DNA from: a virus | Direction: 5' to 3' (one strand) | IMG/VR virus record: IMGVR_UViG_3300013901_000002 | DNA length: 39,090 nucleotides | Shown: one piece after another, positions 1-39,090 of the stretch | How the letters are laid out: each line of letters begins with the position of its first letter | Numbering within the stretch: the first letter of the stretch is position 1 | Translations under genes and position numbers: made by a program | The notes under the pieces: generated by a model | Databases searched by the model: none | Told to the model about the DNA's origin: nothing | Seen by the model: only the letters and a program-made list of their open reading frames with translations

Positions 1-95
1 GAGGCTGCGCCCAGCTCGCCCGTGGCGGAGGCCGCGCCCCGAGTGCCCGTGGCGGAGGCTGCGCCCTGATTGCCCGTGGCGGAGGCCGCGCCATG
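1..95. repeat. Window-start portion of a 27-bp tandem coding repeat (GCCCGTGGCGGAGGCYGCGCCNNNNNN)
   Basis: About 3.5 units read directly. Minus-strand translation is GAASATG(NQ/TR/EL). The array continues at 38871-39090. Confidence 0.9.
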
Positions 96-452
96 ATAGC
101 TCGTGGCGGCTTTGGCCTTTTCGACACTTCCATCAAAGCCGGACGTCTCTTTGACCCACTCGATCTGCGCCTTTACCAGATCGGCAATCCCAAGCTCCGC
201 GCCGATCCTGATCTTCTTCGCGCAAACCTTGCTGTCGCCGTTCTGCGCGCGCTGCACGCTGCCCTCCAGCTCAACCTCGCGGTAGATGCTGCCGTCTCCC
301 GGTGCGTAATAGTCAAACACATCAAGCGGCATTGCGCAGGCGTGGAATCCTGATTTGCACAGCTCTGCCTTCGGCCCCTCGTAGGTCTCGCCCTCGGCGT
401 ACTGGAAGCCGCGACACTGCATGTTTTTGTCAAACCCCTTGTAGTACTTCAT
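1..452 (-). CDS. N-terminal part of a 272-aa wrap-around phage protein (continues at 39058..38692): conserved N-domain plus GAASATGxx nonapeptide repeats, DUF7666-like family
   Basis: ATG at 452 lies 7 nt after GGAAGGAG and makes an ATGA overlap with the upstream stop. It translates MKYYKGFDKNMQCRGFQYAEGETYEG..KLCKSGFHAC.., then enters the repeats. 452 + 367 nt = 819 nt = 273 codons across the junction. Confidence 0.8.
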   Translation of the reverse strand, partial: MKYYKGFDKNMQCRGFQYAEGETYEGPKAELCKSGFHACAMPLDVFDYYAPGDGSIYREVELEGSVQRAQNGDSKVCAKKIRIGAELGIADLVKAQIEWVKETSGFDGSVEKAKAATSYHGAASATGNQGAASATGTRGAASATGELGAA

Positions 453-802
453 GTGGTCTCCTTCCGTTCTCCGACCGCGCGTTTTTCGGCTGCGCGGCGG
501 CGGTTATATTCTTTCTGGCGGGCCAGAATGGCCTCGCGGTTTTTCAGGTAATAGGCCCGGTGCTGCGCCTTGACTCGTGGGTTCCCACGTCGGCTGGCCT
601 TGATCTCGGCGGCGTGGGCGCGGTAGTAGGCCAGCGCCCTCCGGCGGTGCTCTTCGGCTGCATCGTCTGCGCTGCACTTCTCGCGGCGCGGGACGCCTAA
701 CAGCTTGTCACGCGCCCGGCTTTCGCGGCGGTCTGCGGCGTCCATCTCGTCGTTGATGCAGTCCGGATACGGGCAGACAAAGCAGTCTTTGTTACATATC
801 AC
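449..802 (-). CDS. Cys4 (CxxxCxxCxxxxC) protein with basic AYYxxNREAI-type repeats, paralog of 792-1355
   Basis: GTG at 802 lies 8 nt after CAGGAGG and overlaps the upstream stop. The product begins (M)ICNKDCFVCPYPDCINDEMD.., matching MPICDKDCFHCPFPDCINDAMD of the neighbour. Confidence 0.65.
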   Translation of the reverse strand: MICNKDCFVCPYPDCINDEMDAADRRESRARDKLLGVPRREKCSADDAAEEHRRRALAYYRAHAAEIKASRRGNPRVKAQHRAYYLKNREAILARQKEYNRRRAAEKRAVGERKETT

Positions 803-1355
803 GGCGGGCCTCCTGCTTTCTGCGGTAGCGCTCGCGCGCTTTGGCGTTGAGCTCCTCGCGGTTGGCTTCCCGGTAGGCCTGATTCGTGGCCTGCCGTTCT
901 GCGCGGTGCGTCTCGTTATAGGCACGGTTCTTCGCGATGACCCGTTCCCGGTTTGCAGCGTAATAGGCACGATAGCTGGCGGTGCGTTCTTCGCGGTGCT
1001 CCTGATAATAGGCTTTCTGCCTGTCGCGGATCGCGTCCCGGTTTGCCTGATAGTACGCCTGCCGGTATGCTTTCTGGCGCGCGGCATATTCGGGGTCGGC
1101 CTCCCGGCGGGCCTTTGCCCTCGCGAGGATGGCCTCGCGGTTTTCAGCATATCGGGCGCGTGCTCTGGCGTTCCTGCGGTCCATCCGCTCGCGCCGCTGC
1201 TCGTCGACGCTGCGATCCGGGCGACGGCCCTGCCTTGCCGGACGCTTGAGCAGCTTGTCCCGGCCGCGGGCCTCGGCGTAGTCGTCGGCATCCATGGCAT
1301 CGTTGATGCAGTCGGGGAAGGGGCAATGGAAGCAATCCTTGTCACAAATCGGCAT
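792..1355 (-). CDS. Cys4 protein with tandem RxxAYYxxNRExI repeats (function unknown)
   Basis: ATG at 1355 follows GGAGG. The product starts MPICDKDCFHCPFPDC.. and continues with repeated AYRQAYYQANRDAIRDRQKAYYQEHRE.. motifs. The longer track ORF start is an out-of-context extension. Confidence 0.7.
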   Translation of the reverse strand: MPICDKDCFHCPFPDCINDAMDADDYAEARGRDKLLKRPARQGRRPDRSVDEQRRERMDRRNARARARYAENREAILARAKARREADPEYAARQKAYRQAYYQANRDAIRDRQKAYYQEHREERTASYRAYYAANRERVIAKNRAYNETHRAERQATNQAYREANREELNAKARERYRRKQEARRDM

Positions 1356-1701
1356 GGGCGGCCTCCTGACTGTTGGCGGCGCTGCGTGCTTCGCGCCGGG
1401 CCTTCGCCAGACGGCGGAAATACTCCGACTGGCATTCCGGGCTGCACAGCTTCGCGCGGTGACGGTGCGTTGCGGCGACAAACTGCTTGCCGCAGACGAC
1501 GCAGGTGGACTGATACGGGGGCTTTTTGTGGACGGCTGCATGGCAGCGCGGGCAAAGGACAATGACCTCGGTCGGCTTGCTGTAGTCGGGGTGATGCCTC
1601 TGCAAAACCTTGCTGACCGCGCCGCAGCGCTGGCACTCTGTGACGCCATGTACGGCTCTCTGCGCGGCTTTCCAGACGGCCGCCTTATTTCGCGCGGTCA
1701 T
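1342..1701 (-). CDS. HNH endonuclease-like protein
   Basis: ATG at 1701 follows GAGAGGAG. The product contains ECQRCG...LQRHHPDYSKPTEVIVLCPRCHAAVH (HNH/zinc-finger pattern) and a second CxxC..CxxC. Confidence 0.75.
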   Translation of the reverse strand: MTARNKAAVWKAAQRAVHGVTECQRCGAVSKVLQRHHPDYSKPTEVIVLCPRCHAAVHKKPPYQSTCVVCGKQFVAATHRHRAKLCSPECQSEYFRRLAKARREARSAANSQEAAHADL

Positions 1702-1943
1702 AATTCTGACTCCTCTCGCGCAAAACCCAAGGCTGTCAGGGCTGCTCCAGCGCCGACCTCGTCGATCAGGTAGCCGTCCGCGCATTCCGCGTGGATTTTT
1801 TTGCCGCCGTAGGCCCAAACGACGTCGCCGGGGTAGATATCTCCGCCGCAGTAAGCACAGCAGCCGACGGGGGCCGGGTCGTCCGGCGGGTCGAGCGGCA
1901 GATCGGGCACGGCCAGCGGAGGAAGAATGCTGCGGTACGTCAT
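1698..1943 (-). CDS. Small CxxC protein, hypothetical
   Basis: ATG at 1943 follows GGAAGGAGG, and both ends have ATGA-type overlaps. Confidence 0.6.
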   Translation of the reverse strand: MTYRSILPPLAVPDLPLDPPDDPAPVGCCAYCGGDIYPGDVVWAYGGKKIHAECADGYLIDEVGAGAALTALGFAREESEL

Positions 1944-2320
1944 GGCCTGTCCTCCTTCCGGGGATCCGGCGCGACGAAGCGGCGGGGGACCTTGTTGTTA
2001 GCCGGGTCGGTCAGCGCGTTGATGACAACATCCGCGTCGCAGTAACAACGACCGTTTTCCCAGTTCGACAGGCTGACGGCGGACACGCCGAGCCGCGCGG
2101 CGGCATCGCGCTGCGTCAGCCTGAGAGAGCGCCGCGCGTCGTAGATGCGGCGGCCGTCGAGCCAGCGGCGCTTCTGATCGGTGTACTCCCGGACGGGGGA
2201 CAAGCCTCGCGCCTCGCGGCACAGTGCGGTGACCTCGTCGACAAACGCGATGGCATTGCCGGTCTCGGCCCACAAGTCAGCCAGCAGGGCGACGAGCTGC
2301 AAGCGCGGTGTTCTGGTCAC
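1940..2320 (-). CDS. XRE-type helix-turn-helix protein
   Basis: GTG at 2320 forms a GTGA overlap, with GGGAGGTG upstream. The C-terminal half reads LRLTQRDAAARLGVSAVSLSNWENG. Confidence 0.7.
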   Translation of the reverse strand: MTRTPRLQLVALLADLWAETGNAIAFVDEVTALCREARGLSPVREYTDQKRRWLDGRRIYDARRSLRLTQRDAAARLGVSAVSLSNWENGRCYCDADVVINALTDPANNKVPRRFVAPDPRKEDRP

Positions 2321-2637
2321 TGCTCGTCACCTCCCTGCGGGACACGTGCCAGCAGCACGGCGGCGATGGCGGACAGGGCGACGGTGCACCACGGGGCGGA
2401 CTTGAGCAGCAGGACGGCGAGGACGATGCAGGCAACGGCTGCGGTCGTCAGCACCATGCGGCGCTCTTCCCGCTGATGGGCACGGAGGGCGGCGCGGGTG
2501 CGGCGGGCGGCCGTTTCTGCGGCAAGCTCTGCCTCCTCTAGGCGGGCGGCTGCAAGACGGCGGTCGGTTTTTTCTGCAAGGGCTGCAAACTGCGCGGCCT
2601 CGATGCGGTCGGCAGCGGCGGGTTTTCTGGCGGTCAT
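2317..2637 (-). CDS. Coiled-coil protein with C-terminal transmembrane segment, hypothetical
   Basis: ATG at 2637 follows AAGGAGAA. A hydrophobic stretch reads VLTTAAVACIVLAVLLL. Confidence 0.55.
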   Translation of the reverse strand: MTARKPAAADRIEAAQFAALAEKTDRRLAAARLEEAELAAETAARRTRAALRAHQREERRMVLTTAAVACIVLAVLLLKSAPWCTVALSAIAAVLLARVPQGGDEQ

Positions 2638-2807
2638 GGGATTTTCTCCTTTCGGCTCCGGCAGTGCCGGGCGGTGATTTTTGGTTTTCAGCGGATCGGG
2701 CTTTTGGCCTTCGGCTCCCTCGCGCGCTCACGCGCACGCCCGTAAGCAGTGACGTGAGATAAGGGTTACAAGAGGGGATAATAGGGGAGATAGATATTAG
2801 GGGGTTT

Positions 2808-2856
2808 GGGGGGAAGAAGGAAGAGGGGGAAGAAGGGGGGAGAGAAGGGGAAGGGA
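2808..2856 (+). repeat. 49-nt all-purine tract with G-runs (G-quadruplex/triplex-prone)
   Basis: Only G/A occurs from 2808 to 2856. G-runs lie at 2808-2813, 2825-2829, 2835-2840, 2847-2850 and 2853-2855. Confidence 0.9.
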
Positions 2857-2918
2857 CAAATCAAAAAGTTTTCGGAAGGTGTTGCCGGAACCTTCCTGAA
2901 AGATTTATATAAGGTATC

Positions 2919-3019
2919 GGGAAGGGTCAGGGAAGGTTCAGGGAAGGTTCGGGGAAGGTTAAGGGAAGGTTCAAGGAAGGTTCGGCAAAGGTTCCCGCCC
3001 AAGGTTCCCTTAGGGTTCG
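2919..3019 (+). repeat. Phased 11-bp direct repeat array GGGAAGGTTCA (7 head-to-tail units plus 2 degenerate copies): iteron-like protein-binding array
   Basis: Units start at 2919, 2930, 2941, 2952, 2963, 2974 and 2985. Degenerate AAGGTTCC and AGGGTTCG copies follow, and an inverted pair of the same core lies at 2874-2881 / 2889-2896. Confidence 0.85.
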
Positions 3020-3026
3020 GGGCCGT

Positions 3027-3266
3027 TTACCAGACCCCGAACTCCCCATTCTTCGCACGAATCAGCAGATTCAGGTTGACACGATAGTGCCATGTTTTCG
3101 AATTAGGTGTCTTTTCGGCACGGCAGAAGGGGCAATCCCCCTCCTGCGCTTTCATCCGGATCTCCAGCGCGGTCACGCCGCTCTGCAGGTAACGGGCTGC
3201 GTCCTCGGGGCGGACGCGGGGCAATGCTCTCAGCTCCTCTTCGGTGAGCACTCTCAGACTGGCCAT
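3027..3266 (-). CDS. Excisionase/MerR-like HTH (HTH_17-like) DNA-binding protein
   Basis: ATG at 3266 follows TAGGAGGT. The pattern LTEEELRALPRVRPEDAARYL....CPF.....WHYRVNLNLLIRAKNG resembles small prophage Xis-like proteins. Confidence 0.55.
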   Translation of the reverse strand: MASLRVLTEEELRALPRVRPEDAARYLQSGVTALEIRMKAQEGDCPFCRAEKTPNSKTWHYRVNLNLLIRAKNGEFGVW

Positions 3267-3280
3267 ATGTACCTCCTAAT

Positions 3281-3427
3281 TTAAATACGTCCGGCTTTGG
3301 CGAGCTCGATGGCATCGTGCAGCGCCTCACCGTAGATCAACAGCCGTGCGAGCTGCTCGGCAGGCAGCTCCGAGGCCAGGGCGAGCAATTTCTGCGCATC
3401 TCTGCGCTGTGCATCATTAAGCGTCAT
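3281..3427 (-). CDS. 48-aa hypothetical protein
   Basis: ATG at 3427 lies 8 nt after GGGAGGTG. It translates MTLNDAQRRDAQKLLALASELPAEQLARLLIYGEALHDAIELAKAGRI. Confidence 0.6.
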   Translation of the reverse strand: MTLNDAQRRDAQKLLALASELPAEQLARLLIYGEALHDAIELAKAGRI

Positions 3428-3665
3428 TCTCTTTCACCTCCCGTTCGTGTTCGCGTTTCCGCGCGGCGGTCGCGTGGCGGTAGGCCTCCATTGCGGAGCG
3501 CTCTGCGGCGTGGGCCTGCAGCACGGTGCGCCATGCTTCACGCTCAGCGGCCGGGGACGCGCCGATGCGGGTTTCTACAATCCACGCATTCACGGCCTGC
3601 TTGCGGGCTTCCTGCGCCTCCTGCATGCGCTTGCGGGCGCGCTGTACCATTTTTTCAGTTGTCAT
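3417..3665 (-). CDS. 82-aa basic helical hypothetical protein
   Basis: ATG at 3665 forms an ATGA overlap, with GGAGGAAT upstream. Confidence 0.6.
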   Translation of the reverse strand: MTTEKMVQRARKRMQEAQEARKQAVNAWIVETRIGASPAAEREAWRTVLQAHAAERSAMEAYRHATAARKREHEREVKENDA

Positions 3666-3916
3666 TGTGATTCCTCCTGTTCTTTTTCGGTGGGCTTTTG
3701 GTTGTGGTGCGTCGTCCTCCATGCGGCGTCAAACAGCATTGCGGCGAGCGCGGAGACGGTCTCCAAATCGTCCTGCACGCTGTCGTGCATGATGTGGGTG
3801 ATGACGTTGGCCGGGTCTTTGTTGACAAGCTCGATCAGCTGCCGGATGTGGGCCACAGCGTCAAACGTGGCGCAGCGCAGTGCATCGGAAATGGTGCCTC
3901 TGGGTTTCTGGTCCAT
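3662..3916 (-). CDS. First gene of the early operon, hypothetical (84 aa)
   Basis: ATG at 3916 follows AAAAGGAGGA. It is the first ORF downstream of the early promoter. Confidence 0.65.
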   Translation of the reverse strand: MDQKPRGTISDALRCATFDAVAHIRQLIELVNKDPANVITHIMHDSVQDDLETVSALAAMLFDAAWRTTHHNQKPTEKEQEESQ

Positions 3917-4019
3917 TGCTTGTCCTCCTTTTTCGTGATTAGGTGTTGCTGCGGAGCTTCGCGTCTGCGAGGCCGCGTCTCAAAGTTTCTTTGTGATACT
4001 AATCGGTCTCGTCGTGACT

Positions 4020-4047
4020 ATTATATCACACGTTGTGATTTTGTCAA
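4020..4047 (-). promoter_or_regulatory. Early (lytic) promoter: TTGACA-16 nt-TATAAT with a TGn extension
   Basis: On the minus strand, TTGACA lies at 4047-4042 and TATAAT at 4025-4020. The operator palindrome sits in the spacer. Confidence 0.75.
4025..4039. promoter_or_regulatory. Operator palindrome ATCACAcgtTGTGAT, with further TGTGAT-type half-sites at 3992-3997, 4075-4080 and 4098-4103
   Basis: A perfect 6+3+6 inverted repeat lies between the divergent promoters. The same hexamer recurs over the -35/-10 elements of both promoters. Confidence 0.7.
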
Positions 4048-4067
4048 TGACTTTTTCGAGAAAATTA

Positions 4068-4096
4068 TTGACTTTGTGATTTTTTTGCGGTATTAT
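4068..4096 (+). promoter_or_regulatory. Repressor promoter TTGACT-17 nt-TATTAT
   Basis: TTGACT lies at 4068-4073 and TATTAT at 4091-4096, followed by AAGGAGG and the ATG at 4121. Confidence 0.65.
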
Positions 4097-4120
4097 TGTC
4101 ACACAAAAGGAGGTGACGCA

Positions 4121-4483
4121 ATGGACGAGAGAATCAAAGAACTCCGAAAGTCCATGAAGATGACGCAAGCAGAATTTGGGAAACGCATTGGCGTCAGGCC
4201 GAACACAATTACCAACTACGAAACAGGCCTGCGCACGCCGTCAGATGCTGCGATTTTGGCAATCTGCCGCGAGTTTGGCGTATCGGAGCAGTGGCTGCGG
4301 ACGGGAGAGGGCGAGATGTTCCCGCCGCGGGACGCCCTGCAGGAGCTGACGGAGATGGCCGGGCGGTTTCTGGGCAATCAGCCGACGGAGATCCAGCAGC
4401 GGGCGGCCCGGATGCTGTTTAATCTGCGGCCGGAGGATTGGGAGCTGATCGAGCGGAGAGCGAGGGAATTGCTCGGGGAATAA
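4121..4483 (+). CDS. XRE-family CI-like phage repressor (120 aa, no S24 peptidase domain)
   Basis: The product reads MDERIKELRKSMKMTQAEFGKRIGVRPNTITNYETGLRTPS... It is divergent from the early operon and has a strong RBS. Confidence 0.85.
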   Translation: MDERIKELRKSMKMTQAEFGKRIGVRPNTITNYETGLRTPSDAAILAICREFGVSEQWLRTGEGEMFPPRDALQELTEMAGRFLGNQPTEIQQRAARMLFNLRPEDWELIERRARELLGE

Positions 4484-4486
4484 GAA

Positions 4487-4516
4487 AAGCAGCACCGGAA
4501 TGGTGCTGCTTTTTTG
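4487..4516 (+). terminator. Rho-independent terminator of the repressor gene
   Basis: The stem is AAGCAGCACC/GGTGCTGCTT with a short GGAAT loop, followed by TTTTTT. Confidence 0.85.
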
Positions 4517-4660
4517 TATATCCGCCGGGAGCTGCGCGGCCGCGAGTGCGCCGGGCGCGTCATTGTCGGCGACAACAGATAGCACGCGCAACGCACGCGT
4601 GCGATTAGCCCGCCGAAGATCGGGGCGCACAGGGCCGCACAGGGGCCCACAGAGGCATAG

Positions 4661-4688
4661 CAAAAGCCCGGTGCGGAGTGCACCGGGC
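4661..4688 (-). terminator. Minus-strand intrinsic terminator ending the accessory (LPD/cassette) transcripts
   Basis: The stem is GCCCGGTGC/GCACCGGGC at 4666-4688, followed on the minus strand by TTTTG. Confidence 0.6.
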
Positions 4689-4709
4689 AAAATTATTTTC
4701 CGCCGGGGG

Positions 4710-4737
4710 TTGACTCCGGCACGAGATACGATACAAT
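4710..4737 (+). promoter_or_regulatory. Orphan promoter TTGACT-16 nt-TACAAT
   Basis: TTGACT lies at 4710-4715 and TACAAT at 4732-4737. No ORF with an RBS follows. Confidence 0.55.
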
Positions 4738-4743
4738 AGGGCC

Positions 4744-4846
4744 AGTAAGTCGTTGGGCCACGGCTTGCCGGGTTTACGCCATTGCGGGAATCTCCTTTCT
4801 TTCTTTTTCAGCGGGGCGCCGGGTGCTAAGTGCACCCGGCGTTTTG
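4744..4846 (+). ncRNA. Candidate ~100-nt sRNA with a CU-rich (CUCCUUUCUUUCUUUUU) segment, antisense to the 3' UTR of the 4858-5667 transcript
   Basis: It is bounded by the 4710-4737 promoter and the plus-strand terminator at 4817-4846. No plausible coding potential is present. Confidence 0.4.
4817..4846 (+). terminator. Plus-strand intrinsic terminator
   Basis: The stem is CGCCGGGTGC/GCACCCGGCG with a TAAGT loop, followed by TTTTG. The minus-strand side has no U-tract. Confidence 0.7.
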
Positions 4847-4857
4847 CTGTGCATCCA

Positions 4858-5667
4858 TCAGGCGGCAGAGGCCGAGCCCGGGATGCACTTAACGTGGATA
4901 TCGTAGTAAAAATTGGTATCGAAGTAGTCTACCATGGAGTTAGAGTTGTCATAGTGGTAGGCGCGGATGATGTTATCGACGGTTTTCAGAAGCCGGAGGC
5001 CGTCGGCGTTGAGCCAGTCGGCGGACGTCTCCAGATGGTACTGGTTGACGGAGTTGTAGCAGCGGGTCATGGCGCAATCGTAGGCGTAAGCGGCAGCGGC
5101 GGCGCGGATGCGCTCCTGATCGGCGGCGGGCATATCCCAATAGGTGCCGGAGTGGATGGCCGGGCCGTCTCCGGTGTCGATCCACGGCATACCGGCGGGG
5201 ATCCGGTATGCGGCCACATAGTCGGCGCGAGAGCGGATCAGCGCGGCGGGGGCCTTGATGGTGACGGTCAGGGCCTGGCCGCCGGTATAGGTCTTGCAGG
5301 CCACGGAGACGCCTTTGATGCCCGCACGCTTGATATCGGCGCGGATGGCTGCGGAAAGCTCGGCCCCGTGGAGGTACTGGCCGGACTTGCTGCCGTAGAC
5401 GGCGCCGCCGCCCAGGGATCCACCCGTTGAGACGGTCGGGGCGATTTCGGCGGGCTCATCGGCCGATGAGCCCAGGATGGCGGCGATAATCTCGCGCTCG
5501 GAAGCGTAGCCGTACCAGCATTTTTTGACGGTATGCCAGCGCATTTTGAGCTCCTTCAGTGCGGCGCGGACGGCTGCAGAGGGCTTGCTGTCAAAGGTGA
5601 CTTCTCGGGATGCAAATTCCCGGTTTTCGCGGATCTCGTAGTTGACTTTTCCGGGGTGCTGTGCCAT
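4858..5667 (-). CDS. LPD29-like (polyvalent-protein-associated domain) protein, function unknown
   Basis: ATG at 5667 follows GGAGGT. The N-terminus YEIRENREFASREVTFDSKPSAAVRAALKELKMRWHTVKKCWYGY matches a motif I recall from mobile-element LPD proteins. The family name is not verified. Confidence 0.7.
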   Translation of the reverse strand: MAQHPGKVNYEIRENREFASREVTFDSKPSAAVRAALKELKMRWHTVKKCWYGYASEREIIAAILGSSADEPAEIAPTVSTGGSLGGGAVYGSKSGQYLHGAELSAAIRADIKRAGIKGVSVACKTYTGGQALTVTIKAPAALIRSRADYVAAYRIPAGMPWIDTGDGPAIHSGTYWDMPAADQERIRAAAAAYAYDCAMTRCYNSVNQYHLETSADWLNADGLRLLKTVDNIIRAYHYDNSNSMVDYFDTNFYYDIHVKCIPGSASAA

Positions 5668-5753
5668 AATAGTAATACCTCCATAATGTTTCGTTGTGGG
5701 TGGTGGGCTTCTCGCGTTGTGAATCCGCTAAGATGGGCAACGCGGGAAGTTTT

Positions 5754-5963
5754 TTATTTGCTGCGGATCAAGTTCTTGATCGCTTCGCTTGTCTGGTAGC
5801 CTTTCGCCCGCTCTGCATCGACCATTGCAATGATGTCTGCGTCCTCAACCTTGCGGAGCTTTAACGCATACTGTTGATATGTCTTATCGTTGTAGCGCTT
5901 CTTTACCTCGTTGCTGGTGTGCGTTTTGCGCTTCGGCTTTTCCTGATTTTCTATTGACTTCAC
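5754..5963 (-). CDS. Ribbon-helix-helix (Arc/CopG-like) protein, cassette 1
   Basis: It has a GTG start. The product reads ..KPKRKTHTSNEVKKRYNDKTYQQYALKLRKVEDADIIAMVDAERAKGYQTSEAIKNLIRSK. It is a paralog of 6411-6629 and, more distantly, 7009-7194. Confidence 0.7.
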   Translation of the reverse strand: MKSIENQEKPKRKTHTSNEVKKRYNDKTYQQYALKLRKVEDADIIAMVDAERAKGYQTSEAIKNLIRSK

Positions 5964-6063
5964 CCGCTTTCTTATGCTATACTAAAGGTGGCCGGAGTAA
6001 GGCTTCCGGCTCACCTTTTGCGGTGGAGAGTAGCGGCGCTTTTGCGTGGGCCGCTACTCTTTT

Positions 6064-6180
6064 TTATGCCTTGACCTTGCTGTCCCGGACAATCTGGGCG
6101 GCCGCCTCGGCATCCTTCGCATTGCTTTCAATCAGCTTCGCAATGTTTTCAAGGTACTGGTTAAGCTCTGCGGTGGTCAT
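6064..6180 (-). CDS. 38-aa helical micro-protein, cassette 1
   Basis: The ATG at 6180 has a purine-rich SD-like stretch (AAGGAAGTGAGGA) ending about 10 nt upstream. It translates MTTAELNQYLENIAKLIESNAKDAEAAAQIVRDSKVKA and lies directly downstream of promoter P1. Confidence 0.5.
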   Translation of the reverse strand: MTTAELNQYLENIAKLIESNAKDAEAAAQIVRDSKVKA

Positions 6181-6236
6181 TTCGTCCAAGTCCTCACTTC
6201 CTTTTGTAAAAGCTGGTTGCTTTGCCTTACGCGCTT

Positions 6237-6265
6237 ATCTTAGCACATACGCTTACCCATGTCAA
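6237..6265 (-). promoter_or_regulatory. Cassette 1 promoter TTGACA-17 nt-TGcTAAGAT
   Basis: On the minus strand, TTGACA lies at 6265-6260 and TAAGAT at 6242-6237, with an extended -10 TGn. Confidence 0.7.
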
Positions 6266-6410
6266 GCCCCTTTTTTCACATTTTTTCGGCTGTCCCATCA
6301 GGGTCTTGCAATTTGCAAAAAACTGTGCCATAATAGTAATACCTCCATGATTTTGTGATGATTTGGTGGGGGGCCCGCTCCGTAACGTGCGCCAACACGG
6401 GAGCGGGTTT

Positions 6411-6629
6411 TTATTTATTCAGAGCTTCGCGAATTAACGATTTGACCGCGTCCGAGGTCTGCAGGCCAGAGGCTTTCCGGGCCGCGATGGCTGCGATCAC
6501 GTCGGCGTCGTCGACTTTGCGGAGCGATACAACCATGCGTTCATAGGTCTTCGCGTTATAACGCTGCTTCACGGCCGTGCTTGTATGCGTCTTCCGCTTC
6601 GGCTTTTCGATGTCTTCGATTGCTTTCAC
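6411..6629 (-). CDS. Ribbon-helix-helix (Arc/CopG-like) protein, cassette 2
   Basis: It has a GTG start. The product reads ..KPKRKTHTSTAVKQRYNAKTYERMVVSLRKVDDADVIAAIAARKASGLQTSDAVKSLIREALNK. Confidence 0.7.
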   Translation of the reverse strand: MKAIEDIEKPKRKTHTSTAVKQRYNAKTYERMVVSLRKVDDADVIAAIAARKASGLQTSDAVKSLIREALNK

Positions 6630-6668
6630 TCCCTTTTCGTGGCGGGCGGTTTCCCGCCCGCGCTGTTG

Positions 6669-6803
6669 TTACGCCTGATCGTTCGACGGCTTGTAAGTGT
6701 CGTTCCCGCTCTCGATCCAGAGGATGAAATCATTGATCGCGGTATCATTCCAACCGGCACTTCTCAGCCCGAGGATGACGCGGACCACTTCCGACATTGT
6801 CAT
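6669..6803 (-). CDS. 44-aa micro-protein, cassette 2
   Basis: ATG at 6803 follows AAAGGAGG. It translates MTMSEVVRVILGLRSAGWNDTAINDFILWIESGNDTYKPSNDQA. Confidence 0.55.
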   Translation of the reverse strand: MTMSEVVRVILGLRSAGWNDTAINDFILWIESGNDTYKPSNDQA

Positions 6804-6837
6804 TGCGGCTCGCCTCCTTTCTTTCTGGCGTGGCTTT

Positions 6838-6866
6838 ATGATAGCACATACACCGCAGTATGTCAA
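6838..6866 (-). promoter_or_regulatory. Cassette 2 promoter TTGACA-17 nt-TGcTATCAT
   Basis: On the minus strand, TTGACA lies at 6866-6861 and TATCAT at 6843-6838. Confidence 0.7.
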
Positions 6867-7008
6867 GCCCCTTTTTCAACATTCGTGATGTGATTTTCTT
6901 CAGGATTTCGCGTTGTGGTGGGGCCTCCCGCGCTGAGATCGGCCAAGATTCAGCGGCGCGGGGGCTTTTTATTTATCCAGATGCTAAATTGCCAGCACGG
7001 GGAGTTTT

Positions 7009-7194
7009 TTATTTTTCGTCGCGCTCGATATCTCGCCGGATAAGCTCTTTGATGTACCCGGCTTTGTTCGGGACACTATCCAATTTCTCGATGATCTCCG
7101 CGTCTGACTTGCGCATGAGGGCAAAGCCGTAGCGCTTGACGTTGGCGGCTTGCCATTTGGCGACCGCTTTCGGGCTGTATGCGATTGGTATCAC
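7009..7194 (-). CDS. Ribbon-helix-helix-like protein, cassette 3 (divergent paralog)
   Basis: It has a GTG start. The product reads ..VKRYGFALMRKSDAEIIEKLDSVPNKAGYIKELIRRDIERDEK, with the same strand-helix-helix pattern. Confidence 0.6.
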   Translation of the reverse strand: MIPIAYSPKAVAKWQAANVKRYGFALMRKSDAEIIEKLDSVPNKAGYIKELIRRDIERDEK

Positions 7195-7236
7195 TTCCTT
7201 TCTTACGGGCGGGCGGTTTCCCGCCCGCCCGCCGGG

Positions 7237-7386
7237 TTACTTCTGCGCGAGCCCAGCGATATACGCCTTGATGATCTTTTCGACTTCTTCGGGGGTGTAG
7301 CTCTCCACGTCCTTATCTGCGAAGATGGTCAAAAGATCGTAGGCCATCGCCTTTTTGATGTCCATGCTTTCCTGCGCACTCGGCAC
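7237..7386 (-). CDS. ~49-aa micro-protein, cassette 3 (start uncertain: GTG 7386 or ATG 7365)
   Basis: AAAGGAGG lies 9 nt upstream of the GTG at 7386. The product reads ..MDIKKAMAYDLLTIFADKDVESYTPEEVEKIIKAYIAGLAQK. Confidence 0.5.
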   Translation of the reverse strand: MPSAQESMDIKKAMAYDLLTIFADKDVESYTPEEVEKIIKAYIAGLAQK

Positions 7387-7419
7387 CGTCTTCACCTCCT
7401 TTCGGACTGGCGTGGCCTA

Positions 7420-7448
7420 AGTATAGCATAGTATTAACACTATGTCAA
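7420..7448 (-). promoter_or_regulatory. Cassette 3 promoter TTGACA-17 nt-TGcTATACT
   Basis: On the minus strand, TTGACA lies at 7448-7443 and TATACT at 7425-7420. Confidence 0.7.
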
Positions 7449-7636
7449 CCCCCCTATTCCAACATTTTTTCGGCTGACCCCATCCGGGGCGGCCCTTTTT
7501 TATGCCCAAAATGCACCTTTACACAGTGGCAAAGTATTGTATTTTGCCACTCTTTCAAACGCCGGGAACCCTTGCGCCGCAACGCTTTGCGGCCTATCCA
7601 CCACAACAAAATGTGCACTTATTCCGCAGGCGGCCC

Positions 7637-7664
7637 TTGACACCGGCACAAAAGCCGCTAAAAT
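7637..7664 (+). promoter_or_regulatory. Candidate late-operon promoter TTGACA-16 nt-TAAAAT
   Basis: TTGACA lies at 7637-7642 and TAAAAT at 7659-7664. It is the only good plus-strand promoter upstream of terS. Confidence 0.6.
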
Positions 7665-7680
7665 GGCACGCAAAAGTCAG

Positions 7681-7737
7681 TTTTGCATAGATTCCCCTAC
7701 GGGTAAGCTGGCTTACCCGATGGGGAATCATGCAAAA
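7681..7737 (+). promoter_or_regulatory. 57-nt three-tier hairpin in the late-operon leader RNA
   Basis: TTTTGCAT/ATGCAAAA, GATTCCCC/GGGGAATC and GGGTAAGC/GCTTACCC are nested around a central loop. It begins about 10 nt after the predicted start site and has no U-tract. Confidence 0.6.
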
Positions 7738-7773
7738 CCGATAGCAGCAAGCACACCAAAGGAGGCGGCAGCC

Positions 7774-8202
7774 GTGGCGATGACCCACACCCCGGACGAG
7801 ATTTGCACGATGGCGGCGGCCTACAAGGCCAAAGTCCAGGACGGCAAGATCAAGCGCGCAGACTGGGCCCACTTTTGCGGCCTTTGCGGCGAGTGCCTCG
7901 AGGACATGCAGAGAGCGATAACAGGCGAGACGAGCGAGGCAATAGACGGCAAGGCGTGGCAGGCGGAGGGCGATAGACAGCGCGTTGTCCATGCGCTCAA
8001 GGTGTTAAGCACCTTCATCCGCGGGGAATACTCGACGAGTAACGCGTGGAACGGCGCAATGGCACAAAAAGCCATGTTTAACATGCGCCAAAACTGGGAC
8101 GGGCAGGCGGCAAGCACCGAGGCGGACCGCAAAGCAGGCGGCGGGGAGATCACCGTGCGGCTGGTGGGCGACTTCGGCGGGGTCAAAGACCCGTTTAAGT
8201 GA
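7774..8202 (+). CDS. terS: Terminase small subunit
   Basis: GTG at 7774 lies 8 nt after AAAGGAGG. The size and the C-terminal ..MFNMRQNWDGQ.. pattern are typical of Firmicutes-phage small terminases, and it is the first late gene. Confidence 0.6.
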   Translation: MAMTHTPDEICTMAAAYKAKVQDGKIKRADWAHFCGLCGECLEDMQRAITGETSEAIDGKAWQAEGDRQRVVHALKVLSTFIRGEYSTSNAWNGAMAQKAMFNMRQNWDGQAASTEADRKAGGGEITVRLVGDFGGVKDPFK

Positions 8203-8862
8203 TCGCGCACACGCGCACGCGCGTACATTAAATGCGCGTAATGCGTCGCGGCGTCCGTACACCGTGGAATGCAGGCAATCTTGCACGGGTGCGGGCGCAT
8301 GTGTCCAATAAATGGGACTTCGGGCCAGGCCAACGTCAACAAAATATTTATTTTGTTGCGTTCGTGGCTGGATGCATGCAAGTAGCAGGCAATCGACTTG
8401 CACGGGCAATCAGGGCCGCAGGGGCGCGCGCAGAGGCCCGCGCAGGGCAATTCGGCTGCGCGCCGGGCTGCGGCAGACCGTGCCCGCCCGGATACCGGCT
8501 TGCGCTGCGATGAGCGAGGGAGGGGTGCCGGAAAAAGGGGTGCGCCCTTGAGCGCGAGGCGTAGTAGATATACCGCACCCCCGCGATGCCCAAAATCTCG
8601 GCGGTGCGTGTAACGCGCCACAAGTCCGGAACCACCCTTGACATAACGCCTGACGCGGGCGGAATAAATACGCGTTGCCGCCGCCGCGGGGCGGGATACA
8701 AGTACCCCGGCAGAAAAAGGGGTAGCCCCATGCGGGAATCGACCCCTGAAAAAAATCAGAAAGACACGGCAAACACCATTGCCGCGTAAATAGACAACAT
8801 TGCCCGATAGACCAATCGGGCGGCATTTCGATCCGCAGACCAGCGGGGAGAGGAGTAATGAA
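8203..8862. other. 660-nt non-coding, structure-rich gap between terS and the scaffold gene (candidate pac/cos region or ncRNA)
   Basis: No ORF has an RBS or sensible composition. A repeated GCAGGCAATC(GA)CTTGCACGGG (8271-8289, 8385-8406) flanks an AT-rich hairpin at 8337-8358, and there are many short GC hairpins. Confidence 0.6.
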
Positions 8863-9726
8863 ATGACAGATACCATGTACGACGATGCCTTTGGCGTAGA
8901 CCTGAGCGACGTGCTGTCGGGGGAAGCCCTCGCGGACGAGACGGTGGCTGAAGACGTCGGCTCTGCTGGCGGCGAGGGCCAGCAGGAACCGGAGAATGCG
9001 GGCGCTGAGAATGCCGGTGGCGATGACGGCCACGCGGCCGAAGGGAGCGAGAATGGAGCCGGGACGCCGGAAACGTTTGAGCTGACCTATCTGGGGGAGA
9101 AGCGCACGGTAAACCGGGCGGAAGTGGTGCAGCTCGCACAGAAGGGGCTGAACCATGACCGATTGCAGGAGCAGTGGAACGGACTTAAGGCGTCGAGAGA
9201 CGAGCTCCAGGGCTGGCGGCAGGCGAATCAGGGCGCGGTTGACGAAGTCACGGCGTATCTGAAAGAGACGGGCGGCAATGACATCGGACAGGTGCTTGAT
9301 GAGCTGCGGGTGTCTCAGCTGCAGAAGCAGGGCCTGTCGGAGGACGTCGCGCGGGAACGCGTGGCGCGCCAGCGTGCGGAGCGCCAGCTGATGGCAGGGC
9401 GAGCGTCGCAGTCTGAGGCTGAGAACCGGCGTCATCAGGCCGCTGATGATATCGCTGCCTTCCGGCGGGCGTATCCGAATGTCGCGGTCGACGCGGCGCT
9501 TCTGGGGCGTCTGAAAGACGATCTGGCGGCGACGGGCAATCTATCGAGCGCGTATATGCGCGCGGAGAATCGCAGGCTTGCCGCGGAGCTGGAGGCATCG
9601 AAGAAGGCTGCAGCGGCCGCCGCGCAGAATGCCTCGAACCGTCAGCGGAGCGCTGGCTCTCAGAAGTCGAGCGGCGGAGAAGCGCAGGACGATCAGTTCC
9701 TGAATGCACTGTTTTCGGAGGCATAA
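8863..9726 (+). CDS. Scaffolding-like protein (acidic N-terminus, coiled-coil)
   Basis: ATG at 8863 follows GGGGAGAGGAG. It lies immediately upstream of the capsid gene and has Q/E/R/A-rich helical composition. Confidence 0.6.
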   Translation: MTDTMYDDAFGVDLSDVLSGEALADETVAEDVGSAGGEGQQEPENAGAENAGGDDGHAAEGSENGAGTPETFELTYLGEKRTVNRAEVVQLAQKGLNHDRLQEQWNGLKASRDELQGWRQANQGAVDEVTAYLKETGGNDIGQVLDELRVSQLQKQGLSEDVARERVARQRAERQLMAGRASQSEAENRRHQAADDIAAFRRAYPNVAVDAALLGRLKDDLAATGNLSSAYMRAENRRLAAELEASKKAAAAAAQNASNRQRSAGSQKSSGGEAQDDQFLNALFSEA

Positions 9727-9759
9727 CGAGTTCGGCCCCACCGATAAATGGAGGGGCAT

Positions 9760-10827
9760 ATGGCCGTTATCAATCTTGCAACCAAGTACGCCGAACAGGC
9801 GGTTGAGCGTTTTTATCTCGAATCCATCACGGACGCGGCTTTCGACAAGTCGCATGACAGCGAATTTGTCGGCGTCAAGACCGTAAGAATCTATGACATC
9901 GGCACTGCGCCGGTCAATGACTACCAGCGCAGCGGCACGAGCCGCTACGGCTCCGTGGACGAGCTGTCTGACTCCATTCAGGAGCTGCAGATGACGCAGG
10001 ACAAGTCGTCCACGTGGAGCATCGACAAGGGCAACCAAAAGGAGCAGTTCAACGTCAAGCAGGCGGGCGAAACGCTGCAGCGCCAGCTGCGCGAGAAGTA
10101 CACGCCGATGATCGACAAGTACCGCATGCAGAAGTGGGCCGACGGAGCCGGTATCGCGAAGGCACTGACTGCCGCGCCGACCAAGAGCACCATCGTCAGC
10201 GCCATGCTGGACGCTGCGGCTGCTCTGGATGACGCCGGTGTGCCGGAATCCGGCCGCATGTTCTTCGTGCCGACGTCCTACTACAAGCACATCCTGCTTT
10301 CTGACGAGTTCTCGAAGGCGGATGCACTGATGGTGAAGGCCCTCGGCAAGGGCACGGTCGGCGAGCTGTTCGGCATCCCCGTCAAGAAGGTCCCGACCAG
10401 CTACATGCCGACGGACGTGTATTTCATGCTGATCTATAAGGGCGCTGCTGTTTCCCCGGTCAAGCTGCAGGACTACAAGATCAACACGGAGCCGCAGGGC
10501 ATTTCCGGCGATCTCGTCGAGATGCGCCTGATGTACGATGCCTTTGTGCTGGGCACGAAGGCCAGCGGCATCTACATTGCCACGGCAACGGGCAAGGTCG
10601 CCACGACGCCGACGATTGCTTTCGCGAGCAACGTCATGACGCTCACCGGCGACGAAGGCGCGACTTTTGTGTACACGACGGACGGCAGCGATCCGCGCTA
10701 TTCCAAGAGCGCTGTGACCTATAGCAGCACCAGCAAGCCGACTATCGAGGCCGGTGCAACGGTCAAGGCCGCCGCGACGAAGTCCGGCGTCTATCAGTCC
10801 GGCGTTGCCGAGAAGGTCAATAGCTGA
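9760..10827 (+). CDS. Major capsid protein with a C-terminal FN3-associated/Ig-like decoration domain
   Basis: ATG at 9760 follows GGAGGGG. Position and size fit a capsid gene, and the C-terminal VYTTDGSDPRYSKSAVTYSS..TVKAAATKSGVYQSGV motif fits the decoration domain. Confidence 0.7.
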   Translation: MAVINLATKYAEQAVERFYLESITDAAFDKSHDSEFVGVKTVRIYDIGTAPVNDYQRSGTSRYGSVDELSDSIQELQMTQDKSSTWSIDKGNQKEQFNVKQAGETLQRQLREKYTPMIDKYRMQKWADGAGIAKALTAAPTKSTIVSAMLDAAAALDDAGVPESGRMFFVPTSYYKHILLSDEFSKADALMVKALGKGTVGELFGIPVKKVPTSYMPTDVYFMLIYKGAAVSPVKLQDYKINTEPQGISGDLVEMRLMYDAFVLGTKASGIYIATATGKVATTPTIAFASNVMTLTGDEGATFVYTTDGSDPRYSKSAVTYSSTSKPTIEAGATVKAAATKSGVYQSGVAEKVNS

Positions 10828-10843
10828 CACATACCAACAGGAC

Positions 10844-10873
10844 ACGGCGGTGGGGCAACTCACCGCCGTTTGT
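10844..10873 (+). terminator. Hairpin/weak terminator after the capsid gene
   Basis: The stem is ACGGCGGTG/CACCGCCGT with an 8-nt loop, followed by TTTGT. Confidence 0.5.
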
Positions 10874-10901
10874 CATATAACACATTCCACAGGAGGTAAT
10901 C

Positions 10902-11237
10902 ATGGCAGTACATATCATTCTGGCGGCGATGGCCGTTGCCATTGCACTGCTGGCCATTGGATACGTTGGCCTGAGCCGCGAGACACGCAGGCGGACGGGG
11001 TGGCTGGAGCGAAGGCTCGGAGATGAACAGATCGTGACGAAGGGCATGACGGACAACATTGCCCGTCTGAACGACGGATACCGTGATCTTAAAGGCAAGG
11101 TCGACGCCATGAGCGACGCCGTCATGCCGGATGATTCCCTCGCCCGCCGGGCCAAGGAAGAGATCGATAAGTTCAACGCCGGTATCCATAATATCCTGAC
11201 CTATAACGGCCCGACGCACGACCAGCGAGGGGAGTAA
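10902..11237 (+). CDS. N-terminally membrane-anchored coiled-coil protein, hypothetical
   Basis: ATG at 10902 follows CAGGAGGT. The N-terminus reads MAVHIILAAMAVAIALLAIGYVGL. Confidence 0.6.
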   Translation: MAVHIILAAMAVAIALLAIGYVGLSRETRRRTGWLERRLGDEQIVTKGMTDNIARLNDGYRDLKGKVDAMSDAVMPDDSLARRAKEEIDKFNAGIHNILTYNGPTHDQRGE

Positions 11238-11240
11238 CCC

Positions 11241-12932
11241 GTGAAGCAGGTAAAACCGGATATCCGCACTGTCTGGAACCGCTATCAGCGGGGCGTGCAG
11301 TTCAACCAGCAGATCGGCTTATACCAGACGGTCGAAGATAATGAAAATATGTACATCGGCAAGCAGTGGGAGGGCGTGCAGGCAAATGGTCTTCCGACGC
11401 CGGTGTTTAATCTCTTAAAGCGCGTGACCATGTTCCAGGTGGCGACCATCACGTCCGATAACATTGCGGTCAGGGCGTCGGCCCTGCAGGCCACGCGCGG
11501 CTATGCCAAGAAGGACGTCGAAAAGGTGGCCGAGATCATCAACGAGCAGCTGGCGTCCGCGTTTGAGCGGAACCGTATTCCGACGATGCTGCGCGAGTAC
11601 GGCCGTAATGCTGCCGTAGACGGCGATGCCTGCATGTACACCTATTTTGACCCGACCGTTGAAAACGGGCAGGACGTCAAGGGTGAGCTGGTCACGGAGA
11701 TCATCGAGAATACCCGCGTGCATTTCGGCAATCCCAACAACCGCGATGTGCAGTCGCAGCCGTGGATCATTCTTGCCCGCCGCATGCTGCTCGAGGACGC
11801 GCAGTGGCGCGCACGGAACAACGGCATCCCGGAAGACCAGATCGATGCGATCCGGCCGGACGAGCAGGGATACTACAGCAAAATGGACTCCATCACGGAC
11901 GGCCGCGTGACTGTGCTGCTGTATTTCTGGCGCGACCGCGAGACCGGCACGATCTGGCGCTATGAGAGCACGCAGAACGCCTGCGTTTGCGAGCCGATCG
12001 ACACCGGCACGAAGCTGTATCCCATCACGTGGCTTTGCTGGGATTATATCCACGATTCCTATCACGGGCAGGCCTCCATCACGCAGCTGCGCCCGAATCA
12101 GATTTTTATCAACCGCATGTTTGCCATGGTCTTCCTGAGCCTGATGACGCTGGCCTTCCCGAAGATCATCTATGACAAGACCCGCCTGCCGGGCGGCTGG
12201 GATTCCCGCGTCGGCGCGGCGATTGCCGTCAACGGCGGCGACGTCAACAATATCGCCAAGATCATGGACCCGGCGCAGATTTCCCCGCAGGTCGGGCAGT
12301 TCATCCAGCTTGCCGTGGACTACACACAGAGTTTTCTGGGCGCTTCTGACGTGGCGATGGGCGACAGCCGCCCGGATAACACGAGCGCCATTCTGGCCCT
12401 GCAGCGGGCCGCCAACACGCCGCTGGAGCTGACCAAGCAGAATCTGTATCAGTCCGTCGAAGACCTGTGCAAGATTTATATCGACCAGATGCGTGTGTTC
12501 TTCGGCGTGCGCGTCGTCGAGAGCAAACCGCTCGACGTGGCCGATAACAAGCCGCTCGGCATCGACTTCTCGCAGGCGGAATTCCTGCAGGAGTTCGACT
12601 TTGCGACGCTGGGCGACATTCCCGTATCGGTCAAGCTGGATGTCGGCGCGTCGTCCTATTGGTCTGAGATCGCATCCATGCAGACGCTGGACAACTTGCT
12701 CATGCAGAACAAGATCGGGCTGCGCGAGTATCTGGAGCGTGTTCCTGCCGGATTCATCTCCAAGAAGCAGGAGCTGATCGACCTGTTGGATGCGGCTTCC
12801 AGTGCGCCGGTCGGCGGTGGCGGCGGCCCCGTCTCCGGCGAAGGAAGCAAAGTCGATGAGCTGCCCGTGCGGGGCGGCGGTGGTTACGGAGCGCTTCAGC
12901 GCGCCGTAACGCAGGAAGGAGCGAGTAGATGA
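11241..12932 (+). CDS. Portal protein
   Basis: It is 563 aa with a GTG start after GAGGGGAG. The N-terminal NMYIGKQWEG...GLPTPVFNLLKRV pattern is typical of portals. Confidence 0.8.
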   Translation: MKQVKPDIRTVWNRYQRGVQFNQQIGLYQTVEDNENMYIGKQWEGVQANGLPTPVFNLLKRVTMFQVATITSDNIAVRASALQATRGYAKKDVEKVAEIINEQLASAFERNRIPTMLREYGRNAAVDGDACMYTYFDPTVENGQDVKGELVTEIIENTRVHFGNPNNRDVQSQPWIILARRMLLEDAQWRARNNGIPEDQIDAIRPDEQGYYSKMDSITDGRVTVLLYFWRDRETGTIWRYESTQNACVCEPIDTGTKLYPITWLCWDYIHDSYHGQASITQLRPNQIFINRMFAMVFLSLMTLAFPKIIYDKTRLPGGWDSRVGAAIAVNGGDVNNIAKIMDPAQISPQVGQFIQLAVDYTQSFLGASDVAMGDSRPDNTSAILALQRAANTPLELTKQNLYQSVEDLCKIYIDQMRVFFGVRVVESKPLDVADNKPLGIDFSQAEFLQEFDFATLGDIPVSVKLDVGASSYWSEIASMQTLDNLLMQNKIGLREYLERVPAGFISKKQELIDLLDAASSAPVGGGGGPVSGEGSKVDELPVRGGGGYGALQRAVTQEGASR

Positions 12933-14398
12933 GTCTCCCGAAAATGACAACGCCGGTCAACAACATTTCTCAGTTGGACGACCTGCCGAATGCCGTCGGC
13001 GGCCTGAGCGCGGCGGAGCTGAAAGCCCGCTTTGACAAGGCAGGCGGCGACATCCAGACGTTTTTGAACGAAACGCTCGTCCCGGCCATCGAGCAGATGG
13101 GCGTGGATGAAGGGACGGCGCGCGACGCGGCTATTCAGGCCGCCATTGATGCGCTGGAGCTGGATACGACCGTCGAGAACCTGCAGAAGGCAATTGTGGC
13201 GGCCGAAACCCGCGCGAAAGAATATGCAGACACGAAGGACACTGCTAACCTCACAGCCGCGAAGCAATACGCGGACAGCGCTGCTGCGTCAGCGGCCAGC
13301 GCGGCAGTAACCGCAGCAGCCAGCGATGCCACGACCAAGGCCGCGGCAGCACTGACCAATGCAAAGAGTTACACGGACACAAAGGCTGATGCCATTCTTG
13401 CCGAAGCGGAACGCGTGTCCGGCTCCGATGCGCAGAACGCGGAGACTGCCGCGAAGCAGTACGCGGATAAGCAGGACGCAGCCACGCTGACGGCCGCCAA
13501 GGAGTATACCGACGGAAAAATCCCCTCCAAGCTGCCGAACCCGCAGAAGCTGAAATTCACCGGCGCTGTTACCGGCGAATACGACGGCAGCACCGAGAAG
13601 ACCATCAATATCCCCGCGGGGGGCAGCGACGTTCCGGCCGTGCTCGGCAATCTGGGCGCAAAGATGGGGGAGTCTGAGGCAGGCGCAGTCCCTGTTTACG
13701 CCGGGGACGAGGCGTGGACCATCGAAAAGATCATCAAGGCATACACCGGAGACAACGATCTGAGCGGGTACATCCCGGACACGGCGTGGGTGGTGGCGTA
13801 TATGGCAGCGCAAAAGGCGCTGCTCAAGCTGCTGCCGGACAGCGCGGCCGCAGACGCCGGGAAGCTGCTGCAGGTCGGCGCGGACGGCGCGGCCGAGTGG
13901 GGCGACAAGCTGCCGACAGCCCTCAAAAACCCAAAGGCGCTGACATTTACGGGGGCGGCGACGGGGACTTACGACGGATCGGAGGCGCTGGCGGTCAACA
14001 TCCCCAACGGGTATCAGCTGACGGACGCCGACAAGCAGGCAATCGCCGCGCTGGTGGCGGCGGATGGCGTGGAATTTACGCTGGCGGACATGCCCACGGG
14101 CGGCTCCGGCGGGTCGCTGAAGGCGTTGAGCAGCGTGGCCTCGTACATCGGCATCCCGGCGGCGGACCTGCCGGAAAACGGCGTTGTGTGGGTGAGCTTC
14201 GGGGCGGGCGAAAACATGGAGCTGTACACCGGCACGATCACGATACAGGACGCCGGAATCGCGACGAGCGACATGCTTGCGATCACAAACGGGACGGTAA
14301 ACCCGCTCAATCAGGTCGCGTGGATCAGCGACGGAATCGCATTTTACGGGATGACGACGTCGAACTACCGCGGCGTGTACCTGGTCGTAAGCGGATAG
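12929..14398 (+). CDS. Tail fibre / receptor-binding protein
   Basis: It has an ATGA overlap with the portal gene. The N-terminal LDDLPNAVGGLSAAELKARFDK pattern, AKxYAD/YTD repeats and the duplicated L.FTGA.TG.YDGS motif support the call. Confidence 0.75.
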   Translation: MSLPKMTTPVNNISQLDDLPNAVGGLSAAELKARFDKAGGDIQTFLNETLVPAIEQMGVDEGTARDAAIQAAIDALELDTTVENLQKAIVAAETRAKEYADTKDTANLTAAKQYADSAAASAASAAVTAAASDATTKAAAALTNAKSYTDTKADAILAEAERVSGSDAQNAETAAKQYADKQDAATLTAAKEYTDGKIPSKLPNPQKLKFTGAVTGEYDGSTEKTINIPAGGSDVPAVLGNLGAKMGESEAGAVPVYAGDEAWTIEKIIKAYTGDNDLSGYIPDTAWVVAYMAAQKALLKLLPDSAAADAGKLLQVGADGAAEWGDKLPTALKNPKALTFTGAATGTYDGSEALAVNIPNGYQLTDADKQAIAALVAADGVEFTLADMPTGGSGGSLKALSSVASYIGIPAADLPENGVVWVSFGAGENMELYTGTITIQDAGIATSDMLAITNGTVNPLNQVAWISDGIAFYGMTTSNYRGVYLVVSG

Positions 14399-14406
14399 GA
14401 GGGCAT

Positions 14407-14946
14407 ATGGGCATCACAAAACTCAAGGATATCGACACGAGCGGCCTGAGCGAGGCCGACCTGCAGACGCTGCAGGCGACGGAGGCGCGATACGAGGCTG
14501 CAGAAAAGCACCGGCCGCTGACGGTCGGCGAGGTTGCCGGGATGCTGATCCGGCAGCAGATCAACACGCTGGCGGTGGACGACCAGACGGCGCTGCGGAT
14601 GATCGAGTTTTATCCGGCGTGGAAGAGCGGCAAGGCCTACGCAGCGGGCGACAAGTTTGTCTCCGGCGGCAAGCTCTACAAGGTGCTGCAGGCGCACACG
14701 TCGCAGGAGACGTGGGTGCCGGGCGCAGCGGGGACGGAGAGTCTGTACGAGCGCATCGACGAGGAGCACGACGGTACAAAGTACGATCCGATCCCCTACG
14801 ACGGAAACATGGCGCTCGAAAACGGCAAGTATTACACGCAGGGCGGCGTGCTGTACCACTGCACGCGCGACACCGGTAATCCCGTCTACCACGCGCTGAG
14901 CGAGCTTGTGGGCATCTACGTGGAGGTGGTCAGCGATGGCGACTAA
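14407..14946 (+). CDS. Tail-associated protein with a CBM5/12-like carbohydrate-binding motif
   Basis: ATG at 14407 follows TAGGAGGG. The product contains YPAWKSGKAYAAGDKFVSGGKLYKVLQAHTSQETWVP. Confidence 0.65.
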   Translation: MGITKLKDIDTSGLSEADLQTLQATEARYEAAEKHRPLTVGEVAGMLIRQQINTLAVDDQTALRMIEFYPAWKSGKAYAAGDKFVSGGKLYKVLQAHTSQETWVPGAAGTESLYERIDEEHDGTKYDPIPYDGNMALENGKYYTQGGVLYHCTRDTGNPVYHALSELVGIYVEVVSDGD

Positions 14947-15949
14947 GGTGCTGGTCAAGGACGGGAAGCTTGCGACGTATGGGGGGAAGGTCGTGGAGGT
15001 GGAGGCCGGGGCAGATATCGGCCTCGGGATCACAGGCGCAGCAGCCGGGAAGCTGGTAAAAATTGTAACAGTCGACGAAAACGGCGTCCCGACAAAGCTG
15101 GGCACGGGGAGCGCAGTGCTCGCCGCCGCTCCGGCGTTTGCCGCAAGCGTCGCGGCGATGACGGACACGAGCAAGGTGTACATCGGGGCCAATGGGCATC
15201 TGTGGGCCTATCAGCAGTCGACCGAGCAGCAGGCAGCTGCAGAGAATGTTTTTTCAAAGTCCGGCGTGCAGCTCAACATGCGGCTAAAGACAAACGGCGT
15301 AGCTACTGGCGCGCAGGACGGCATGGCGATCTCCGACTTTATTCCGGTGGACCTCAGCACAGACCCGTTCTGGGTCTGGTTCAAGGGTTGGAATCTGAAG
15401 GCTTCGGAAGGATGGAGCTTATACACCAAGGTGTATTATTACGATTCTAGTAAAGCGTGCCTCGGTGGCTACGACATGAGCGTCCCGCCCGCGACGCTGA
15501 ATTACATCAACATGATCGACGATGGGGATTACAAAAAGTTTAAGGCGGGGTATGCGGAGACAACTGCTATGGATGCGTCCACTGAGGCAAAACTGAGCTT
15601 TTACTCCAATATCAAGTACATCCGTTTTAACATGCTCGTGGTCCCCGGCAGCACCAGTCCCGCAGCGGCGACGGAGTCGAATCTGGATGGGATCGGAATC
15701 TATCTCAACCAGAACCCGAACGAGACGTCCGAAGTGGTGACGAACGCATGGGCAGATACCGGCATTACCTACGCGCAGACGGCGCTGACGCAGGCGGACA
15801 AGGAAGCGATTGCCGAGATCGTGCTGGAGCAGCTGGGCAGTCCTTACGTCACGGCCGCCAATGTGTTGGGAATGCCGGAGAGCGGGACAATCGTGTATGC
15901 GGATGCAAGCGGTGTGCTCCCCGATGCGGAGCCGATCGGGGAGGTATAG
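14936..15949 (+). CDS. Tail/receptor-binding module protein, hypothetical (337 aa)
   Basis: ATG at 14936 follows GGAGGTGG and overlaps the preceding stop. Confidence 0.6.
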   Translation: MATKVLVKDGKLATYGGKVVEVEAGADIGLGITGAAAGKLVKIVTVDENGVPTKLGTGSAVLAAAPAFAASVAAMTDTSKVYIGANGHLWAYQQSTEQQAAAENVFSKSGVQLNMRLKTNGVATGAQDGMAISDFIPVDLSTDPFWVWFKGWNLKASEGWSLYTKVYYYDSSKACLGGYDMSVPPATLNYINMIDDGDYKKFKAGYAETTAMDASTEAKLSFYSNIKYIRFNMLVVPGSTSPAAATESNLDGIGIYLNQNPNETSEVVTNAWADTGITYAQTALTQADKEAIAEIVLEQLGSPYVTAANVLGMPESGTIVYADASGVLPDAEPIGEV

Positions 15950-15950
15950 C

Positions 15951-17075
15951 ATGGCGTATGTGTACAAAGGCCTTATCCCAGAAAATATAGCCCCGCCGGG
16001 GGCGACGGGGCTGCGGCTTACGAACAAGCGGGGGACTGCGGTCGCCTCGTCGAAGCTGCCGCAGCGGATGAAATATCCAAGCAGCGGACGGCAGTATAGC
16101 TTCCTCGCGTTGTCGGATGTGCATATCACATACAACACAGCGGCAGAGGACTTCCAACGCGCGCTGCAATTCGCGGAAAACAACGACGTCAAATTTACCT
16201 GCATCTGCGGGGACCTGACTGACTATGGAACACCGGCCCAAATGAGCCAATACAAGGCGATCGTCGACGCAAACGCGCCAACAAAGCCGGTGTATGCGAT
16301 CGCTGGGAACCACGAAACAATCAACGCGGCAGTTGTGGACAGTTATATCCAGCAATATACCGGTAAACCTCTGTACTACTCCTTCGGCGTCGGTGCGGAC
16401 GGTGCGCTGAAAGAAAATGACTTTTCGCACGCCGTGAAAACCTACGGTGATACCGTGCAGGATGTTTTTGTGATGGTCGGAAATTACGCCTGCTATGACC
16501 AGACGGTAAAGGATTTCCTGCCGGGGGAACAGTTTTCAACGGCGGAACTGCAATGGCTGTACGAGACGCTGGAGGCAAATAGGAGCAAGCGCTGCATCGT
16601 GTTTCAGCACATCTTCCCATGGGGCGGAGTCGGGAATGCCGGGGGCTATTACAAGTCCAATTTCTGGCGGGGGAGCACCGAGGGTACACAAAAACAAGCG
16701 AATTGTTTCGAAGCACTCATGAAGCACTACAAGAACGTGATCTGGTTCCACGGGCATTCCCACCTGAAATTTTATCTGCAGGAGATCGACAAAAGGGCAA
16801 ATTATTCCGCCGAAGATGGCTACCGCTCCGTACACATCCCGTCACTGTCCGTACCGCGGGATATCCAGAGCGGCGCGCTTACGACGATCTACGCAGACTC
16901 CGAGGGTTATCAGATCGATGTTTTTGCGGGCAATCTGGTGCTGCGGGGACGAGACTTTATCGACAACGGCAACGACGGGACATGGCTGCCGATCGCGACG
17001 TACAAGATCGATACGCCAATCACAGAGGTATCCGCCGGAACCTTTACAGACCCGTCTGGGATCATCACGACATAG
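15951..17075 (+). CDS. Calcineurin-like metallophosphoesterase
   Basis: Motifs LSDVH, GDLTDYG, GNHE and HGHSH occur in canonical order. The ATG follows GGGGAGGT. Confidence 0.85.
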   Translation: MAYVYKGLIPENIAPPGATGLRLTNKRGTAVASSKLPQRMKYPSSGRQYSFLALSDVHITYNTAAEDFQRALQFAENNDVKFTCICGDLTDYGTPAQMSQYKAIVDANAPTKPVYAIAGNHETINAAVVDSYIQQYTGKPLYYSFGVGADGALKENDFSHAVKTYGDTVQDVFVMVGNYACYDQTVKDFLPGEQFSTAELQWLYETLEANRSKRCIVFQHIFPWGGVGNAGGYYKSNFWRGSTEGTQKQANCFEALMKHYKNVIWFHGHSHLKFYLQEIDKRANYSAEDGYRSVHIPSLSVPRDIQSGALTTIYADSEGYQIDVFAGNLVLRGRDFIDNGNDGTWLPIATYKIDTPITEVSAGTFTDPSGIITT

Positions 17076-17085
17076 GAGGCCAAGC

Positions 17086-17217
17086 ATGATCTACTTTGTA
17101 CCGGGGATGTACATCGAGGAGGGGATGCGGTACACCGATGGGGTGCGGCGGTATATCGCGATCCGGTCTGGGCAGGCGGAGAGCCTGACGGACGAGACTT
17201 ATTTTGAGGCGCTTTAG
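17086..17217 (+). CDS. 43-aa hypothetical protein upstream of the lysis genes
   Basis: ATG at 17086 follows TAGGAGG. It translates MIYFVPGMYIEEGMRYTDGVRRYIAIRSGQAESLTDETYFEAL. Confidence 0.5.
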   Translation: MIYFVPGMYIEEGMRYTDGVRRYIAIRSGQAESLTDETYFEAL

Positions 17218-17235
17218 CGCCGGGAGGAGGACAAG

Positions 17236-18291
17236 ATGCAGCAGTATCAGTGCCTGCTGGTAGCCAACGAGTGCTACAAGCGCGGGCGTTTGATGACGCC
17301 GACCAAGATCGTGGTGCACAGCACGGCGGCCAACAACACGAGCATCAGCAGGTATGTGCAGCCCGTGCCGGGGCAGACGGAGGGCCTCGCGCAGTATCAG
17401 CCGACGGAGCGGGGGCTGACGTGGGCGCAGACGAGGGAAATCCTCGGCGTCAACCGCTATAACAACGACTGGAACCGGAGCGGCCTGTACGTCTGCGTGC
17501 ACGCCTTTATCGGCAAGCTGGCCGACGGCAGCCTCGCGGTCTGCCAGACGCTGCCGTGGAAGATGCGGTGCTGGGGCGTCGGCTCAGGCCGCAAGGGCAG
17601 CTACAACGACTGTGCGATCCAGTTTGAGATCTGCGAGGACGACCACAGCGACGCGGCCTACTGCCGAGACACGTTTGAGCTGGCGGCGGAGCTGTGCGCG
17701 CACCTGATGCGGGCATACCCCACGATCACGGAGATCGTGTCCCACAACGAGGCCGGGCAGCGGGGCTACGGCTCCGACCACAACGACCCGGACAACTGGT
17801 GGCCGCGGCACGGCTACACGATGGGGATGCTGCGGCGGCGCGTGGCGGAGCTGATGGCGGACAAGCCGCAGCCGACGCCGGAGCCTGCGGCAAAAGAGAT
17901 CTACCGCATCCGCAAGAGCTGGGGCGACGCAGCCAGCCAGATCGGGGCGTACAGCGATCTCAACAACGCCATTGCGGCGTGCCCGACGGGCTACAGCGTG
18001 TACGGCCCCGGCGGCAAGGCGGTGTATTCCGGCGGAACGACCGTCCTGCCGGACAGCAAGGTACAGCCGCCGAAGCAGTACACGGCCGGATACCGGCGGA
18101 GCTACACCGTCAAAGCCAACGGCGGCCTCCACCTGCGCAAGGGGCCGGGCACGCAGTATGCGAGCCTCCGCGTGATGCCGGACGGGAGCCGGTGCAGCTG
18201 CTACGGATACCACACGGGCGAGTGGCTGTACGTCGTGGACGCAGCGGGCGTGACCGGGTACGCAAAGATCGAGTTTTTGGAGAGGGCGTGA
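17236..18291 (+). CDS. Endolysin: N-acetylmuramoyl-L-alanine amidase (Amidase_2-like) with C-terminal wall-binding/SH3-like domains
   Basis: The N-terminus reads KIVVHSTAANN... with ..VSHNEAG..SDHNDP. The middle YRIRKSWGDAASQIGAYSDLNNA repeat and the SH3-like tail YTVKANGGLHLRKGPG fit wall-binding domains. Confidence 0.8.
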   Translation: MQQYQCLLVANECYKRGRLMTPTKIVVHSTAANNTSISRYVQPVPGQTEGLAQYQPTERGLTWAQTREILGVNRYNNDWNRSGLYVCVHAFIGKLADGSLAVCQTLPWKMRCWGVGSGRKGSYNDCAIQFEICEDDHSDAAYCRDTFELAAELCAHLMRAYPTITEIVSHNEAGQRGYGSDHNDPDNWWPRHGYTMGMLRRRVAELMADKPQPTPEPAAKEIYRIRKSWGDAASQIGAYSDLNNAIAACPTGYSVYGPGGKAVYSGGTTVLPDSKVQPPKQYTAGYRRSYTVKANGGLHLRKGPGTQYASLRVMPDGSRCSCYGYHTGEWLYVVDAAGVTGYAKIEFLERA

Positions 18292-18295
18292 CCGC

Positions 18296-18607
18296 GTGGA
18301 TGCTGCAACAATCGTAGCGCTTGCCGTGCCGGTACTCGGCTTTGCGGGTACTTGCGTGACCGCGTGGGCAACGGTGAAGAAGGCAAGCAAAGAGTCCCAA
18401 AAGGCGCTGACGGCCCTGCAGGAGCAGATGAAACAGCAGCAGGAGCACGATGATGAGCAATACCTCGGCATCCTGCGGCTTACCATTATGTCCCCCGAGA
18501 TGCCGATCTCAGAGCGGCTGATCGCCGGGGCGAAGTACATCAAAAAGGGCGGGAACGGCGACGTAAAGCATTATTACGAACGCCTCGTCAAGGAACATAC
18601 CAAATAG
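18296..18607 (+). CDS. Lysis-cassette membrane protein (N-terminal TM), hypothetical
   Basis: It has a GTG start. The N-terminus reads DAATIVALAVPVLGFAGTCVTAWA, and it sits between the endolysin and holin genes. Confidence 0.5.
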   Translation: MDAATIVALAVPVLGFAGTCVTAWATVKKASKESQKALTALQEQMKQQQEHDDEQYLGILRLTIMSPEMPISERLIAGAKYIKKGGNGDVKHYYERLVKEHTK

Positions 18608-18619
18608 GGGGTACAGAGA

Positions 18620-18898
18620 ATGAAAATGCTGGAAATGATCATCCTGCTTTCCATGGTCATGTGGTACATCATCGACCGCGCAAAGCCCATGTGGGAAAGC
18701 CTGAAGAACGGCAAGTACATCACAATGGCGGTCTCCGCCGTGTTTGCCGGGATGCTGGCGGTCGGGTACCATCTTAATATTATTGCTGCGCTCGGCGTGG
18801 AGAACGGCCCGGAATGGCTCGGCATGGTGCTGACCGCACTGGTGCTGATGGGCGGCAGCTCCGCCGTGTCTGAGCTGATCACGCGCGTGAAGGGCTGA
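18620..18898 (+). CDS. Holin
   Basis: It is 92 aa with multiple TM segments and a GGSSAVSELI tail typical of Firmicutes phage holins. It is adjacent to the endolysin gene. Confidence 0.65.
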   Translation: MKMLEMIILLSMVMWYIIDRAKPMWESLKNGKYITMAVSAVFAGMLAVGYHLNIIAALGVENGPEWLGMVLTALVLMGGSSAVSELITRVKG

Positions 18899-18902
18899 TT
18901 CT

Positions 18903-20306
18903 TTGGGCGCGAGCATCAAGTTCCGCGCCCAACCCCACGCGGTTTCGGTCGATTTAGGCCGCCCGAATTCCAAGCCGCAGCGAGAGTTCTTTGCCTCGCG
19001 CGCCAAGTACACCTGTTACGGCGGCGCGCGAGGCGGCGGCAAAACGTGGTGCGTGCGCGCTAAAGTAGTCGGCGGGGCGCTGGCCTATCCGGGCATCAAA
19101 ATTCTTGTGATACGACGCGCTTACGAGGACTCCAAGCCGACGATCATCGAGCCGATCCGCCAGATGGTCCCGCAGGAGCTGGCGACGTACAACGAGACAC
19201 AGCACCAGATGTTCTTTGCCAACGGCTCGCAGATCAAGTTCGGCAATATGCCGGGTTACGGCGCGGCCGTCGCCGGTAAATATCAGGGTCAGGAATACGA
19301 TTGGATTTTCATGGACGAGGCGACACAATTCACGGAATCCGAATTCCGCGGCATTGCGGCCTGCCTCCGCGGCGTGAATAAAATCCCGAAGCGCTTTTAC
19401 CTGACCTGTAACCCCGGCGGCATCGGGCACGCGTGGGTCAAGCGCCTGTTCATTGAGCGGCGTTTCAAGGACGGGGAGAATCCCCGCGATTATAAATTCA
19501 TCAAGGCCACGGTCGAAGACAACGTCGACCTGATGGAGACGCAGCCGGACTATCTGGCGGCTCTGGAGCTGCTCCCCGAAGATATTCGCCGCGCTCATCG
19601 TTACGGCGACTGGGACGCGCTGGCCGGAACGTACTTCTCCGAGTTCCGCGAGGCGCTGCACGTCTGCGCGCCGTTTGAAATCCCGGCTGCATGGCCGAAG
19701 TACCGCGCATTTGACTACGGCCTTGATATGTTCGCGTGTCTGTGGGTAGCCGTGGATGAGACAGGCCGGTGCTATGTTTATCGAGAATTCGCAGAGTCCG
19801 ATCTTGTGGTGTCGGCTGCCGCAGAAGCGATGCAGGCGTGTACTCCCATGGGCGAGAAGGTCGAGTATACGATTGCCCCGCCGGACATGTGGAACCGTCA
19901 GAAGGACACTGGCAAGAACATGGCAGAGCTTTATATGCAGGCCGGGATCGGGCTTGTGCGGGCGTCCAACAGCCGCGTGCAGGGCTGGATGGCGCTGAAG
20001 GAACTGCTCAAACTGCGGCCGGACGGAAAGCCGGGCTTGATCATTTTTGAAAACTGTAAGGGGCTGCGGGAATTCCTGCCGCTGCTCCAGCACGACGAAG
20101 CGAACCCGTCTGACGTCTCCAAGCAGCCGCACGACATTACGCACATCCCCGACGCCCTGCGTTACTTTGCGGTTATGCGCACGCTGCCCGCAAAGGTGCT
20201 GCGCGCGGAGCTTCCGGGCGACGATCTGCCGGAGCAGCATGTGACGGCATACGATGCCGCAATGTGCGGCGGGCTGCCGACGGACAGCTATATCAACTAT
20301 CGATAG
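18903..20306 (+). CDS. terL: Terminase large subunit
   Basis: A Walker A-like YGGARGGGKTW, a Walker B-like DWIFMDEA and C-terminal nuclease-type motifs are present. The TTG start is uncertain. Confidence 0.85.
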   Translation: MGASIKFRAQPHAVSVDLGRPNSKPQREFFASRAKYTCYGGARGGGKTWCVRAKVVGGALAYPGIKILVIRRAYEDSKPTIIEPIRQMVPQELATYNETQHQMFFANGSQIKFGNMPGYGAAVAGKYQGQEYDWIFMDEATQFTESEFRGIAACLRGVNKIPKRFYLTCNPGGIGHAWVKRLFIERRFKDGENPRDYKFIKATVEDNVDLMETQPDYLAALELLPEDIRRAHRYGDWDALAGTYFSEFREALHVCAPFEIPAAWPKYRAFDYGLDMFACLWVAVDETGRCYVYREFAESDLVVSAAAEAMQACTPMGEKVEYTIAPPDMWNRQKDTGKNMAELYMQAGIGLVRASNSRVQGWMALKELLKLRPDGKPGLIIFENCKGLREFLPLLQHDEANPSDVSKQPHDITHIPDALRYFAVMRTLPAKVLRAELPGDDLPEQHVTAYDAAMCGGLPTDSYINYR

Positions 20307-20315
20307 GAGGGCAGA

Positions 20316-22223
20316 ATGGCAAGGATGCGGCAGCAGAGCCGTCAGACGACGGCCAACATCAGCAAGTTCCTCGGGCTATATGAAGCCGAGGACGGCGACA
20401 CGCAGCTGAAAGAGGGCGCGGCCGCGCTGATGGAAAATTTCCGCGTGACGGAGAACTTCCATATCCGGACGCGTCCGGGCATGGCGACGCGGCTCTATAC
20501 GCGCTCGAAGGTGCGCGGCATGTGGACGGGCTATATCAATGGCACGATCTGGGAAATGATCGTGGCCGGGAGCTTGCTTTATCTTTTCAACTCCGACGGC
20601 GTGCAGAAGTCCACGGCCGACGTAGAGGCCGGAACAGACCCCGTCTGCCTGTTCGATTTCGGCGGCATGGTGTACCTCCTGACCGGCAGCAAATACTATT
20701 TTATCACGGTCAATAACGAGGCGCTTTCCGTCGGCGTCGTCGGAGACCGGACGGCCTATGTACCCCTCGTGGTGACCGGAGCCGCGCCGAGCGGCGGCGG
20801 AACGACGCTGGAGCGTATCAACCGCCTGACCAACCGCAGGCGCGTGCAGTACAGCGCAGACGGCACGACGAAGGTCTATATCCTGCCGGAAGCCGGTACG
20901 GCGACGCGCGTCACGGTCAACGGGCAGCGGCTCGCGGGCGGCACGACGATCGAGGCGGGCAAGGTCACATTTGACACGGCCCCGGCGGCCGGAACGAATA
21001 ACGTTGAGATCGAATATTCCTACGGCACGAACGAGGTCGCGGCGCTTGCGAAGTGCCGTTACGCGGAAATGTACAACGGCGCGACGGATTCCCGCGTTTT
21101 CCTGTACGGCGACGGCACGAACATCTGCTATTATTCCGGCGTGACGGAGGCGGGCAAACCGAGCGCGCTGTATTTCCCGGCACTGAACGAGATCGCCGTG
21201 GCCGACAGCAACACGCCCATCACGGGCATGGTGCGGCACTATTCTCGCCTGATGGTGTTCAAGCCGGACGGCACGTTCGCCATCCGCTATGACACGCTCA
21301 CACTGGCAGACGGCAGCACGACGGCAGGATTTTATATCGCGCCCATGCACCGCGAGCTGGGCTCCGAAGCGATGGGGCAGGTCGTTACCGTGCAGAACTT
21401 CGCACGGACGTTCTGCGCCGGGTCTTTGTACGACTGGAAGCAGACGAGCAGCTATTATCAGGATGAACGGTATGCCCGCGTCTGCTCGGAGGCGGTACAG
21501 TTCACGCTTCAGGACGCAGACCCGTCCAAAATCTTCCTGTTCGACGATGACACGGAGCACACCTTCTACTGCTTCCTGAACGATGAGGCGGGCACGGTCC
21601 TCCTGAACGCCTATGAGCTGGGCGTCTGGTACAAGTACACCGGCTTCTTTGACGTGCACGCGATGATGCGCACGGCGGCCGGGCGGCTGTTGTTCGGTTC
21701 CAGCACGAACGTGCTCGAGCTGAGCGACCGCTACAGCTACGATTATATCCAGACCGGCCCCGCACCCGGTTCGGTCGACCAGACAGCGAAGACCTACGAG
21801 CGCCGCCCCATCAAATCGAAGTGGGAGAGTGGGCACATGGCGTTCGGCTCGGAATGCACGCGGAAGTATTCCTCGGTGCTGTGGGTGACGCTCAAGCCGA
21901 GTCTCGGGGCGGATATGCATATTTCGGCCCGCACGGACCGCCGCGCGACATACGCCGAAAAGCTCGTGGCTGCGAACCTGTTCGGCGGGTTCGGCTATGT
22001 CGATTTCCGCGCGTTTTCGTTTGAGACATACAGCGCGCCGAAGGTGCGGCGCATCAAGCTGAAGGTCAAGAAATTCGTGTACTACAAGCTCCTGCTGCAT
22101 GCGAATCTTGACGAGACGGCAACGACGGTCACGGAGCTTCCGACCGACGACCGCGAAAAGGGCGGCCGCGTGACCGTCCTGAACATCGACCAGCGCGTCC
22201 GGTATACGGGCGACGCCAAATAA
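20316..22223 (+). CDS. Large tail (tubular/nozzle-like) structural protein, 635 aa
   Basis: It has a strong RBS and beta-rich composition, and it sits ahead of adaptor-like and ejection-protein genes. The assignment rests on position and size only. Confidence 0.45.
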   Translation: MARMRQQSRQTTANISKFLGLYEAEDGDTQLKEGAAALMENFRVTENFHIRTRPGMATRLYTRSKVRGMWTGYINGTIWEMIVAGSLLYLFNSDGVQKSTADVEAGTDPVCLFDFGGMVYLLTGSKYYFITVNNEALSVGVVGDRTAYVPLVVTGAAPSGGGTTLERINRLTNRRRVQYSADGTTKVYILPEAGTATRVTVNGQRLAGGTTIEAGKVTFDTAPAAGTNNVEIEYSYGTNEVAALAKCRYAEMYNGATDSRVFLYGDGTNICYYSGVTEAGKPSALYFPALNEIAVADSNTPITGMVRHYSRLMVFKPDGTFAIRYDTLTLADGSTTAGFYIAPMHRELGSEAMGQVVTVQNFARTFCAGSLYDWKQTSSYYQDERYARVCSEAVQFTLQDADPSKIFLFDDDTEHTFYCFLNDEAGTVLLNAYELGVWYKYTGFFDVHAMMRTAAGRLLFGSSTNVLELSDRYSYDYIQTGPAPGSVDQTAKTYERRPIKSKWESGHMAFGSECTRKYSSVLWVTLKPSLGADMHISARTDRRATYAEKLVAANLFGGFGYVDFRAFSFETYSAPKVRRIKLKVKKFVYYKLLLHANLDETATTVTELPTDDREKGGRVTVLNIDQRVRYTGDAK

Positions 22224-22235
22224 GGGGGCAGAGAT

Positions 22236-22643
22236 ATGACGACCGGAAGAATGGTATTCGACATGGCCATTCACCTGATGGACGAGCAGAACGAATCGAC
22301 GGGCGCAACGCTCACGACCGACACGAAGGAATATGAGCTGCGCTCCGTGAATCTTTTGAACGTGCTGCGGCATCGGTGCTTCCCGTACAGCGACACGTTC
22401 CACGGCGGCGAGAACGGCAAGCGCGGCATCTGTCAGGCCATTTCCACGCTTGACGACGCGCTCGATCTGGATGACGCCGTCGCGCAGGGCGCGCTTCCTT
22501 ATGGGCTGGCGTCCCGGCTGCTTCTGGGGGAGAACGACGCGCTTGCGGATTTCTTCGAGCAGCTGTTTACCGAGGCGCTTGCCGCGTTGGGGAAGTCGTC
22601 CCCGGCACAGTTTGAGGACATCCCGCTTGCATACGGGCTTTAA
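22236..22643 (+). CDS. Small virion (adaptor-like) protein, 135 aa
   Basis: It has an AAGGGGG RBS. The assignment is positional. Confidence 0.45.
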   Translation: MTTGRMVFDMAIHLMDEQNESTGATLTTDTKEYELRSVNLLNVLRHRCFPYSDTFHGGENGKRGICQAISTLDDALDLDDAVAQGALPYGLASRLLLGENDALADFFEQLFTEALAALGKSSPAQFEDIPLAYGL

Positions 22644-22654
22644 GGAGGCATAGT

Positions 22655-23728
22655 ATGGCAAATACGATCAAAGAAACGCTCGGGGCCGACGGCGAAAACG
22701 GCCTGAAAAAGGTCGGCCGGACGACCGCAACGGCGTCTTCCGCGCAGTGGAGCGGCGCGCCTTATACGGCAGAGACGCAGAAAAGCGCAGCAAGCCCTAC
22801 GACGTCGGACTATGCCGGTATGCTGGGCGGCGTCGACTGGAACGATCCAAACAGCATCTATAAAACCTATGAACAGATCATCACGCGGCAGAACGACCCG
22901 ACAGACCTGAGCGACCTGATCAATCAGATGTACGACAAGAATCTGGAGGCCAGCAAGGCGCAGCTTGCCGGGAACTATGCCGGGATGCAGGAACGCTTCG
23001 ACGCCGAAAAGCAGCAGGCCGAAGAGAACGCCCGCCGCAAGGAAACGCAGTCCGCCATTGACGCGCAGCGCGCAGCGCAGGCGTGGAACGAGCAGAGTGC
23101 GGCCTACGGGCTCAGCAGCGGCGTACAGGGGCAGGCAGCGCTTGCCCGGTCGAATCAGCTCCAGTCTGATCTGACGGCCATCCGGACGGCGCAGCAGGCC
23201 GCAGACGCGGAGATCGAGCGACAGCGGTCGACGGCCGCGCAGGAGTACGAGGCGGCGCTGCGCGAGGCCATTGCCAGCAATGACTATAACCGTGCGACGG
23301 CCCTCTACGAGGAAGCCGTGCGTCTGGATCAGGCGTTCCGCGAGCAGGAGCAGACGACGGCCGAACAGGTAGCCAGCTATCTTTCCGGCCGTGCGGCCAC
23401 GGCTGGCAGCTACAGCTCCGGCGGTGGCAGCGGCTACAGCAGCGGCTCCGGCAGCAAAACGAGCGGCGGCAAGAAGCCGGATTACGACACGCTTGCCGGG
23501 CTTGTAGATTCCTATAACTCCGGCGGCTGGGATGCCATCATGCCGCAGCTCAGCTGGTACGAGGGCAACGGCTACGATATGGATTGGATATCCGATTACA
23601 TTTCGCAGTTCGGCGCGTCGCGCTATGACGGTTCGGCCGGACGCCGGACGAGCGGCAGCGGCTCCGCCGGTGCGGGCGGCGGTCACAACCTGATGCAGGG
23701 CAGGGACCGCACAAGCACGATGAGGTAA
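22655..23728 (+). CDS. Internal virion-like protein (Q/A-rich coiled coil, G/S-rich tail)
   Basis: It has an AAGGAGG RBS and lies upstream of the giant protein gene. Confidence 0.5.
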   Translation: MANTIKETLGADGENGLKKVGRTTATASSAQWSGAPYTAETQKSAASPTTSDYAGMLGGVDWNDPNSIYKTYEQIITRQNDPTDLSDLINQMYDKNLEASKAQLAGNYAGMQERFDAEKQQAEENARRKETQSAIDAQRAAQAWNEQSAAYGLSSGVQGQAALARSNQLQSDLTAIRTAQQAADAEIERQRSTAAQEYEAALREAIASNDYNRATALYEEAVRLDQAFREQEQTTAEQVASYLSGRAATAGSYSSGGGSGYSSGSGSKTSGGKKPDYDTLAGLVDSYNSGGWDAIMPQLSWYEGNGYDMDWISDYISQFGASRYDGSAGRRTSGSGSAGAGGGHNLMQGRDRTSTMR

Positions 23729-23732
23729 CGCG

Positions 23733-26700
23733 ATGAGCTGGGACGATATCAAGCGGCAGTATGGCGGCGGTTCCAATAGCGGCGGCTGGGAAAGCGTCAA
23801 GGCGCAGTGGCAGGCGGGAGCGCCTGCCCGCGCCGTGAAGCAGCAGGAGGAGCAGCAGCGCCAGCGCGCTGCGCTCCAGCTGGCCGAACGCGGGGCCGCA
23901 CAGGCCCGCGAGGCGGTCGAGACCGTCAAGAACGGCCTCAGGAGGTCACAGGGCGCGCAGAGCGGCGGCACAAACGGCAAGGCCAATGCAGACACGGTTA
24001 TGCGCGAACGGTTCGCGCAGGGCCGCACAAGCCGTCAGGGACAGCGCCTTACAGACAGCGCGACGAAGCAGACGCACGCCGAGGCCCGAAAGGCGGAGAA
24101 GCAGGAGCGCGCCTCGCAGCTGGCGGAAGCCGCGAAGCAGTATATCGACCTTGCCGTTCCGGCCATTGCGCAGGGTGCGGCAATGCGTATCACCGACCCG
24201 AGCGGGAAGCGCACGAAAGAACGCGCTGAAGAGTGGCAGAGATACCGCGACGGCTACGACAGCGGCCGCAGCGTGGAAACGGTGCAGGCGGAGTATGAAA
24301 AGGCGCAGGCCGACGCGGCGAGCGCCAGAGCCTACGCGAAGAATGCGCGCAGCCAGTCTGCCGGTTATCAGCAGAATGGCGCGCCGACACAGTATCAGAA
24401 CACGACCCGCCAGCAGAACAGCGCCAGAAATTCCGCGAAGCAGTGGGATGACGTGGCAACCGAGGCCGAAGAAAAGGCAAAGGCCCTCGCGACGGAACTC
24501 GGCTATGCAAAAACATTCTACCTGACGGATAAGTATGCAGGCCTTGCGGAAAACCCGGACTTTGCAGAAAAGTCGAAGGTCGACCCGGCCAAGCTGCGCG
24601 CCGCCGAAGAGACGGAGTCCCGCGCAGCGGTCCTGTATGCAGGCTTTGCCGACTCCGGTTCGCAGGCCACAAGGGACCCGGCTGCGGAGCTGATGACGGA
24701 CGATGAGCGGAAAACATACGTCTACCTGTACAACACGCAGGGGGCAGACGCGGCCGAGCAGTATTATAACGAGATGACGGACTCCCTCGAGGCGCGGCGC
24801 GGCCAGCAGATCGCAAGCGAATGGGACAGCACGCTCGGCAGAACGGCCTACAATTTCGGTATGGGCGTCCGCCGGTGGGGGCGCGGCATCGAGCAGCTGT
24901 TTACAGATGAGGCGCTGCCGACCTACGGCGAAGATTATGCGCAGGGCATCATGAATGAAGAGGCCGGGCGCGGCGGGCGCATTCTGTACAGCGCGGCAAA
25001 CAGCCTCGGCAATATGCTCCCGTCCGTCATTCTGTCTGCGGCCACGTCCGGCGCGGCGGGTGCGCTCGGCGCAAGTGCGAAGGCGGCAGAGGCTGCGGGC
25101 AAGGCTGCATCAACGGCCAGCATGTTTGCGGGCGCGAAGGGCAACGCTTACACGGAGGCCCTGCGGCAGGGTATGACCAAGGCGGAGGCCGGGACATACT
25201 CCACGCTGGTCGGCGCGTCCGAGGCGGGCCTTGAATACCTCCTCGGCGGTATCTCCAAGCTCGGCGTGAACCCCGTCGGCAAAGCGGCCGAAAAGTGGGT
25301 GTCAGATCTCGGGACCGGCTACGCGAAAGCGATCCTCGGGCCGGCCGGTAAGCTGCTCGGCAGCGCGGCCGGTGAGATCCTCGAAGAAAACATCCAGAAC
25401 TATCTGGAACCGATCTTCCTGAACGCCGTGACCGGCGAAGAGGGCGAAATGCCCGGCTGGGATGAGTTCGTTGAAACGACGCTCTCCGTGCTGATTACCG
25501 TCGGCCTGATGGAAGGGCCGGGGACGGTATCCAGCATCAATACCAACATGCAGACCACGATCCCCGAGATGCAGCGCCAGTGGGTCGACTCTGCGCTTAA
25601 TGTCTTCCCGGAGGGCTCTTCTGCGCGGCTTGTTGCGCAGGCACTCAGTGAGCGCCTGAACAGGGGCGATACAATTACCGCGCAGGAATTCAGGGCGGAG
25701 CTGCGGGAGCTGGGCCTCTCCGAGTCTGCAATGAACAAAATCCGCGCCGGGAAGGTCACGCTCGAAGAAGTCCAGCAGGCAATGACGGAGGCGCAGCGCG
25801 GTAAATTTACCGTTGCCGCGCCGCAGGAAGGCGCAGCAGTCTCAAGCACTGCCACAGAGGTAGCACAGGAGGCCGCACGCAAGCGCACAGCGGCCGGAAA
25901 TGCCGCTCCCGTCTACATGGCTTACGGTTTCAAAGAGGACGCAGCGCGCGCAGCAGCGGCCGTGACGGCAAAGATGGAAGCGGGGGAGACGCTCACGAAC
26001 GCGGAGGTCGGCGCGCTCCGGCTGAAAACGCAGCGCGGCCGCGAAGCGCTCGGCGCGATCCTCGGCATTGAGATCGACTCCCCGCAGGCGTTCCGCCGGG
26101 CCGAGCTGTTTTATCAGCAGGGCCGCGCCGCGCAGGAGTGGAACAGCGTGCATCTCGACGTCGCGACGCTCCCGGCGACACAGGAAAGCGCCGTGGCGAT
26201 CCTAGGGAACGAGCAGGCGCTTGCGGCGTTTGAGATGATGCTGGAGCGGCCGGTAGAAGGCGTCTGGCAGGCCCGTGTCGAGCAGGTCATCAAGGGCCTG
26301 AAGGAGATACAGGCCGGGCGCGGGGAGAATGCGCAGACCGTCAGCGCGGCGGAGCAGCGCGCAGCATATGCAAGCCAGCTTCCGCAGATCGCGCAGCCCA
26401 TTGACTGGAACGGCCCGGAAGGGGCCGGGTTCCGTGATTCTGTGCGAGCACTGTATAGGCGCGCAGGCGTTCGGGACAAAATCCCGAACACGTCAAACCT
26501 TTTTGCCGCACTCGGCAATATGCTTGCAGGGGAAACCCTGACGACGCGCCAGATCGAGGGCCTGAATCTGTCAGACCCGGCCTACCGCATGGGCCTTGAA
26601 TTGGTGACCGGGCTTCACGTCGACGTCCCTGAGGGTGCAAACTGGCAGGCCCGCGGAAACGCGTTCCGCGCGGCAGAGGCCAACTATCAGGAGGCACGCC

Positions 26701-29700
26701 GATATACCCAGAATTCCGGCCTCCAGATGTCCACGACAATGCTGGATTCCACAGGGGCGCGCACCGCACAATTGAATATTGACAACGCCGCAGCGAACGG
26801 GTATAATCAGAGCATCAACGAGAATGGGGGTGCTGCAAATGGATTATACGAAGAAGCTGGACGAATTTCTGGGGCAGTTCCCATACGAGAAGAATCTCGT
26901 GGAGCATTATCGCAAGGACGGAATGACGGATCAGGAAATCTGGGAGTTTCTCGAGTCGTTTTACTGAGCGAAGCGGCCAGAAAGACGTTTGAACAGCGCG
27001 GCGTTGTCCCCGCAGAGTTTTCCTCTGCGGACAACGCCGCGTTTTCTTCTGCCCTGACTGCCGCAAGGGACGCGGATGCGCGCAACGGCTGGGCGGTCAC
27101 GCCGGAACCCGGCGCAGAACTGGATCAGCGCGGAGTCCGGTCTTTCCTGACCGGAAACGGCGCTTCCGGATTTGCGATCACGCCGGACGGCGATATTATC
27201 GGCGTCTTCAGCAACAAGGCGGCGGGCGCGCCGTTTGGTATGACGCAGCAGATTCTCCCGCTCGCGGTCGCTAACGGCGGTGTTAAACTGGATTGCTACG
27301 GCGAACGGCTTGTAAGCCTGTACGAGCGGAACGGCTTTGTTCCGGTCGCCCGCGTGGAATTCAATTCGGAATATGCCAATCCCGGCTGGACGGCGGATAA
27401 GGGAAGCCCGGATATCTACTTCATGATGCACAACGGCGACAGCGCCGACACCATGGTGCAGAACTACGGCAAGTATCAGCTCTCTACACAGGAGGAGCTG
27501 AACGCGCTCCCCGTCATGAGCTATGACGAGGCGGCTGCATACCGCGACAATCTTATTTCGCGGCGGCGCGGCAGCGACACGACGTCCGTCGGCGCGGCTC
27601 CGTCCGGCTTTGACCCCCTGAGTCACGCTGCAAACGAGTACGGTGCGATCCCGCCGGGCGAAAACCCGCAGGGGGACAATCATATCGTCGACATTCCCAA
27701 GAGCATGGACGGCAAGACCAAGGTGCAGCAGGGCACGCGCACGTTCGCCGAAGCGGCTGCGACGCAGGACGTCGACATGATCGAGGACGCGGTGGTGCGG
27801 GGCATGTTCAACCGCCGCGGCTGGAACTTCGACGAGCAGCGGCAGCAAGCTACAGATTGGCTCAACGAGCGCACGCCGTCGCAGGCCGTTGTGGAATGGA
27901 CGTCGGAGAACGTCAAAACGCCATCGGCGAAGAATTTCGCCCGCGGCATGCTGCTCTATGCTGACCTGCAGAAGCTCTGGAAGGAATCCGAGGCAGGCTC
28001 CACCGAGCAGCGCATGTATCACGATATGTCCCTTGAGGTCATGGCGTCGCTGAACAACTCCGCGACGCTGGCGGGCGAAACGCTTGCGCTGATGCGGCTC
28101 ATCAAACGGCTGAATCCGGCCGACAAGGTCGAGCTGATCCGGCGCGGGGTCAAGAGCCTGAACGCCACGCTGAAAAACGGCGTGCAGGTCGAGATGAATC
28201 CTGAGCTTGTGGAAGCGTACTATCAGGCGCTGCATGACGGCGGCGAACAGGCGATCCGCCTCACGGAGGAAAATCTGAAGCGCGACATCGCCGCGCAGGT
28301 CCCGAAGACGCTTGCCGACCGCTGGAATGCATGGCGCTATCTGTGCATGCTGGGCAATCCCAAGACCATCATCCGCAACGCCGCGGGCAACCTCGGTATG
28401 ACCGGCGTGAAGCGCCTGCGTGATACCGTCGGAACGGGGCTGGAGCTGTTCATCCCGAAGGAAGAGCGAACGAAGGCGACGCTGTGGGCGCGGAACTCCA
28501 AGAAGGGCCGAGCACTGGCGGAGTTCATCTCTCAGAACTACTACACGGACGAGGTTCAGGACACGCTCCGCGGCGAAGGGAAGTACTCGCAGAATCTGGA
28601 GAATTCCCTGCGCCAGATGATCCGCGAACAGAACGGGACGTTCACCGCGCCGGTTCTCAAGCAGTGGCAGGCATTTACGGAGTGGGCCATGAATGATTCC
28701 GCGTTCGGCGACGCTGGATTCCTGCGGCATCATTACGTCAATTCGTTCGTGCAGGCCGCGCTTGCCAGAGGCTACACCGCGGAGGATTTCGCCCGCAAGG
28801 GCGGCGTCTCGCAGGAGGTTTTGACCGAGCTGCAGGATTACGCCGTGAATCAGGCGCAGAAGGCGACGTTCCGCGATCTCAACAGCTTTTCCAAGCTCAT
28901 GAAGAAGCTTCCGAACAAGGATAATTTCTGGGGCGTCCTGATGCAGGGCATCCTGCCGTTCCGCTCTACGCCCGCCAACGTGGCCGTGCGCTCCGTGGAA
29001 TATAGTCCGCTCGGCATTGCGCAGGGCATTCAGCAGCTCGTCCGATACGCGCTGGACAAGCGGGCAGACCGGCCGCTGAGCTACTCCAAGTCGCAGATCA
29101 TTGAGTCTTTCTCGCAGGGCATCGTCGGCACGGTTCTGTTCGGGGCCGGGTTCGTGCTTGCCAATGCCGGCATCATCCACGGAGCCGCAGATGACGACGA
29201 TGAGCGCAAGGGCATCCAGTCGTATTCTATCACGGTCGGGGGCAAAAATATCACGCTGGACTGGCTGTCTCCGTCCATCGTCCCGCTCATGATGGGTGCA
29301 ATGGCAAGCGATATGTCAGCCGACGGCGCGTATACTTTTGATGCGCTCGTCACGTCCGCCGGAACGATGCTGCAGCCCATGTTCGAGATGTCTATGCTTT
29401 CCGGCGTCTCCGACCTGTTGGATTCCTTCCGGTATGCCGACAGCAGCAACGACGTTACGGGCATTGCATGGGGCCTGTTTTGCGAGCCGTTCATGAATTA
29501 TCTGTCGCAAGGCATCCCGACGCTGCTCAGCCAGACGACGCAGACCATCGGCGACGAAAGCACCTACACCTATACCGGCGATCTGCCGACCGGCTTCCTG
29601 AAGAAGCTCACCAAGAGCGTCTGGAAGATGCTCCGCAAAACGCCGCTGTCGCTCGTCTTCGACGACCGGCAGGCGGAGTTCGTGGACGAGTACGGCCGCA

Positions 29701-30749
29701 CGCAGGACAAGGGCAACGTCGTTGAGCGGTTCTTCAACTCCTTCCTGAACCCGGCCTATGTCTCCGACGTAATGGAGACCGACCTCGATACGGAGCTGGA
29801 GCGGCTGGAAAAATCGACCGGCACGAACGCCGCGCCGACGCGGCGCGGGTATACCATTACTGTCAACGGCGAACGCAAGCGCCTGACGAAAGACCAGTAC
29901 GACCGCTACAGCCGGGAGTATGGTACGCAGGCTGCAGAGATGATGGGCGCGCTGCTTGTCAGCAAGCAGTACGACGAGATGACCGACGAGGAACGTGTGG
30001 GAGCATTCGAAAAAATTGGCCAGCTCGCCGATAAATACGGTAAAATCTCCGCGGGAGTTGGGTACACGGTAAAGGACGGCGACGCCGATAAGGCGCTGTT
30101 TGATCTCGTGGATTCCGGCATCCCCGTCGCCGAGGCTTACGCGGCCCGCCTGTACCGCGATCAGCTCAACAAGGATTCTATCCTAGATGCCACGACGCGG
30201 CAAGAGCGGTTCTCCGCATGGGTCTCCGGCCAGAGCGGCTGGAGCAAGAAGCAGAAGGACGCCGTGCTTGATGCCTACGGGACGTTCTTCACGCAGACGC
30301 CTGCGAACACGGAGAAGTATGAGGCCGCCGCGAAGATCGTCGGCACGGACAAGGCGATGCAGGTCAGTGACGCGATCCGCGCCCTGCAGCCGGAACAGAA
30401 GTCCGACGCGAAGTACGAGTACGACCGCGCAAAGGACGACACAGCAAGCAAGACCTACAGCTCTGTCCGGACGGTGCAGCGCATCGAGCTGATTGCCAAG
30501 CAGTCGGGGCTCAGCGACAAGGACAAGTATGCCCTGATGGAGCTTTATACCACGGACTGGCGCTGCGAGGAGTTCCGGCAAGCCGGGCTTTCTCCGAAGG
30601 TCTACGCGGAGTTCCTGCGAGGCAAGGACGAGTATTGCCCGAGCGGCCAGTGGTCGGACAAGCGCTTCACGCAGTGGCTTGCGAGTACGAGCTACAGCGC
30701 AGAGGTAAAATCCAAAATCCGAGCGATTTACAACATGGACAAGCCTTAA
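23733..30749 (+). CDS. Giant (2338 aa) polyvalent virion/ejection protein with TM-rich segment and a GNAT-like central domain
   Basis: It is a single open frame. There is an N-terminal coiled coil and a hydrophobic G/A-rich block (..NMLPSVILSAATSGAAGALG..). A GNAT-like fold is suggested by GFAITPDGDIIGVF...LDCYGERLVSLYERNGFVPVARV, followed by a long helical C-terminal region with TM segments. Confidence 0.75.
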   Translation: MSWDDIKRQYGGGSNSGGWESVKAQWQAGAPARAVKQQEEQQRQRAALQLAERGAAQAREAVETVKNGLRRSQGAQSGGTNGKANADTVMRERFAQGRTSRQGQRLTDSATKQTHAEARKAEKQERASQLAEAAKQYIDLAVPAIAQGAAMRITDPSGKRTKERAEEWQRYRDGYDSGRSVETVQAEYEKAQADAASARAYAKNARSQSAGYQQNGAPTQYQNTTRQQNSARNSAKQWDDVATEAEEKAKALATELGYAKTFYLTDKYAGLAENPDFAEKSKVDPAKLRAAEETESRAAVLYAGFADSGSQATRDPAAELMTDDERKTYVYLYNTQGADAAEQYYNEMTDSLEARRGQQIASEWDSTLGRTAYNFGMGVRRWGRGIEQLFTDEALPTYGEDYAQGIMNEEAGRGGRILYSAANSLGNMLPSVILSAATSGAAGALGASAKAAEAAGKAASTASMFAGAKGNAYTEALRQGMTKAEAGTYSTLVGASEAGLEYLLGGISKLGVNPVGKAAEKWVSDLGTGYAKAILGPAGKLLGSAAGEILEENIQNYLEPIFLNAVTGEEGEMPGWDEFVETTLSVLITVGLMEGPGTVSSINTNMQTTIPEMQRQWVDSALNVFPEGSSARLVAQALSERLNRGDTITAQEFRAELRELGLSESAMNKIRAGKVTLEEVQQAMTEAQRGKFTVAAPQEGAAVSSTATEVAQEAARKRTAAGNAAPVYMAYGFKEDAARAAAAVTAKMEAGETLTNAEVGALRLKTQRGREALGAILGIEIDSPQAFRRAELFYQQGRAAQEWNSVHLDVATLPATQESAVAILGNEQALAAFEMMLERPVEGVWQARVEQVIKGLKEIQAGRGENAQTVSAAEQRAAYASQLPQIAQPIDWNGPEGAGFRDSVRALYRRAGVRDKIPNTSNLFAALGNMLAGETLTTRQIEGLNLSDPAYRMGLELVTGLHVDVPEGANWQARGNAFRAAEANYQEARRYTQNSGLQMSTTMLDSTGARTAQLNIDNAAANGYNQSINENGGAANGLYEEAGRISGAVPIREESRGALSQGRNDGSGNLGVSRVVLLSEAARKTFEQRGVVPAEFSSADNAAFSSALTAARDADARNGWAVTPEPGAELDQRGVRSFLTGNGASGFAITPDGDIIGVFSNKAAGAPFGMTQQILPLAVANGGVKLDCYGERLVSLYERNGFVPVARVEFNSEYANPGWTADKGSPDIYFMMHNGDSADTMVQNYGKYQLSTQEELNALPVMSYDEAAAYRDNLISRRRGSDTTSVGAAPSGFDPLSHAANEYGAIPPGENPQGDNHIVDIPKSMDGKTKVQQGTRTFAEAAATQDVDMIEDAVVRGMFNRRGWNFDEQRQQATDWLNERTPSQAVVEWTSENVKTPSAKNFARGMLLYADLQKLWKESEAGSTEQRMYHDMSLEVMASLNNSATLAGETLALMRLIKRLNPADKVELIRRGVKSLNATLKNGVQVEMNPELVEAYYQALHDGGEQAIRLTEENLKRDIAAQVPKTLADRWNAWRYLCMLGNPKTIIRNAAGNLGMTGVKRLRDTVGTGLELFIPKEERTKATLWARNSKKGRALAEFISQNYYTDEVQDTLRGEGKYSQNLENSLRQMIREQNGTFTAPVLKQWQAFTEWAMNDSAFGDAGFLRHHYVNSFVQAALARGYTAEDFARKGGVSQEVLTELQDYAVNQAQKATFRDLNSFSKLMKKLPNKDNFWGVLMQGILPFRSTPANVAVRSVEYSPLGIAQGIQQLVRYALDKRADRPLSYSKSQIIESFSQGIVGTVLFGAGFVLANAGIIHGAADDDDERKGIQSYSITVGGKNITLDWLSPSIVPLMMGAMASDMSADGAYTFDALVTSAGTMLQPMFEMSMLSGVSDLLDSFRYADSSNDVTGIAWGLFCEPFMNYLSQGIPTLLSQTTQTIGDESTYTYTGDLPTGFLKKLTKSVWKMLRKTPLSLVFDDRQAEFVDEYGRTQDKGNVVERFFNSFLNPAYVSDVMETDLDTELERLEKSTGTNAAPTRRGYTITVNGERKRLTKDQYDRYSREYGTQAAEMMGALLVSKQYDEMTDEERVGAFEKIGQLADKYGKISAGVGYTVKDGDADKALFDLVDSGIPVAEAYAARLYRDQLNKDSILDATTRQERFSAWVSGQSGWSKKQKDAVLDAYGTFFTQTPANTEKYEAAAKIVGTDKAMQVSDAIRALQPEQKSDAKYEYDRAKDDTASKTYSSVRTVQRIELIAKQSGLSDKDKYALMELYTTDWRCEEFRQAGLSPKVYAEFLRGKDEYCPSGQWSDKRFTQWLASTSYSAEVKSKIRAIYNMDKP
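26779..26807 (+). promoter_or_regulatory. Perfect consensus promoter TTGACA-17 nt-TATAAT inside the giant gene
   Basis: TTGACA lies at 26779-26784 and TATAAT at 26802-26807, with AT-rich sequence upstream (ATTGAATA). Confidence 0.7.
26839..26967 (+). CDS. Embedded 42-aa acidic micro-protein in the +1 frame of the giant gene
   Basis: GGGGGTG lies 6 nt upstream of the ATG. It translates MDYTKKLDEFLGQFPYEKNLVEHYRKDGMTDQEIWEFLESFY. By hand count, 29/42 codons end in G/C in this frame, against 9/43 in the host frame. Confidence 0.55.
   Translation: MDYTKKLDEFLGQFPYEKNLVEHYRKDGMTDQEIWEFLESFY
26998..27050 (+). terminator. Strong intrinsic terminator inside the giant gene, closing the embedded unit
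   Basis: The stem is 11 + 7 bp (26998-27017 / 27023-27040) with a 2-nt bulge and a 5-nt loop, followed by GTTTTCTTCT. Confidence 0.65.
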
Positions 30750-30750
30750 A

Positions 30751-31004
30751 ACCGTTTCGGGGTTGCTACGCGGTTGCTACGTGACCGCGTGGGAACCCCG
30801 AAAAACGTGCGTATATGGCGGTTTTTAGGGGGGTTATGAAAATTGTTGAAATATCACGATTCCCATATTTGACCTTTTACAATCGTGAAAAACTTAGAAT
30901 TTGAATATTTTGCACTAATTCCCCGCAAAACAGTTAGCTAAATGTTAGCTCCCTCTTTGCGTATCGGGCGCGTTGCTACGTGGTTGCTACGCGGTTGCTA
31001 CGGA
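30751..31004. promoter_or_regulatory. attP region: five GGTTGCTACG arm-type repeats flanking an AT-rich core
   Basis: Repeats start at 30761, 30772, 30971 (CGTTGCTACG), 30982 and 30993, all direct and 11-bp phased. The AT-rich segment at about 30830-30950 contains the inverted CACGATT/AATCGTG pair. The region abuts the int stop codon. Confidence 0.65.
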
Positions 31005-32069
31005 TCAATCTACGAGGTCTATGGCGGCGCGGAGCGTCTCGACATCTTGATTGATATAAATGTCACTGGTCGTCTTGTAATTCGTGTGTCCGATCATTCG
31101 CTTGATATCCTCAGGGCGCGCACCGGCGGCGGCAAGCCGCGTGGCGAAGGTATGCCGGGCACAGTGCGGCGTGAGATCGTCCGGGAGTCCGAGTGCTTCC
31201 CGCGCTGGCCCCCATACCTGCAGCCGGAACAATTGCGCCGTGTATCGTTTCCCTTTTTTGTTGCGGTACAACGGCCCCGGCCCGGCGGCGGCCCAGCGGT
31301 CGACGATTGGGATGATATCCGGGTGAACGGGGACGATGCGGCCTTTGCCTGCGGCCGTCTTGATGCCGCCGCGGATGATGTGCTGTACCGGGTCGTAATC
31401 CTCGACGTTGAGCGCGCAGAAGGCTGTGACGCGGAACCCAAGATAACAAAACGCGAGCATTGCGTCTCCGCCGGGGACTTCGGCCCAATGCTCTTTTAGC
31501 GTCCGGAATTCCTCATTCGTGAAAGCCCGGTTTTTGGATTGGTCGTCTTTGACGTGAACGCTGATGAACTGCATATTGTCTCGCTCGACGTAGTTGTTCT
31601 CATACGCGCACTTAAACGTTGCACTTAAAGCAAACCGAGACAGGTTTGCAGTATGCTTTGCGTACTGCGCGTACAGGTCGGCGACGATCTCGCGAAGCTC
31701 TCCGGCGGACACGTCGCGGATCATACGCCTCACAAATGTGCCGTCCTGCAGCTTTTTGACGCGATTCCACGCTGTTTCATATGAGCGCAGAGTGCCCTTG
31801 TTTTCGATGGTCAATTCTGCCGTTTTGTACCAATATTCGTACACCTGCTGCACAGTGACCGGGGCGGCGGTGACGGGATTCTTTGCCCATCTGCGCAGGG
31901 CCTCGCGGGCTTCGGCGCGGGTATTGTAGCTTCCGAGATTGTTATAGACCCGGCGGGGCTTGCCGGACTCGTTTAGGATATAGGTCGCCGGAGCATAGGC
32001 GACGTAGGCGGTACGATGGGCATAGCGGCGGCGGACGATGGAACCGCTGCCGTTTTCTCTTTTTGCCAT
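31005..32069 (-). CDS. int: Tyrosine recombinase / phage integrase
   Basis: It is 354 aa. The C-terminal catalytic region reads ..HCARHTFATRLAAAGARPEDIKRMIGHTNYKTTSDIYIN, and an N-terminal SAM-like domain is present. Confidence 0.9.
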   Translation of the reverse strand: MAKRENGSGSIVRRRYAHRTAYVAYAPATYILNESGKPRRVYNNLGSYNTRAEAREALRRWAKNPVTAAPVTVQQVYEYWYKTAELTIENKGTLRSYETAWNRVKKLQDGTFVRRMIRDVSAGELREIVADLYAQYAKHTANLSRFALSATFKCAYENNYVERDNMQFISVHVKDDQSKNRAFTNEEFRTLKEHWAEVPGGDAMLAFCYLGFRVTAFCALNVEDYDPVQHIIRGGIKTAAGKGRIVPVHPDIIPIVDRWAAAGPGPLYRNKKGKRYTAQLFRLQVWGPAREALGLPDDLTPHCARHTFATRLAAAGARPEDIKRMIGHTNYKTTSDIYINQDVETLRAAIDLVD

Positions 32070-32179
32070 TTGGGCTCCTTTCCTGCTCCCACGCGCTCAA
32101 TATAGCGCAGAAAACCGCACACGTCAAGAATCTTTGCTTTTTATCCGCGTTTCGGGCATACTTAGCGCGGGGTGTTTTT

Positions 32180-32425
32180 GTGGTCGAGGTGTTGATCTGG
32201 CAGGCCCGCATGGCGCGGGGGCTGTCGCTGCGGGAACTGGAGCGGCGCAGCGGGGTATCCAGGGCGGCGCTGCAGCGCATCGAATCCGGTGGGGTCAGTC
32301 CGACGCTGGCGCAGCTGGACTTGATCGCGGGCGCTCTTGATTGCAGCATATCACAACTTTACCGGGAGTCCAATAGGTGTACAAAAAATGTCCCGATATC
32401 GGGACATTTTTGGAGAAAACGTTGA
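32180..32425 (+). CDS. Small XRE-type HTH regulator divergent from int (start uncertain)
   Basis: The product contains ARMARGLSLRELERRSGVSRAALQRIESGGVSPTLAQLDLIAGAL. GTG/TTG start options lie at 32180-32192, and there is no strong RBS. Confidence 0.6.
   Translation: MVEVLIWQARMARGLSLRELERRSGVSRAALQRIESGGVSPTLAQLDLIAGALDCSISQLYRESNRCTKNVPISGHFWRKR
32384..32411. terminator. Perfect 28-nt palindrome AAAAATGTCCCGAT/ATCGGGACATTTTT (bidirectional terminator)
   Basis: Read directly. It has an A-tract upstream and a T-tract downstream. Confidence 0.75.
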
Positions 32426-32451
32426 CGGGAGCCGCTCCAACGTGGCATAAT
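32422..32451 (+). promoter_or_regulatory. Promoter TTGACG-18 nt-TGgCATAAT
   Basis: TTGACG lies at 32422-32427 and CATAAT at 32446-32451, with an extended -10. Confidence 0.55.
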
Positions 32452-32479
32452 CAGAACGCAGGGGGAAACGGAGGACGGT

Positions 32480-32581
32480 ATGCAATACATTCCCGCGATT
32501 CAGAAGCTACTAAAAGGAGCCACGACCGAACAGCTCGCAATGATCTACCATTTTATCCGCGGCCTGCTGGCCGCAGCCTGA
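32480..32581 (+). CDS. 33-aa micro-protein with its own promoter and terminator
   Basis: ACGGAGGA lies upstream of the ATG at 32480. It translates MQYIPAIQKLLKGATTEQLAMIYHFIRGLLAAA. Confidence 0.45.
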   Translation: MQYIPAIQKLLKGATTEQLAMIYHFIRGLLAAA

Positions 32582-32590
32582 TACCCTGCA

Positions 32591-32620
32591 AAAAGCCCGC
32601 CGAGCACCGGCGGGCTTTTG
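32591..32620. terminator. Bidirectional intrinsic terminator (end of the early operon and of the micro-ORF unit)
   Basis: The stem is GCCCGCCG/CGGCGGGC, flanked by AAAA and TTTT. Confidence 0.8.
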
Positions 32621-33034
32621 TTATCCGATCATACCGGGGTCAGGCTCCAGCTCCACGACAACGCGCGGCTCAGCGGAATAGCGCTTGACGACACGGCCGT
32701 CCGTGACCTGCGCGTCGTCGGCGTAAGCGAGGCCGTTGAGCGCGTCGCAGATGATCTTGCCGATGTTGTCCCAGTCCGGCTTCTTTGTCGGCAGGAGCTT
32801 CCCTGCCAGTTTGCGGAGGACAGTCTGGCGGGAATCGCTCTTGTTGCAGGGGTGGTAAGCGTAGATGCGGACGGCAACGGGGCCGTCCAGCATGGCGCAG
32901 CCGCTCTGTGCCCACGCGGTGCGGACGCTCTCCTCGTAGTCGCGGGTCTTCTGCGGCGTGAATGCGTGCCCGGTACGGGTAAAGCGCGGGCGCGCCTTGC
33001 CTTCCGGCGCGCCCAGAATCACGAAACGCTGCAT
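32621..33034 (-). CDS. rusA: RusA-family Holliday junction resolvase
   Basis: The product contains GKARPRFTRTG..., ...KKPDWDNIGKIICDALNGLAYADDAQV. Confidence 0.85.
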   Translation of the reverse strand: MQRFVILGAPEGKARPRFTRTGHAFTPQKTRDYEESVRTAWAQSGCAMLDGPVAVRIYAYHPCNKSDSRQTVLRKLAGKLLPTKKPDWDNIGKIICDALNGLAYADDAQVTDGRVVKRYSAEPRVVVELEPDPGMIG

Positions 33035-33471
33035 CAGAACGGGAATTCTTCGTCGTTGCCGGTCAACAGATCGAGCTGGCCCTGCGGCTTATCCGAGAAA
33101 GAATCGACGAAGTGGCCGGACTCGTAGCCAGCACCCAGATCGGGGAAGTCGGACTTTTTGTCGACAAACCACGTCTGCCGGACGTTGATCTCTGCGGACC
33201 GGCGCTGGCTGCCGTCCTTTGCGGTATAGTGCCTGATCTGCAGGCGGCCGCTCAGGCAGATCAGGCGGCCTTTTTTCCAAAACGCGGCGACGGCCTCGCC
33301 TGCCTTGCCCCATGCGACGCAGTCGATGAAGTCGGCAACTTTTTCCCCGTTAACATCCTTTACGTCGCGATCGCAGGCGATGGTGAACTTGCAGACCTTC
33401 GTGCCGCTGGCGCATTCGATCAGGCGCGGGTCCGCGGCGAGGCGGCCTGTGATACAAATTACGTTGAGCAT
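33034..33471 (-). CDS. ssb: Single-stranded DNA-binding protein
   Basis: The product starts MLNVICITGRLAADP.., has an OB-fold pattern and ends in the acidic tail DEEFPF. The ATG follows GGAGGAAA. Confidence 0.85.
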   Translation of the reverse strand: MLNVICITGRLAADPRLIECASGTKVCKFTIACDRDVKDVNGEKVADFIDCVAWGKAGEAVAAFWKKGRLICLSGRLQIRHYTAKDGSQRRSAEINVRQTWFVDKKSDFPDLGAGYESGHFVDSFSDKPQGQLDLLTGNDEEFPF

Positions 33472-33689
33472 GTGTTTCCTCCTGCGCTTTGTGCGCTTGT
33501 TTTTTCCTTGCCGGGAGCCTCCTGCGCGGCGTCCCACTGCCGCAGGTGACTCCACGAGCAAAAATAGAGTCGCGCGCCGTTCAGTCCCCGGCGCTGGTAG
33601 GCCCATTGTGCCGTTGTGTAACTCGTCTTTCCGCAGACGGGGCAGCGATTCGCCCTAACTTCTGCCGACCCAAGCGGGCGGCCCTTCAT
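33459..33689 (-). CDS. Small zinc-ribbon protein, hypothetical
   Basis: The ATG at 33689 forms an ATGA overlap. The product contains CPVCG...C..SH. Confidence 0.55.
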   Translation of the reverse strand: MKGRPLGSAEVRANRCPVCGKTSYTTAQWAYQRRGLNGARLYFCSWSHLRQWDAAQEAPGKEKTSAQSAGGNTCST

Positions 33690-33886
33690 CGGCGGCCTGC
33701 CTTCCGCTGCTCGTCCCACTGCTCGAGAATGAGCAGGATTTTCCGCTCAACCTCGGGGTTCCTGCGGCCGAGCATGATGGAGTTGACGTAGCTGCGCGAG
33801 TAGTTCAGGGCTTCCGCAAGGTCTGCCTGCGTCTTCCCGAGACGCCGGAGTTTGCACTTGACCACGTCCTCGAAAGCCATCCTCAT
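33686..33886 (-). CDS. Small HTH (XRE-like) protein
   Basis: ATG at 33886 lies 9 nt after GGGAGG. The product contains LGKTQADLAEALNYSRSYVNSIMLG. Confidence 0.6.
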   Translation of the reverse strand: MRMAFEDVVKCKLRRLGKTQADLAEALNYSRSYVNSIMLGRRNPEVERKILLILEQWDEQRKAGRR

Positions 33887-34083
33887 CAAGGTTTGCCTCC
33901 CTTTCTGCCGGGTGTACCGGCCTTCTGCGCGCGGCGATAGATCTCGCAGCGCGGCCAGCTGCCGCAGCAAACGGCCTCATAATGCGCGTCACGCTGCAGG
34001 TCTGACTTTAGCTGTACCGTCCCGCCGTCGCAGTTGATGCGGCGGGGAGACAGGTAACGGAATCGCGGGCACTGGATCAGCAT
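33886..34083 (-). CDS. Cys-rich 65-aa hypothetical protein
   Basis: It has an ATGCTGA overlap with the upstream stop and a TGATG overlap downstream. Confidence 0.45.
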   Translation of the reverse strand: MLIQCPRFRYLSPRRINCDGGTVQLKSDLQRDAHYEAVCCGSWPRCEIYRRAQKAGTPGRKGGKP

Positions 34084-34781
34084 GCGGCATCCTCCTTGAG
34101 CATGGCCTCAATGGCCGCCTGCGCAAGCGGGGAGATGGACGCGCTGTCGTGGGTTTGGTACTGCGCATTCCGGGCGACGGCCTTGTCTGTGGCGCGCCGC
34201 GGCCCCCACTTTTCGCGGGCGGCGCGGCGGACGGTCAGATTCCAGTCCTTCCACTTGTTCTTGTTGTAGGTCGACTGCGCCATTTCGTCGACAAGGCGAA
34301 TCCAGTACGTCGCTTCCGCCTCTCCAAGATCGCGGCAGAGCCGCTCATATTCTGCATCTGTCAGCTTGACCCAGCCATAGGGTGCGCGGGGTTTCTTCGG
34401 CGGCGCAGGGGGGCTTTTCGGCGCAGTGTGAGCCTCTTCTGCGGGTGTGGGTTCCTTCGGCGGTTCGACCTTCAGCGGCTCCTTCTGCGGTGCGGGCTCT
34501 TCCGGGGCCGGTTTCTGCGCGGCTGCTTCCTTCGGGGCTTCCTTCGGGGCTTCCTGCTGCCGCTTTGCGTGCTTTTTCCCTCCGGCTGACATCTTCGCGG
34601 CGATGTCCAGAGACGGCCGCACGAGCATGAACAGGGCAGACGCCATCGGCGACAGGTCGACCGGTTCGACGTCATCCAGAGCATAGGCGCACATTGCCAT
34701 AATGGACTCGACCTGCACGGTCTTCGGCAGGGGAAAGATCGCCTCCCAGAACGTGCGGGAAAACGTAAATTGGTCTCTCAT
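34077..34781 (-). CDS. Replisome-organizer/DnaD-like protein with a PAPxE-rich linker
   Basis: The ATG at 34781 forms an ATGA overlap. The N-terminus FTFSRTFWEAIFPLP.. and the C-terminus VKLTDAEYERLCRDLGE..YNKNKWKDWNLTVRRAAREKW resemble phage DnaD-type proteins. Confidence 0.5.
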   Translation of the reverse strand: MRDQFTFSRTFWEAIFPLPKTVQVESIMAMCAYALDDVEPVDLSPMASALFMLVRPSLDIAAKMSAGGKKHAKRQQEAPKEAPKEAAAQKPAPEEPAPQKEPLKVEPPKEPTPAEEAHTAPKSPPAPPKKPRAPYGWVKLTDAEYERLCRDLGEAEATYWIRLVDEMAQSTYNKNKWKDWNLTVRRAAREKWGPRRATDKAVARNAQYQTHDSASISPLAQAAIEAMLKEDAAC

Positions 34782-35461
34782 TCGGGCTTCTCCTCTTCTT
34801 CGTGGTGCTGATGGAGCAGGATGATCTGCGCGGTCGTGGGTGCGTGCTCCATCAGCCATTGCATGGCGTCCTCGCGGGACATGTGCGTCTCCCGGACGCG
34901 GCGCTCGTGGCTCGCGCTGCCGCGATCCAGTGCGGCCGAAGTGCGGGCCTGCAGGTCGGCGTCGGCGTAGTTGGCTTCGATCAGGTACAGCTCGGCGCGC
35001 GGGGGTTCGACGCCGTACAGGTCTTTGCAGTCCGTGGCGTAAAACACGGTATCACAGCCGACCCGCAGCCAATAGGCGAGGCAGGGGACGTCGTGGGGGA
35101 CTGCGAAAGCGCGGGCGAAGATATCCGGTTCATACGGGACGCTCGGGCCGGACTGGCCGAGCAGGCAGAGCGCGTGGCCGGGGACGGCCGGGAGAACCTG
35201 CGACAAAGGGCAGGCCTCCCGGATCAGAGCTGTGCAATCCTCCGGGCAGATGACGGTCAGGCCGGGGCGGCGCTCTGTGATCGCTTTTAGGGTCGGAAGC
35301 TTCAGGTGGTCGCCGTGCCGGTGCGTGATGAGCACGCACCGCAGGGCAGGGATGTAAGGCTCCAGCTTTTTCAGCGGCACGCCGCAGTCGATCAGCACGC
35401 AGCCGCCAAGCAGGACGGCGTTACCTTTGGAGCCGGTCGCGATGATCTCAGCTTTCAGCAC
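34778..35461 (-). CDS. Metallo-beta-lactamase-fold hydrolase
   Basis: It has a GTG start after AAGGAGGAGG and contains the ITHRHGDH motif. Confidence 0.8.
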   Translation of the reverse strand: MLKAEIIATGSKGNAVLLGGCVLIDCGVPLKKLEPYIPALRCVLITHRHGDHLKLPTLKAITERRPGLTVICPEDCTALIREACPLSQVLPAVPGHALCLLGQSGPSVPYEPDIFARAFAVPHDVPCLAYWLRVGCDTVFYATDCKDLYGVEPPRAELYLIEANYADADLQARTSAALDRGSASHERRVRETHMSREDAMQWLMEHAPTTAQIILLHQHHEEEEKPE

Positions 35462-36191
35462 GGGCGGCGGCCTCCTCCTTCTGCTTCTTCAGCGCGGCCG
35501 TTGCGCAGTCCCAGCAAAGCGGGGCGCCGAAGCTGTTGCGGGCGTTGTGCGCGATCTCGGCGGCTTTGAATCTGCCGTGGTCGCCGATAGGATGGCCGCA
35601 CTGCATGCAGAGCAGACCGGCGTCAGCGGCTGCGGCCTGTTCCTGCGCCGACGGAGCGGCCGCTGCGGCGGATTTTGCAGGCTGTGCTTTGCTCTGCGCG
35701 GCTGCTGGCTTCGCGGCTCTGCGCGGCTCCTGCGGCCTGACGGGCGTGGTATCCACGGGGCTTTCTGCGTCGGGGTCGTCCTGCTCCTCCGTCGGGATGC
35801 TGAACACCTGAAAACAGGCGTACTTGTAGGCGACGGACATGGCCTTATTGCTGCTCTTGTCTGCGTTATCCATGGCCTCGCCGACGACCTCGGCGGAGAC
35901 ATTGGAGCCGTCTTTGGCATAGAACGTGTAGCGCATGCGGAGCAGCGTCAGCGTCATACTGCCGCCGCTGCGGGTCTGGCGCTCCTGCCGCTCCTGCGAC
36001 AGGACTTCCGGCACGACGAACACGCCGTGCTTGACCATGGCGGGCTGGATGGCGTTCATGACGTCATCGACGCCGCGATACATAAAGCCCTGCTGCGTGT
36101 TCTGCCGGGCCTTTGCGACGGCACCGACGTCGTCCATCACGCCGATGATGGCGGCGTAAATGGCGGCGGGCTGTGCGGTTGTCTCACTCAT
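35448..36191 (-). CDS. erf: ERF-family single-strand annealing recombinase with C-terminal zinc ribbon
   Basis: The product contains GFMYRGVDDVMNAIQPAMVKHGV...DKSSNKAMSVAYKYACFQVF and a C-terminal CMQCG...CWDC. Confidence 0.8.
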   Translation of the reverse strand: MSETTAQPAAIYAAIIGVMDDVGAVAKARQNTQQGFMYRGVDDVMNAIQPAMVKHGVFVVPEVLSQERQERQTRSGGSMTLTLLRMRYTFYAKDGSNVSAEVVGEAMDNADKSSNKAMSVAYKYACFQVFSIPTEEQDDPDAESPVDTTPVRPQEPRRAAKPAAAQSKAQPAKSAAAAAPSAQEQAAAADAGLLCMQCGHPIGDHGRFKAAEIAHNARNSFGAPLCWDCATAALKKQKEEAAARAES

Positions 36192-37104
36192 TGCGTAATT
36201 CCTCCCAATCGATATCTAAGCTGGCCGCCTCGTCATGCAGCGCGGCGATGGCTTCCGGCGTGCCGCACAGGGAAACAAAGTGCTCCTCGAGCCACGGCGA
36301 GCCTTCCTCCGGGGCCGGTTCTTCTTCGAACATGTTCCCACCGTCGGAGAATTTCAGCCCCTGCGCAGGCTCCACGACGGCGACAGCGGGCTTCTGCATG
36401 GCCTCTGCGGCAAGCGCTGCAGCGCGGGCCTCGGCCTCCTGCTGCGCCTGCAGGGCCGCGCGCTCCTCGGCCTCCCGGCGGATGCGCTCCGCCTCGATGG
36501 CGGCCTTGCGGGCCTTGACCGTGGCGACGGCGGCGGGAAGGGAATGCGTCAGGTTCCATTCGGCACGGACGGCGTCGGCGTCCTCCATGGCGGCGATGCA
36601 ATCCAGCTCCCCGCGGACGGTGTCGACCTTCTGCTGCACGGCCCGGCGCAGCTTTGTCGGGCTGTCGTTCAGACCGATCTGGACGCCGCAGGTCTCCCAC
36701 GTCAGGGCATCCGGCCCGACGTTCCGGAAGGCGGCATACTCCGTGAAGTACGCGCGGGCGTCCTGCTCCAGCTTGTGTTTCATGCCGTTTTCGACGCGGC
36801 GGATCTTCGCGGCGAGCTGCGCGTCGGCATCCACGAACAGGGAACCGATCTGCTGGCGGTAGATCTGTTCAAACGCCTCGTAGGGCTTCAGGATTTCCTT
36901 CTTGACGGCGATGCGCCGGTCTTCCAGCTCTTTGTATTGCTTGTTCAGGGCGGCACGCATGGCCTTGATATCCTTACGGGTCTCCTCCGTTGCATCCATG
37001 GCCACGGCGGCGGTGGTGCGGGCCAGCACGTCGGCCCGAAGTGCGGCCAGCTGCTCTGCGATCACGGGGAGCTGCTGCACGGTGATCAGTTCTTTCGTTT
37101 CCAT
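36184..37104 (-). CDS. DUF1351-like recombination-module protein
   Basis: ATG at 37104 follows GGAAGGAGGA. The product contains ITVQQLPVIAEQL...KDIKAMRAALNKQYKELEDRRIAVKKEILKPYEAFE, and the gene lies upstream of erf. Confidence 0.65.
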   Translation of the reverse strand: METKELITVQQLPVIAEQLAALRADVLARTTAAVAMDATEETRKDIKAMRAALNKQYKELEDRRIAVKKEILKPYEAFEQIYRQQIGSLFVDADAQLAAKIRRVENGMKHKLEQDARAYFTEYAAFRNVGPDALTWETCGVQIGLNDSPTKLRRAVQQKVDTVRGELDCIAAMEDADAVRAEWNLTHSLPAAVATVKARKAAIEAERIRREAEERAALQAQQEAEARAAALAAEAMQKPAVAVVEPAQGLKFSDGGNMFEEEPAPEEGSPWLEEHFVSLCGTPEAIAALHDEAASLDIDWEELRNE

Positions 37105-37105
37105 G

Positions 37106-37522
37106 TTATGTATCCTCCTTCCGCGGGCTGCCAAGCCATTTGAGCAGGCACTCGCGGCATGTGTTTGCCTCACAGGGATAGCCCTGTCCGTGTAGCACGT
37201 TGCACAGCCCACTTAAAAGCTCATCCGACTCCGCCAGCTCCTCGTCCGTCATGGCCCGGATGCGGTCGCCGTTGGTCATCGGCTCCGGCGCGGCCTCCTG
37301 CGCGGCGAGCAGCTGCGCAAGCTCCACCATAGGTTTGCCGCTCCCTCTGCCGCGCACCACGGCTTTCTGCCCTTCGGCGGCCTTTCCCAGCTCGTCCGCA
37401 GCCGACAGCAGCAGCTCGGCGATGATCTGCGTATCAAATTTGCTTGTGCTGACGCGCAGCGCGGTCCCGTCCAGAGCGGCTGCAGCATCCCGCAGCCGCT
37501 CGATCAGATCCTTAACGTCCAT
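37106..37522 (-). CDS. Hypothetical protein with C-terminal NGDRIRAMTDEELAE...C..C..WL motif
   Basis: ATG at 37522 lies 7 nt after AGGAGG. Confidence 0.6.
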   Translation of the reverse strand: MDVKDLIERLRDAAAALDGTALRVSTSKFDTQIIAELLLSAADELGKAAEGQKAVVRGRGSGKPMVELAQLLAAQEAAPEPMTNGDRIRAMTDEELAESDELLSGLCNVLHGQGYPCEANTCRECLLKWLGSPRKEDT

Positions 37523-38354
37523 TGTCAATCCTCCTTGTCAGTTCCTCCGCGAGCGCGCGGAAGATCGGGTATGCCTGCTGCGGTACGACCGCATTGCCGA
37601 GGGCCCTAATGCGCTCCACCCGGCAGGGAAGCCCATTAACCATTCTGTCCACTCCGGGTTCAGCTGCCCATTGACGTCCGTCCGCAAGCTCCTGTGATTC
37701 CCGCCGCCGTGCGTCCCGGTCGCGTCTCCCCGGCATGGCGTCGCAAACAGGACGCAGCCTCTCAGGTTTTTCCAGTGCAGGTCGTGCTCCGCGCTCCGGC
37801 TCCCCAGTGGCCCAGAGCCCTTGCTGTCCGAGGCCTTCGGCGTCGGGTAGATCGTCGATCCCCACAAAAAAGCATCTTGCCCGCCGGTGCCAAGCTCCGA
37901 CAGCCGCAGCCTCAAATTGCAGCACGACGACGTGATAGCCTGCACGCTCCAGATCCTCGACCACCTGCCGGGCGGCAATCTTGATGATTCAAGGTACGTT
38001 CTCACCGACGACGCAATGCGGCCTAAGCTCCCGGATAACGCGGCACATTTCAGGCCACGGAAACCGCGCGTCTTCCTTTCCTCGCTGCTTTCCGGCCACG
38101 GAAAACGGCTGGCAGGGGAATCCTCCGGATATAACGTCAACTGTTCCCAGTCCGGTACGCTCATAAAAACTCTCCTTTGTCAGGGTACGGATATCCCGCC
38201 AGCGTGGGACGTCCGGCCAGTGCTTCTCCAGCACCGCCGTCGGGTAATCTGCCATTTCGCACTGCCCGACGGTCGTAAACCCGGCCCATTCGGCCGCAAG
38301 ATCAAGCCCGCCGATCCCGGAAAAAACGCTGAGATGAGTCAGCTTCTCATCCAC
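37512..38354 (-). pseudogene. DNA (cytosine-5) methyltransferase, disrupted: one in-frame TGA plus two compensating frameshifts
   Basis: Motifs [14 protein letters not shown] and GENVP are followed by TGA (37989-37991) where the ENVxG glycine is expected. AAAVGAWHRRARCFFVG is in the same frame. YPTPKASDSKG...LNPEWTEWLMGFPAGW is in another frame, and RIRALGNAVVPQ returns to the first frame. Confidence 0.8.
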
Positions 38355-38695
38355 CCCTCAAGCTCCTCCTCTGCGATCTTGTACACCGCCTTGCTCTGGT
38401 ACCGGCAATACTGCATCTCAAGGCTTGCCCCGCGGCTGCGCTCCCAGCCGGGCAAAAACACCACAAGGTCGGCCTTGTTGATCATCGCAAGGCAAACGTC
38501 CATGTAGACCTTGCCCGGCCAGTCCTCCGGCAGCTCCGCCGGGCTGAGTACCTTGTCCGCCCGCGGCGAGCCATAGTACCTCGCCGTGCTGTCCGTCCGT
38601 TCCTGTTCCTCCCGCAGAAGCATCCGCTTTGCAGCCGCAAACCGCGCCTTGTAATCCTTGACGCCGGTGATCCCACCGGCAATGTATACCGTCAT
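38339..38695 (-). CDS. DUF4406-like (nucleoside 2-deoxyribosyltransferase-like fold) protein
   Basis: The ATG at 38695 forms an ATGA overlap after GGAGGTGG. The product contains [12 protein letters not shown]...[30 protein letters not shown]. Confidence 0.7.
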
Positions 38696-39090
38696 CTTTC
38701 CACCTCCACGAGCTTGCCGCCCTTGCAGGTGTACCATGTGCCCGGCTTGATTGTCTCTCCGTCGACGATTGCGGCCGCGACGCTCAAAATATCGCCGCAG
38801 CCTGCCCGCTCGACAGCGAACAGCGCGCAGCCGAGCGCGCCCATAACCTTGCCAGCAAACCCGCTTGCCAAGGCTGCGCCCCGATAGCCCGTGGCGGAGG
38901 CCGCGCCCCGATAGCCCGTGGCGGAGGCTGCGCCCTGATTGCCCGTGGCGGAGGCCGCGCCCTGCTCGCCCGTGGCGGAGGCTGCGCCCTGATTGCCCGT
39001 GGCGGAGGCCGCGCCCCGATAGCCCGTGGCGGAGGCTGCGCCCTGATTGCCCGTGGCGGAGGCTGCGCCCAGCTCGCCCGTGGCGGAGGC
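38692..39090 (-). CDS. C-terminal part of the wrap-around repeat protein (see 1-452)
   Basis: The repeats continue as GAASATG(NQ/YR/EQ), followed by ..[60 protein letters not shown] and TGA at 38692-38694. Confidence 0.8.
   Translation of the reverse strand, partial: ASATGELGAASATGNQGAASATGYRGAASATGNQGAASATGEQGAASATGNQGAASATGYRGAASATGYRGAALASGFAGKVMGALGCALFAVERAGCGDILSVAAAIVDGETIKPGTWYTCKGGKLVEVER
38871..39090. repeat. 27-bp tandem coding repeat, window-end portion (about 8 units; about 10.5 units in the joined gene)
   Basis: Units were read directly. The variable 6 nt encode NQ, YR, EQ or EL, and the GCG/GCA alanine codon alternates between units. Confidence 0.9.

Follow-up and report, generated by a model that had tools for sequence, protein, structure and literature searches.

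A phased 11-bp repeat array beside a C-rich, G-poor RNA segment in the early operon of an uncultured gut phage: a candidate checkpoint between immediate-early and delayed-early genes

Our analysis identifies a conserved, helically phased array of 11-bp repeats beside a long pyrimidine tract in the 390-nt gap of the early leftward operon of a temperate phage (IMG/VR record IMGVR_UViG_3300013901_000002; the whole stretch of 39,090 nt that was analyzed is called the window here). According to the best reading, to which we assign a probability of roughly one in three (about 0.36), the array is an operator for the 79-aa protein encoded directly upstream and forms, together with a rut-like tract, a checkpoint between immediate-early and delayed-early transcription. 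In this scenario the array would act as a cooperative operator, presenting a further G-N-AAGGTT site with every helical turn to a small DNA-binding protein that oligomerizes. The likeliest binder would be the 79-aa protein itself, a predicted winged helix, which would coat and wrap some 100-130 bp, as P2 Cox, 186 Apl or PrtN do on their repeats in direct orientation. The array is located directly upstream of an RNA segment of about 100 nt, C-rich and G-poor, which resembles a strong Rho-loading site. Array and tract together would then control the passage from the four small immediate-early genes to the delayed-early recombination and replication genes, with binding of the protein either blocking or permitting read-through. 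Overall, such an element would be rather commonplace among phages, apart from two details that are unusual.

The window represents a temperate phage genome (39 kb, 62% GC) of an uncultured phage from the human gut. Both contig ends fall within one and the same 27-bp collagen-like repeat, which identifies the genome as circular and broken at that repeat; no DNA relative was matched among deposited phages. The plus strand carries the late genes (head, portal, endolysin, large terminase and a 2338-aa protein). A CI-like gene (~4120-4483, plus strand) points away from the early leftward promoter at 4047-4020 (minus strand), a TTGACA-16-TGnTATAAT element that matches the consensus at 12/12 positions in the promoter scan; the same scan places the switch promoters at 4020-4096. 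The early operon comprises four tiny genes (84, 82/101, 48 and 79 aa), then the 390-nt gap, and past the gap the genes for a 106-aa protein, an HTH protein and an HNH-like protein, before it continues across the contig ends with DUF4406, methylase, DUF1351, Erf, MBL nuclease, DUF6291 “organizer”, SSB, RusA and tyrosine integrase. The gene of the 106-aa protein (2317-2637, hydrophobic C-terminus) is the first one past the gap and opens the long delayed-early operon. Like the 79-aa gene on the other side of the gap it lies on the minus strand, and the gap between the two is the sole long untranslated stretch in the early leftward operon and its largest non-coding region. The promoter scan detected no sigma-70-like sense promoter between the early promoter at 4047 and position 2317, and the delayed-early genes therefore rely on read-through across the gap, which speaks for a checkpoint at this place. 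A strong hairpin over the stop codon of the 79-aa gene (3015-3042, minus strand; -23.2 kcal/mol, z -3.7; inverted pair I19) has no U-run behind it, and Rfam returned no known RNA family.

Seven head-to-tail 11-bp units with the consensus sGrAAGGTTmn occupy positions 2919-2995 (plus strand). They were recovered by TRF (2919-2994, period 11, 6.9 copies, score 103) and as family D1 of the repeat search, where the 11-bp spacing occurs six consecutive times; on the sense (minus) strand of the operon the array reads TGAACCTTCCC. Two degenerate units are attached at 2996-3019 (plus strand), with cores at 3001 (a 13-bp step) and at 3012. On the other side of the array, an inverted pair formed by GGAAGGT (2874-2880) and ACCTTCC (2890-2896; pair I4) consists of a flank unit and a cassette-boundary unit. 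The RNA hairpin that this pair could form at 2874-2896 is weak (-11.2 kcal/mol, z -1.2) and no better than that of shuffled sequence, and an intrinsic terminator at this position was rejected on these grounds. An earlier note on this DNA had reported the inverted pair, the seven units, the degenerate units up to 3019 and a purine run at 2808-2856, and all of them were found again at just these positions; none of them is expected by chance, from which they are far removed. In a search of the whole window the exact GGAAGGTT is confined to 2889-2982, and motif sites in the genome are restricted to 2874-3019.

The array was compared in about 35 related metagenomic contigs. The core G-N-AAGGTT is nearly invariant in them and the period is always 11, with varying spacer bases and 7-12 copies; a check of relatives for conservation and copy number, as the earlier note had advised, thus shows the array conserved at its 11-bp period. 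The sequence logo built from 89 in-register units of 10 lineages gives 1.7-2.0 bits for G2 and for AAGGTT (positions 4-9), and 0.3-0.6 bits for positions 1, 3, 10 and 11. An invariant core at an exact 11-bp step, combined with variable spacers and copy numbers, is the signature of a short protein recognition site and not of a coding or RNA element, and it fits the protein sites that the checkpoint scenario calls for. The helical phasing itself is conserved, but the idea that the period places every site on one DNA face has to be modified: against the 10.5 bp of relaxed B-DNA, a period of 11.0 bp produces a drift of ~17 degrees per unit. The sites will hence follow a slow spiral, which suits wrapped or underwound DNA, not a flat face.

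The hexamer as such carries no information on relationship. AAGGTT arrays at 11-bp spacing were found in 28 unrelated viral contigs (L017, L022, L031 and 25 more), and these contigs have no proteins in common with the window's phage. A control hexamer of the same composition, TTGGAA, yielded 41 such arrays. Arrays with 11-bp spacing are accordingly common in phage DNA in general, a hexamer in common is meaningless, and a widespread “AAGGTT iteron family” was dismissed as coincidence.

Comparison of the relatives revealed an inversion within the gap. The exact 79-aa sequence and a 99% variant occur on dozens of metagenome contigs of ~39 kb, and in 20 contigs the gap is almost the same as in the window; one of these 20 lacks two units (22 bp), several carry converted unit pairs, and in one, L037, a portion of the pyrimidine tract is rewritten. 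In the clade of the window, a cassette at 2882-2988 is inverted relative to the flanking genes, as seen from the inverted pairs I2 and I5 and from the contig comparison. The imperfect inverted repeats TTGCCGGAACCTTCC (2882-2896) and GGAAGGTTCGGCAA (2975-2988) delimit the cassette, and the breakpoints sit in the unit itself, which is present there in inverted copies (TTGCCGAACCTT and AAGGTTCGGCAA). Besides the array it contains an AT-rich block, TGAAAGATTTATATAAGGTATC (2897-2918), of which TTTATATAAGGTATC is kept in most lineages; it is absent between the unit sets of L134, the most divergent member, in which motif copies lie on either side of the 79-aa gene. The window shares its orientation with the 20 near-identical contigs, which come from different samples, and with L135 (94% identity). 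The opposite orientation of the cassette (TTTATATAAGGTATC plus array) is found in all of the more distant lineages, about nine in number: L001, L002/L139, L052, L053, L054, L055-58, L134, L140 and L141, with 75-94% protein identity.

The inversion also accounts for the two units that had been taken as degenerate copies of the array. They match two to three opposite-orientation units located just past the stop codon in relatives with an uninverted cassette (L001, L002, L052-L055). By this comparison they derive from ancestral opposite-orientation units, which the flip put into register with the array. Because the cassette is inverted between clades, it acts as DNA and not as RNA or protein. Length steps of 11 and 22 bp together with the inversion exclude translation as well as RNA pairing between array and tract as the constraint on the gap. 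The view of the gap as non-coding yet organized is upheld by the same observations, which rule out translation of the repeat-derived open reading frames 2766-3002 (minus strand) and 2806-3087 (plus strand). Pairing of the GGAAGG repeats with the CCUUCC tract in an RNA duplex was rejected, too, since the inversion destroys the complementarity in the window's successful clade. From its sequence features, we read the array as a row of probable protein sites that function at the level of DNA.

An inverted cassette could also be an invertible switch, which flips in vivo and redirects a promoter-like element and the array toward or away from the delayed-early genes. Relatives whose flanking proteins are 85-94% identical do show both orientations, inverted repeats of 14-15 bp contain the breakpoints, and the cassette includes a weak promoter-like TTGCCG-17/18-TATATA. 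However, the latter (TTGCCG at 2882-2887 plus the AT-rich block) is a weak promoter-like site aimed into the array, which the promoter scan did not flag; L052 and L053 have not kept its -35 element, and L134 lacks the AT block. Orientation is fixed per clade in the ~35 contigs, and no flipped contig of the window's clade was seen among the assemblies, which show the majority state only and could miss rare flipping. As orientation tracks the clade in this way, the inversion looks like a fixed evolutionary event and not like an active switch. There is also no invertase gene nearby, the sole recombinase being the integrase at 31 kb, and we regard a switch as improbable, slightly more so than the structural and packaging roles discussed below. 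The alternative cassette junction would read, e.g., CCTTTGCCG(G)AACCTTCCTGAAAGATTTATAT.

The gene directly upstream of the gap (3027-3266, minus strand) encodes the candidate binder of the array. Its 79-aa product is modeled by AlphaFold2 with a pLDDT of 84 and the topology helix-helix-helix, beta-hairpin, helix, i.e. as a winged helix. The best fold matches among predicted viral structures are labeled PrtN (E 4.6e-5, TM 0.75), “transcription regulator” and Cox, and a PrtN/Cox-like winged helix next to the array is what the checkpoint scenario would lead one to expect. Against this scenario it must be noted that the model has no significant match among PDB folds (best E at least 0.55, to MarR- and ArsR-type winged helices) and that the sequence belongs to no family in searches of Pfam, PHROG and PDB. 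Of the remote homologues, 3/29 give weak HTH_17 matches and 1/29 matches Pfam PyocinActivator, at an E of 0.15. The family is narrow: its 22 clusters share 75% identity or more. Within it, the residues of the helix-turn-helix (recognition helix included) and of the wing do not vary, nor does the AAGGTT core; this invariance and the motif copies on either side of the gene in L134 speak for the checkpoint. Within the phage collection the sole protein match is to Flavonifractor phage Cormatin (32% identity). The remote homologues (32-66% identity, Cormatin included) have neither a phased array nor an AAGGTT cluster within 2.5-3 kb, which limits the link between gene and array to adjacency within one narrow family and weakens the case for the checkpoint. 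The protein had been described as an “Xis-like HTH”. The predicted winged-helix fold agrees with this description, but the likeness exists at the fold level only and the repeats are missing from attP. The attP region (30750-31005) has its own 11-bp arm-type repeats, GGTTGCTACGY, two on one side and three on the other; no AAGGTT site was found there, and an excisionase site was rejected for this reason.

Known regulators provide close parallels for such an array. Apl of phage 186 binds seven 6-bp operators arranged as direct repeats 10-11 bp apart and needs at least three adjacent sites (PMC7498355), and Cox of phage P2 binds at least six cox-boxes, 10-11 bp apart and in either orientation, with the DNA wrapped around a filament (PMC3936717). 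In both cases binding is cooperative and bends or wraps the DNA (PMC7498355, PMC3936717). The present system is similar in having short cores as direct repeats every 10-11 bp, in at least six copies with some in opposite orientation, and a small (here predicted) winged-helix protein encoded early in the lytic operon; with its 7-12 units at 11 bp the array contains the three or more direct repeats one helical turn apart that such binding requires. By analogy, the 79-aa protein might bind here in a comparable way. Unlike in P2 and 186, the 79-aa protein is no sequence member of those families, the array is longer (9-12 units), and the sites lie 1 kb inside the operon and not between lytic and lysogenic promoters, with none at attP; positions so different from those of the Cox and Apl sites, away from both the lysis-lysogeny switch and attP, count against the checkpoint.

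The P box of the Pseudomonas pyocin genes consists of short tandem repeats. As an activator, PrtN attaches to P boxes, which are regulatory elements of promoter regions (PMC4684702), and its name is the label of the best structural matches of the 79-aa model. The resemblance is restricted, however, by the PyocinActivator match in just one of the 29 family members, and no activator-dependent promoter was found downstream of the array.

The second component of the proposed checkpoint is a 115-nt block at 2747-2861 (minus strand), whose sense RNA is C-rich and G-poor and which we propose as a rut-like segment. Its 95-nt core (2766-2860) contains 47 C and 2 G in the sense RNA, CCCCTATTATCCCC-type motifs are located inside the block, and the most extreme C>G window of 80 nt in the genome is found here (C minus G = 44; maximum of the other strand 21). 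The block includes the 49-nt pure purine run at 2808-2856 (plus strand), which consists of pyrimidines throughout when read on the sense strand. No other purine/pyrimidine run in the window is as long (the next one has 19 nt; chance expectation ~2e-10); a second short AT-rich block lies at 2858-2873. The earlier note had emphasized the G-runs of the purine strand as a potential quadruplex or triplex. A canonical G4 motif is indeed present at 2825-2855 (regex: four G-runs, loops of at most 7 nt) and may form such a structure, but the tract is better read on the opposite strand, as a C-rich, G-poor untranslated RNA segment. Between clades the block is 85-100% identical (77-84% against the variant L037), compared to 79-91% in the 79-aa gene and 52-83% in the array, and it is conserved no less than the genes on either side. 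It is never inverted, the C-rich strand is the sense strand in all lineages, and the C/T-rich, G-poor composition is retained where the sequence diverges (L037, L135). An extreme, untranslated C>G segment that always stays on the sense strand and keeps its composition supports the checkpoint scenario.

Known rut sites have a length of 70-80 nt or more, are rich in C and poor in G, and carry no ribosomes (PMC6407284). Judged by this published composition and length, the tract looks like a Rho-loading (rut) site, at which Rho, if the host has it, may terminate early transcripts. Rho-dependent attenuation at lambda tR1 and tL1 offers a similar picture, in which the first early genes are followed by untranslated RNA that is C-rich and G-poor, and in which read-through is needed (PMC6407284); unlike in lambda, no nut-like site or antiterminator was found here. 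The tract also differs from known rut sites in being far more extreme and purer in pyrimidine. A host search in a genome collection gave a single weak match, to an Actinomycetota MAG, and the terminase search gave no helpful clue to the host. In most lineages not only G but also A is avoided by the sense strand of the tract. Avoidance of A is not needed by a rut site, and the composition thus exceeds the rut requirement, a point against the checkpoint. This pyrimidine purity beyond the need of Rho leaves room for a role in DNA structure.

Accordingly, the gap has also been considered as a DNA-structure element (a quadruplex, i-motif or triplex tract) or as a packaging signal, i.e. a recognition array for the small terminase. 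The former is favored by the G4 motif, by a 13-nt mirror repeat with the arms GGGGGGAAGAAGG and GGAAGAAGGGGGG (identified by eye) and by the shortage of A just described. In L037, however, part of the pyrimidine tract is rewritten and broken by A and G, with loss of the run and of the mirror symmetry, yet L037 is a full-length, well-covered genome. A packaging signal would be compatible with the lack of any recognizable small terminase gene beside the large terminase gene, but the array is 16 kb away from the terminase gene. Both roles appear unlikely.

The main rival to the checkpoint is an origin of replication, in which the repeats would be iterons for the 79-aa protein or for the DUF6291 organizer, which would bind them with its N-terminal domain. 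Melting would occur at the AT-rich blocks, and an antisense purine-rich transcript may form a stable hybrid with the C-rich strand and prime synthesis. Such a transcript could start at a weak antisense promoter-like site, GTGAGA-17-GATAAT (2754-2782, plus strand; a consensus match only, 9/12), which recurs at corresponding positions of the window, L137 and L138 and would drive purine-rich RNA over the tract, toward the array. The arrangement resembles iteron origins (lambda ori, SaPI ori, the pMV158 bind locus) and R-loop origins (ColE1, T4) in its direct repeats by AT-rich DNA and its strand-asymmetric tract, with possible transcription through it. In support of an origin, direct and inverted repeats surround AT-rich blocks beside a strongly strand-asymmetric tract, function tolerates inversion, the antisense promoter-like site is conserved, the early operon has no larger non-coding region, no other conserved candidate origin was found, and the unrelated contig L022 has a similar array straight after a helicase-like gene.

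Several findings stand against it. Unlike at known iteron and R-loop origins, no initiator gene adjoins the repeats, nor does a helicase gene, the neighboring gene has no initiator domain, and the short cores recur at each helical turn. Cores of 6-8 bp at each turn are found more typically in regulator or adaptor arrays, whereas iterons have 17-22 bp. A distance of ~7.2 kb separates the array from the module of organizer, Erf and SSB, DnaA boxes are lacking, the GC skew has no turning point at the gap, and the AT-rich block spans just ~22 bp and does not occur between the unit sets of L134. In Cormatin, the only cultured phage that encodes a remote (32%) homologue, the tandem repeats are located inside the initiator gene. 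The only other candidate origin, in the organizer gene of the present phage, was rejected: the 12-bp repeats there (34525-34555) encode a linker and are not conserved in relatives. The evidence found favors an origin in no specific way, and we consider it a possible but doubtful explanation, ranking behind the checkpoint. A special form of it, a two-part origin new for gut Clostridia-type phages, would combine a primer made from the antisense RNA (2754-2782), held in an unusually stable hybrid by the C-rich strand, with a winged-helix filament on the iterons that opens or positions the DNA. It is considerably less probable, though still ahead of the structural and packaging roles; if true, the cassette inversion would show that the iterons are free to face either way with respect to the primer.

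As for segregation, the scenario of a centromere-like partition site of the ParR/parC or TubR/tubC type, which the earlier note had entertained, must be judged very unlikely, the least probable of the readings considered here. Repeats of 11 bp beside the gene of a small DNA-binding protein recall R1 parC and tubC, and as in R1, where a small adaptor binds, two sets of repeats are arranged around a promoter-like, AT-rich core. In contrast to R1, there is no ParM or other motor, and the neighboring protein is a predicted winged helix and not a ribbon-helix-helix (RHH) protein; the three RHH paralogs assumed before were not confirmed by Pfam or PHROGs. Searches of Pfam and PHROGs found no actin-like, tubulin-like or Walker ATPase partner (ParM, TubZ and ParA without match), and the only Walker A motif in the genome belongs to the large terminase, in line with the previous statement that neither a classical initiator nor a partition ATPase is encoded. 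Moreover, the phage has a tyrosine integrase as well as arm repeats at its attP, and a related phage was found integrated inside a 422-kb contig.

Near-identical 39-kb genomes were assembled in dozens of human-gut samples, and the phage is thus common there; none of its early regulators falls into a described family. The gap defines a candidate protein-DNA pair, made up of an uncharacterized winged-helix family of ~75 aa and the G-N-AAGGTT array, and also supplies a very clean candidate Rho-loading tract. The natural inversion represents a ready-made experiment, according to which the array functions in both orientations. The gain is modest because such arrays are familiar in phage biology. 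If the checkpoint reading is true, lambda-style temporal control via termination would be extended to an uncultured phage whose host is a high-GC gut bacterium.

The two ends of the contig carry an identical 27-bp (9-codon) repeat, at 1-109 and 38871-39090, which belongs to a minus-strand collagen-like gene whose version in relatives encodes DUF7666 plus Collagen. Since both ends share this repeat and nearly all related 39-kb contigs break inside it, the genome is circularly complete except for the repeat number of the collagen-like gene. Its late-gene order is unusual. At 18296-20306 the large terminase gene lies immediately downstream of two holin-like genes and an endolysin gene, the head and portal genes are found 7-9 kb upstream of it, and no small terminase gene was recognisable.

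A leftward block of small genes on the minus strand (4858-7395) converges on the CI-like gene and includes two paralogues (5754-5963 and 6411-6629). The assignment of RHH proteins in the earlier note was not confirmed, because none of the small genes in this block found a match in the Pfam search and most remained without a match in PHROG.

In ERZ26858510 NODE_573 a stretch of ~45 nt within the pyrimidine tract, equivalent to 2800-2845 of the window, is replaced by TTATTTCGCATCTTCATTCCTCCCCCCACCCCCCCTCATCTC. This change is local, with 99-100% identity to the window outside the rewritten segment, and it preserves the C-rich, G-poor composition of the tract. The GGnTTCCTTCGG repeats at 34389-34555 lie within the DUF6291 organizer gene and code for a KEAP/PE-rich linker; the relatives L137 and L138 carry a different low-complexity sequence in place of this linker.

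In the low-GC viral contig IMGVR_UViG_3300017971_007923, unrelated to the window, TTCAACCTTCC units are grouped into several sets around AT-rich DNA at 630-1100, immediately after a helicase-like gene; the units occur in both orientations and are accompanied by GGGGGGAATAATA motifs. This arrangement resembles a SaPI-style origin. The likeness of its units to the 11-bp units of the window is probably a coincidence, given the result for the control hexamer TTGGAA (41 arrays with 11-bp spacing versus 28 for AAGGTT). Flavonifractor phage Cormatin (ON453905) contains a 24-bp repeat in 3.1 copies (3916-3990) within its annotated replication initiation gene, and these repeats are probably the origin iterons of that phage.

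The window holds another group of direct repeats with an 11-bp unit, GGTTGCTACGY. They occupy the interval that separates the end of the 2338-aa gene from the stop codon of the integrase gene, with two copies (30761-30783) on one side and three (30972-31003) on the other side of an AT-rich region of ~190 bp. These are probably the integrase arm-type sites of attP. Adjacent to the integrase, the plus strand carries at 32190-32640 a small XRE-type HTH ORF followed by a strong promoter-like site (TTGACG-17-TGGCATAAT), a 33-aa ORF and, last, a clean intrinsic terminator; together they may form a cassette that is expressed in lysogeny.

What the first reader, a model, noticed from the sequence alone, without database searches (positions are those of the whole stretch)
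5668..7450. Three tandem, diverged cassettes: strong promoter, micro-protein gene, conserved hairpin, RHH protein gene
Between the lysogeny switch and the packaging genes, the minus strand carries three units of about 600-660 bp with the same architecture. Each has an extended -10 promoter (TTGACA-17-TGcTAAGAT / TGcTATCAT / TGcTATACT at 6237-6265, 6838-6866 and 7420-7448). Each has an unrelated 38-49-aa micro-protein gene (6064-6180, 6669-6803, 7237-7386). A hairpin follows, which is GGGCGGGAAACCGCCC in units 2 and 3. Each then has an Arc/CopG-like RHH gene with a GTG start (5754-5963, 6411-6629, 7009-7194). Promoter-upstream sequence (CAGCCGAAAAAATGT..GGGG.TTGACAT) and downstream elements are also conserved. 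The RHH partner is conserved while the small partner differs in each unit. That pattern resembles a diversifying two-gene accessory system (immunity, anti-repressor, toxin-antitoxin-like or anti-defence) more than housekeeping phage functions. I do not recognise this arrangement as a described system.
Basis: partly seen in the sequence, partly recalled or inferred. Interest (0 to 1): 0.7.

Follow-up and report, generated by a model that had tools for sequence, protein, structure and literature searches.

The report
Self-repressed micro-protein cassettes in a prophage
A temperate gut-Clostridia phage carries three tandem mini-operons, each pairing a strong promoter and a tiny conserved protein with its own small probable repressor plus antisense RNAs; the circuit type is known, but this gene family and its stacked layout are undescribed and the tiny proteins' function is unknown.

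Summary
Three minus-strand units (about 7476-5668) each hold a near-consensus extended -10 promoter, a micro-ORF, an RNA element and a small RHH-type gene. An independent assembly 99.7% identical over this region carries the same three units, so this is not an artefact.

- The promoter spacer holds a palindrome (CATACT..AGTATG type) that recurs in 50+ related loci. It is the probable RHH operator, so each unit probably represses itself.
- The micro-proteins belong to three recurring, purifying-selected families, which also sit together in arrays in two other loci (L046, L029).
- Three plus-strand antisense sRNA genes are predicted: one between micro1 and RHH1, and two covering the ribosome-binding site of the downstream 269-aa gene or of its truncated copy.
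- The RHH genes probably start at ATA/ATC, not GTG.
- The last unit runs on into a 269-aa gene with a polyvalent-protein-associated (LPD-type) domain.

My best reading is an array of autorepressed cargo-plus-repressor cassettes. They combine the logic of P22 immI (Arc/sar/Ant), pMV158 copG-RNAII and acr-aca operons.

None of the proteins matches a described family, and cargo function is unknown. I rate it a new variant of a known kind, of moderate interest.

The parts
7420..7476 (-). Unit 3 promoter P3: A-tract upstream block 7449-7476, -35 at 7448-7443, extended -10 TGcTATACT ending at 7420. Palindrome CATAGTgttaatACTATG at 7427-7444 lies in the spacer.
7237..7386 (-). micro3, 49 aa, family A (..KKAMAYDL..YTxEExxKIIxxYI). 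It has a strong SD (AAGGAGGTGA) and a GTG start.
   Evidence: 29 clusters, 48-51 aa where the start is called as here; third-position bias of substitutions
7206..7233 (-). Intercistronic GC hairpin with GAAA loop and no U-tract (class 1 spacer).
   Evidence: -30.5 kcal/mol; L020 shows a compensatory G:C to A:T change
7009..7194 (-). RHH3, 61 aa from GTG. The probable start is ATC at 7185.
6923..7004 (.). Two hairpins after RHH3. They have T-runs only on the + strand (A-runs precede them on the sense strand) and are followed by the conserved CCCACCAC block.
   Evidence: (D8, D10)
6838..6866 (-). Unit 2 promoter P2: TTGACA-17-TGcTATCAT. Palindrome ACATACtgcggtGTATGT at 6846-6863.
6669..6803 (-). 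micro2, 44 aa, family B (..ILGLRxAGW...INDFILWxExG..YKP).
   Evidence: homologues in L029 and L046
6642..6661 (-). Intercistronic GC hairpin (class 1 spacer).
   Evidence: -21.2 kcal/mol
6411..6629 (-). RHH2, 72 aa from GTG. The probable start is ATC at 6620.
6306..6418 (+). Predicted antisense sRNA gene as3. Promoter TTGCAA-17-TGcCATAAT at 6306-6334; RNA of about 80 nt with a 5' ACCUCCAU hairpin and a terminator plus U-run.
   Evidence: (z -3.4)
6227..6331 (-). Remnant of the 269-aa gene start. A 32-nt copy of RBS + ATGGCACAG (6323-6354, 94% identical to 5659-5690) opens a 34-aa ORF that runs into P1.
   Evidence: D5
6237..6292 (-). Unit 1 promoter P1: A-tract block 6266-6292 and TTGACA-17-TGcTAAGAT. 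The palindrome is half-degenerate (ACATgggtaagcgtATGT, 6245-6262).
6064..6189 (-). micro1, family C. It is 41 aa from TTG 6189, or 38 aa from ATG 6180.
   Evidence: (49 representative clusters)
5954..6062 (+). Predicted convergent antisense sRNA gene as2. Promoter TTGACT-18-TGcTATACT at 5954-5983, with its -35 overlapping the RHH1 start. The RNA is about 75 nt and ends in a hairpin plus U6 at the micro1 stop codon.
   Evidence: (-42.1 kcal/mol, z -5.6)
5754..5963 (-). RHH1, 69 aa from GTG. The probable start is ATA at 5954.
5642..5758 (+). Predicted sar-like antisense sRNA gene as1. Promoter TTGACT-17-TGcCATAAT at 5642-5670, with its -10 overlapping the ATG of the 269-aa gene. The RNA begins with the anti-SD ACCUCC and ends in a 16-bp terminator plus U-run.
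   Evidence: (-37.4 against -18.8 kcal/mol for the sense strand)
4858..5667 (-). Distal gene of the P1 operon, 269 aa: a DUF3560-like 'KPS..R..LK..RW..K.WY' N-terminal module plus a region similar to the C-terminal half of a J-domain/LPD29 protein. Function unknown.
4666..4688 (.). Bidirectional terminator shared with the convergent cI-like repressor gene (4121-4483, +). It marks the end of the cassette operon.

Best explanation
The region is an array of three autonomous, negatively autoregulated cargo-plus-repressor cassettes in the accessory (moron) region of a temperate phage.

Proposed mechanism:
1. When no RHH protein is present (genome entry, or dilution), host sigma-A polymerase fires from three near-consensus extended -10 promoters with upstream A-tracts.
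2. Each transcript encodes first a well-translated micro-protein (strong SD, canonical start), which is the cargo. It then encodes a poorly translated RHH protein, set back by a near-cognate AUA/AUC start and sitting behind a stable intercistronic hairpin or a convergent antisense RNA.
3. The RHH dimer binds the palindrome between -35 and -10 of its own promoter and shuts it down. The result is a burst followed by a low set-point.
4. The last cassette continues into a 269-aa LPD-type gene. The ribosome-binding site of that gene is covered by a sar-like antisense sRNA (as1).
5. A second sRNA (as2) pairs with the micro1-RHH1 spacer.
6. A third sRNA (as3) is a relic copy created when a cassette was recombined in at the conserved RHH/asRNA/RBS junction.

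Shown: the anatomy, its conservation, purifying selection on micro2 and micro3 and sequence/length conservation of micro1, the variable copy number, and the pairing of variant operators with variant RHH N-termini.

Inferred: DNA binding and repression, the RNA products, start-codon use, and the timing of expression.

The function of the micro-proteins is unknown. By analogy with acr-aca operons and plasmid establishment operons, I think host-takeover or anti-defence effectors most likely.
For: Promoters and operators:
- The promoters are real and far above chance.
- 72 of 107 distinct RHH loci have a strong upstream promoter. Most of those 72 read TTGACA-TACT-N4-7-AGTATG-n-TATAAT. The promoter sits 48-82 nt upstream of RHH with no cargo, or 236-440 nt upstream with micro-ORF cargo.
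- Variant RHH N-termini go with variant palindromes: window unit 3 and L020 have CATAGT..ACTATG, L027 has CATATC..GATATG, and L105 has a different RHH with ATGGGATATCCCAT.

RHH assignment:
- The AlphaFold2 model has pLDDT 85.5, with an extended segment followed by two helices.
- Family members that share the N-terminal KRKTxTSxxVKxRYNxKTY motif hit Pfam RHH_1 above threshold (32.5 bits, E 8e-8).

Cargo genes are real:
- Family A has 29 clusters, 48-51 aa where the start is called as here.
- micro1 has 49 representative clusters.
- Substitutions concentrate at third codon positions.
- Families A, B and C occur together in three independent arrays in different order: the window, L046 and L029.

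RNA elements:
- Class 1 hairpins are kept with different stem sequences.
- Antisense promoters are called independently by the scan tool, and the predicted RNAs fold well (z -5.0, -5.6 and -3.4).
- For as1, the antisense strand folds far better than the sense strand (-37.4 against -18.8 kcal/mol).
- as1-like genes are conserved in 7 further loci, with their variable terminators maintained.
- A convergent antisense promoter is present in at least 20 of 110 loci.

Start codons: 25 of about 82 RHH genes have ATA/ATC/ACG/ATT where the others have ATG, in the same SD geometry. L009 has an in-frame TGA just upstream.

Copy number is 1, 2 or 3 in close relatives. No cI-type operator is found at the cassette promoters.
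Against: - There is no expression, binding or phenotype data. Everything rests on sequence and comparison.
- The three window RHH proteins have no significant Pfam hit themselves. The profile comparison with Arc is not significant, and Foldseek on the monomer model gives nothing.
- The unit 1 palindrome is half-degenerate, so P1 may escape autorepression.
- The GC hairpin could have another role, such as attenuation or protein binding.
- Covariation support for the class 2 antisense RNA alignment is weak.
- A GTG start for the three window RHH genes is not excluded.
- The cargo proteins hit no anti-defence or other functional family.
Confidence: 0.6

Rival explanations
1. An immI-type second immunity region. 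The point of the array is to control the 269-aa protein, which would act as an antirepressor against the adjacent cI-like repressor. The RHH proteins would play the part of Arc, as1 the part of sar, and the micro-proteins would be incidental passengers.
For: - The layout is promoter, then RHH, then an antisense RNA over the RBS, then a distal gene. This mirrors P22 Pant-arc-sar-ant (PMC2629481).
- The locus lies next to, and converges on, the cI-like HTH gene.
- The phage has a P22-like portal.
- L105 has a divergent Mnt-like RHH in front of the equivalent gene.
Against: - The 269-aa protein has no ANT, Bro-N, P22_AR or other Pfam hit and no PDB fold match. Its relatives are LPD or DUF3560 module proteins.
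- In related loci the same position holds J-domain proteins.
- Units 2 and 3 have no distal gene of their own.
- The micro-proteins are strongly conserved, which does not fit passengers.
Confidence: 0.15
2. Toxin-antitoxin or addiction modules. The micro-protein would be a toxin, neutralised either by the RHH protein (type II, reversed order) or by the antisense RNA (type I).
For: - In related loci the cargo position is filled by 26-29-aa hydrophobic peptides ending in KKK. These have an SD-sequestering 5' hairpin and a convergent antisense RNA ending at the stop codon. That is the defining geometry of type I TA systems (PMC6563280).
- as2 has this geometry in window unit 1.
- Small arrays occur as islands in bacterial chromosomes (L046, L001).
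Against: - The three window micro-proteins are soluble, acidic and helical, not hydrophobic.
- Units 2 and 3 have no antisense promoter.
- Family A genes occur alone with their own terminator (L110-113, L029).
- Many RHH genes have no cargo.
- The RHH domain is C-terminal and no toxin-binding tail follows it.
- There are no hits to TA families.
Confidence: 0.1
3. The micro-ORFs are regulatory leader peptides or upstream ORFs. Their translation would merely tune RHH expression through the hairpin, and the peptides themselves would have no function.
For: - Each micro-ORF stop codon lies 3-17 nt before a strong hairpin that sits just upstream of the RHH SD.
- The RHH genes have weak start codons.
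Against: - Peptide sequence and length are conserved across distant loci, with synonymous-biased change.
- The same families occur without a downstream RHH gene.
- The hairpin does not include the RHH SD.
Confidence: 0.05

Closest known systems
P22 immunity I region (Pant-arc-sar-ant, with mnt)
   Same: An RHH autorepressor is the promoter-proximal regulator. A small antisense RNA is made from a promoter at the junction and covers the ribosome-binding site of the distal gene. The region is a variable 'moron' that differs between related phages (PMC2629481).
   Different: - Here a micro-protein gene precedes each RHH gene.
- There are three stacked units.
- There is no divergent Mnt in the window.
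- The distal gene is not an Ant homologue.
- The RHH family carries a conserved basic N-terminal extension and has no detectable sequence similarity to Arc.
acr-aca anti-CRISPR / anti-defence operons, including the RHH regulator Aca14
   Same: A strong promoter contains an inverted-repeat operator. Small, exchangeable cargo genes come first, and a conserved autorepressor comes last. RHH-type Aca proteins are now known (bioRxiv 10.64898/2026.07.27.740549).
   Different: - No cargo here matches any known anti-defence protein.
- Homology of this RHH family to Aca14 was not tested.
- The hosts are Clostridia, not Proteobacteria.
- The antisense sRNAs, near-cognate starts and tandem arrays are extra features.
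pMV158-type copG-RNAII-repB copy-control circuit (from my own knowledge) and Pfam RepB-RCR_reg
   Same: An RHH autorepressor and a countertranscript against the translation start of the downstream gene sit in one operon. One wider-family member reaches the RepB-RCR_reg threshold (21.5 bits against a cut-off of 21).
   Different: The downstream 269-aa protein shows no Rep or other Pfam hit, and no HUH motif appears among its invariant residues. The element is an integrase-bearing phage, not a rolling-circle plasmid.
Reg(p576) RHH-controlled establishment genes of pLS20-family conjugative plasmids
   Same: These are Firmicutes mobile elements in which an RHH repressor acts on strong promoters to give transient expression of early 'establishment' genes (PMC8708921). 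One cassette here (L001) sits beside remnants of a conjugative element.
   Different: Homology to Reg576 was not tested. The operator layout differs, and those operons carry larger known genes rather than micro-ORFs.
Type I toxin-antitoxin systems of Firmicutes
   Same: A convergent antisense RNA overlaps the 3' end of a tiny ORF's mRNA. Related loci carry hydrophobic KKK-ended peptides in the cargo slot (PMC6563280).
   Different: The window's cargo proteins are not hydrophobic. An RHH gene is co-transcribed downstream. No Rfam antitoxin RNA matches.

Membership tests
Ribbon-helix-helix (CopG/Arc/MetJ) superfamily | Strand-helix-helix topology of about 45 residues | tested here: met
   AlphaFold2 model of RHH1: residues 29-41 extended, helices at 42-53 and 58-68, pLDDT above 89 in that part. 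The monomer cannot show the paired strand.
Ribbon-helix-helix (CopG/Arc/MetJ) superfamily | Significant profile match to an RHH family | tested here: inconclusive
   The window proteins give no Pfam hit at E<1, and hhalign against Arc is not significant. Wider-family members with the same N-terminal motif and the same operator hit RHH_1 (32.5 bits against a cut-off of 20.5), and more weakly, below their cut-offs, RHH_5 and NikA-like.
Ribbon-helix-helix (CopG/Arc/MetJ) superfamily | Dimer that binds a repeated or palindromic operator | not testable with these tools
   Only the conserved palindrome in the promoter spacer is seen.
acr-aca type anti-defence operon | Strong promoter with an inverted-repeat operator, and a conserved regulator gene last in the operon | tested here: met
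acr-aca type anti-defence operon | Cargo is a known or demonstrated anti-defence protein | not testable with these tools
   No anti-defence library is available. Pfam, NCBIfam, PHROGs and PADLOC give nothing.
acr-aca type anti-defence operon | Regulator homologous to a named Aca family (Aca1-14) | not tested
   No Aca sequences were at hand.
P22 immI | Antisense RNA from a junction promoter that covers the RBS of the distal gene | tested here: met
   Prediction only: promoter 5642-5670, an RNA carrying anti-SD ACCUCC, and a terminator. It is conserved in 7 other loci.
P22 immI | Distal gene is an antirepressor (Ant / Bro-N / P22_AR domains) | tested here: not met
   No Pfam hit at E<1 and no PDB fold match.
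P22 immI | Second, divergently transcribed RHH repressor (Mnt) | tested here: not met
   The family HMM finds only the three same-strand RHH genes in the window. A divergent RHH exists in L105.
Type I toxin-antitoxin | Small hydrophobic toxic peptide | tested here: not met
   The window's micro1-3 are acidic and helical. The feature is met only in related loci: families D, E and F.
Type I toxin-antitoxin | Antisense RNA overlapping the toxin mRNA | tested here: met
   as2 overlaps the 3' UTR and stop codon of micro1. This is a prediction.
Type II toxin-antitoxin (RHH antitoxin) | Partner is a recognised toxin family, and the antitoxin has a toxin-binding extension after the DNA-binding domain | tested here: not met
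   No toxin family hit. The RHH domain is C-terminal with nothing after it.
pMV158 copG-RNAII-rep | Downstream gene is a rolling-circle Rep initiator | tested here: not met
   No Rep Pfam hit, and the invariant residues show no HUH motif.

The most novel reading that the evidence does not exclude
These cassettes would be members of a widespread, undescribed modular system of Clostridia phages and conjugative elements. A dedicated RHH family, marked by the KRKTxTS..VK.RYN.KTY arm, the CATACT..AGTATG operator and near-cognate start codons, would serve as a portable 'expression governor'. Its interchangeable micro-protein cargo would range from type-I-toxin-like membrane peptides to soluble 40-50-aa proteins. 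The three cargo families here (A, B, C), which recur together in arrays, would be new anti-defence or host-takeover effectors acting at genome entry.
Probability: 0.3. Interest if true: 0.75.

Novelty: new variant of a known kind. Interest (0 to 1): 0.55.

Why it matters
If the reading is right, it gives a simple, searchable signature for finding unannotated micro-proteins of gut Clostridia phages and ICEs. These organisms have almost no known early or anti-defence genes. The signature is a TTGACA-TACT..AGTATG-TATAAT promoter plus the KRKTxTS RHH arm.

It also shows a family of regulators that gene callers systematically miss. RHH3 in L168 and the RHH genes of L165-L167 were not called, probably because they start at AUA/AUC/ACG.

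It adds further predicted examples of sar-like antisense control, this time outside the enterobacterial P22 group.

Finally, it suggests how such arrays grow: by recombination at a conserved junction between the RHH gene, the antisense RNA and the RBS.

Tried and rejected
- Searches of INPHARED phages, both near and distant, found no match.
- Pfam, PHROGs, NCBIfam and PADLOC scans of all six proteins and the 269-aa protein gave nothing above threshold.
- A PDB sequence search with the RHH profile returned 0 hits.
- Foldseek of the RHH monomer model gave nothing significant.
- hhalign of the RHH profile against Arc and against a canonical RHH from L105 was not significant.
- Rfam scans of the window and of 8 related loci found no family for the hairpins or antisense RNAs.
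- RNAalifold on eight class 2 antisense RNAs suffered from poor alignment and gave only weak covariation, so I did not build a covariance model.
I repeated it with a narrower alignment.
- The degenerate pattern for as1 promoters was unspecific (51 stretches). I filtered the matches by -35 box and fold.
- Family C against DpnD/PcfM gave only 3 of 17 members, all below threshold. I keep this as a lead only.
- I tested whether cI operators (ATCACAcgtTGTGAT) control the cassette promoters and found no such site there.
- I rejected an assembly artefact, because L168 is an independent assembly.
- I rejected recent duplication, because the units differ by 27% or more at the DNA level and carry unrelated cargo.
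Full report
**Observation.** Read on the minus strand, window 7476-5668 holds three units with one plan. The promoter scan finds TTGACA-17-TATACT (7448-7420), TTGACA-17-TATCAT (6866-6838) and TTGACA-17-TAAGAT (6265-6237). All three have an upstream TG, and the region has 11 promoter-like sites against 1.6 expected. The six ORFs, the repeated GC hairpin (6642-6661 and 7209-7228) and the conserved flanks are all present. An independent ENA assembly (L168) carries the same three units. It is 99.7% identical over window 4501-8300 and 99.5% over 1240-11666. The array is therefore real. The units are too diverged, at 73% identity or less with unrelated cargo, to be a recent duplication.

**Context.** The window is a temperate phage.
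- It has a P22-like portal, TerL and an amidase.
- It has a tyrosine integrase, RusA, SSB and ERF.
- A cI-like HTH gene lies at 4121-4483 on the + strand.
- The cassettes run from the start of the late operon towards the 3' end of cI. They end at a bidirectional terminator at 4666-4688.
- No close relative exists in INPHARED.

**The RHH family.** A profile of the three proteins finds 246 unannotated 60-90-aa proteins. They come from phage-sized contigs and from Clostridia MAGs such as Oscillospiraceae, Acutalibacteraceae and Ruminococcus.
- All share an N-terminal arm, KRKTxTSxxVKxRYNxKTY.
- The AlphaFold2 model (pLDDT 85.5) gives an N-terminal helix, an extended segment and two helices.
- The window proteins have no Pfam hit.
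- Members with the same arm but other C-terminal halves hit RHH_1 above threshold, and more weakly NikA-like and RepB-RCR_reg.
- I accept the RHH assignment, but it rests on transitive evidence.

**Operator.** Of 107 distinct RHH loci, 72 have a strong upstream promoter. Most of those 72 read TTGACA-TACT-N4-7-AGTATG-n-TATAAT, which places a palindrome inside the spacer.
- The promoter lies either 48-82 nt upstream of the RHH gene with no cargo, or 236-440 nt upstream with micro-ORFs in between.
- Variant N-terminal arms go with variant palindromes: window unit 3 and L020 have CATAGT..ACTATG, and other variants occur in L027, L046 and L105.
- This is the signature of an autorepressor and its operator. 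Binding itself is inferred.
- The unit 1 palindrome is half-degenerate.
- No cI-type operator occurs at these promoters.

**Cargo.** The micro-ORFs upstream of RHH genes fall into recurring families.
- micro3 belongs to family A: 29 clusters, 48-51 aa where the start is called as here.
- micro2 belongs to family B.
- micro1 belongs to family C: 49 representative clusters, with a probable start at TTG 6189.
- Substitutions pile up at third codon positions, for example 10/8/25 and 15/8/35 across the three positions. These are protein-coding genes under purifying selection.
- Families A, B and C also occur together, in a different order, in the arrays of L046 and L029.
- Related loci carry 26-29-aa hydrophobic KKK-ended peptides in the same slot.
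- No family matches Pfam, NCBIfam or PADLOC. Family C has only a sub-threshold hint to DpnD/PcfM.

**Intercistronic RNA elements.** There are two classes of spacer between the micro-ORF and the RHH gene.
- *Class 1* (units 2 and 3) is a 17-50-nt spacer with a perfect GC hairpin and no U-tract.
  - Its stem sequence differs between loci, with compensatory changes.
  - It is replaced by a true terminator when no RHH gene follows.
- *Class 2* (unit 1) is a spacer of about 100 nt that carries a plus-strand promoter, TTGACT-18-TGcTATACT at 5954-5983.
  - Its -35 box overlaps the RHH1 start, which explains the conserved GTCAATAG.
  - The predicted RNA is about 75 nt and ends in a hairpin plus U6 at the micro1 stop codon (-42.1 kcal/mol, z -5.6).
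  - This is the geometry of a type I toxin-antitoxin system (PMC6563280), but the window's cargo protein is not hydrophobic.

**Distal gene and sar-like RNAs.** RHH1 is followed, with no sense promoter in between, by a 269-aa gene.
- That gene has 672 homologous clusters and no Pfam hit.
- Its AlphaFold2 model is confident, but it has no PDB match. Its BFVD neighbours include LPD and DUF3560 proteins.
- It shares two modules with a J-domain/LPD29 protein that occupies the same position in L105.
- A plus-strand promoter at 5642-5670, whose -10 box overlaps the gene's ATG, would give an RNA of about 80 nt. That RNA begins with the anti-SD ACCUCC and ends in a 16-bp terminator.
- It folds at -37.4 kcal/mol, against -18.8 for the sense strand. 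This fits selection on the antisense RNA.
- The same device is conserved in L009, L020, L025, L041, L115, L149 and L163, with different but maintained terminators.
- A second copy (as3, 6306-6418) sits after RHH2, beside a 32-nt duplicate of the RBS and ATGGCACAG.
- L046 shows the equivalent: a truncated J-domain gene after a cassette.
- Relatives carry 1, 2 or 3 cassettes. Arrays therefore seem to grow by recombination at this conserved junction.

**Start codons.** In 25 of about 82 distinct RHH genes, ATA, ATC, ACG or ATT sits where the others have ATG, 4-6 nt after GGAGGTGA. This includes all three window genes.
- In L009 an in-frame TGA precedes the ATA codon.
- Gene callers skipped RHH3 in L168 and the RHH genes of L165-L167.
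- Weak initiation of the repressor fits a design with high cargo and low repressor.

**Interpretation.** The best-supported model is an array of autorepressed cargo-plus-RHH cassettes, with antisense control of the distal genes.
- It works like P22 immI (PMC2629481), like pMV158 copG-RNAII-rep (my own knowledge) and like acr-aca operons. The acr-aca group now includes an RHH regulator, Aca14 (bioRxiv 10.64898/2026.07.27.740549).
- It also resembles the Reg(p576) establishment operons (PMC8708921).
- It fails the membership tests for immI (no Ant, no Mnt), for type I and type II toxin-antitoxin systems, and for the Rep circuit.
- What the micro-proteins and the 269-aa protein do remains unknown.

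I rate it a new variant of a known kind, interest 0.55.

Noticed in passing
window 5642-5758, 5954-6062, 6306-6418 (+ strand): Three predicted antisense sRNA genes, each with an extended -10 promoter and an intrinsic terminator, lie inside the cassette array. None matches an Rfam family.
   Followed up: yes
window 5952-5954, 6618-6620, 7183-7185; related loci L009, L025, L041, L165, L068: The RHH genes appear to start at near-cognate codons (ATA, ATC, ACG), placed 4-6 nt after a full GGAGGTGA Shine-Dalgarno sequence. Automatic gene calling misses several of these genes.
   Followed up: partly
L009 4700-4900; also L014, L017, L018, L025, L050, L068 3000-3070, L115 5397-5480: Related cassettes carry 26-29-aa hydrophobic peptides (MTVLEVLALLNLLAVVIFGVIxVTKKK and others). 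These have an SD-sequestering 5' hairpin and a convergent antisense RNA, so they are type-I-toxin-like modules co-transcribed with an RHH gene.
   Followed up: partly
L046 1500-4450; L001 5800-6760: Cassette arrays also occur as small islands in bacterial contigs without phage genes nearby. L046 has cassettes B, C and A, plus one intact and one truncated J-domain gene. L001 has a cassette plus two family A genes beside a tRNA gene and fragments of a conjugative element.
   Followed up: partly
window 2919-2994: An 11-bp tandem array (GGGAAGGTTCA, 6.9 copies, 84% matches) lies in the early region. It is iteron-like and unrelated in sequence to the cassette operators.
   Followed up: partly
window 4710-4737 (+): A promoter-like site (TTGACT-16-TACAAT) lies just after the cI terminator and points antisense into the 269-aa gene. 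No convincing + strand ORF follows it.
   Followed up: no
window 7690-7729 and 7518-7558: Two 19-nt inverted repeats flank the + strand promoter-like site at 7637-7664, at the start of the late operon. One would form a hairpin in the 5' leader.
   Followed up: no
window 23733-30749 (+): A 2338-aa ORF with no Pfam hit. Related phages (L105-L108) carry giant ORFs of about 2000 aa, most with a PBECR3 polyvalent-protein domain, next to their cassette regions.
   Followed up: no
window 4025-4039 and 3991-4083: The lysogeny switch holds a perfect palindrome (ATCACAcgtTGTGAT) and three TTGTGAT half-site repeats, between divergent consensus promoters at 4047-4020 (-) and 4068-4096 (+).
   Followed up: partly
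L105 5449-5760: In a related phage the J-domain/LPD29 gene is preceded by a divergently transcribed canonical RHH gene (sub-threshold NikA/ParD-like hits). A palindrome, CATGTGAGTTAACTCATG, lies in the shared promoter region. This is a Mnt-like arrangement.
   Followed up: partly

What the first reader, a model, noticed from the sequence alone, without database searches (positions are those of the whole stretch)
26779..27050. A complete promoter-RBS-ORF-terminator unit embedded out of frame inside the 2338-codon virion protein gene
The best promoter in the window lies inside the giant late gene: TTGACA at 26779-26784, exactly 17 nt, then TATAAT at 26802-26807. A purine-rich SD-like GGGGGTG follows, then a 42-codon ORF (26839-26967, MDYTKKLDEFLGQFPYEKNLVEHYRKDGMTDQEIWEFLESFY, net acidic). 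Next comes an 18-bp-stem hairpin (26998-27040) with GTTTTCTTCT. The ORF is in the +1 frame of the host gene, yet the host frame stays open throughout. By my count, 29/42 codons end in G/C in the embedded frame, like the rest of the genome. Only 9/43 do in the host frame, which here uses TTA, ATA, CGA and GGA codons and encodes a G/S/N-rich linker just before the GNAT-like domain. An 11-bp direct repeat GACAACGCCGC (26781-26791 and 27030-27040) brackets the unit exactly 249 bp (83 codons) apart. This is what an in-frame insertion by microhomology would leave. The result looks like a moron hidden within a structural ORF, or an overprinted gene. It could be expressed from the prophage while late genes are silent, and it is a candidate small anti-defence, exclusion or regulatory peptide. 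It also places a strong terminator in the middle of an essential late gene.
Basis: partly seen in the sequence, partly recalled or inferred. Interest (0 to 1): 0.9.

Follow-up and report, generated by a model that had tools for sequence, protein, structure and literature searches.

The report
Small gene hidden inside giant gene
A complete small gene, with its own promoter, ribosome-binding site, 42-codon reading frame and terminator, lies out of frame inside the linker of a giant phage protein gene, and about 60 related phage sequences keep all of it, so one stretch of DNA serves two genes and two transcription programmes.

Summary
The embedded unit is real and conserved.

- **Promoter:** about 60 distinct relatives (33-90% host-protein identity) keep TTGACA-17 nt-TAnnnT in the same codon phase, including synonymous positions.
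- **Start signals:** a GGAGG-type ribosome-binding site lies 7-10 nt before an ATG, GTG or TTG.
- **Small ORF:** a 40-49-codon +1 ORF is under purifying selection. AlphaFold2 gives a three-helix protein (pLDDT 94).
- **Terminator:** a hairpin plus TTTTC tract is kept with compensatory changes.
- **Host frame:** it is only kept open here. It encodes a disordered linker whose amino acids change as fast as those of a non-coding frame.
- **Autonomy:** the unit also survives alone in bacterial chromosomes.

The 11-nt repeat is functional instead. The copy overlapping the -35 is complementary to the terminator's left arm and co-varies with it, with at least five independent compensatory switches. 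This suggests an anti-terminator that exists only in transcripts started upstream, letting late giant-gene transcription read through.

The unit forms the 5' edge of a shuffled cassette with a GNAT-like domain. The peptide's function is unknown; a partner or immunity factor for that domain is my leading guess.

The parts
23733..30749 (+). Host gene: 2338-codon ORF of a giant multi-module (polyvalent-type) phage protein, frame 0
   Evidence: ORF list. GC3 is 0.70-0.95 along the gene except at the unit. Homolog fragments carrying the same cassette also carry LPD3, PBECR3 or Zeta_toxin domains. The gene lies between the terminase/virion genes and the integrase.
26745..26948 (+). Host-frame linker (residues about 1005-1072) that carries the embedded unit. 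It is predicted disordered and only kept open.
   Evidence: AlphaFold2 pLDDT is below 50 for residues 1-68 of the modelled segment. The host frame is open in 27/27 units, although synonymous recoding of the +1 ORF would leave it open with probability 0.006-0.25. Host-frame amino-acid changes (380) equal those of the non-coding +2 frame (371).
26779..26784 (+). -35 hexamer TTGACA of the internal promoter (host codons I-D-N)
   Evidence: Exact consensus. In protein-anchored homologs the codons are always nTT GAC A, although the residue varies among I, V and L. Asp is GAC in 27/27, whereas control invariant Asp codons in the same sequences are roughly evenly split between GAC and GAT.
26802..26807 (+). 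-10 hexamer TATAAT (host codons Y-N), 17 nt after the -35; predicted transcription start near 26814
   Evidence: TAnnnT lies at exactly 17 nt in the homolog units. The final T is invariant, although the encoded residue is N, T, S, D or A. Of about 60 units found with a peptide HMM, independently of the promoter, 55 have at least 11/12 matches with a 17-nt spacer, against 1.5% of random windows. The start site is inferred.
26781..26791 (+). Element U: GACAACGCCGC, the first copy of the direct repeat. It overlaps the -35 and spacer, so it is absent from the short transcript. Candidate anti-terminator strand.
   Evidence: It is complementary to the left terminator arm over 11/11 positions. In 18 main-clade units 89.9% of cells are paired, with strictly Watson-Crick covariation at two pairs (CG13/UA5 and GC10/AU8). 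At least 5 switches are independent on the tree. In 17/18 units the minimum-energy fold of the upstream-started transcript, cut just after L, pairs U with L.
26826..26832 (+). Shine-Dalgarno sequence GGGGGTG (host codons N-G-G region), 8 nt before the ATG
   Evidence: Predicted pairing with the anti-SD is -12.0 kcal/mol here. Homolog units have GGAGG/GGGGG 7-10 nt before the start, at about -7 to -14.7 kcal/mol (mostly -10 or stronger).
26839..26967 (+). Embedded small gene, +1 frame: 42 codons plus TGA, MDYTKKLDEFLGQFPYEKNLVEHYRKDGMTDQEIWEFLESFY
   Evidence: Homologous +1 ORFs of 40-49 codons occur in the related loci. Amino-acid changes are 241 in the +1 frame versus 380 in the host frame for the same nucleotide differences. 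Substitutions at +1 codon positions 1/2/3 are 209/124/273. AlphaFold2 gives pLDDT 94.4 and three helices. 24 gene-called relatives exist in public data, all unnamed. A free-standing copy sits in bacterial chromosomes. The ORF is 46.5% G+C versus 62% for the host gene.
26998..27040 (+). Terminator hairpin. Left arm L is 26998-27008 (host R-G-V-V), right arm R is 27030-27040 (host D-N-A-A, the second copy of the repeat), with an apical stem between them.
   Evidence: Every homolog unit has a hairpin of about 8-20 bp at this place. Distant clades use unrelated stem sequences. RNAalifold finds a basal stem with 4 pairs showing compensatory changes. The native hairpin is more stable than synonymous recodings of the host frame: median z is -3.3, and 23/26 have p below 0.05.
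27041..27050 (+). U-rich tract GTTTTCTTCT (host codons A-F-S-S); predicted 3' end of the short transcript
   Evidence: TTTTC follows the stem in 26/26 distinct units. Only 9-41% of synonymous recodings of the same residues give four or more T in the first five bases.
26952..27572 (+). GNAT-like domain of the giant protein (residues about 1074-1280); always follows the unit and forms one shuffled cassette with it
   Evidence: Homologs are 45-57% identical. AlphaFold2 pLDDT is about 90, and the best PDB fold matches are GNAT N-acetyltransferases, weakly (8gxk_A, probability 0.99, E 0.018). It matches phrog_2563. Cassette homology holds in 105/105 pairs, against 8/105 for the 247 residues upstream.

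Best explanation
The region is an autonomous small gene, organised like a moron, that is embedded in the +1 frame of the disordered linker preceding a GNAT-like module of a giant polyvalent phage protein.

**How it works**
1. A consensus sigma-A/sigma-70 promoter (TTGACA-17-TATAAT) is written into host codons N-I-D-N...Y-N. It should start a transcript of about 230 nt near 26814.
2. A GGGGG Shine-Dalgarno sequence, written into host N-G-G, and the ATG at 26839 direct translation of a 42-residue acidic three-helix protein.
3. A hairpin plus U tract, written into host R-G-V-V...D-N-A-A-F-S, ends the transcript near 27045-27050.
4. The giant protein is still translated straight through in frame 0. 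There the same DNA only has to stay free of stop codons and yields a disordered linker.
5. Late transcripts of the giant gene must pass the internal terminator. I propose that they can because they contain the 11 nt that overlap the -35 (26781-26791). This segment pairs with the left arm of the terminator as soon as that arm is made and blocks the hairpin. Transcripts begun at the internal promoter lack this segment and terminate.

**Shown by sequence comparison**
- Selection acts on each signal and on the +1 protein.
- Selection keeps the host frame open.
- The -35-flanking segment and the left arm co-vary.

**Inferred**
- The actual transcript ends.
- Expression in the lysogen.
- The anti-termination mechanism.

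**Speculative**
- The peptide's role. My best guess is a binding partner or immunity factor for the adjacent GNAT-like effector domain. The unit and that domain travel as one cassette, and orphan copies persist in bacterial chromosomes.
For: **Promoter**
- It is the only 12/12 match in 19 kb.
- Relatives keep exact TTGACA, a 17-nt spacer and TAnnnT in the same codon phase. Synonymous positions are frozen (ATT/GTT/CTT, GAC, final T), while the encoded residues and the spacer sequence vary. Control invariant motifs in the same sequences have free third positions.
- 55 of about 60 units ascertained with the peptide HMM have at least 11/12 matches, against 1.5% of random windows.

**SD and start**
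- GGAGG-type SD, about -7 to -14.7 kcal/mol (mostly -10 or stronger), lies 7-10 nt before an ATG, GTG or TTG. In several loci +1-frame stops lie just upstream.

**Protein**
- It is conserved down to about 33% host identity.
- The +1 frame has half as many amino-acid changes as the host frame. The substitution pattern 209/124/273 fits coding in +1.
- AlphaFold2 gives pLDDT 94.4 for the peptide. The host-frame product of the same DNA scores 30-42.

**Terminator**
- A hairpin plus TTTTC occurs in 26/26 units, with compensatory changes. It is more stable than synonymous recodings.

**Host frame**
- It is open in 27/27 units against a recoding expectation of 0.006-0.25 each.

**Autonomy**
- A free-standing copy with promoter, SD, ATG and terminator, but no giant gene around it, sits in bacterial chromosomes.
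- Small ORFs remain intact in prophages whose giant ORF is fragmented.

**Anti-terminator**
- U:L pairs show strictly Watson-Crick covariation: 13 double-change cells versus 4.6 +/- 1.9 in shuffles, 0/500 shuffles as high.
- The same L columns pair with R partly through wobble.
- At least 5 switches are independent.
- U:L is the minimum-energy partner in 17/18 transcript prefixes. The two full folds lie within 0-5 kcal/mol in most units.

**Cassette**
- Homology starts 2-3 codons before the -35.
Against: - There is no transcript, ribosome or peptide data. Everything rests on sequence comparison and prediction.
- U:L complementarity is confined to the main clade. Distant clades (L031, L033/38/46, L040, L048) keep promoter, ORF and terminator but show only 3-7 of 11 U:L pairs. 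The anti-terminator is therefore not universal, or it uses another segment there.
- Strictly Watson-Crick U:L covariation would also fit two DNA half-sites for a binding protein.
- In full-length folds the terminator is usually the slightly more stable alternative, so read-through would depend on folding kinetics or on other factors.
- A near-identical contig (L004/L062) has GTGACA instead of TTGACA.
- The peptide has no significant match to any Pfam, PHROG, PADLOC or PDB entry, so its function is a guess.
- All loci were found through the GNAT-like domain or through the peptide itself, so the strength of their association is partly a matter of ascertainment.
Confidence: 0.8

Rival explanations
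1. Programmed +1 ribosomal frameshift. Ribosomes translating the giant ORF shift into the +1 frame in the linker. This gives a truncated protein that ends in the three-helix tail (...FLESFY), alongside the full-length product.
For: Two natural variants join the upstream host frame directly to the peptide frame: L002 (...GARLDGLSGGKMTDEEILSALKSFA*) and P0030 (188 aa...NIDNADDSMYNQEKGARRMDYTKK...LLESFY*). The +1 domain is the conserved one.
Against: - Every unit has its own strong SD and a start codon at the beginning of the conserved part, and its own conserved promoter.
- In several loci +1-frame stops lie only 0-5 codons before that start (L005 MK*MGVLKM, L012 KII**EAARM, L013 RR*RRM, L018 VR*TPM, L040 EV*QM). 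That leaves almost no room for a shift site, and I saw no conserved slippery motif by eye.
- The gene works as a free-standing unit in L080-L083.
- The two fused variants are best read as indel mutants or assembly errors.
Confidence: 0.04
2. A recent in-frame insertion of a moron by microhomology. Under this model the 11-bp repeats are the scar, and some homologs should lack exactly the 83 codons.
For: An exact 11-bp direct repeat lies 249 bp (83 codons) apart. The unit has lower G+C than the gene: 52% for the unit and 46.5% for the ORF, against 62%.
Against: - None of the 26 protein homologs or the related loci lacks the segment.
- The repeat copies sit in conserved functional elements and differ between lineages in a coordinated, base-pairing way.
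- An ancient fusion of two neighbouring genes across an intergenic moron remains possible, but that is a different event and leaves no such scar.
Confidence: 0.03
3. The conserved nucleotides are not expression signals but a recombination junction or a protein-binding site. The -35-like block and the inverted copy in the hairpin would be DNA sites used for module shuffling, or bound by a regulator. The hairpin would be a DNA palindrome rather than an RNA terminator.
For: - Homology between different giant proteins begins exactly at this block.
- U and the left arm co-vary strictly Watson-Crick, as identical inverted DNA half-sites would.
Against: - The conservation pattern is two hexamers with a variable spacer of fixed 17 nt. 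That fits a promoter, not a recombination site.
- L:R differences are confined to G-U-compatible changes. Apical stems with unrelated sequences still pair and are always followed by TTTTC. This is an RNA-level signature.
- The free-standing chromosomal copy keeps promoter, ORF and terminator without any module junction.
Confidence: 0.06
4. Chance: an accidental ORF and accidental consensus matches in a compositionally odd linker.
For: Small ORFs and promoter-like or terminator-like matches are common in any sequence. The scan finds 8 promoter-like and 21 terminator-like sites in 19 kb, near shuffle expectation.
Against: The whole arrangement recurs in about 60 distinct sequences, with selection signatures on every part. 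The product also folds with high confidence.
Confidence: 0.01

Closest known systems
Morons of temperate phages (independent promoter-gene-terminator units, first described in HK97 and lambda-like phages; from my own knowledge of Juhala, Hendrix and colleagues, 2000)
   Same: It is a self-contained transcription unit with its own sigma-70-type promoter and intrinsic terminator, inside the late region of a temperate phage. Its base composition differs from its surroundings (46.5% versus 62% G+C). It plausibly can be expressed while late genes are silent.
   Different: Classical morons sit between genes and are present or absent among relatives. This one lies inside an open reading frame and out of frame. 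Its DNA is also translated as part of the host protein, and it is present in all relatives examined.
Embedded and overprinted phage genes, such as Rz1 within Rz of phage lambda (PMC5295617) and viral overlapping genes in general (PMC8227390)
   Same: A small gene lies wholly inside a larger one, on the same strand in the +1 frame, with its own ribosome-binding site. Both frames are constrained.
   Different: - Rz1 shares the transcript of Rz and has no promoter or terminator of its own.
- Here the embedded gene is the frame under amino-acid selection, and the host frame is merely kept open as a disordered linker.
- The likely origin is fusion of modules across a pre-existing small gene, rather than de novo birth inside a coding sequence. 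That origin is an inference.
Terminator/anti-terminator alternative RNA structures (transcription attenuators). Also promoter-specific antitermination, such as lambda nut or HK022 put sites, which exist only in transcripts from particular promoters (from my own knowledge).
   Same: Two mutually exclusive pairings of one strand (L with R, or L with an upstream segment U) would decide termination. The outcome depends on which promoter made the RNA.
   Different: - The proposed anti-terminator strand overlaps the -35 of the internal promoter. It is therefore excluded from that promoter's own transcript by geometry alone.
- It lies 205-235 nt upstream of its partner, inside coding sequence.
- No ligand, leader-peptide stalling or protein factor is implied.
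- It is unproven.
Polyvalent proteins of phages and conjugative elements (Iyer et al. 2017, PMC5512222), including their GNAT modules
   Same: The host gene is a giant multi-module protein of a phage. Relatives with the same cassette carry LPD3, PBECR3 or Zeta-toxin modules. Modules are shuffled between relatives. A GNAT-like module is present, and its relatives in cultured actinophages are annotated as acetyltransferase or minor capsid protein.
   Different: That paper has no occurrence of the words promoter, frameshift or linker, so an internal expression unit does not appear to be discussed there. The window's giant protein itself has no Pfam match at E below 0.01.
SinI-type anti-repressors (Pfam PF08671)
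   Same: Both are very small helical proteins with a G-x-[ST]-x-E-E-I-x-x-F/Y-L motif. One family member gives a weak Pfam hit (E 7.5e-4).
   Different: - The score is 19.7 bits, below the 31.4 cut-off, and only 2 of 29 members hit.
- The window's own peptide has no hit.
- The phage's HTH regulator shows no matching domain.
- There is no structural match in the PDB.

Membership tests
Sigma-70/sigma-A promoter | -35 TTGACA and -10 TATAAT-like hexamers separated by 16-18 nt | tested here: met
   12/12 match with a 17-nt spacer. Homologs have TTGACA (or TTGACG, TTGACC, TTTACA) - 17 nt - TAnnnT.
Sigma-70/sigma-A promoter | Conservation due to the DNA signal rather than the encoded protein | tested here: met
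   Synonymous positions inside the hexamers are invariant, while the residues (I/V/L; N/T/S/D/A) and the spacer sequence vary. Control invariant motifs have third-position entropy of 0.5-1.9 bits.
Sigma-70/sigma-A promoter | A transcript 5' end 6-8 nt downstream of the -10 | not testable with these tools
   No transcriptome data are available. Predicted start near 26814.
Intrinsic (factor-independent) terminator | G+C-rich hairpin immediately followed by a U-rich tract | tested here: met
   An 18-bp stem at 26998-27040 is followed by GTTTTCTTCT. The same is seen in 26/26 distinct homolog units.
Intrinsic (factor-independent) terminator | Structure conserved through compensatory changes, beyond what the coding constraint explains | tested here: met
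   4 of 9 basal pairs show double changes. Unrelated apical stems still pair. Median z is -3.3 against synonymous recoding.
Intrinsic (factor-independent) terminator | RNA 3' ends in the U tract | not testable with these tools
   This needs Term-seq or 3'-RACE.
Protein-coding overlapping (embedded) gene | An open frame with start signals, conserved in relatives | tested here: met
   SD plus ATG/GTG/TTG and a 40-49-codon ORF in the related units.
Protein-coding overlapping (embedded) gene | Purifying selection on the embedded frame's amino-acid sequence | tested here: met
   241 amino-acid changes in +1, against 380 in the host frame and 371 in +2, for the same nucleotide differences. Position pattern 209/124/273.
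Protein-coding overlapping (embedded) gene | The host frame is also functional across the overlap | tested here: met
   Open in 27/27 units, against 0.006-0.25 expected per unit. The downstream domain has no start of its own. The constraint is limited to staying open.
Protein-coding overlapping (embedded) gene | The product is detected | not testable with these tools
   No proteomic or ribosome-profiling data. AlphaFold2 pLDDT 94.4 is supportive only.
Moron | Own promoter and own terminator flanking one or a few genes in a prophage late region | tested here: met
   See the promoter and terminator rows. The phage is temperate: integrase at 31005-32069.
Moron | Located between genes and present or absent among otherwise similar phages | tested here: not met
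   It lies inside an ORF and is present in all relatives with this module.
Moron | Expressed from the repressed prophage | not testable with these tools
   No expression data.
Programmed ribosomal frameshift site | A conserved slippery sequence, with an open stretch in the new frame leading from the shift site into the conserved domain | tested here: not met
   In several loci +1-frame stops lie 0-5 codons before the start codon, and I saw no conserved slippery motif by eye. An SD plus start codon is present instead.
SinI anti-repressor (PF08671) | Pfam score at or above the gathering threshold | tested here: not met
   Best score 19.7 bits against 31.4. 2 of 29 members hit, and not the window's peptide.
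SinI anti-repressor (PF08671) | A partner repressor carrying the matching helical interaction domain | tested here: not met
   hhalign of the peptide family against the phage's 126-residue HTH regulator gives probability 0.04. Only this one candidate was tested.
Type II toxin-antitoxin pair with a GNAT toxin (TacAT/AtaRT type) | A small gene directly upstream of a GNAT toxin gene | tested here: inconclusive
   The layout is similar: the small ORF ends 30 nt before the hairpin that precedes the GNAT-like domain. However, the domain is part of a giant protein and a terminator lies between the two.
Type II toxin-antitoxin pair with a GNAT toxin (TacAT/AtaRT type) | Antitoxin with an RHH or HTH DNA-binding domain; toxin matching GNAT families | tested here: not met
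   No Pfam match for the peptide or for the giant protein. The GNAT resemblance is at fold level only and weak (E 0.018).
Polyvalent protein (Iyer et al. 2017) | A very large phage or plasmid protein made of several unrelated effector modules, shuffled among relatives | tested here: met
   The protein has 2338 residues. Relatives with the same cassette carry LPD3, PBECR3 or Zeta_toxin. Upstream parts are unrelated in 97/105 pairs.
Polyvalent protein (Iyer et al. 2017) | Packaged in the virion and delivered to the host cell | not testable with these tools
   Only the gene's position after the terminase/virion genes and 'minor capsid protein' annotations of distant relatives.

The most novel reading that the evidence does not exclude
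The unit is a two-programme switch written into a coding sequence.
- In the lysogen, the host's own RNA polymerase uses the consensus promoter to make only the small three-helix protein, and the transcript stops at the terminator.
- During lytic growth, transcripts coming from upstream carry the promoter's own -35 flank as an anti-terminator strand and read through to make the giant protein.
- The small protein would be the immunity factor for the GNAT-like effector domain that follows it. It would protect the producing or lysogenic cell, and cells with orphan copies, against this injected effector.

This would be the first case of an immunity gene overprinted in the linker of a polyvalent effector protein. 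It would also be the first anti-terminator defined by promoter geometry.
Probability: 0.3. Interest if true: 0.92.

Novelty: new variant of a known kind. Interest (0 to 1): 0.85.

Why it matters
- **Information density:** it shows how much a phage can stack on one stretch of DNA. About 270 bases hold a promoter, a ribosome-binding site, a folded protein, a terminator and a probable anti-terminator. The same bases are also read in another frame as the linker of a giant protein.
- **Misleading motifs:** conserved "protein motifs" of the host frame (NIDN...Y, NGG, RGVV, DNAAFS) are here the shadows of nucleotide signals. This is a warning for domain-boundary annotation in polyvalent proteins.
- **Missed genes:** gene callers almost never report the small gene. 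Only 24 calls were found among 5.8 billion protein clusters, and none is named. A whole family of phage and prophage proteins from gut and rumen Clostridia has therefore gone unnoticed.
- **A new regulatory principle:** if the promoter-overlapping anti-terminator is confirmed, it is a simple way to let one terminator act on one promoter's transcripts and not on another's. That could be useful in synthetic biology.
- **An evolutionary question:** if the peptide neutralises the neighbouring effector domain, this would explain how toxic modules can be carried inside fused multi-effector proteins.

Tried and rejected
- **Cultured phage relatives:** the DNA search of 26000-27800 against cultured phage genomes found nothing. 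A protein search found only the GNAT-like domain, without the linker or unit, in actinophages and Rhodococcus plasmids. No experimental system was identified.
- **Domain libraries:** Pfam on the giant protein and the peptide gave no hits. PHROGs gave only phrog_2563, of unknown function, on the domain. PADLOC gave nothing. PDB sequence search with the domain profile gave nothing. PDB fold search with the peptide model gave nothing.
- **Peptide against 1.84 billion representative proteins:** three true hits (47, 42 and 188 aa) and two repetitive false positives, P0029 and P0031.
- **SinI lead:** below threshold, and no matching domain in the phage regulator. Rejected as a membership claim.
- **Rfam:** only a sub-threshold tfoR match (26.5 versus 70 bits) lying on the terminator. 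I regard it as terminator-driven.
- **MAFFT alignment of whole hairpins:** it misaligned the variable apical stem and left arms. I replaced it with fixed U/L/R blocks and per-sequence folding.
- **Structure prediction with peptides translated from loci:** I used gene-called relatives instead.
- **My first promoter tally:** it required exact TTGACA and was circular. I repeated it on protein-anchored and peptide-HMM-anchored sets.
- **Insertion scar, frameshift and chance readings:** considered and rejected; see the rival explanations.

Full report
**1.

All features are at the stated coordinates:
- TTGACA at 26779-26784, a 17-nt spacer, and TATAAT at 26802-26807.
- GGGGGTG at 26826-26832, eight bases before the ATG.
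- A 42-codon ORF at 26839-26967, in the +1 frame of the 2338-codon ORF 23733-30749.
- An 18-bp-stem hairpin at 26998-27040, followed by GTTTTCTTCT.
- GACAACGCCGC at 26781 and 27030, with an inverted copy at 26998-27008.

The codon counts are exact: 29/42 G/C-ending in the embedded frame and 9/43 in the host frame. The composition anomaly is unique in the gene. Host-frame GC3 per 43 codons averages 33.2 +/- 4.5 and drops to 8 only here, while the lowest value elsewhere is 24. The promoter is the only 12/12 consensus match in 19 kb.

**2. Homologs refute the insertion idea**

A search with residues 800-1400 of the giant protein returned 26 metagenomic relatives. They align at 45-57% identity to residues about 1010-1290 in the host frame, straight through the "83-codon insert". 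None lacks it.

Both copies of the 11-bp repeat fall on host-frame motifs that recur in the homologs: N-I-D-N-A and D-N-A-A-F-S. The hairpin's left arm encodes R-G-V-V, which is the codon-by-codon antisense of D-N-A-A.

**3. The +1 ORF is also conserved, as a protein**

I collected 87 loci from genome, viral and metagenome collections. The +1 frame of the linker carries a homologous small ORF, even where host identity is only 33-40%. Examples:
- MTATEWLEEWLKKFPEDSFLIDEMREDGNPDEQIKSFLEGI
- MAQEEALKKIVAEYPEFTKDAIQIIQDKGDLLELLETLESAY
- MSSQEQKEFEAWVKTLCPWDREWALQMAAEGTPLTEIQYYVDF

In 20 gap-free pairs the same nucleotide differences cause 241 amino-acid changes in the +1 frame. They cause 380 in the host frame and 371 in the non-coding +2 frame. 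Substitutions fall 209/124/273 on +1 codon positions 1/2/3. So the small ORF is the frame under amino-acid selection.

The host frame is nevertheless kept open. It is open in 27/27 units, whereas a synonymous recoding of the small ORF would leave it open with probability only 0.006-0.25 per unit.

AlphaFold2 agrees. The 42-residue product is a confident three-helix protein (pLDDT 94.4). The host-frame product of the same DNA scores 30-42, that is, it is predicted disordered, and the ordered domain begins right after it.

**4. Each expression signal is conserved at the nucleotide level**

*Promoter*
- In protein-anchored alignments the DNA is AAT ATT GAC AA...(17-nt spacing)...TAT AnT.
- Synonymous third positions are frozen: Ile ATT in 27/27 and Asp GAC in 27/27.
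- The last T of the -10 is invariant, although the residue is N, T, S, D or A.
- The spacer varies in sequence but never in length.
- In distant clades the residue changes to V or L, but the codon stays nTT, so TTGACA is kept.
- Invariant residues elsewhere in the same sequences (KLDCYG, DGDI, GWAV) have free third positions.
- In units found independently with a peptide HMM, 55 of about 60 have at least 11/12 matches with a 17-nt spacer, against 1.5% of random windows. The exceptions are truncated contigs or second ORFs of a two-ORF unit.

*Ribosome-binding site*
- The host-frame "N-G-G" is AAT GGA GGT. GGAGG or GGGGG lies 7-10 nt before an ATG (sometimes GTG or TTG). Predicted anti-SD pairing is about -7 to -14.7 kcal/mol, mostly -10 or stronger.

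*Terminator*
- All 26 distinct units have a strong hairpin ending just before TTTTC.
- Distant clades use unrelated stem sequences.
- The basal stem shows compensatory changes.
- The native hairpin is more stable than versions recoded synonymously for the host frame: median z is -3.3, and 23/26 have p below 0.05.
- TTTTC is used in 26/26, against 9-41% among recodings.

**5. The unit is autonomous**

- *Orphan copy.* A 42-residue relative (P0034) is called as a gene in bacterial chromosomes, on contigs up to 180 kb. There the unit stands alone: TTTACA-17-TATAAT, GGGAGG, ATG, the ORF, and the same hairpin plus TTTTCTGCTG. About 25 codons of domain remnant and a second terminator follow. No giant gene surrounds it, and its neighbours are ordinary cellular genes.
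- *Degraded prophages.* In another lineage the giant ORF is fragmented but two tandem small ORFs behind one promoter are intact.
- *Annotation.* Public gene calls of the family number only 24, and none is named.

**6. What the 11-nt repeat is for**

Call the copy after the -35 U, the left hairpin arm L and the right arm R.
- In the 18 main-clade units, L pairs with U at 9-11 of 11 positions, often better than with R.
- Two U:L pairs vary, and they do so strictly in Watson-Crick fashion: CG 13 / UA 5 and GC 10 / AU 8, with none unpaired. This gives 13 double-change cells versus 4.6 +/- 1.9 in shuffles.
- The same L columns meet R partly through G-U wobble.
- One of the co-varying L positions is a synonymous Gly third base.
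- On a tree of the adjacent domain there are at least three independent switches at one pair and two at the other.

U overlaps the -35 and spacer, so it is absent from RNA started at the internal promoter but present in RNA coming from upstream.

Folding supports this:
- The upstream-started transcript, cut just after L, gives U:L as the minimum-energy pairing in 17/18 units, although the two segments lie 205-235 nt apart.
- The full-length alternatives differ by 0-5 kcal/mol in most units.
- The short transcript always forms the terminator.

My reading is a built-in anti-terminator that lets late transcription of the giant gene pass the terminator. This is an inference with three caveats. Distant clades lack U:L complementarity. 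A DNA-binding explanation for the covariation is not excluded. Read-through may also depend on other factors.

**7. Context**

- The window is a temperate phage of about 40 kb. It has a major head protein, portal, endolysin and large terminase, then the giant gene, then an integrase on the other strand, plus RusA, SSB, Erf and an HTH regulator.
- Relatives come from gut and rumen metagenomes and from Oscillospiraceae and Clostridiales assemblies.
- Proteins carrying the same cassette elsewhere contain LPD3, PBECR3 or Zeta-toxin modules, so the host gene belongs to the polyvalent-protein class (PMC5512222).
- Homology between relatives begins two or three codons before the -35. The upstream 247 residues are related in only 8/105 pairs, and the cassette in 105/105. 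So the unit and the following domain are shuffled as one block.
- That domain folds like a GNAT acetyltransferase, though the match is weak. Its distant relatives in cultured actinophages are annotated as acetyltransferase or minor capsid protein and lack the unit.

**8. Function of the peptide**

Nothing in Pfam, PHROGs, PADLOC or the PDB matches significantly. A sub-threshold SinI hit did not survive testing.

Three facts point to a partner or immunity factor for the domain, although I could not test binding:
- The unit is linked to the GNAT-like effector domain as one cassette.
- It has an independent consensus promoter.
- It persists in degraded prophages and as chromosomal orphans.

A general lysogen-expressed moron function is the fallback.

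**9. Comparison with what is known**

The unit works like a moron, but it lies inside an ORF and is not a presence/absence feature. It is an embedded gene like Rz1 in Rz, but it has its own promoter and terminator, and the selective roles are reversed: the embedded frame is the constrained one.

The polyvalent-protein paper has no occurrence of the words promoter, frameshift or linker. Full-text searches found no precedent. I class it as a new variant of known kinds. The promoter-overlapping anti-terminator is the most original element, and the least proven one.

Noticed in passing
L084:5549-5848, L085:3934-4233, L086:2526-2825: In one lineage the linker carries two tandem +1 small ORFs behind a single TTGACG-17-TATAAT promoter, each with its own SD. 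The first is 46 aa (MEQQIQQALQLLQEKGYRLSGRDLEVIPMLLREGSTLEEIEEQYLF) and the second is 43 aa. The host frame stays open across both in L084 and L086. Elsewhere in these prophages the giant ORF is fragmented, while the small ORFs are intact.
   Followed up: partly
L080-L083, about 3930-4260: An orphan copy of the unit (promoter, SD, ATG, 42-codon ORF, terminator) sits in bacterial chromosomes next to PAP2, CAT, FAA-hydrolase and SpoIIR genes. Only about 25 codons of the GNAT-like domain remain. It is 86% identical in DNA to the L023 unit, and its start codon is ATG where L023 has GTG.
   Followed up: partly
L020:349-1127: A 2.3-kb metagenome contig holds three tandem copies of the unit, with peptide hits at 349-468, 677-799 and 1005-1127. 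This may be a real tandem amplification or an assembly artefact.
   Followed up: no
L002:2800-3150 and protein P0030: Two variants join the upstream host frame directly to the small-protein frame, so the upstream protein ends ...FLESFY-like and the GNAT-like part is out of frame. They are probably indel mutants or sequencing errors, but they are the only hint of a frameshift-type product.
   Followed up: partly
L004:3016 (same contig as L062), aligned to window 26779: The only substitution in about 580 aligned bases of a near-identical contig changes the -35 from TTGACA to GTGACA (host Ile to Ser). The contig end nearby is error-rich.
   Followed up: no
window 23733-30749: The 2338-residue protein has no Pfam match at all at E below 0.01, and a single PHROG match of unknown function. 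That is unusual for a protein of this size, and most of its modules are uncharacterised.
   Followed up: no
window 9748-23728: The gene order is unusual: major head protein and portal come first, then an endolysin (17236-18291) upstream of the large terminase (18903-20306). A second portal-sized gene (20316-22223, weak match to a virion structural protein) precedes the giant gene.
   Followed up: no
window 26947-27051: There is a sub-threshold Rfam match to the Vibrio sRNA tfoR (26.5 bits versus 70 gathering, E 2e-4) lying on the terminator. It probably reflects only the hairpin plus U tract.
   Followed up: no
window 26961-29180 (- strand): A 739-codon antisense ORF mirrors the giant gene. 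Its composition fits the usual shadow ORF of G+C-rich coding DNA, not a gene.
   Followed up: no
L015:about 2480-2510: In L015 the host frame has a stop codon one codon before K-L-N-I-D-N. There the reading frame that contains the unit and the GNAT-like domain has no obvious upstream continuation. This may be a recently rearranged copy or an unfused one.
   Followed up: no
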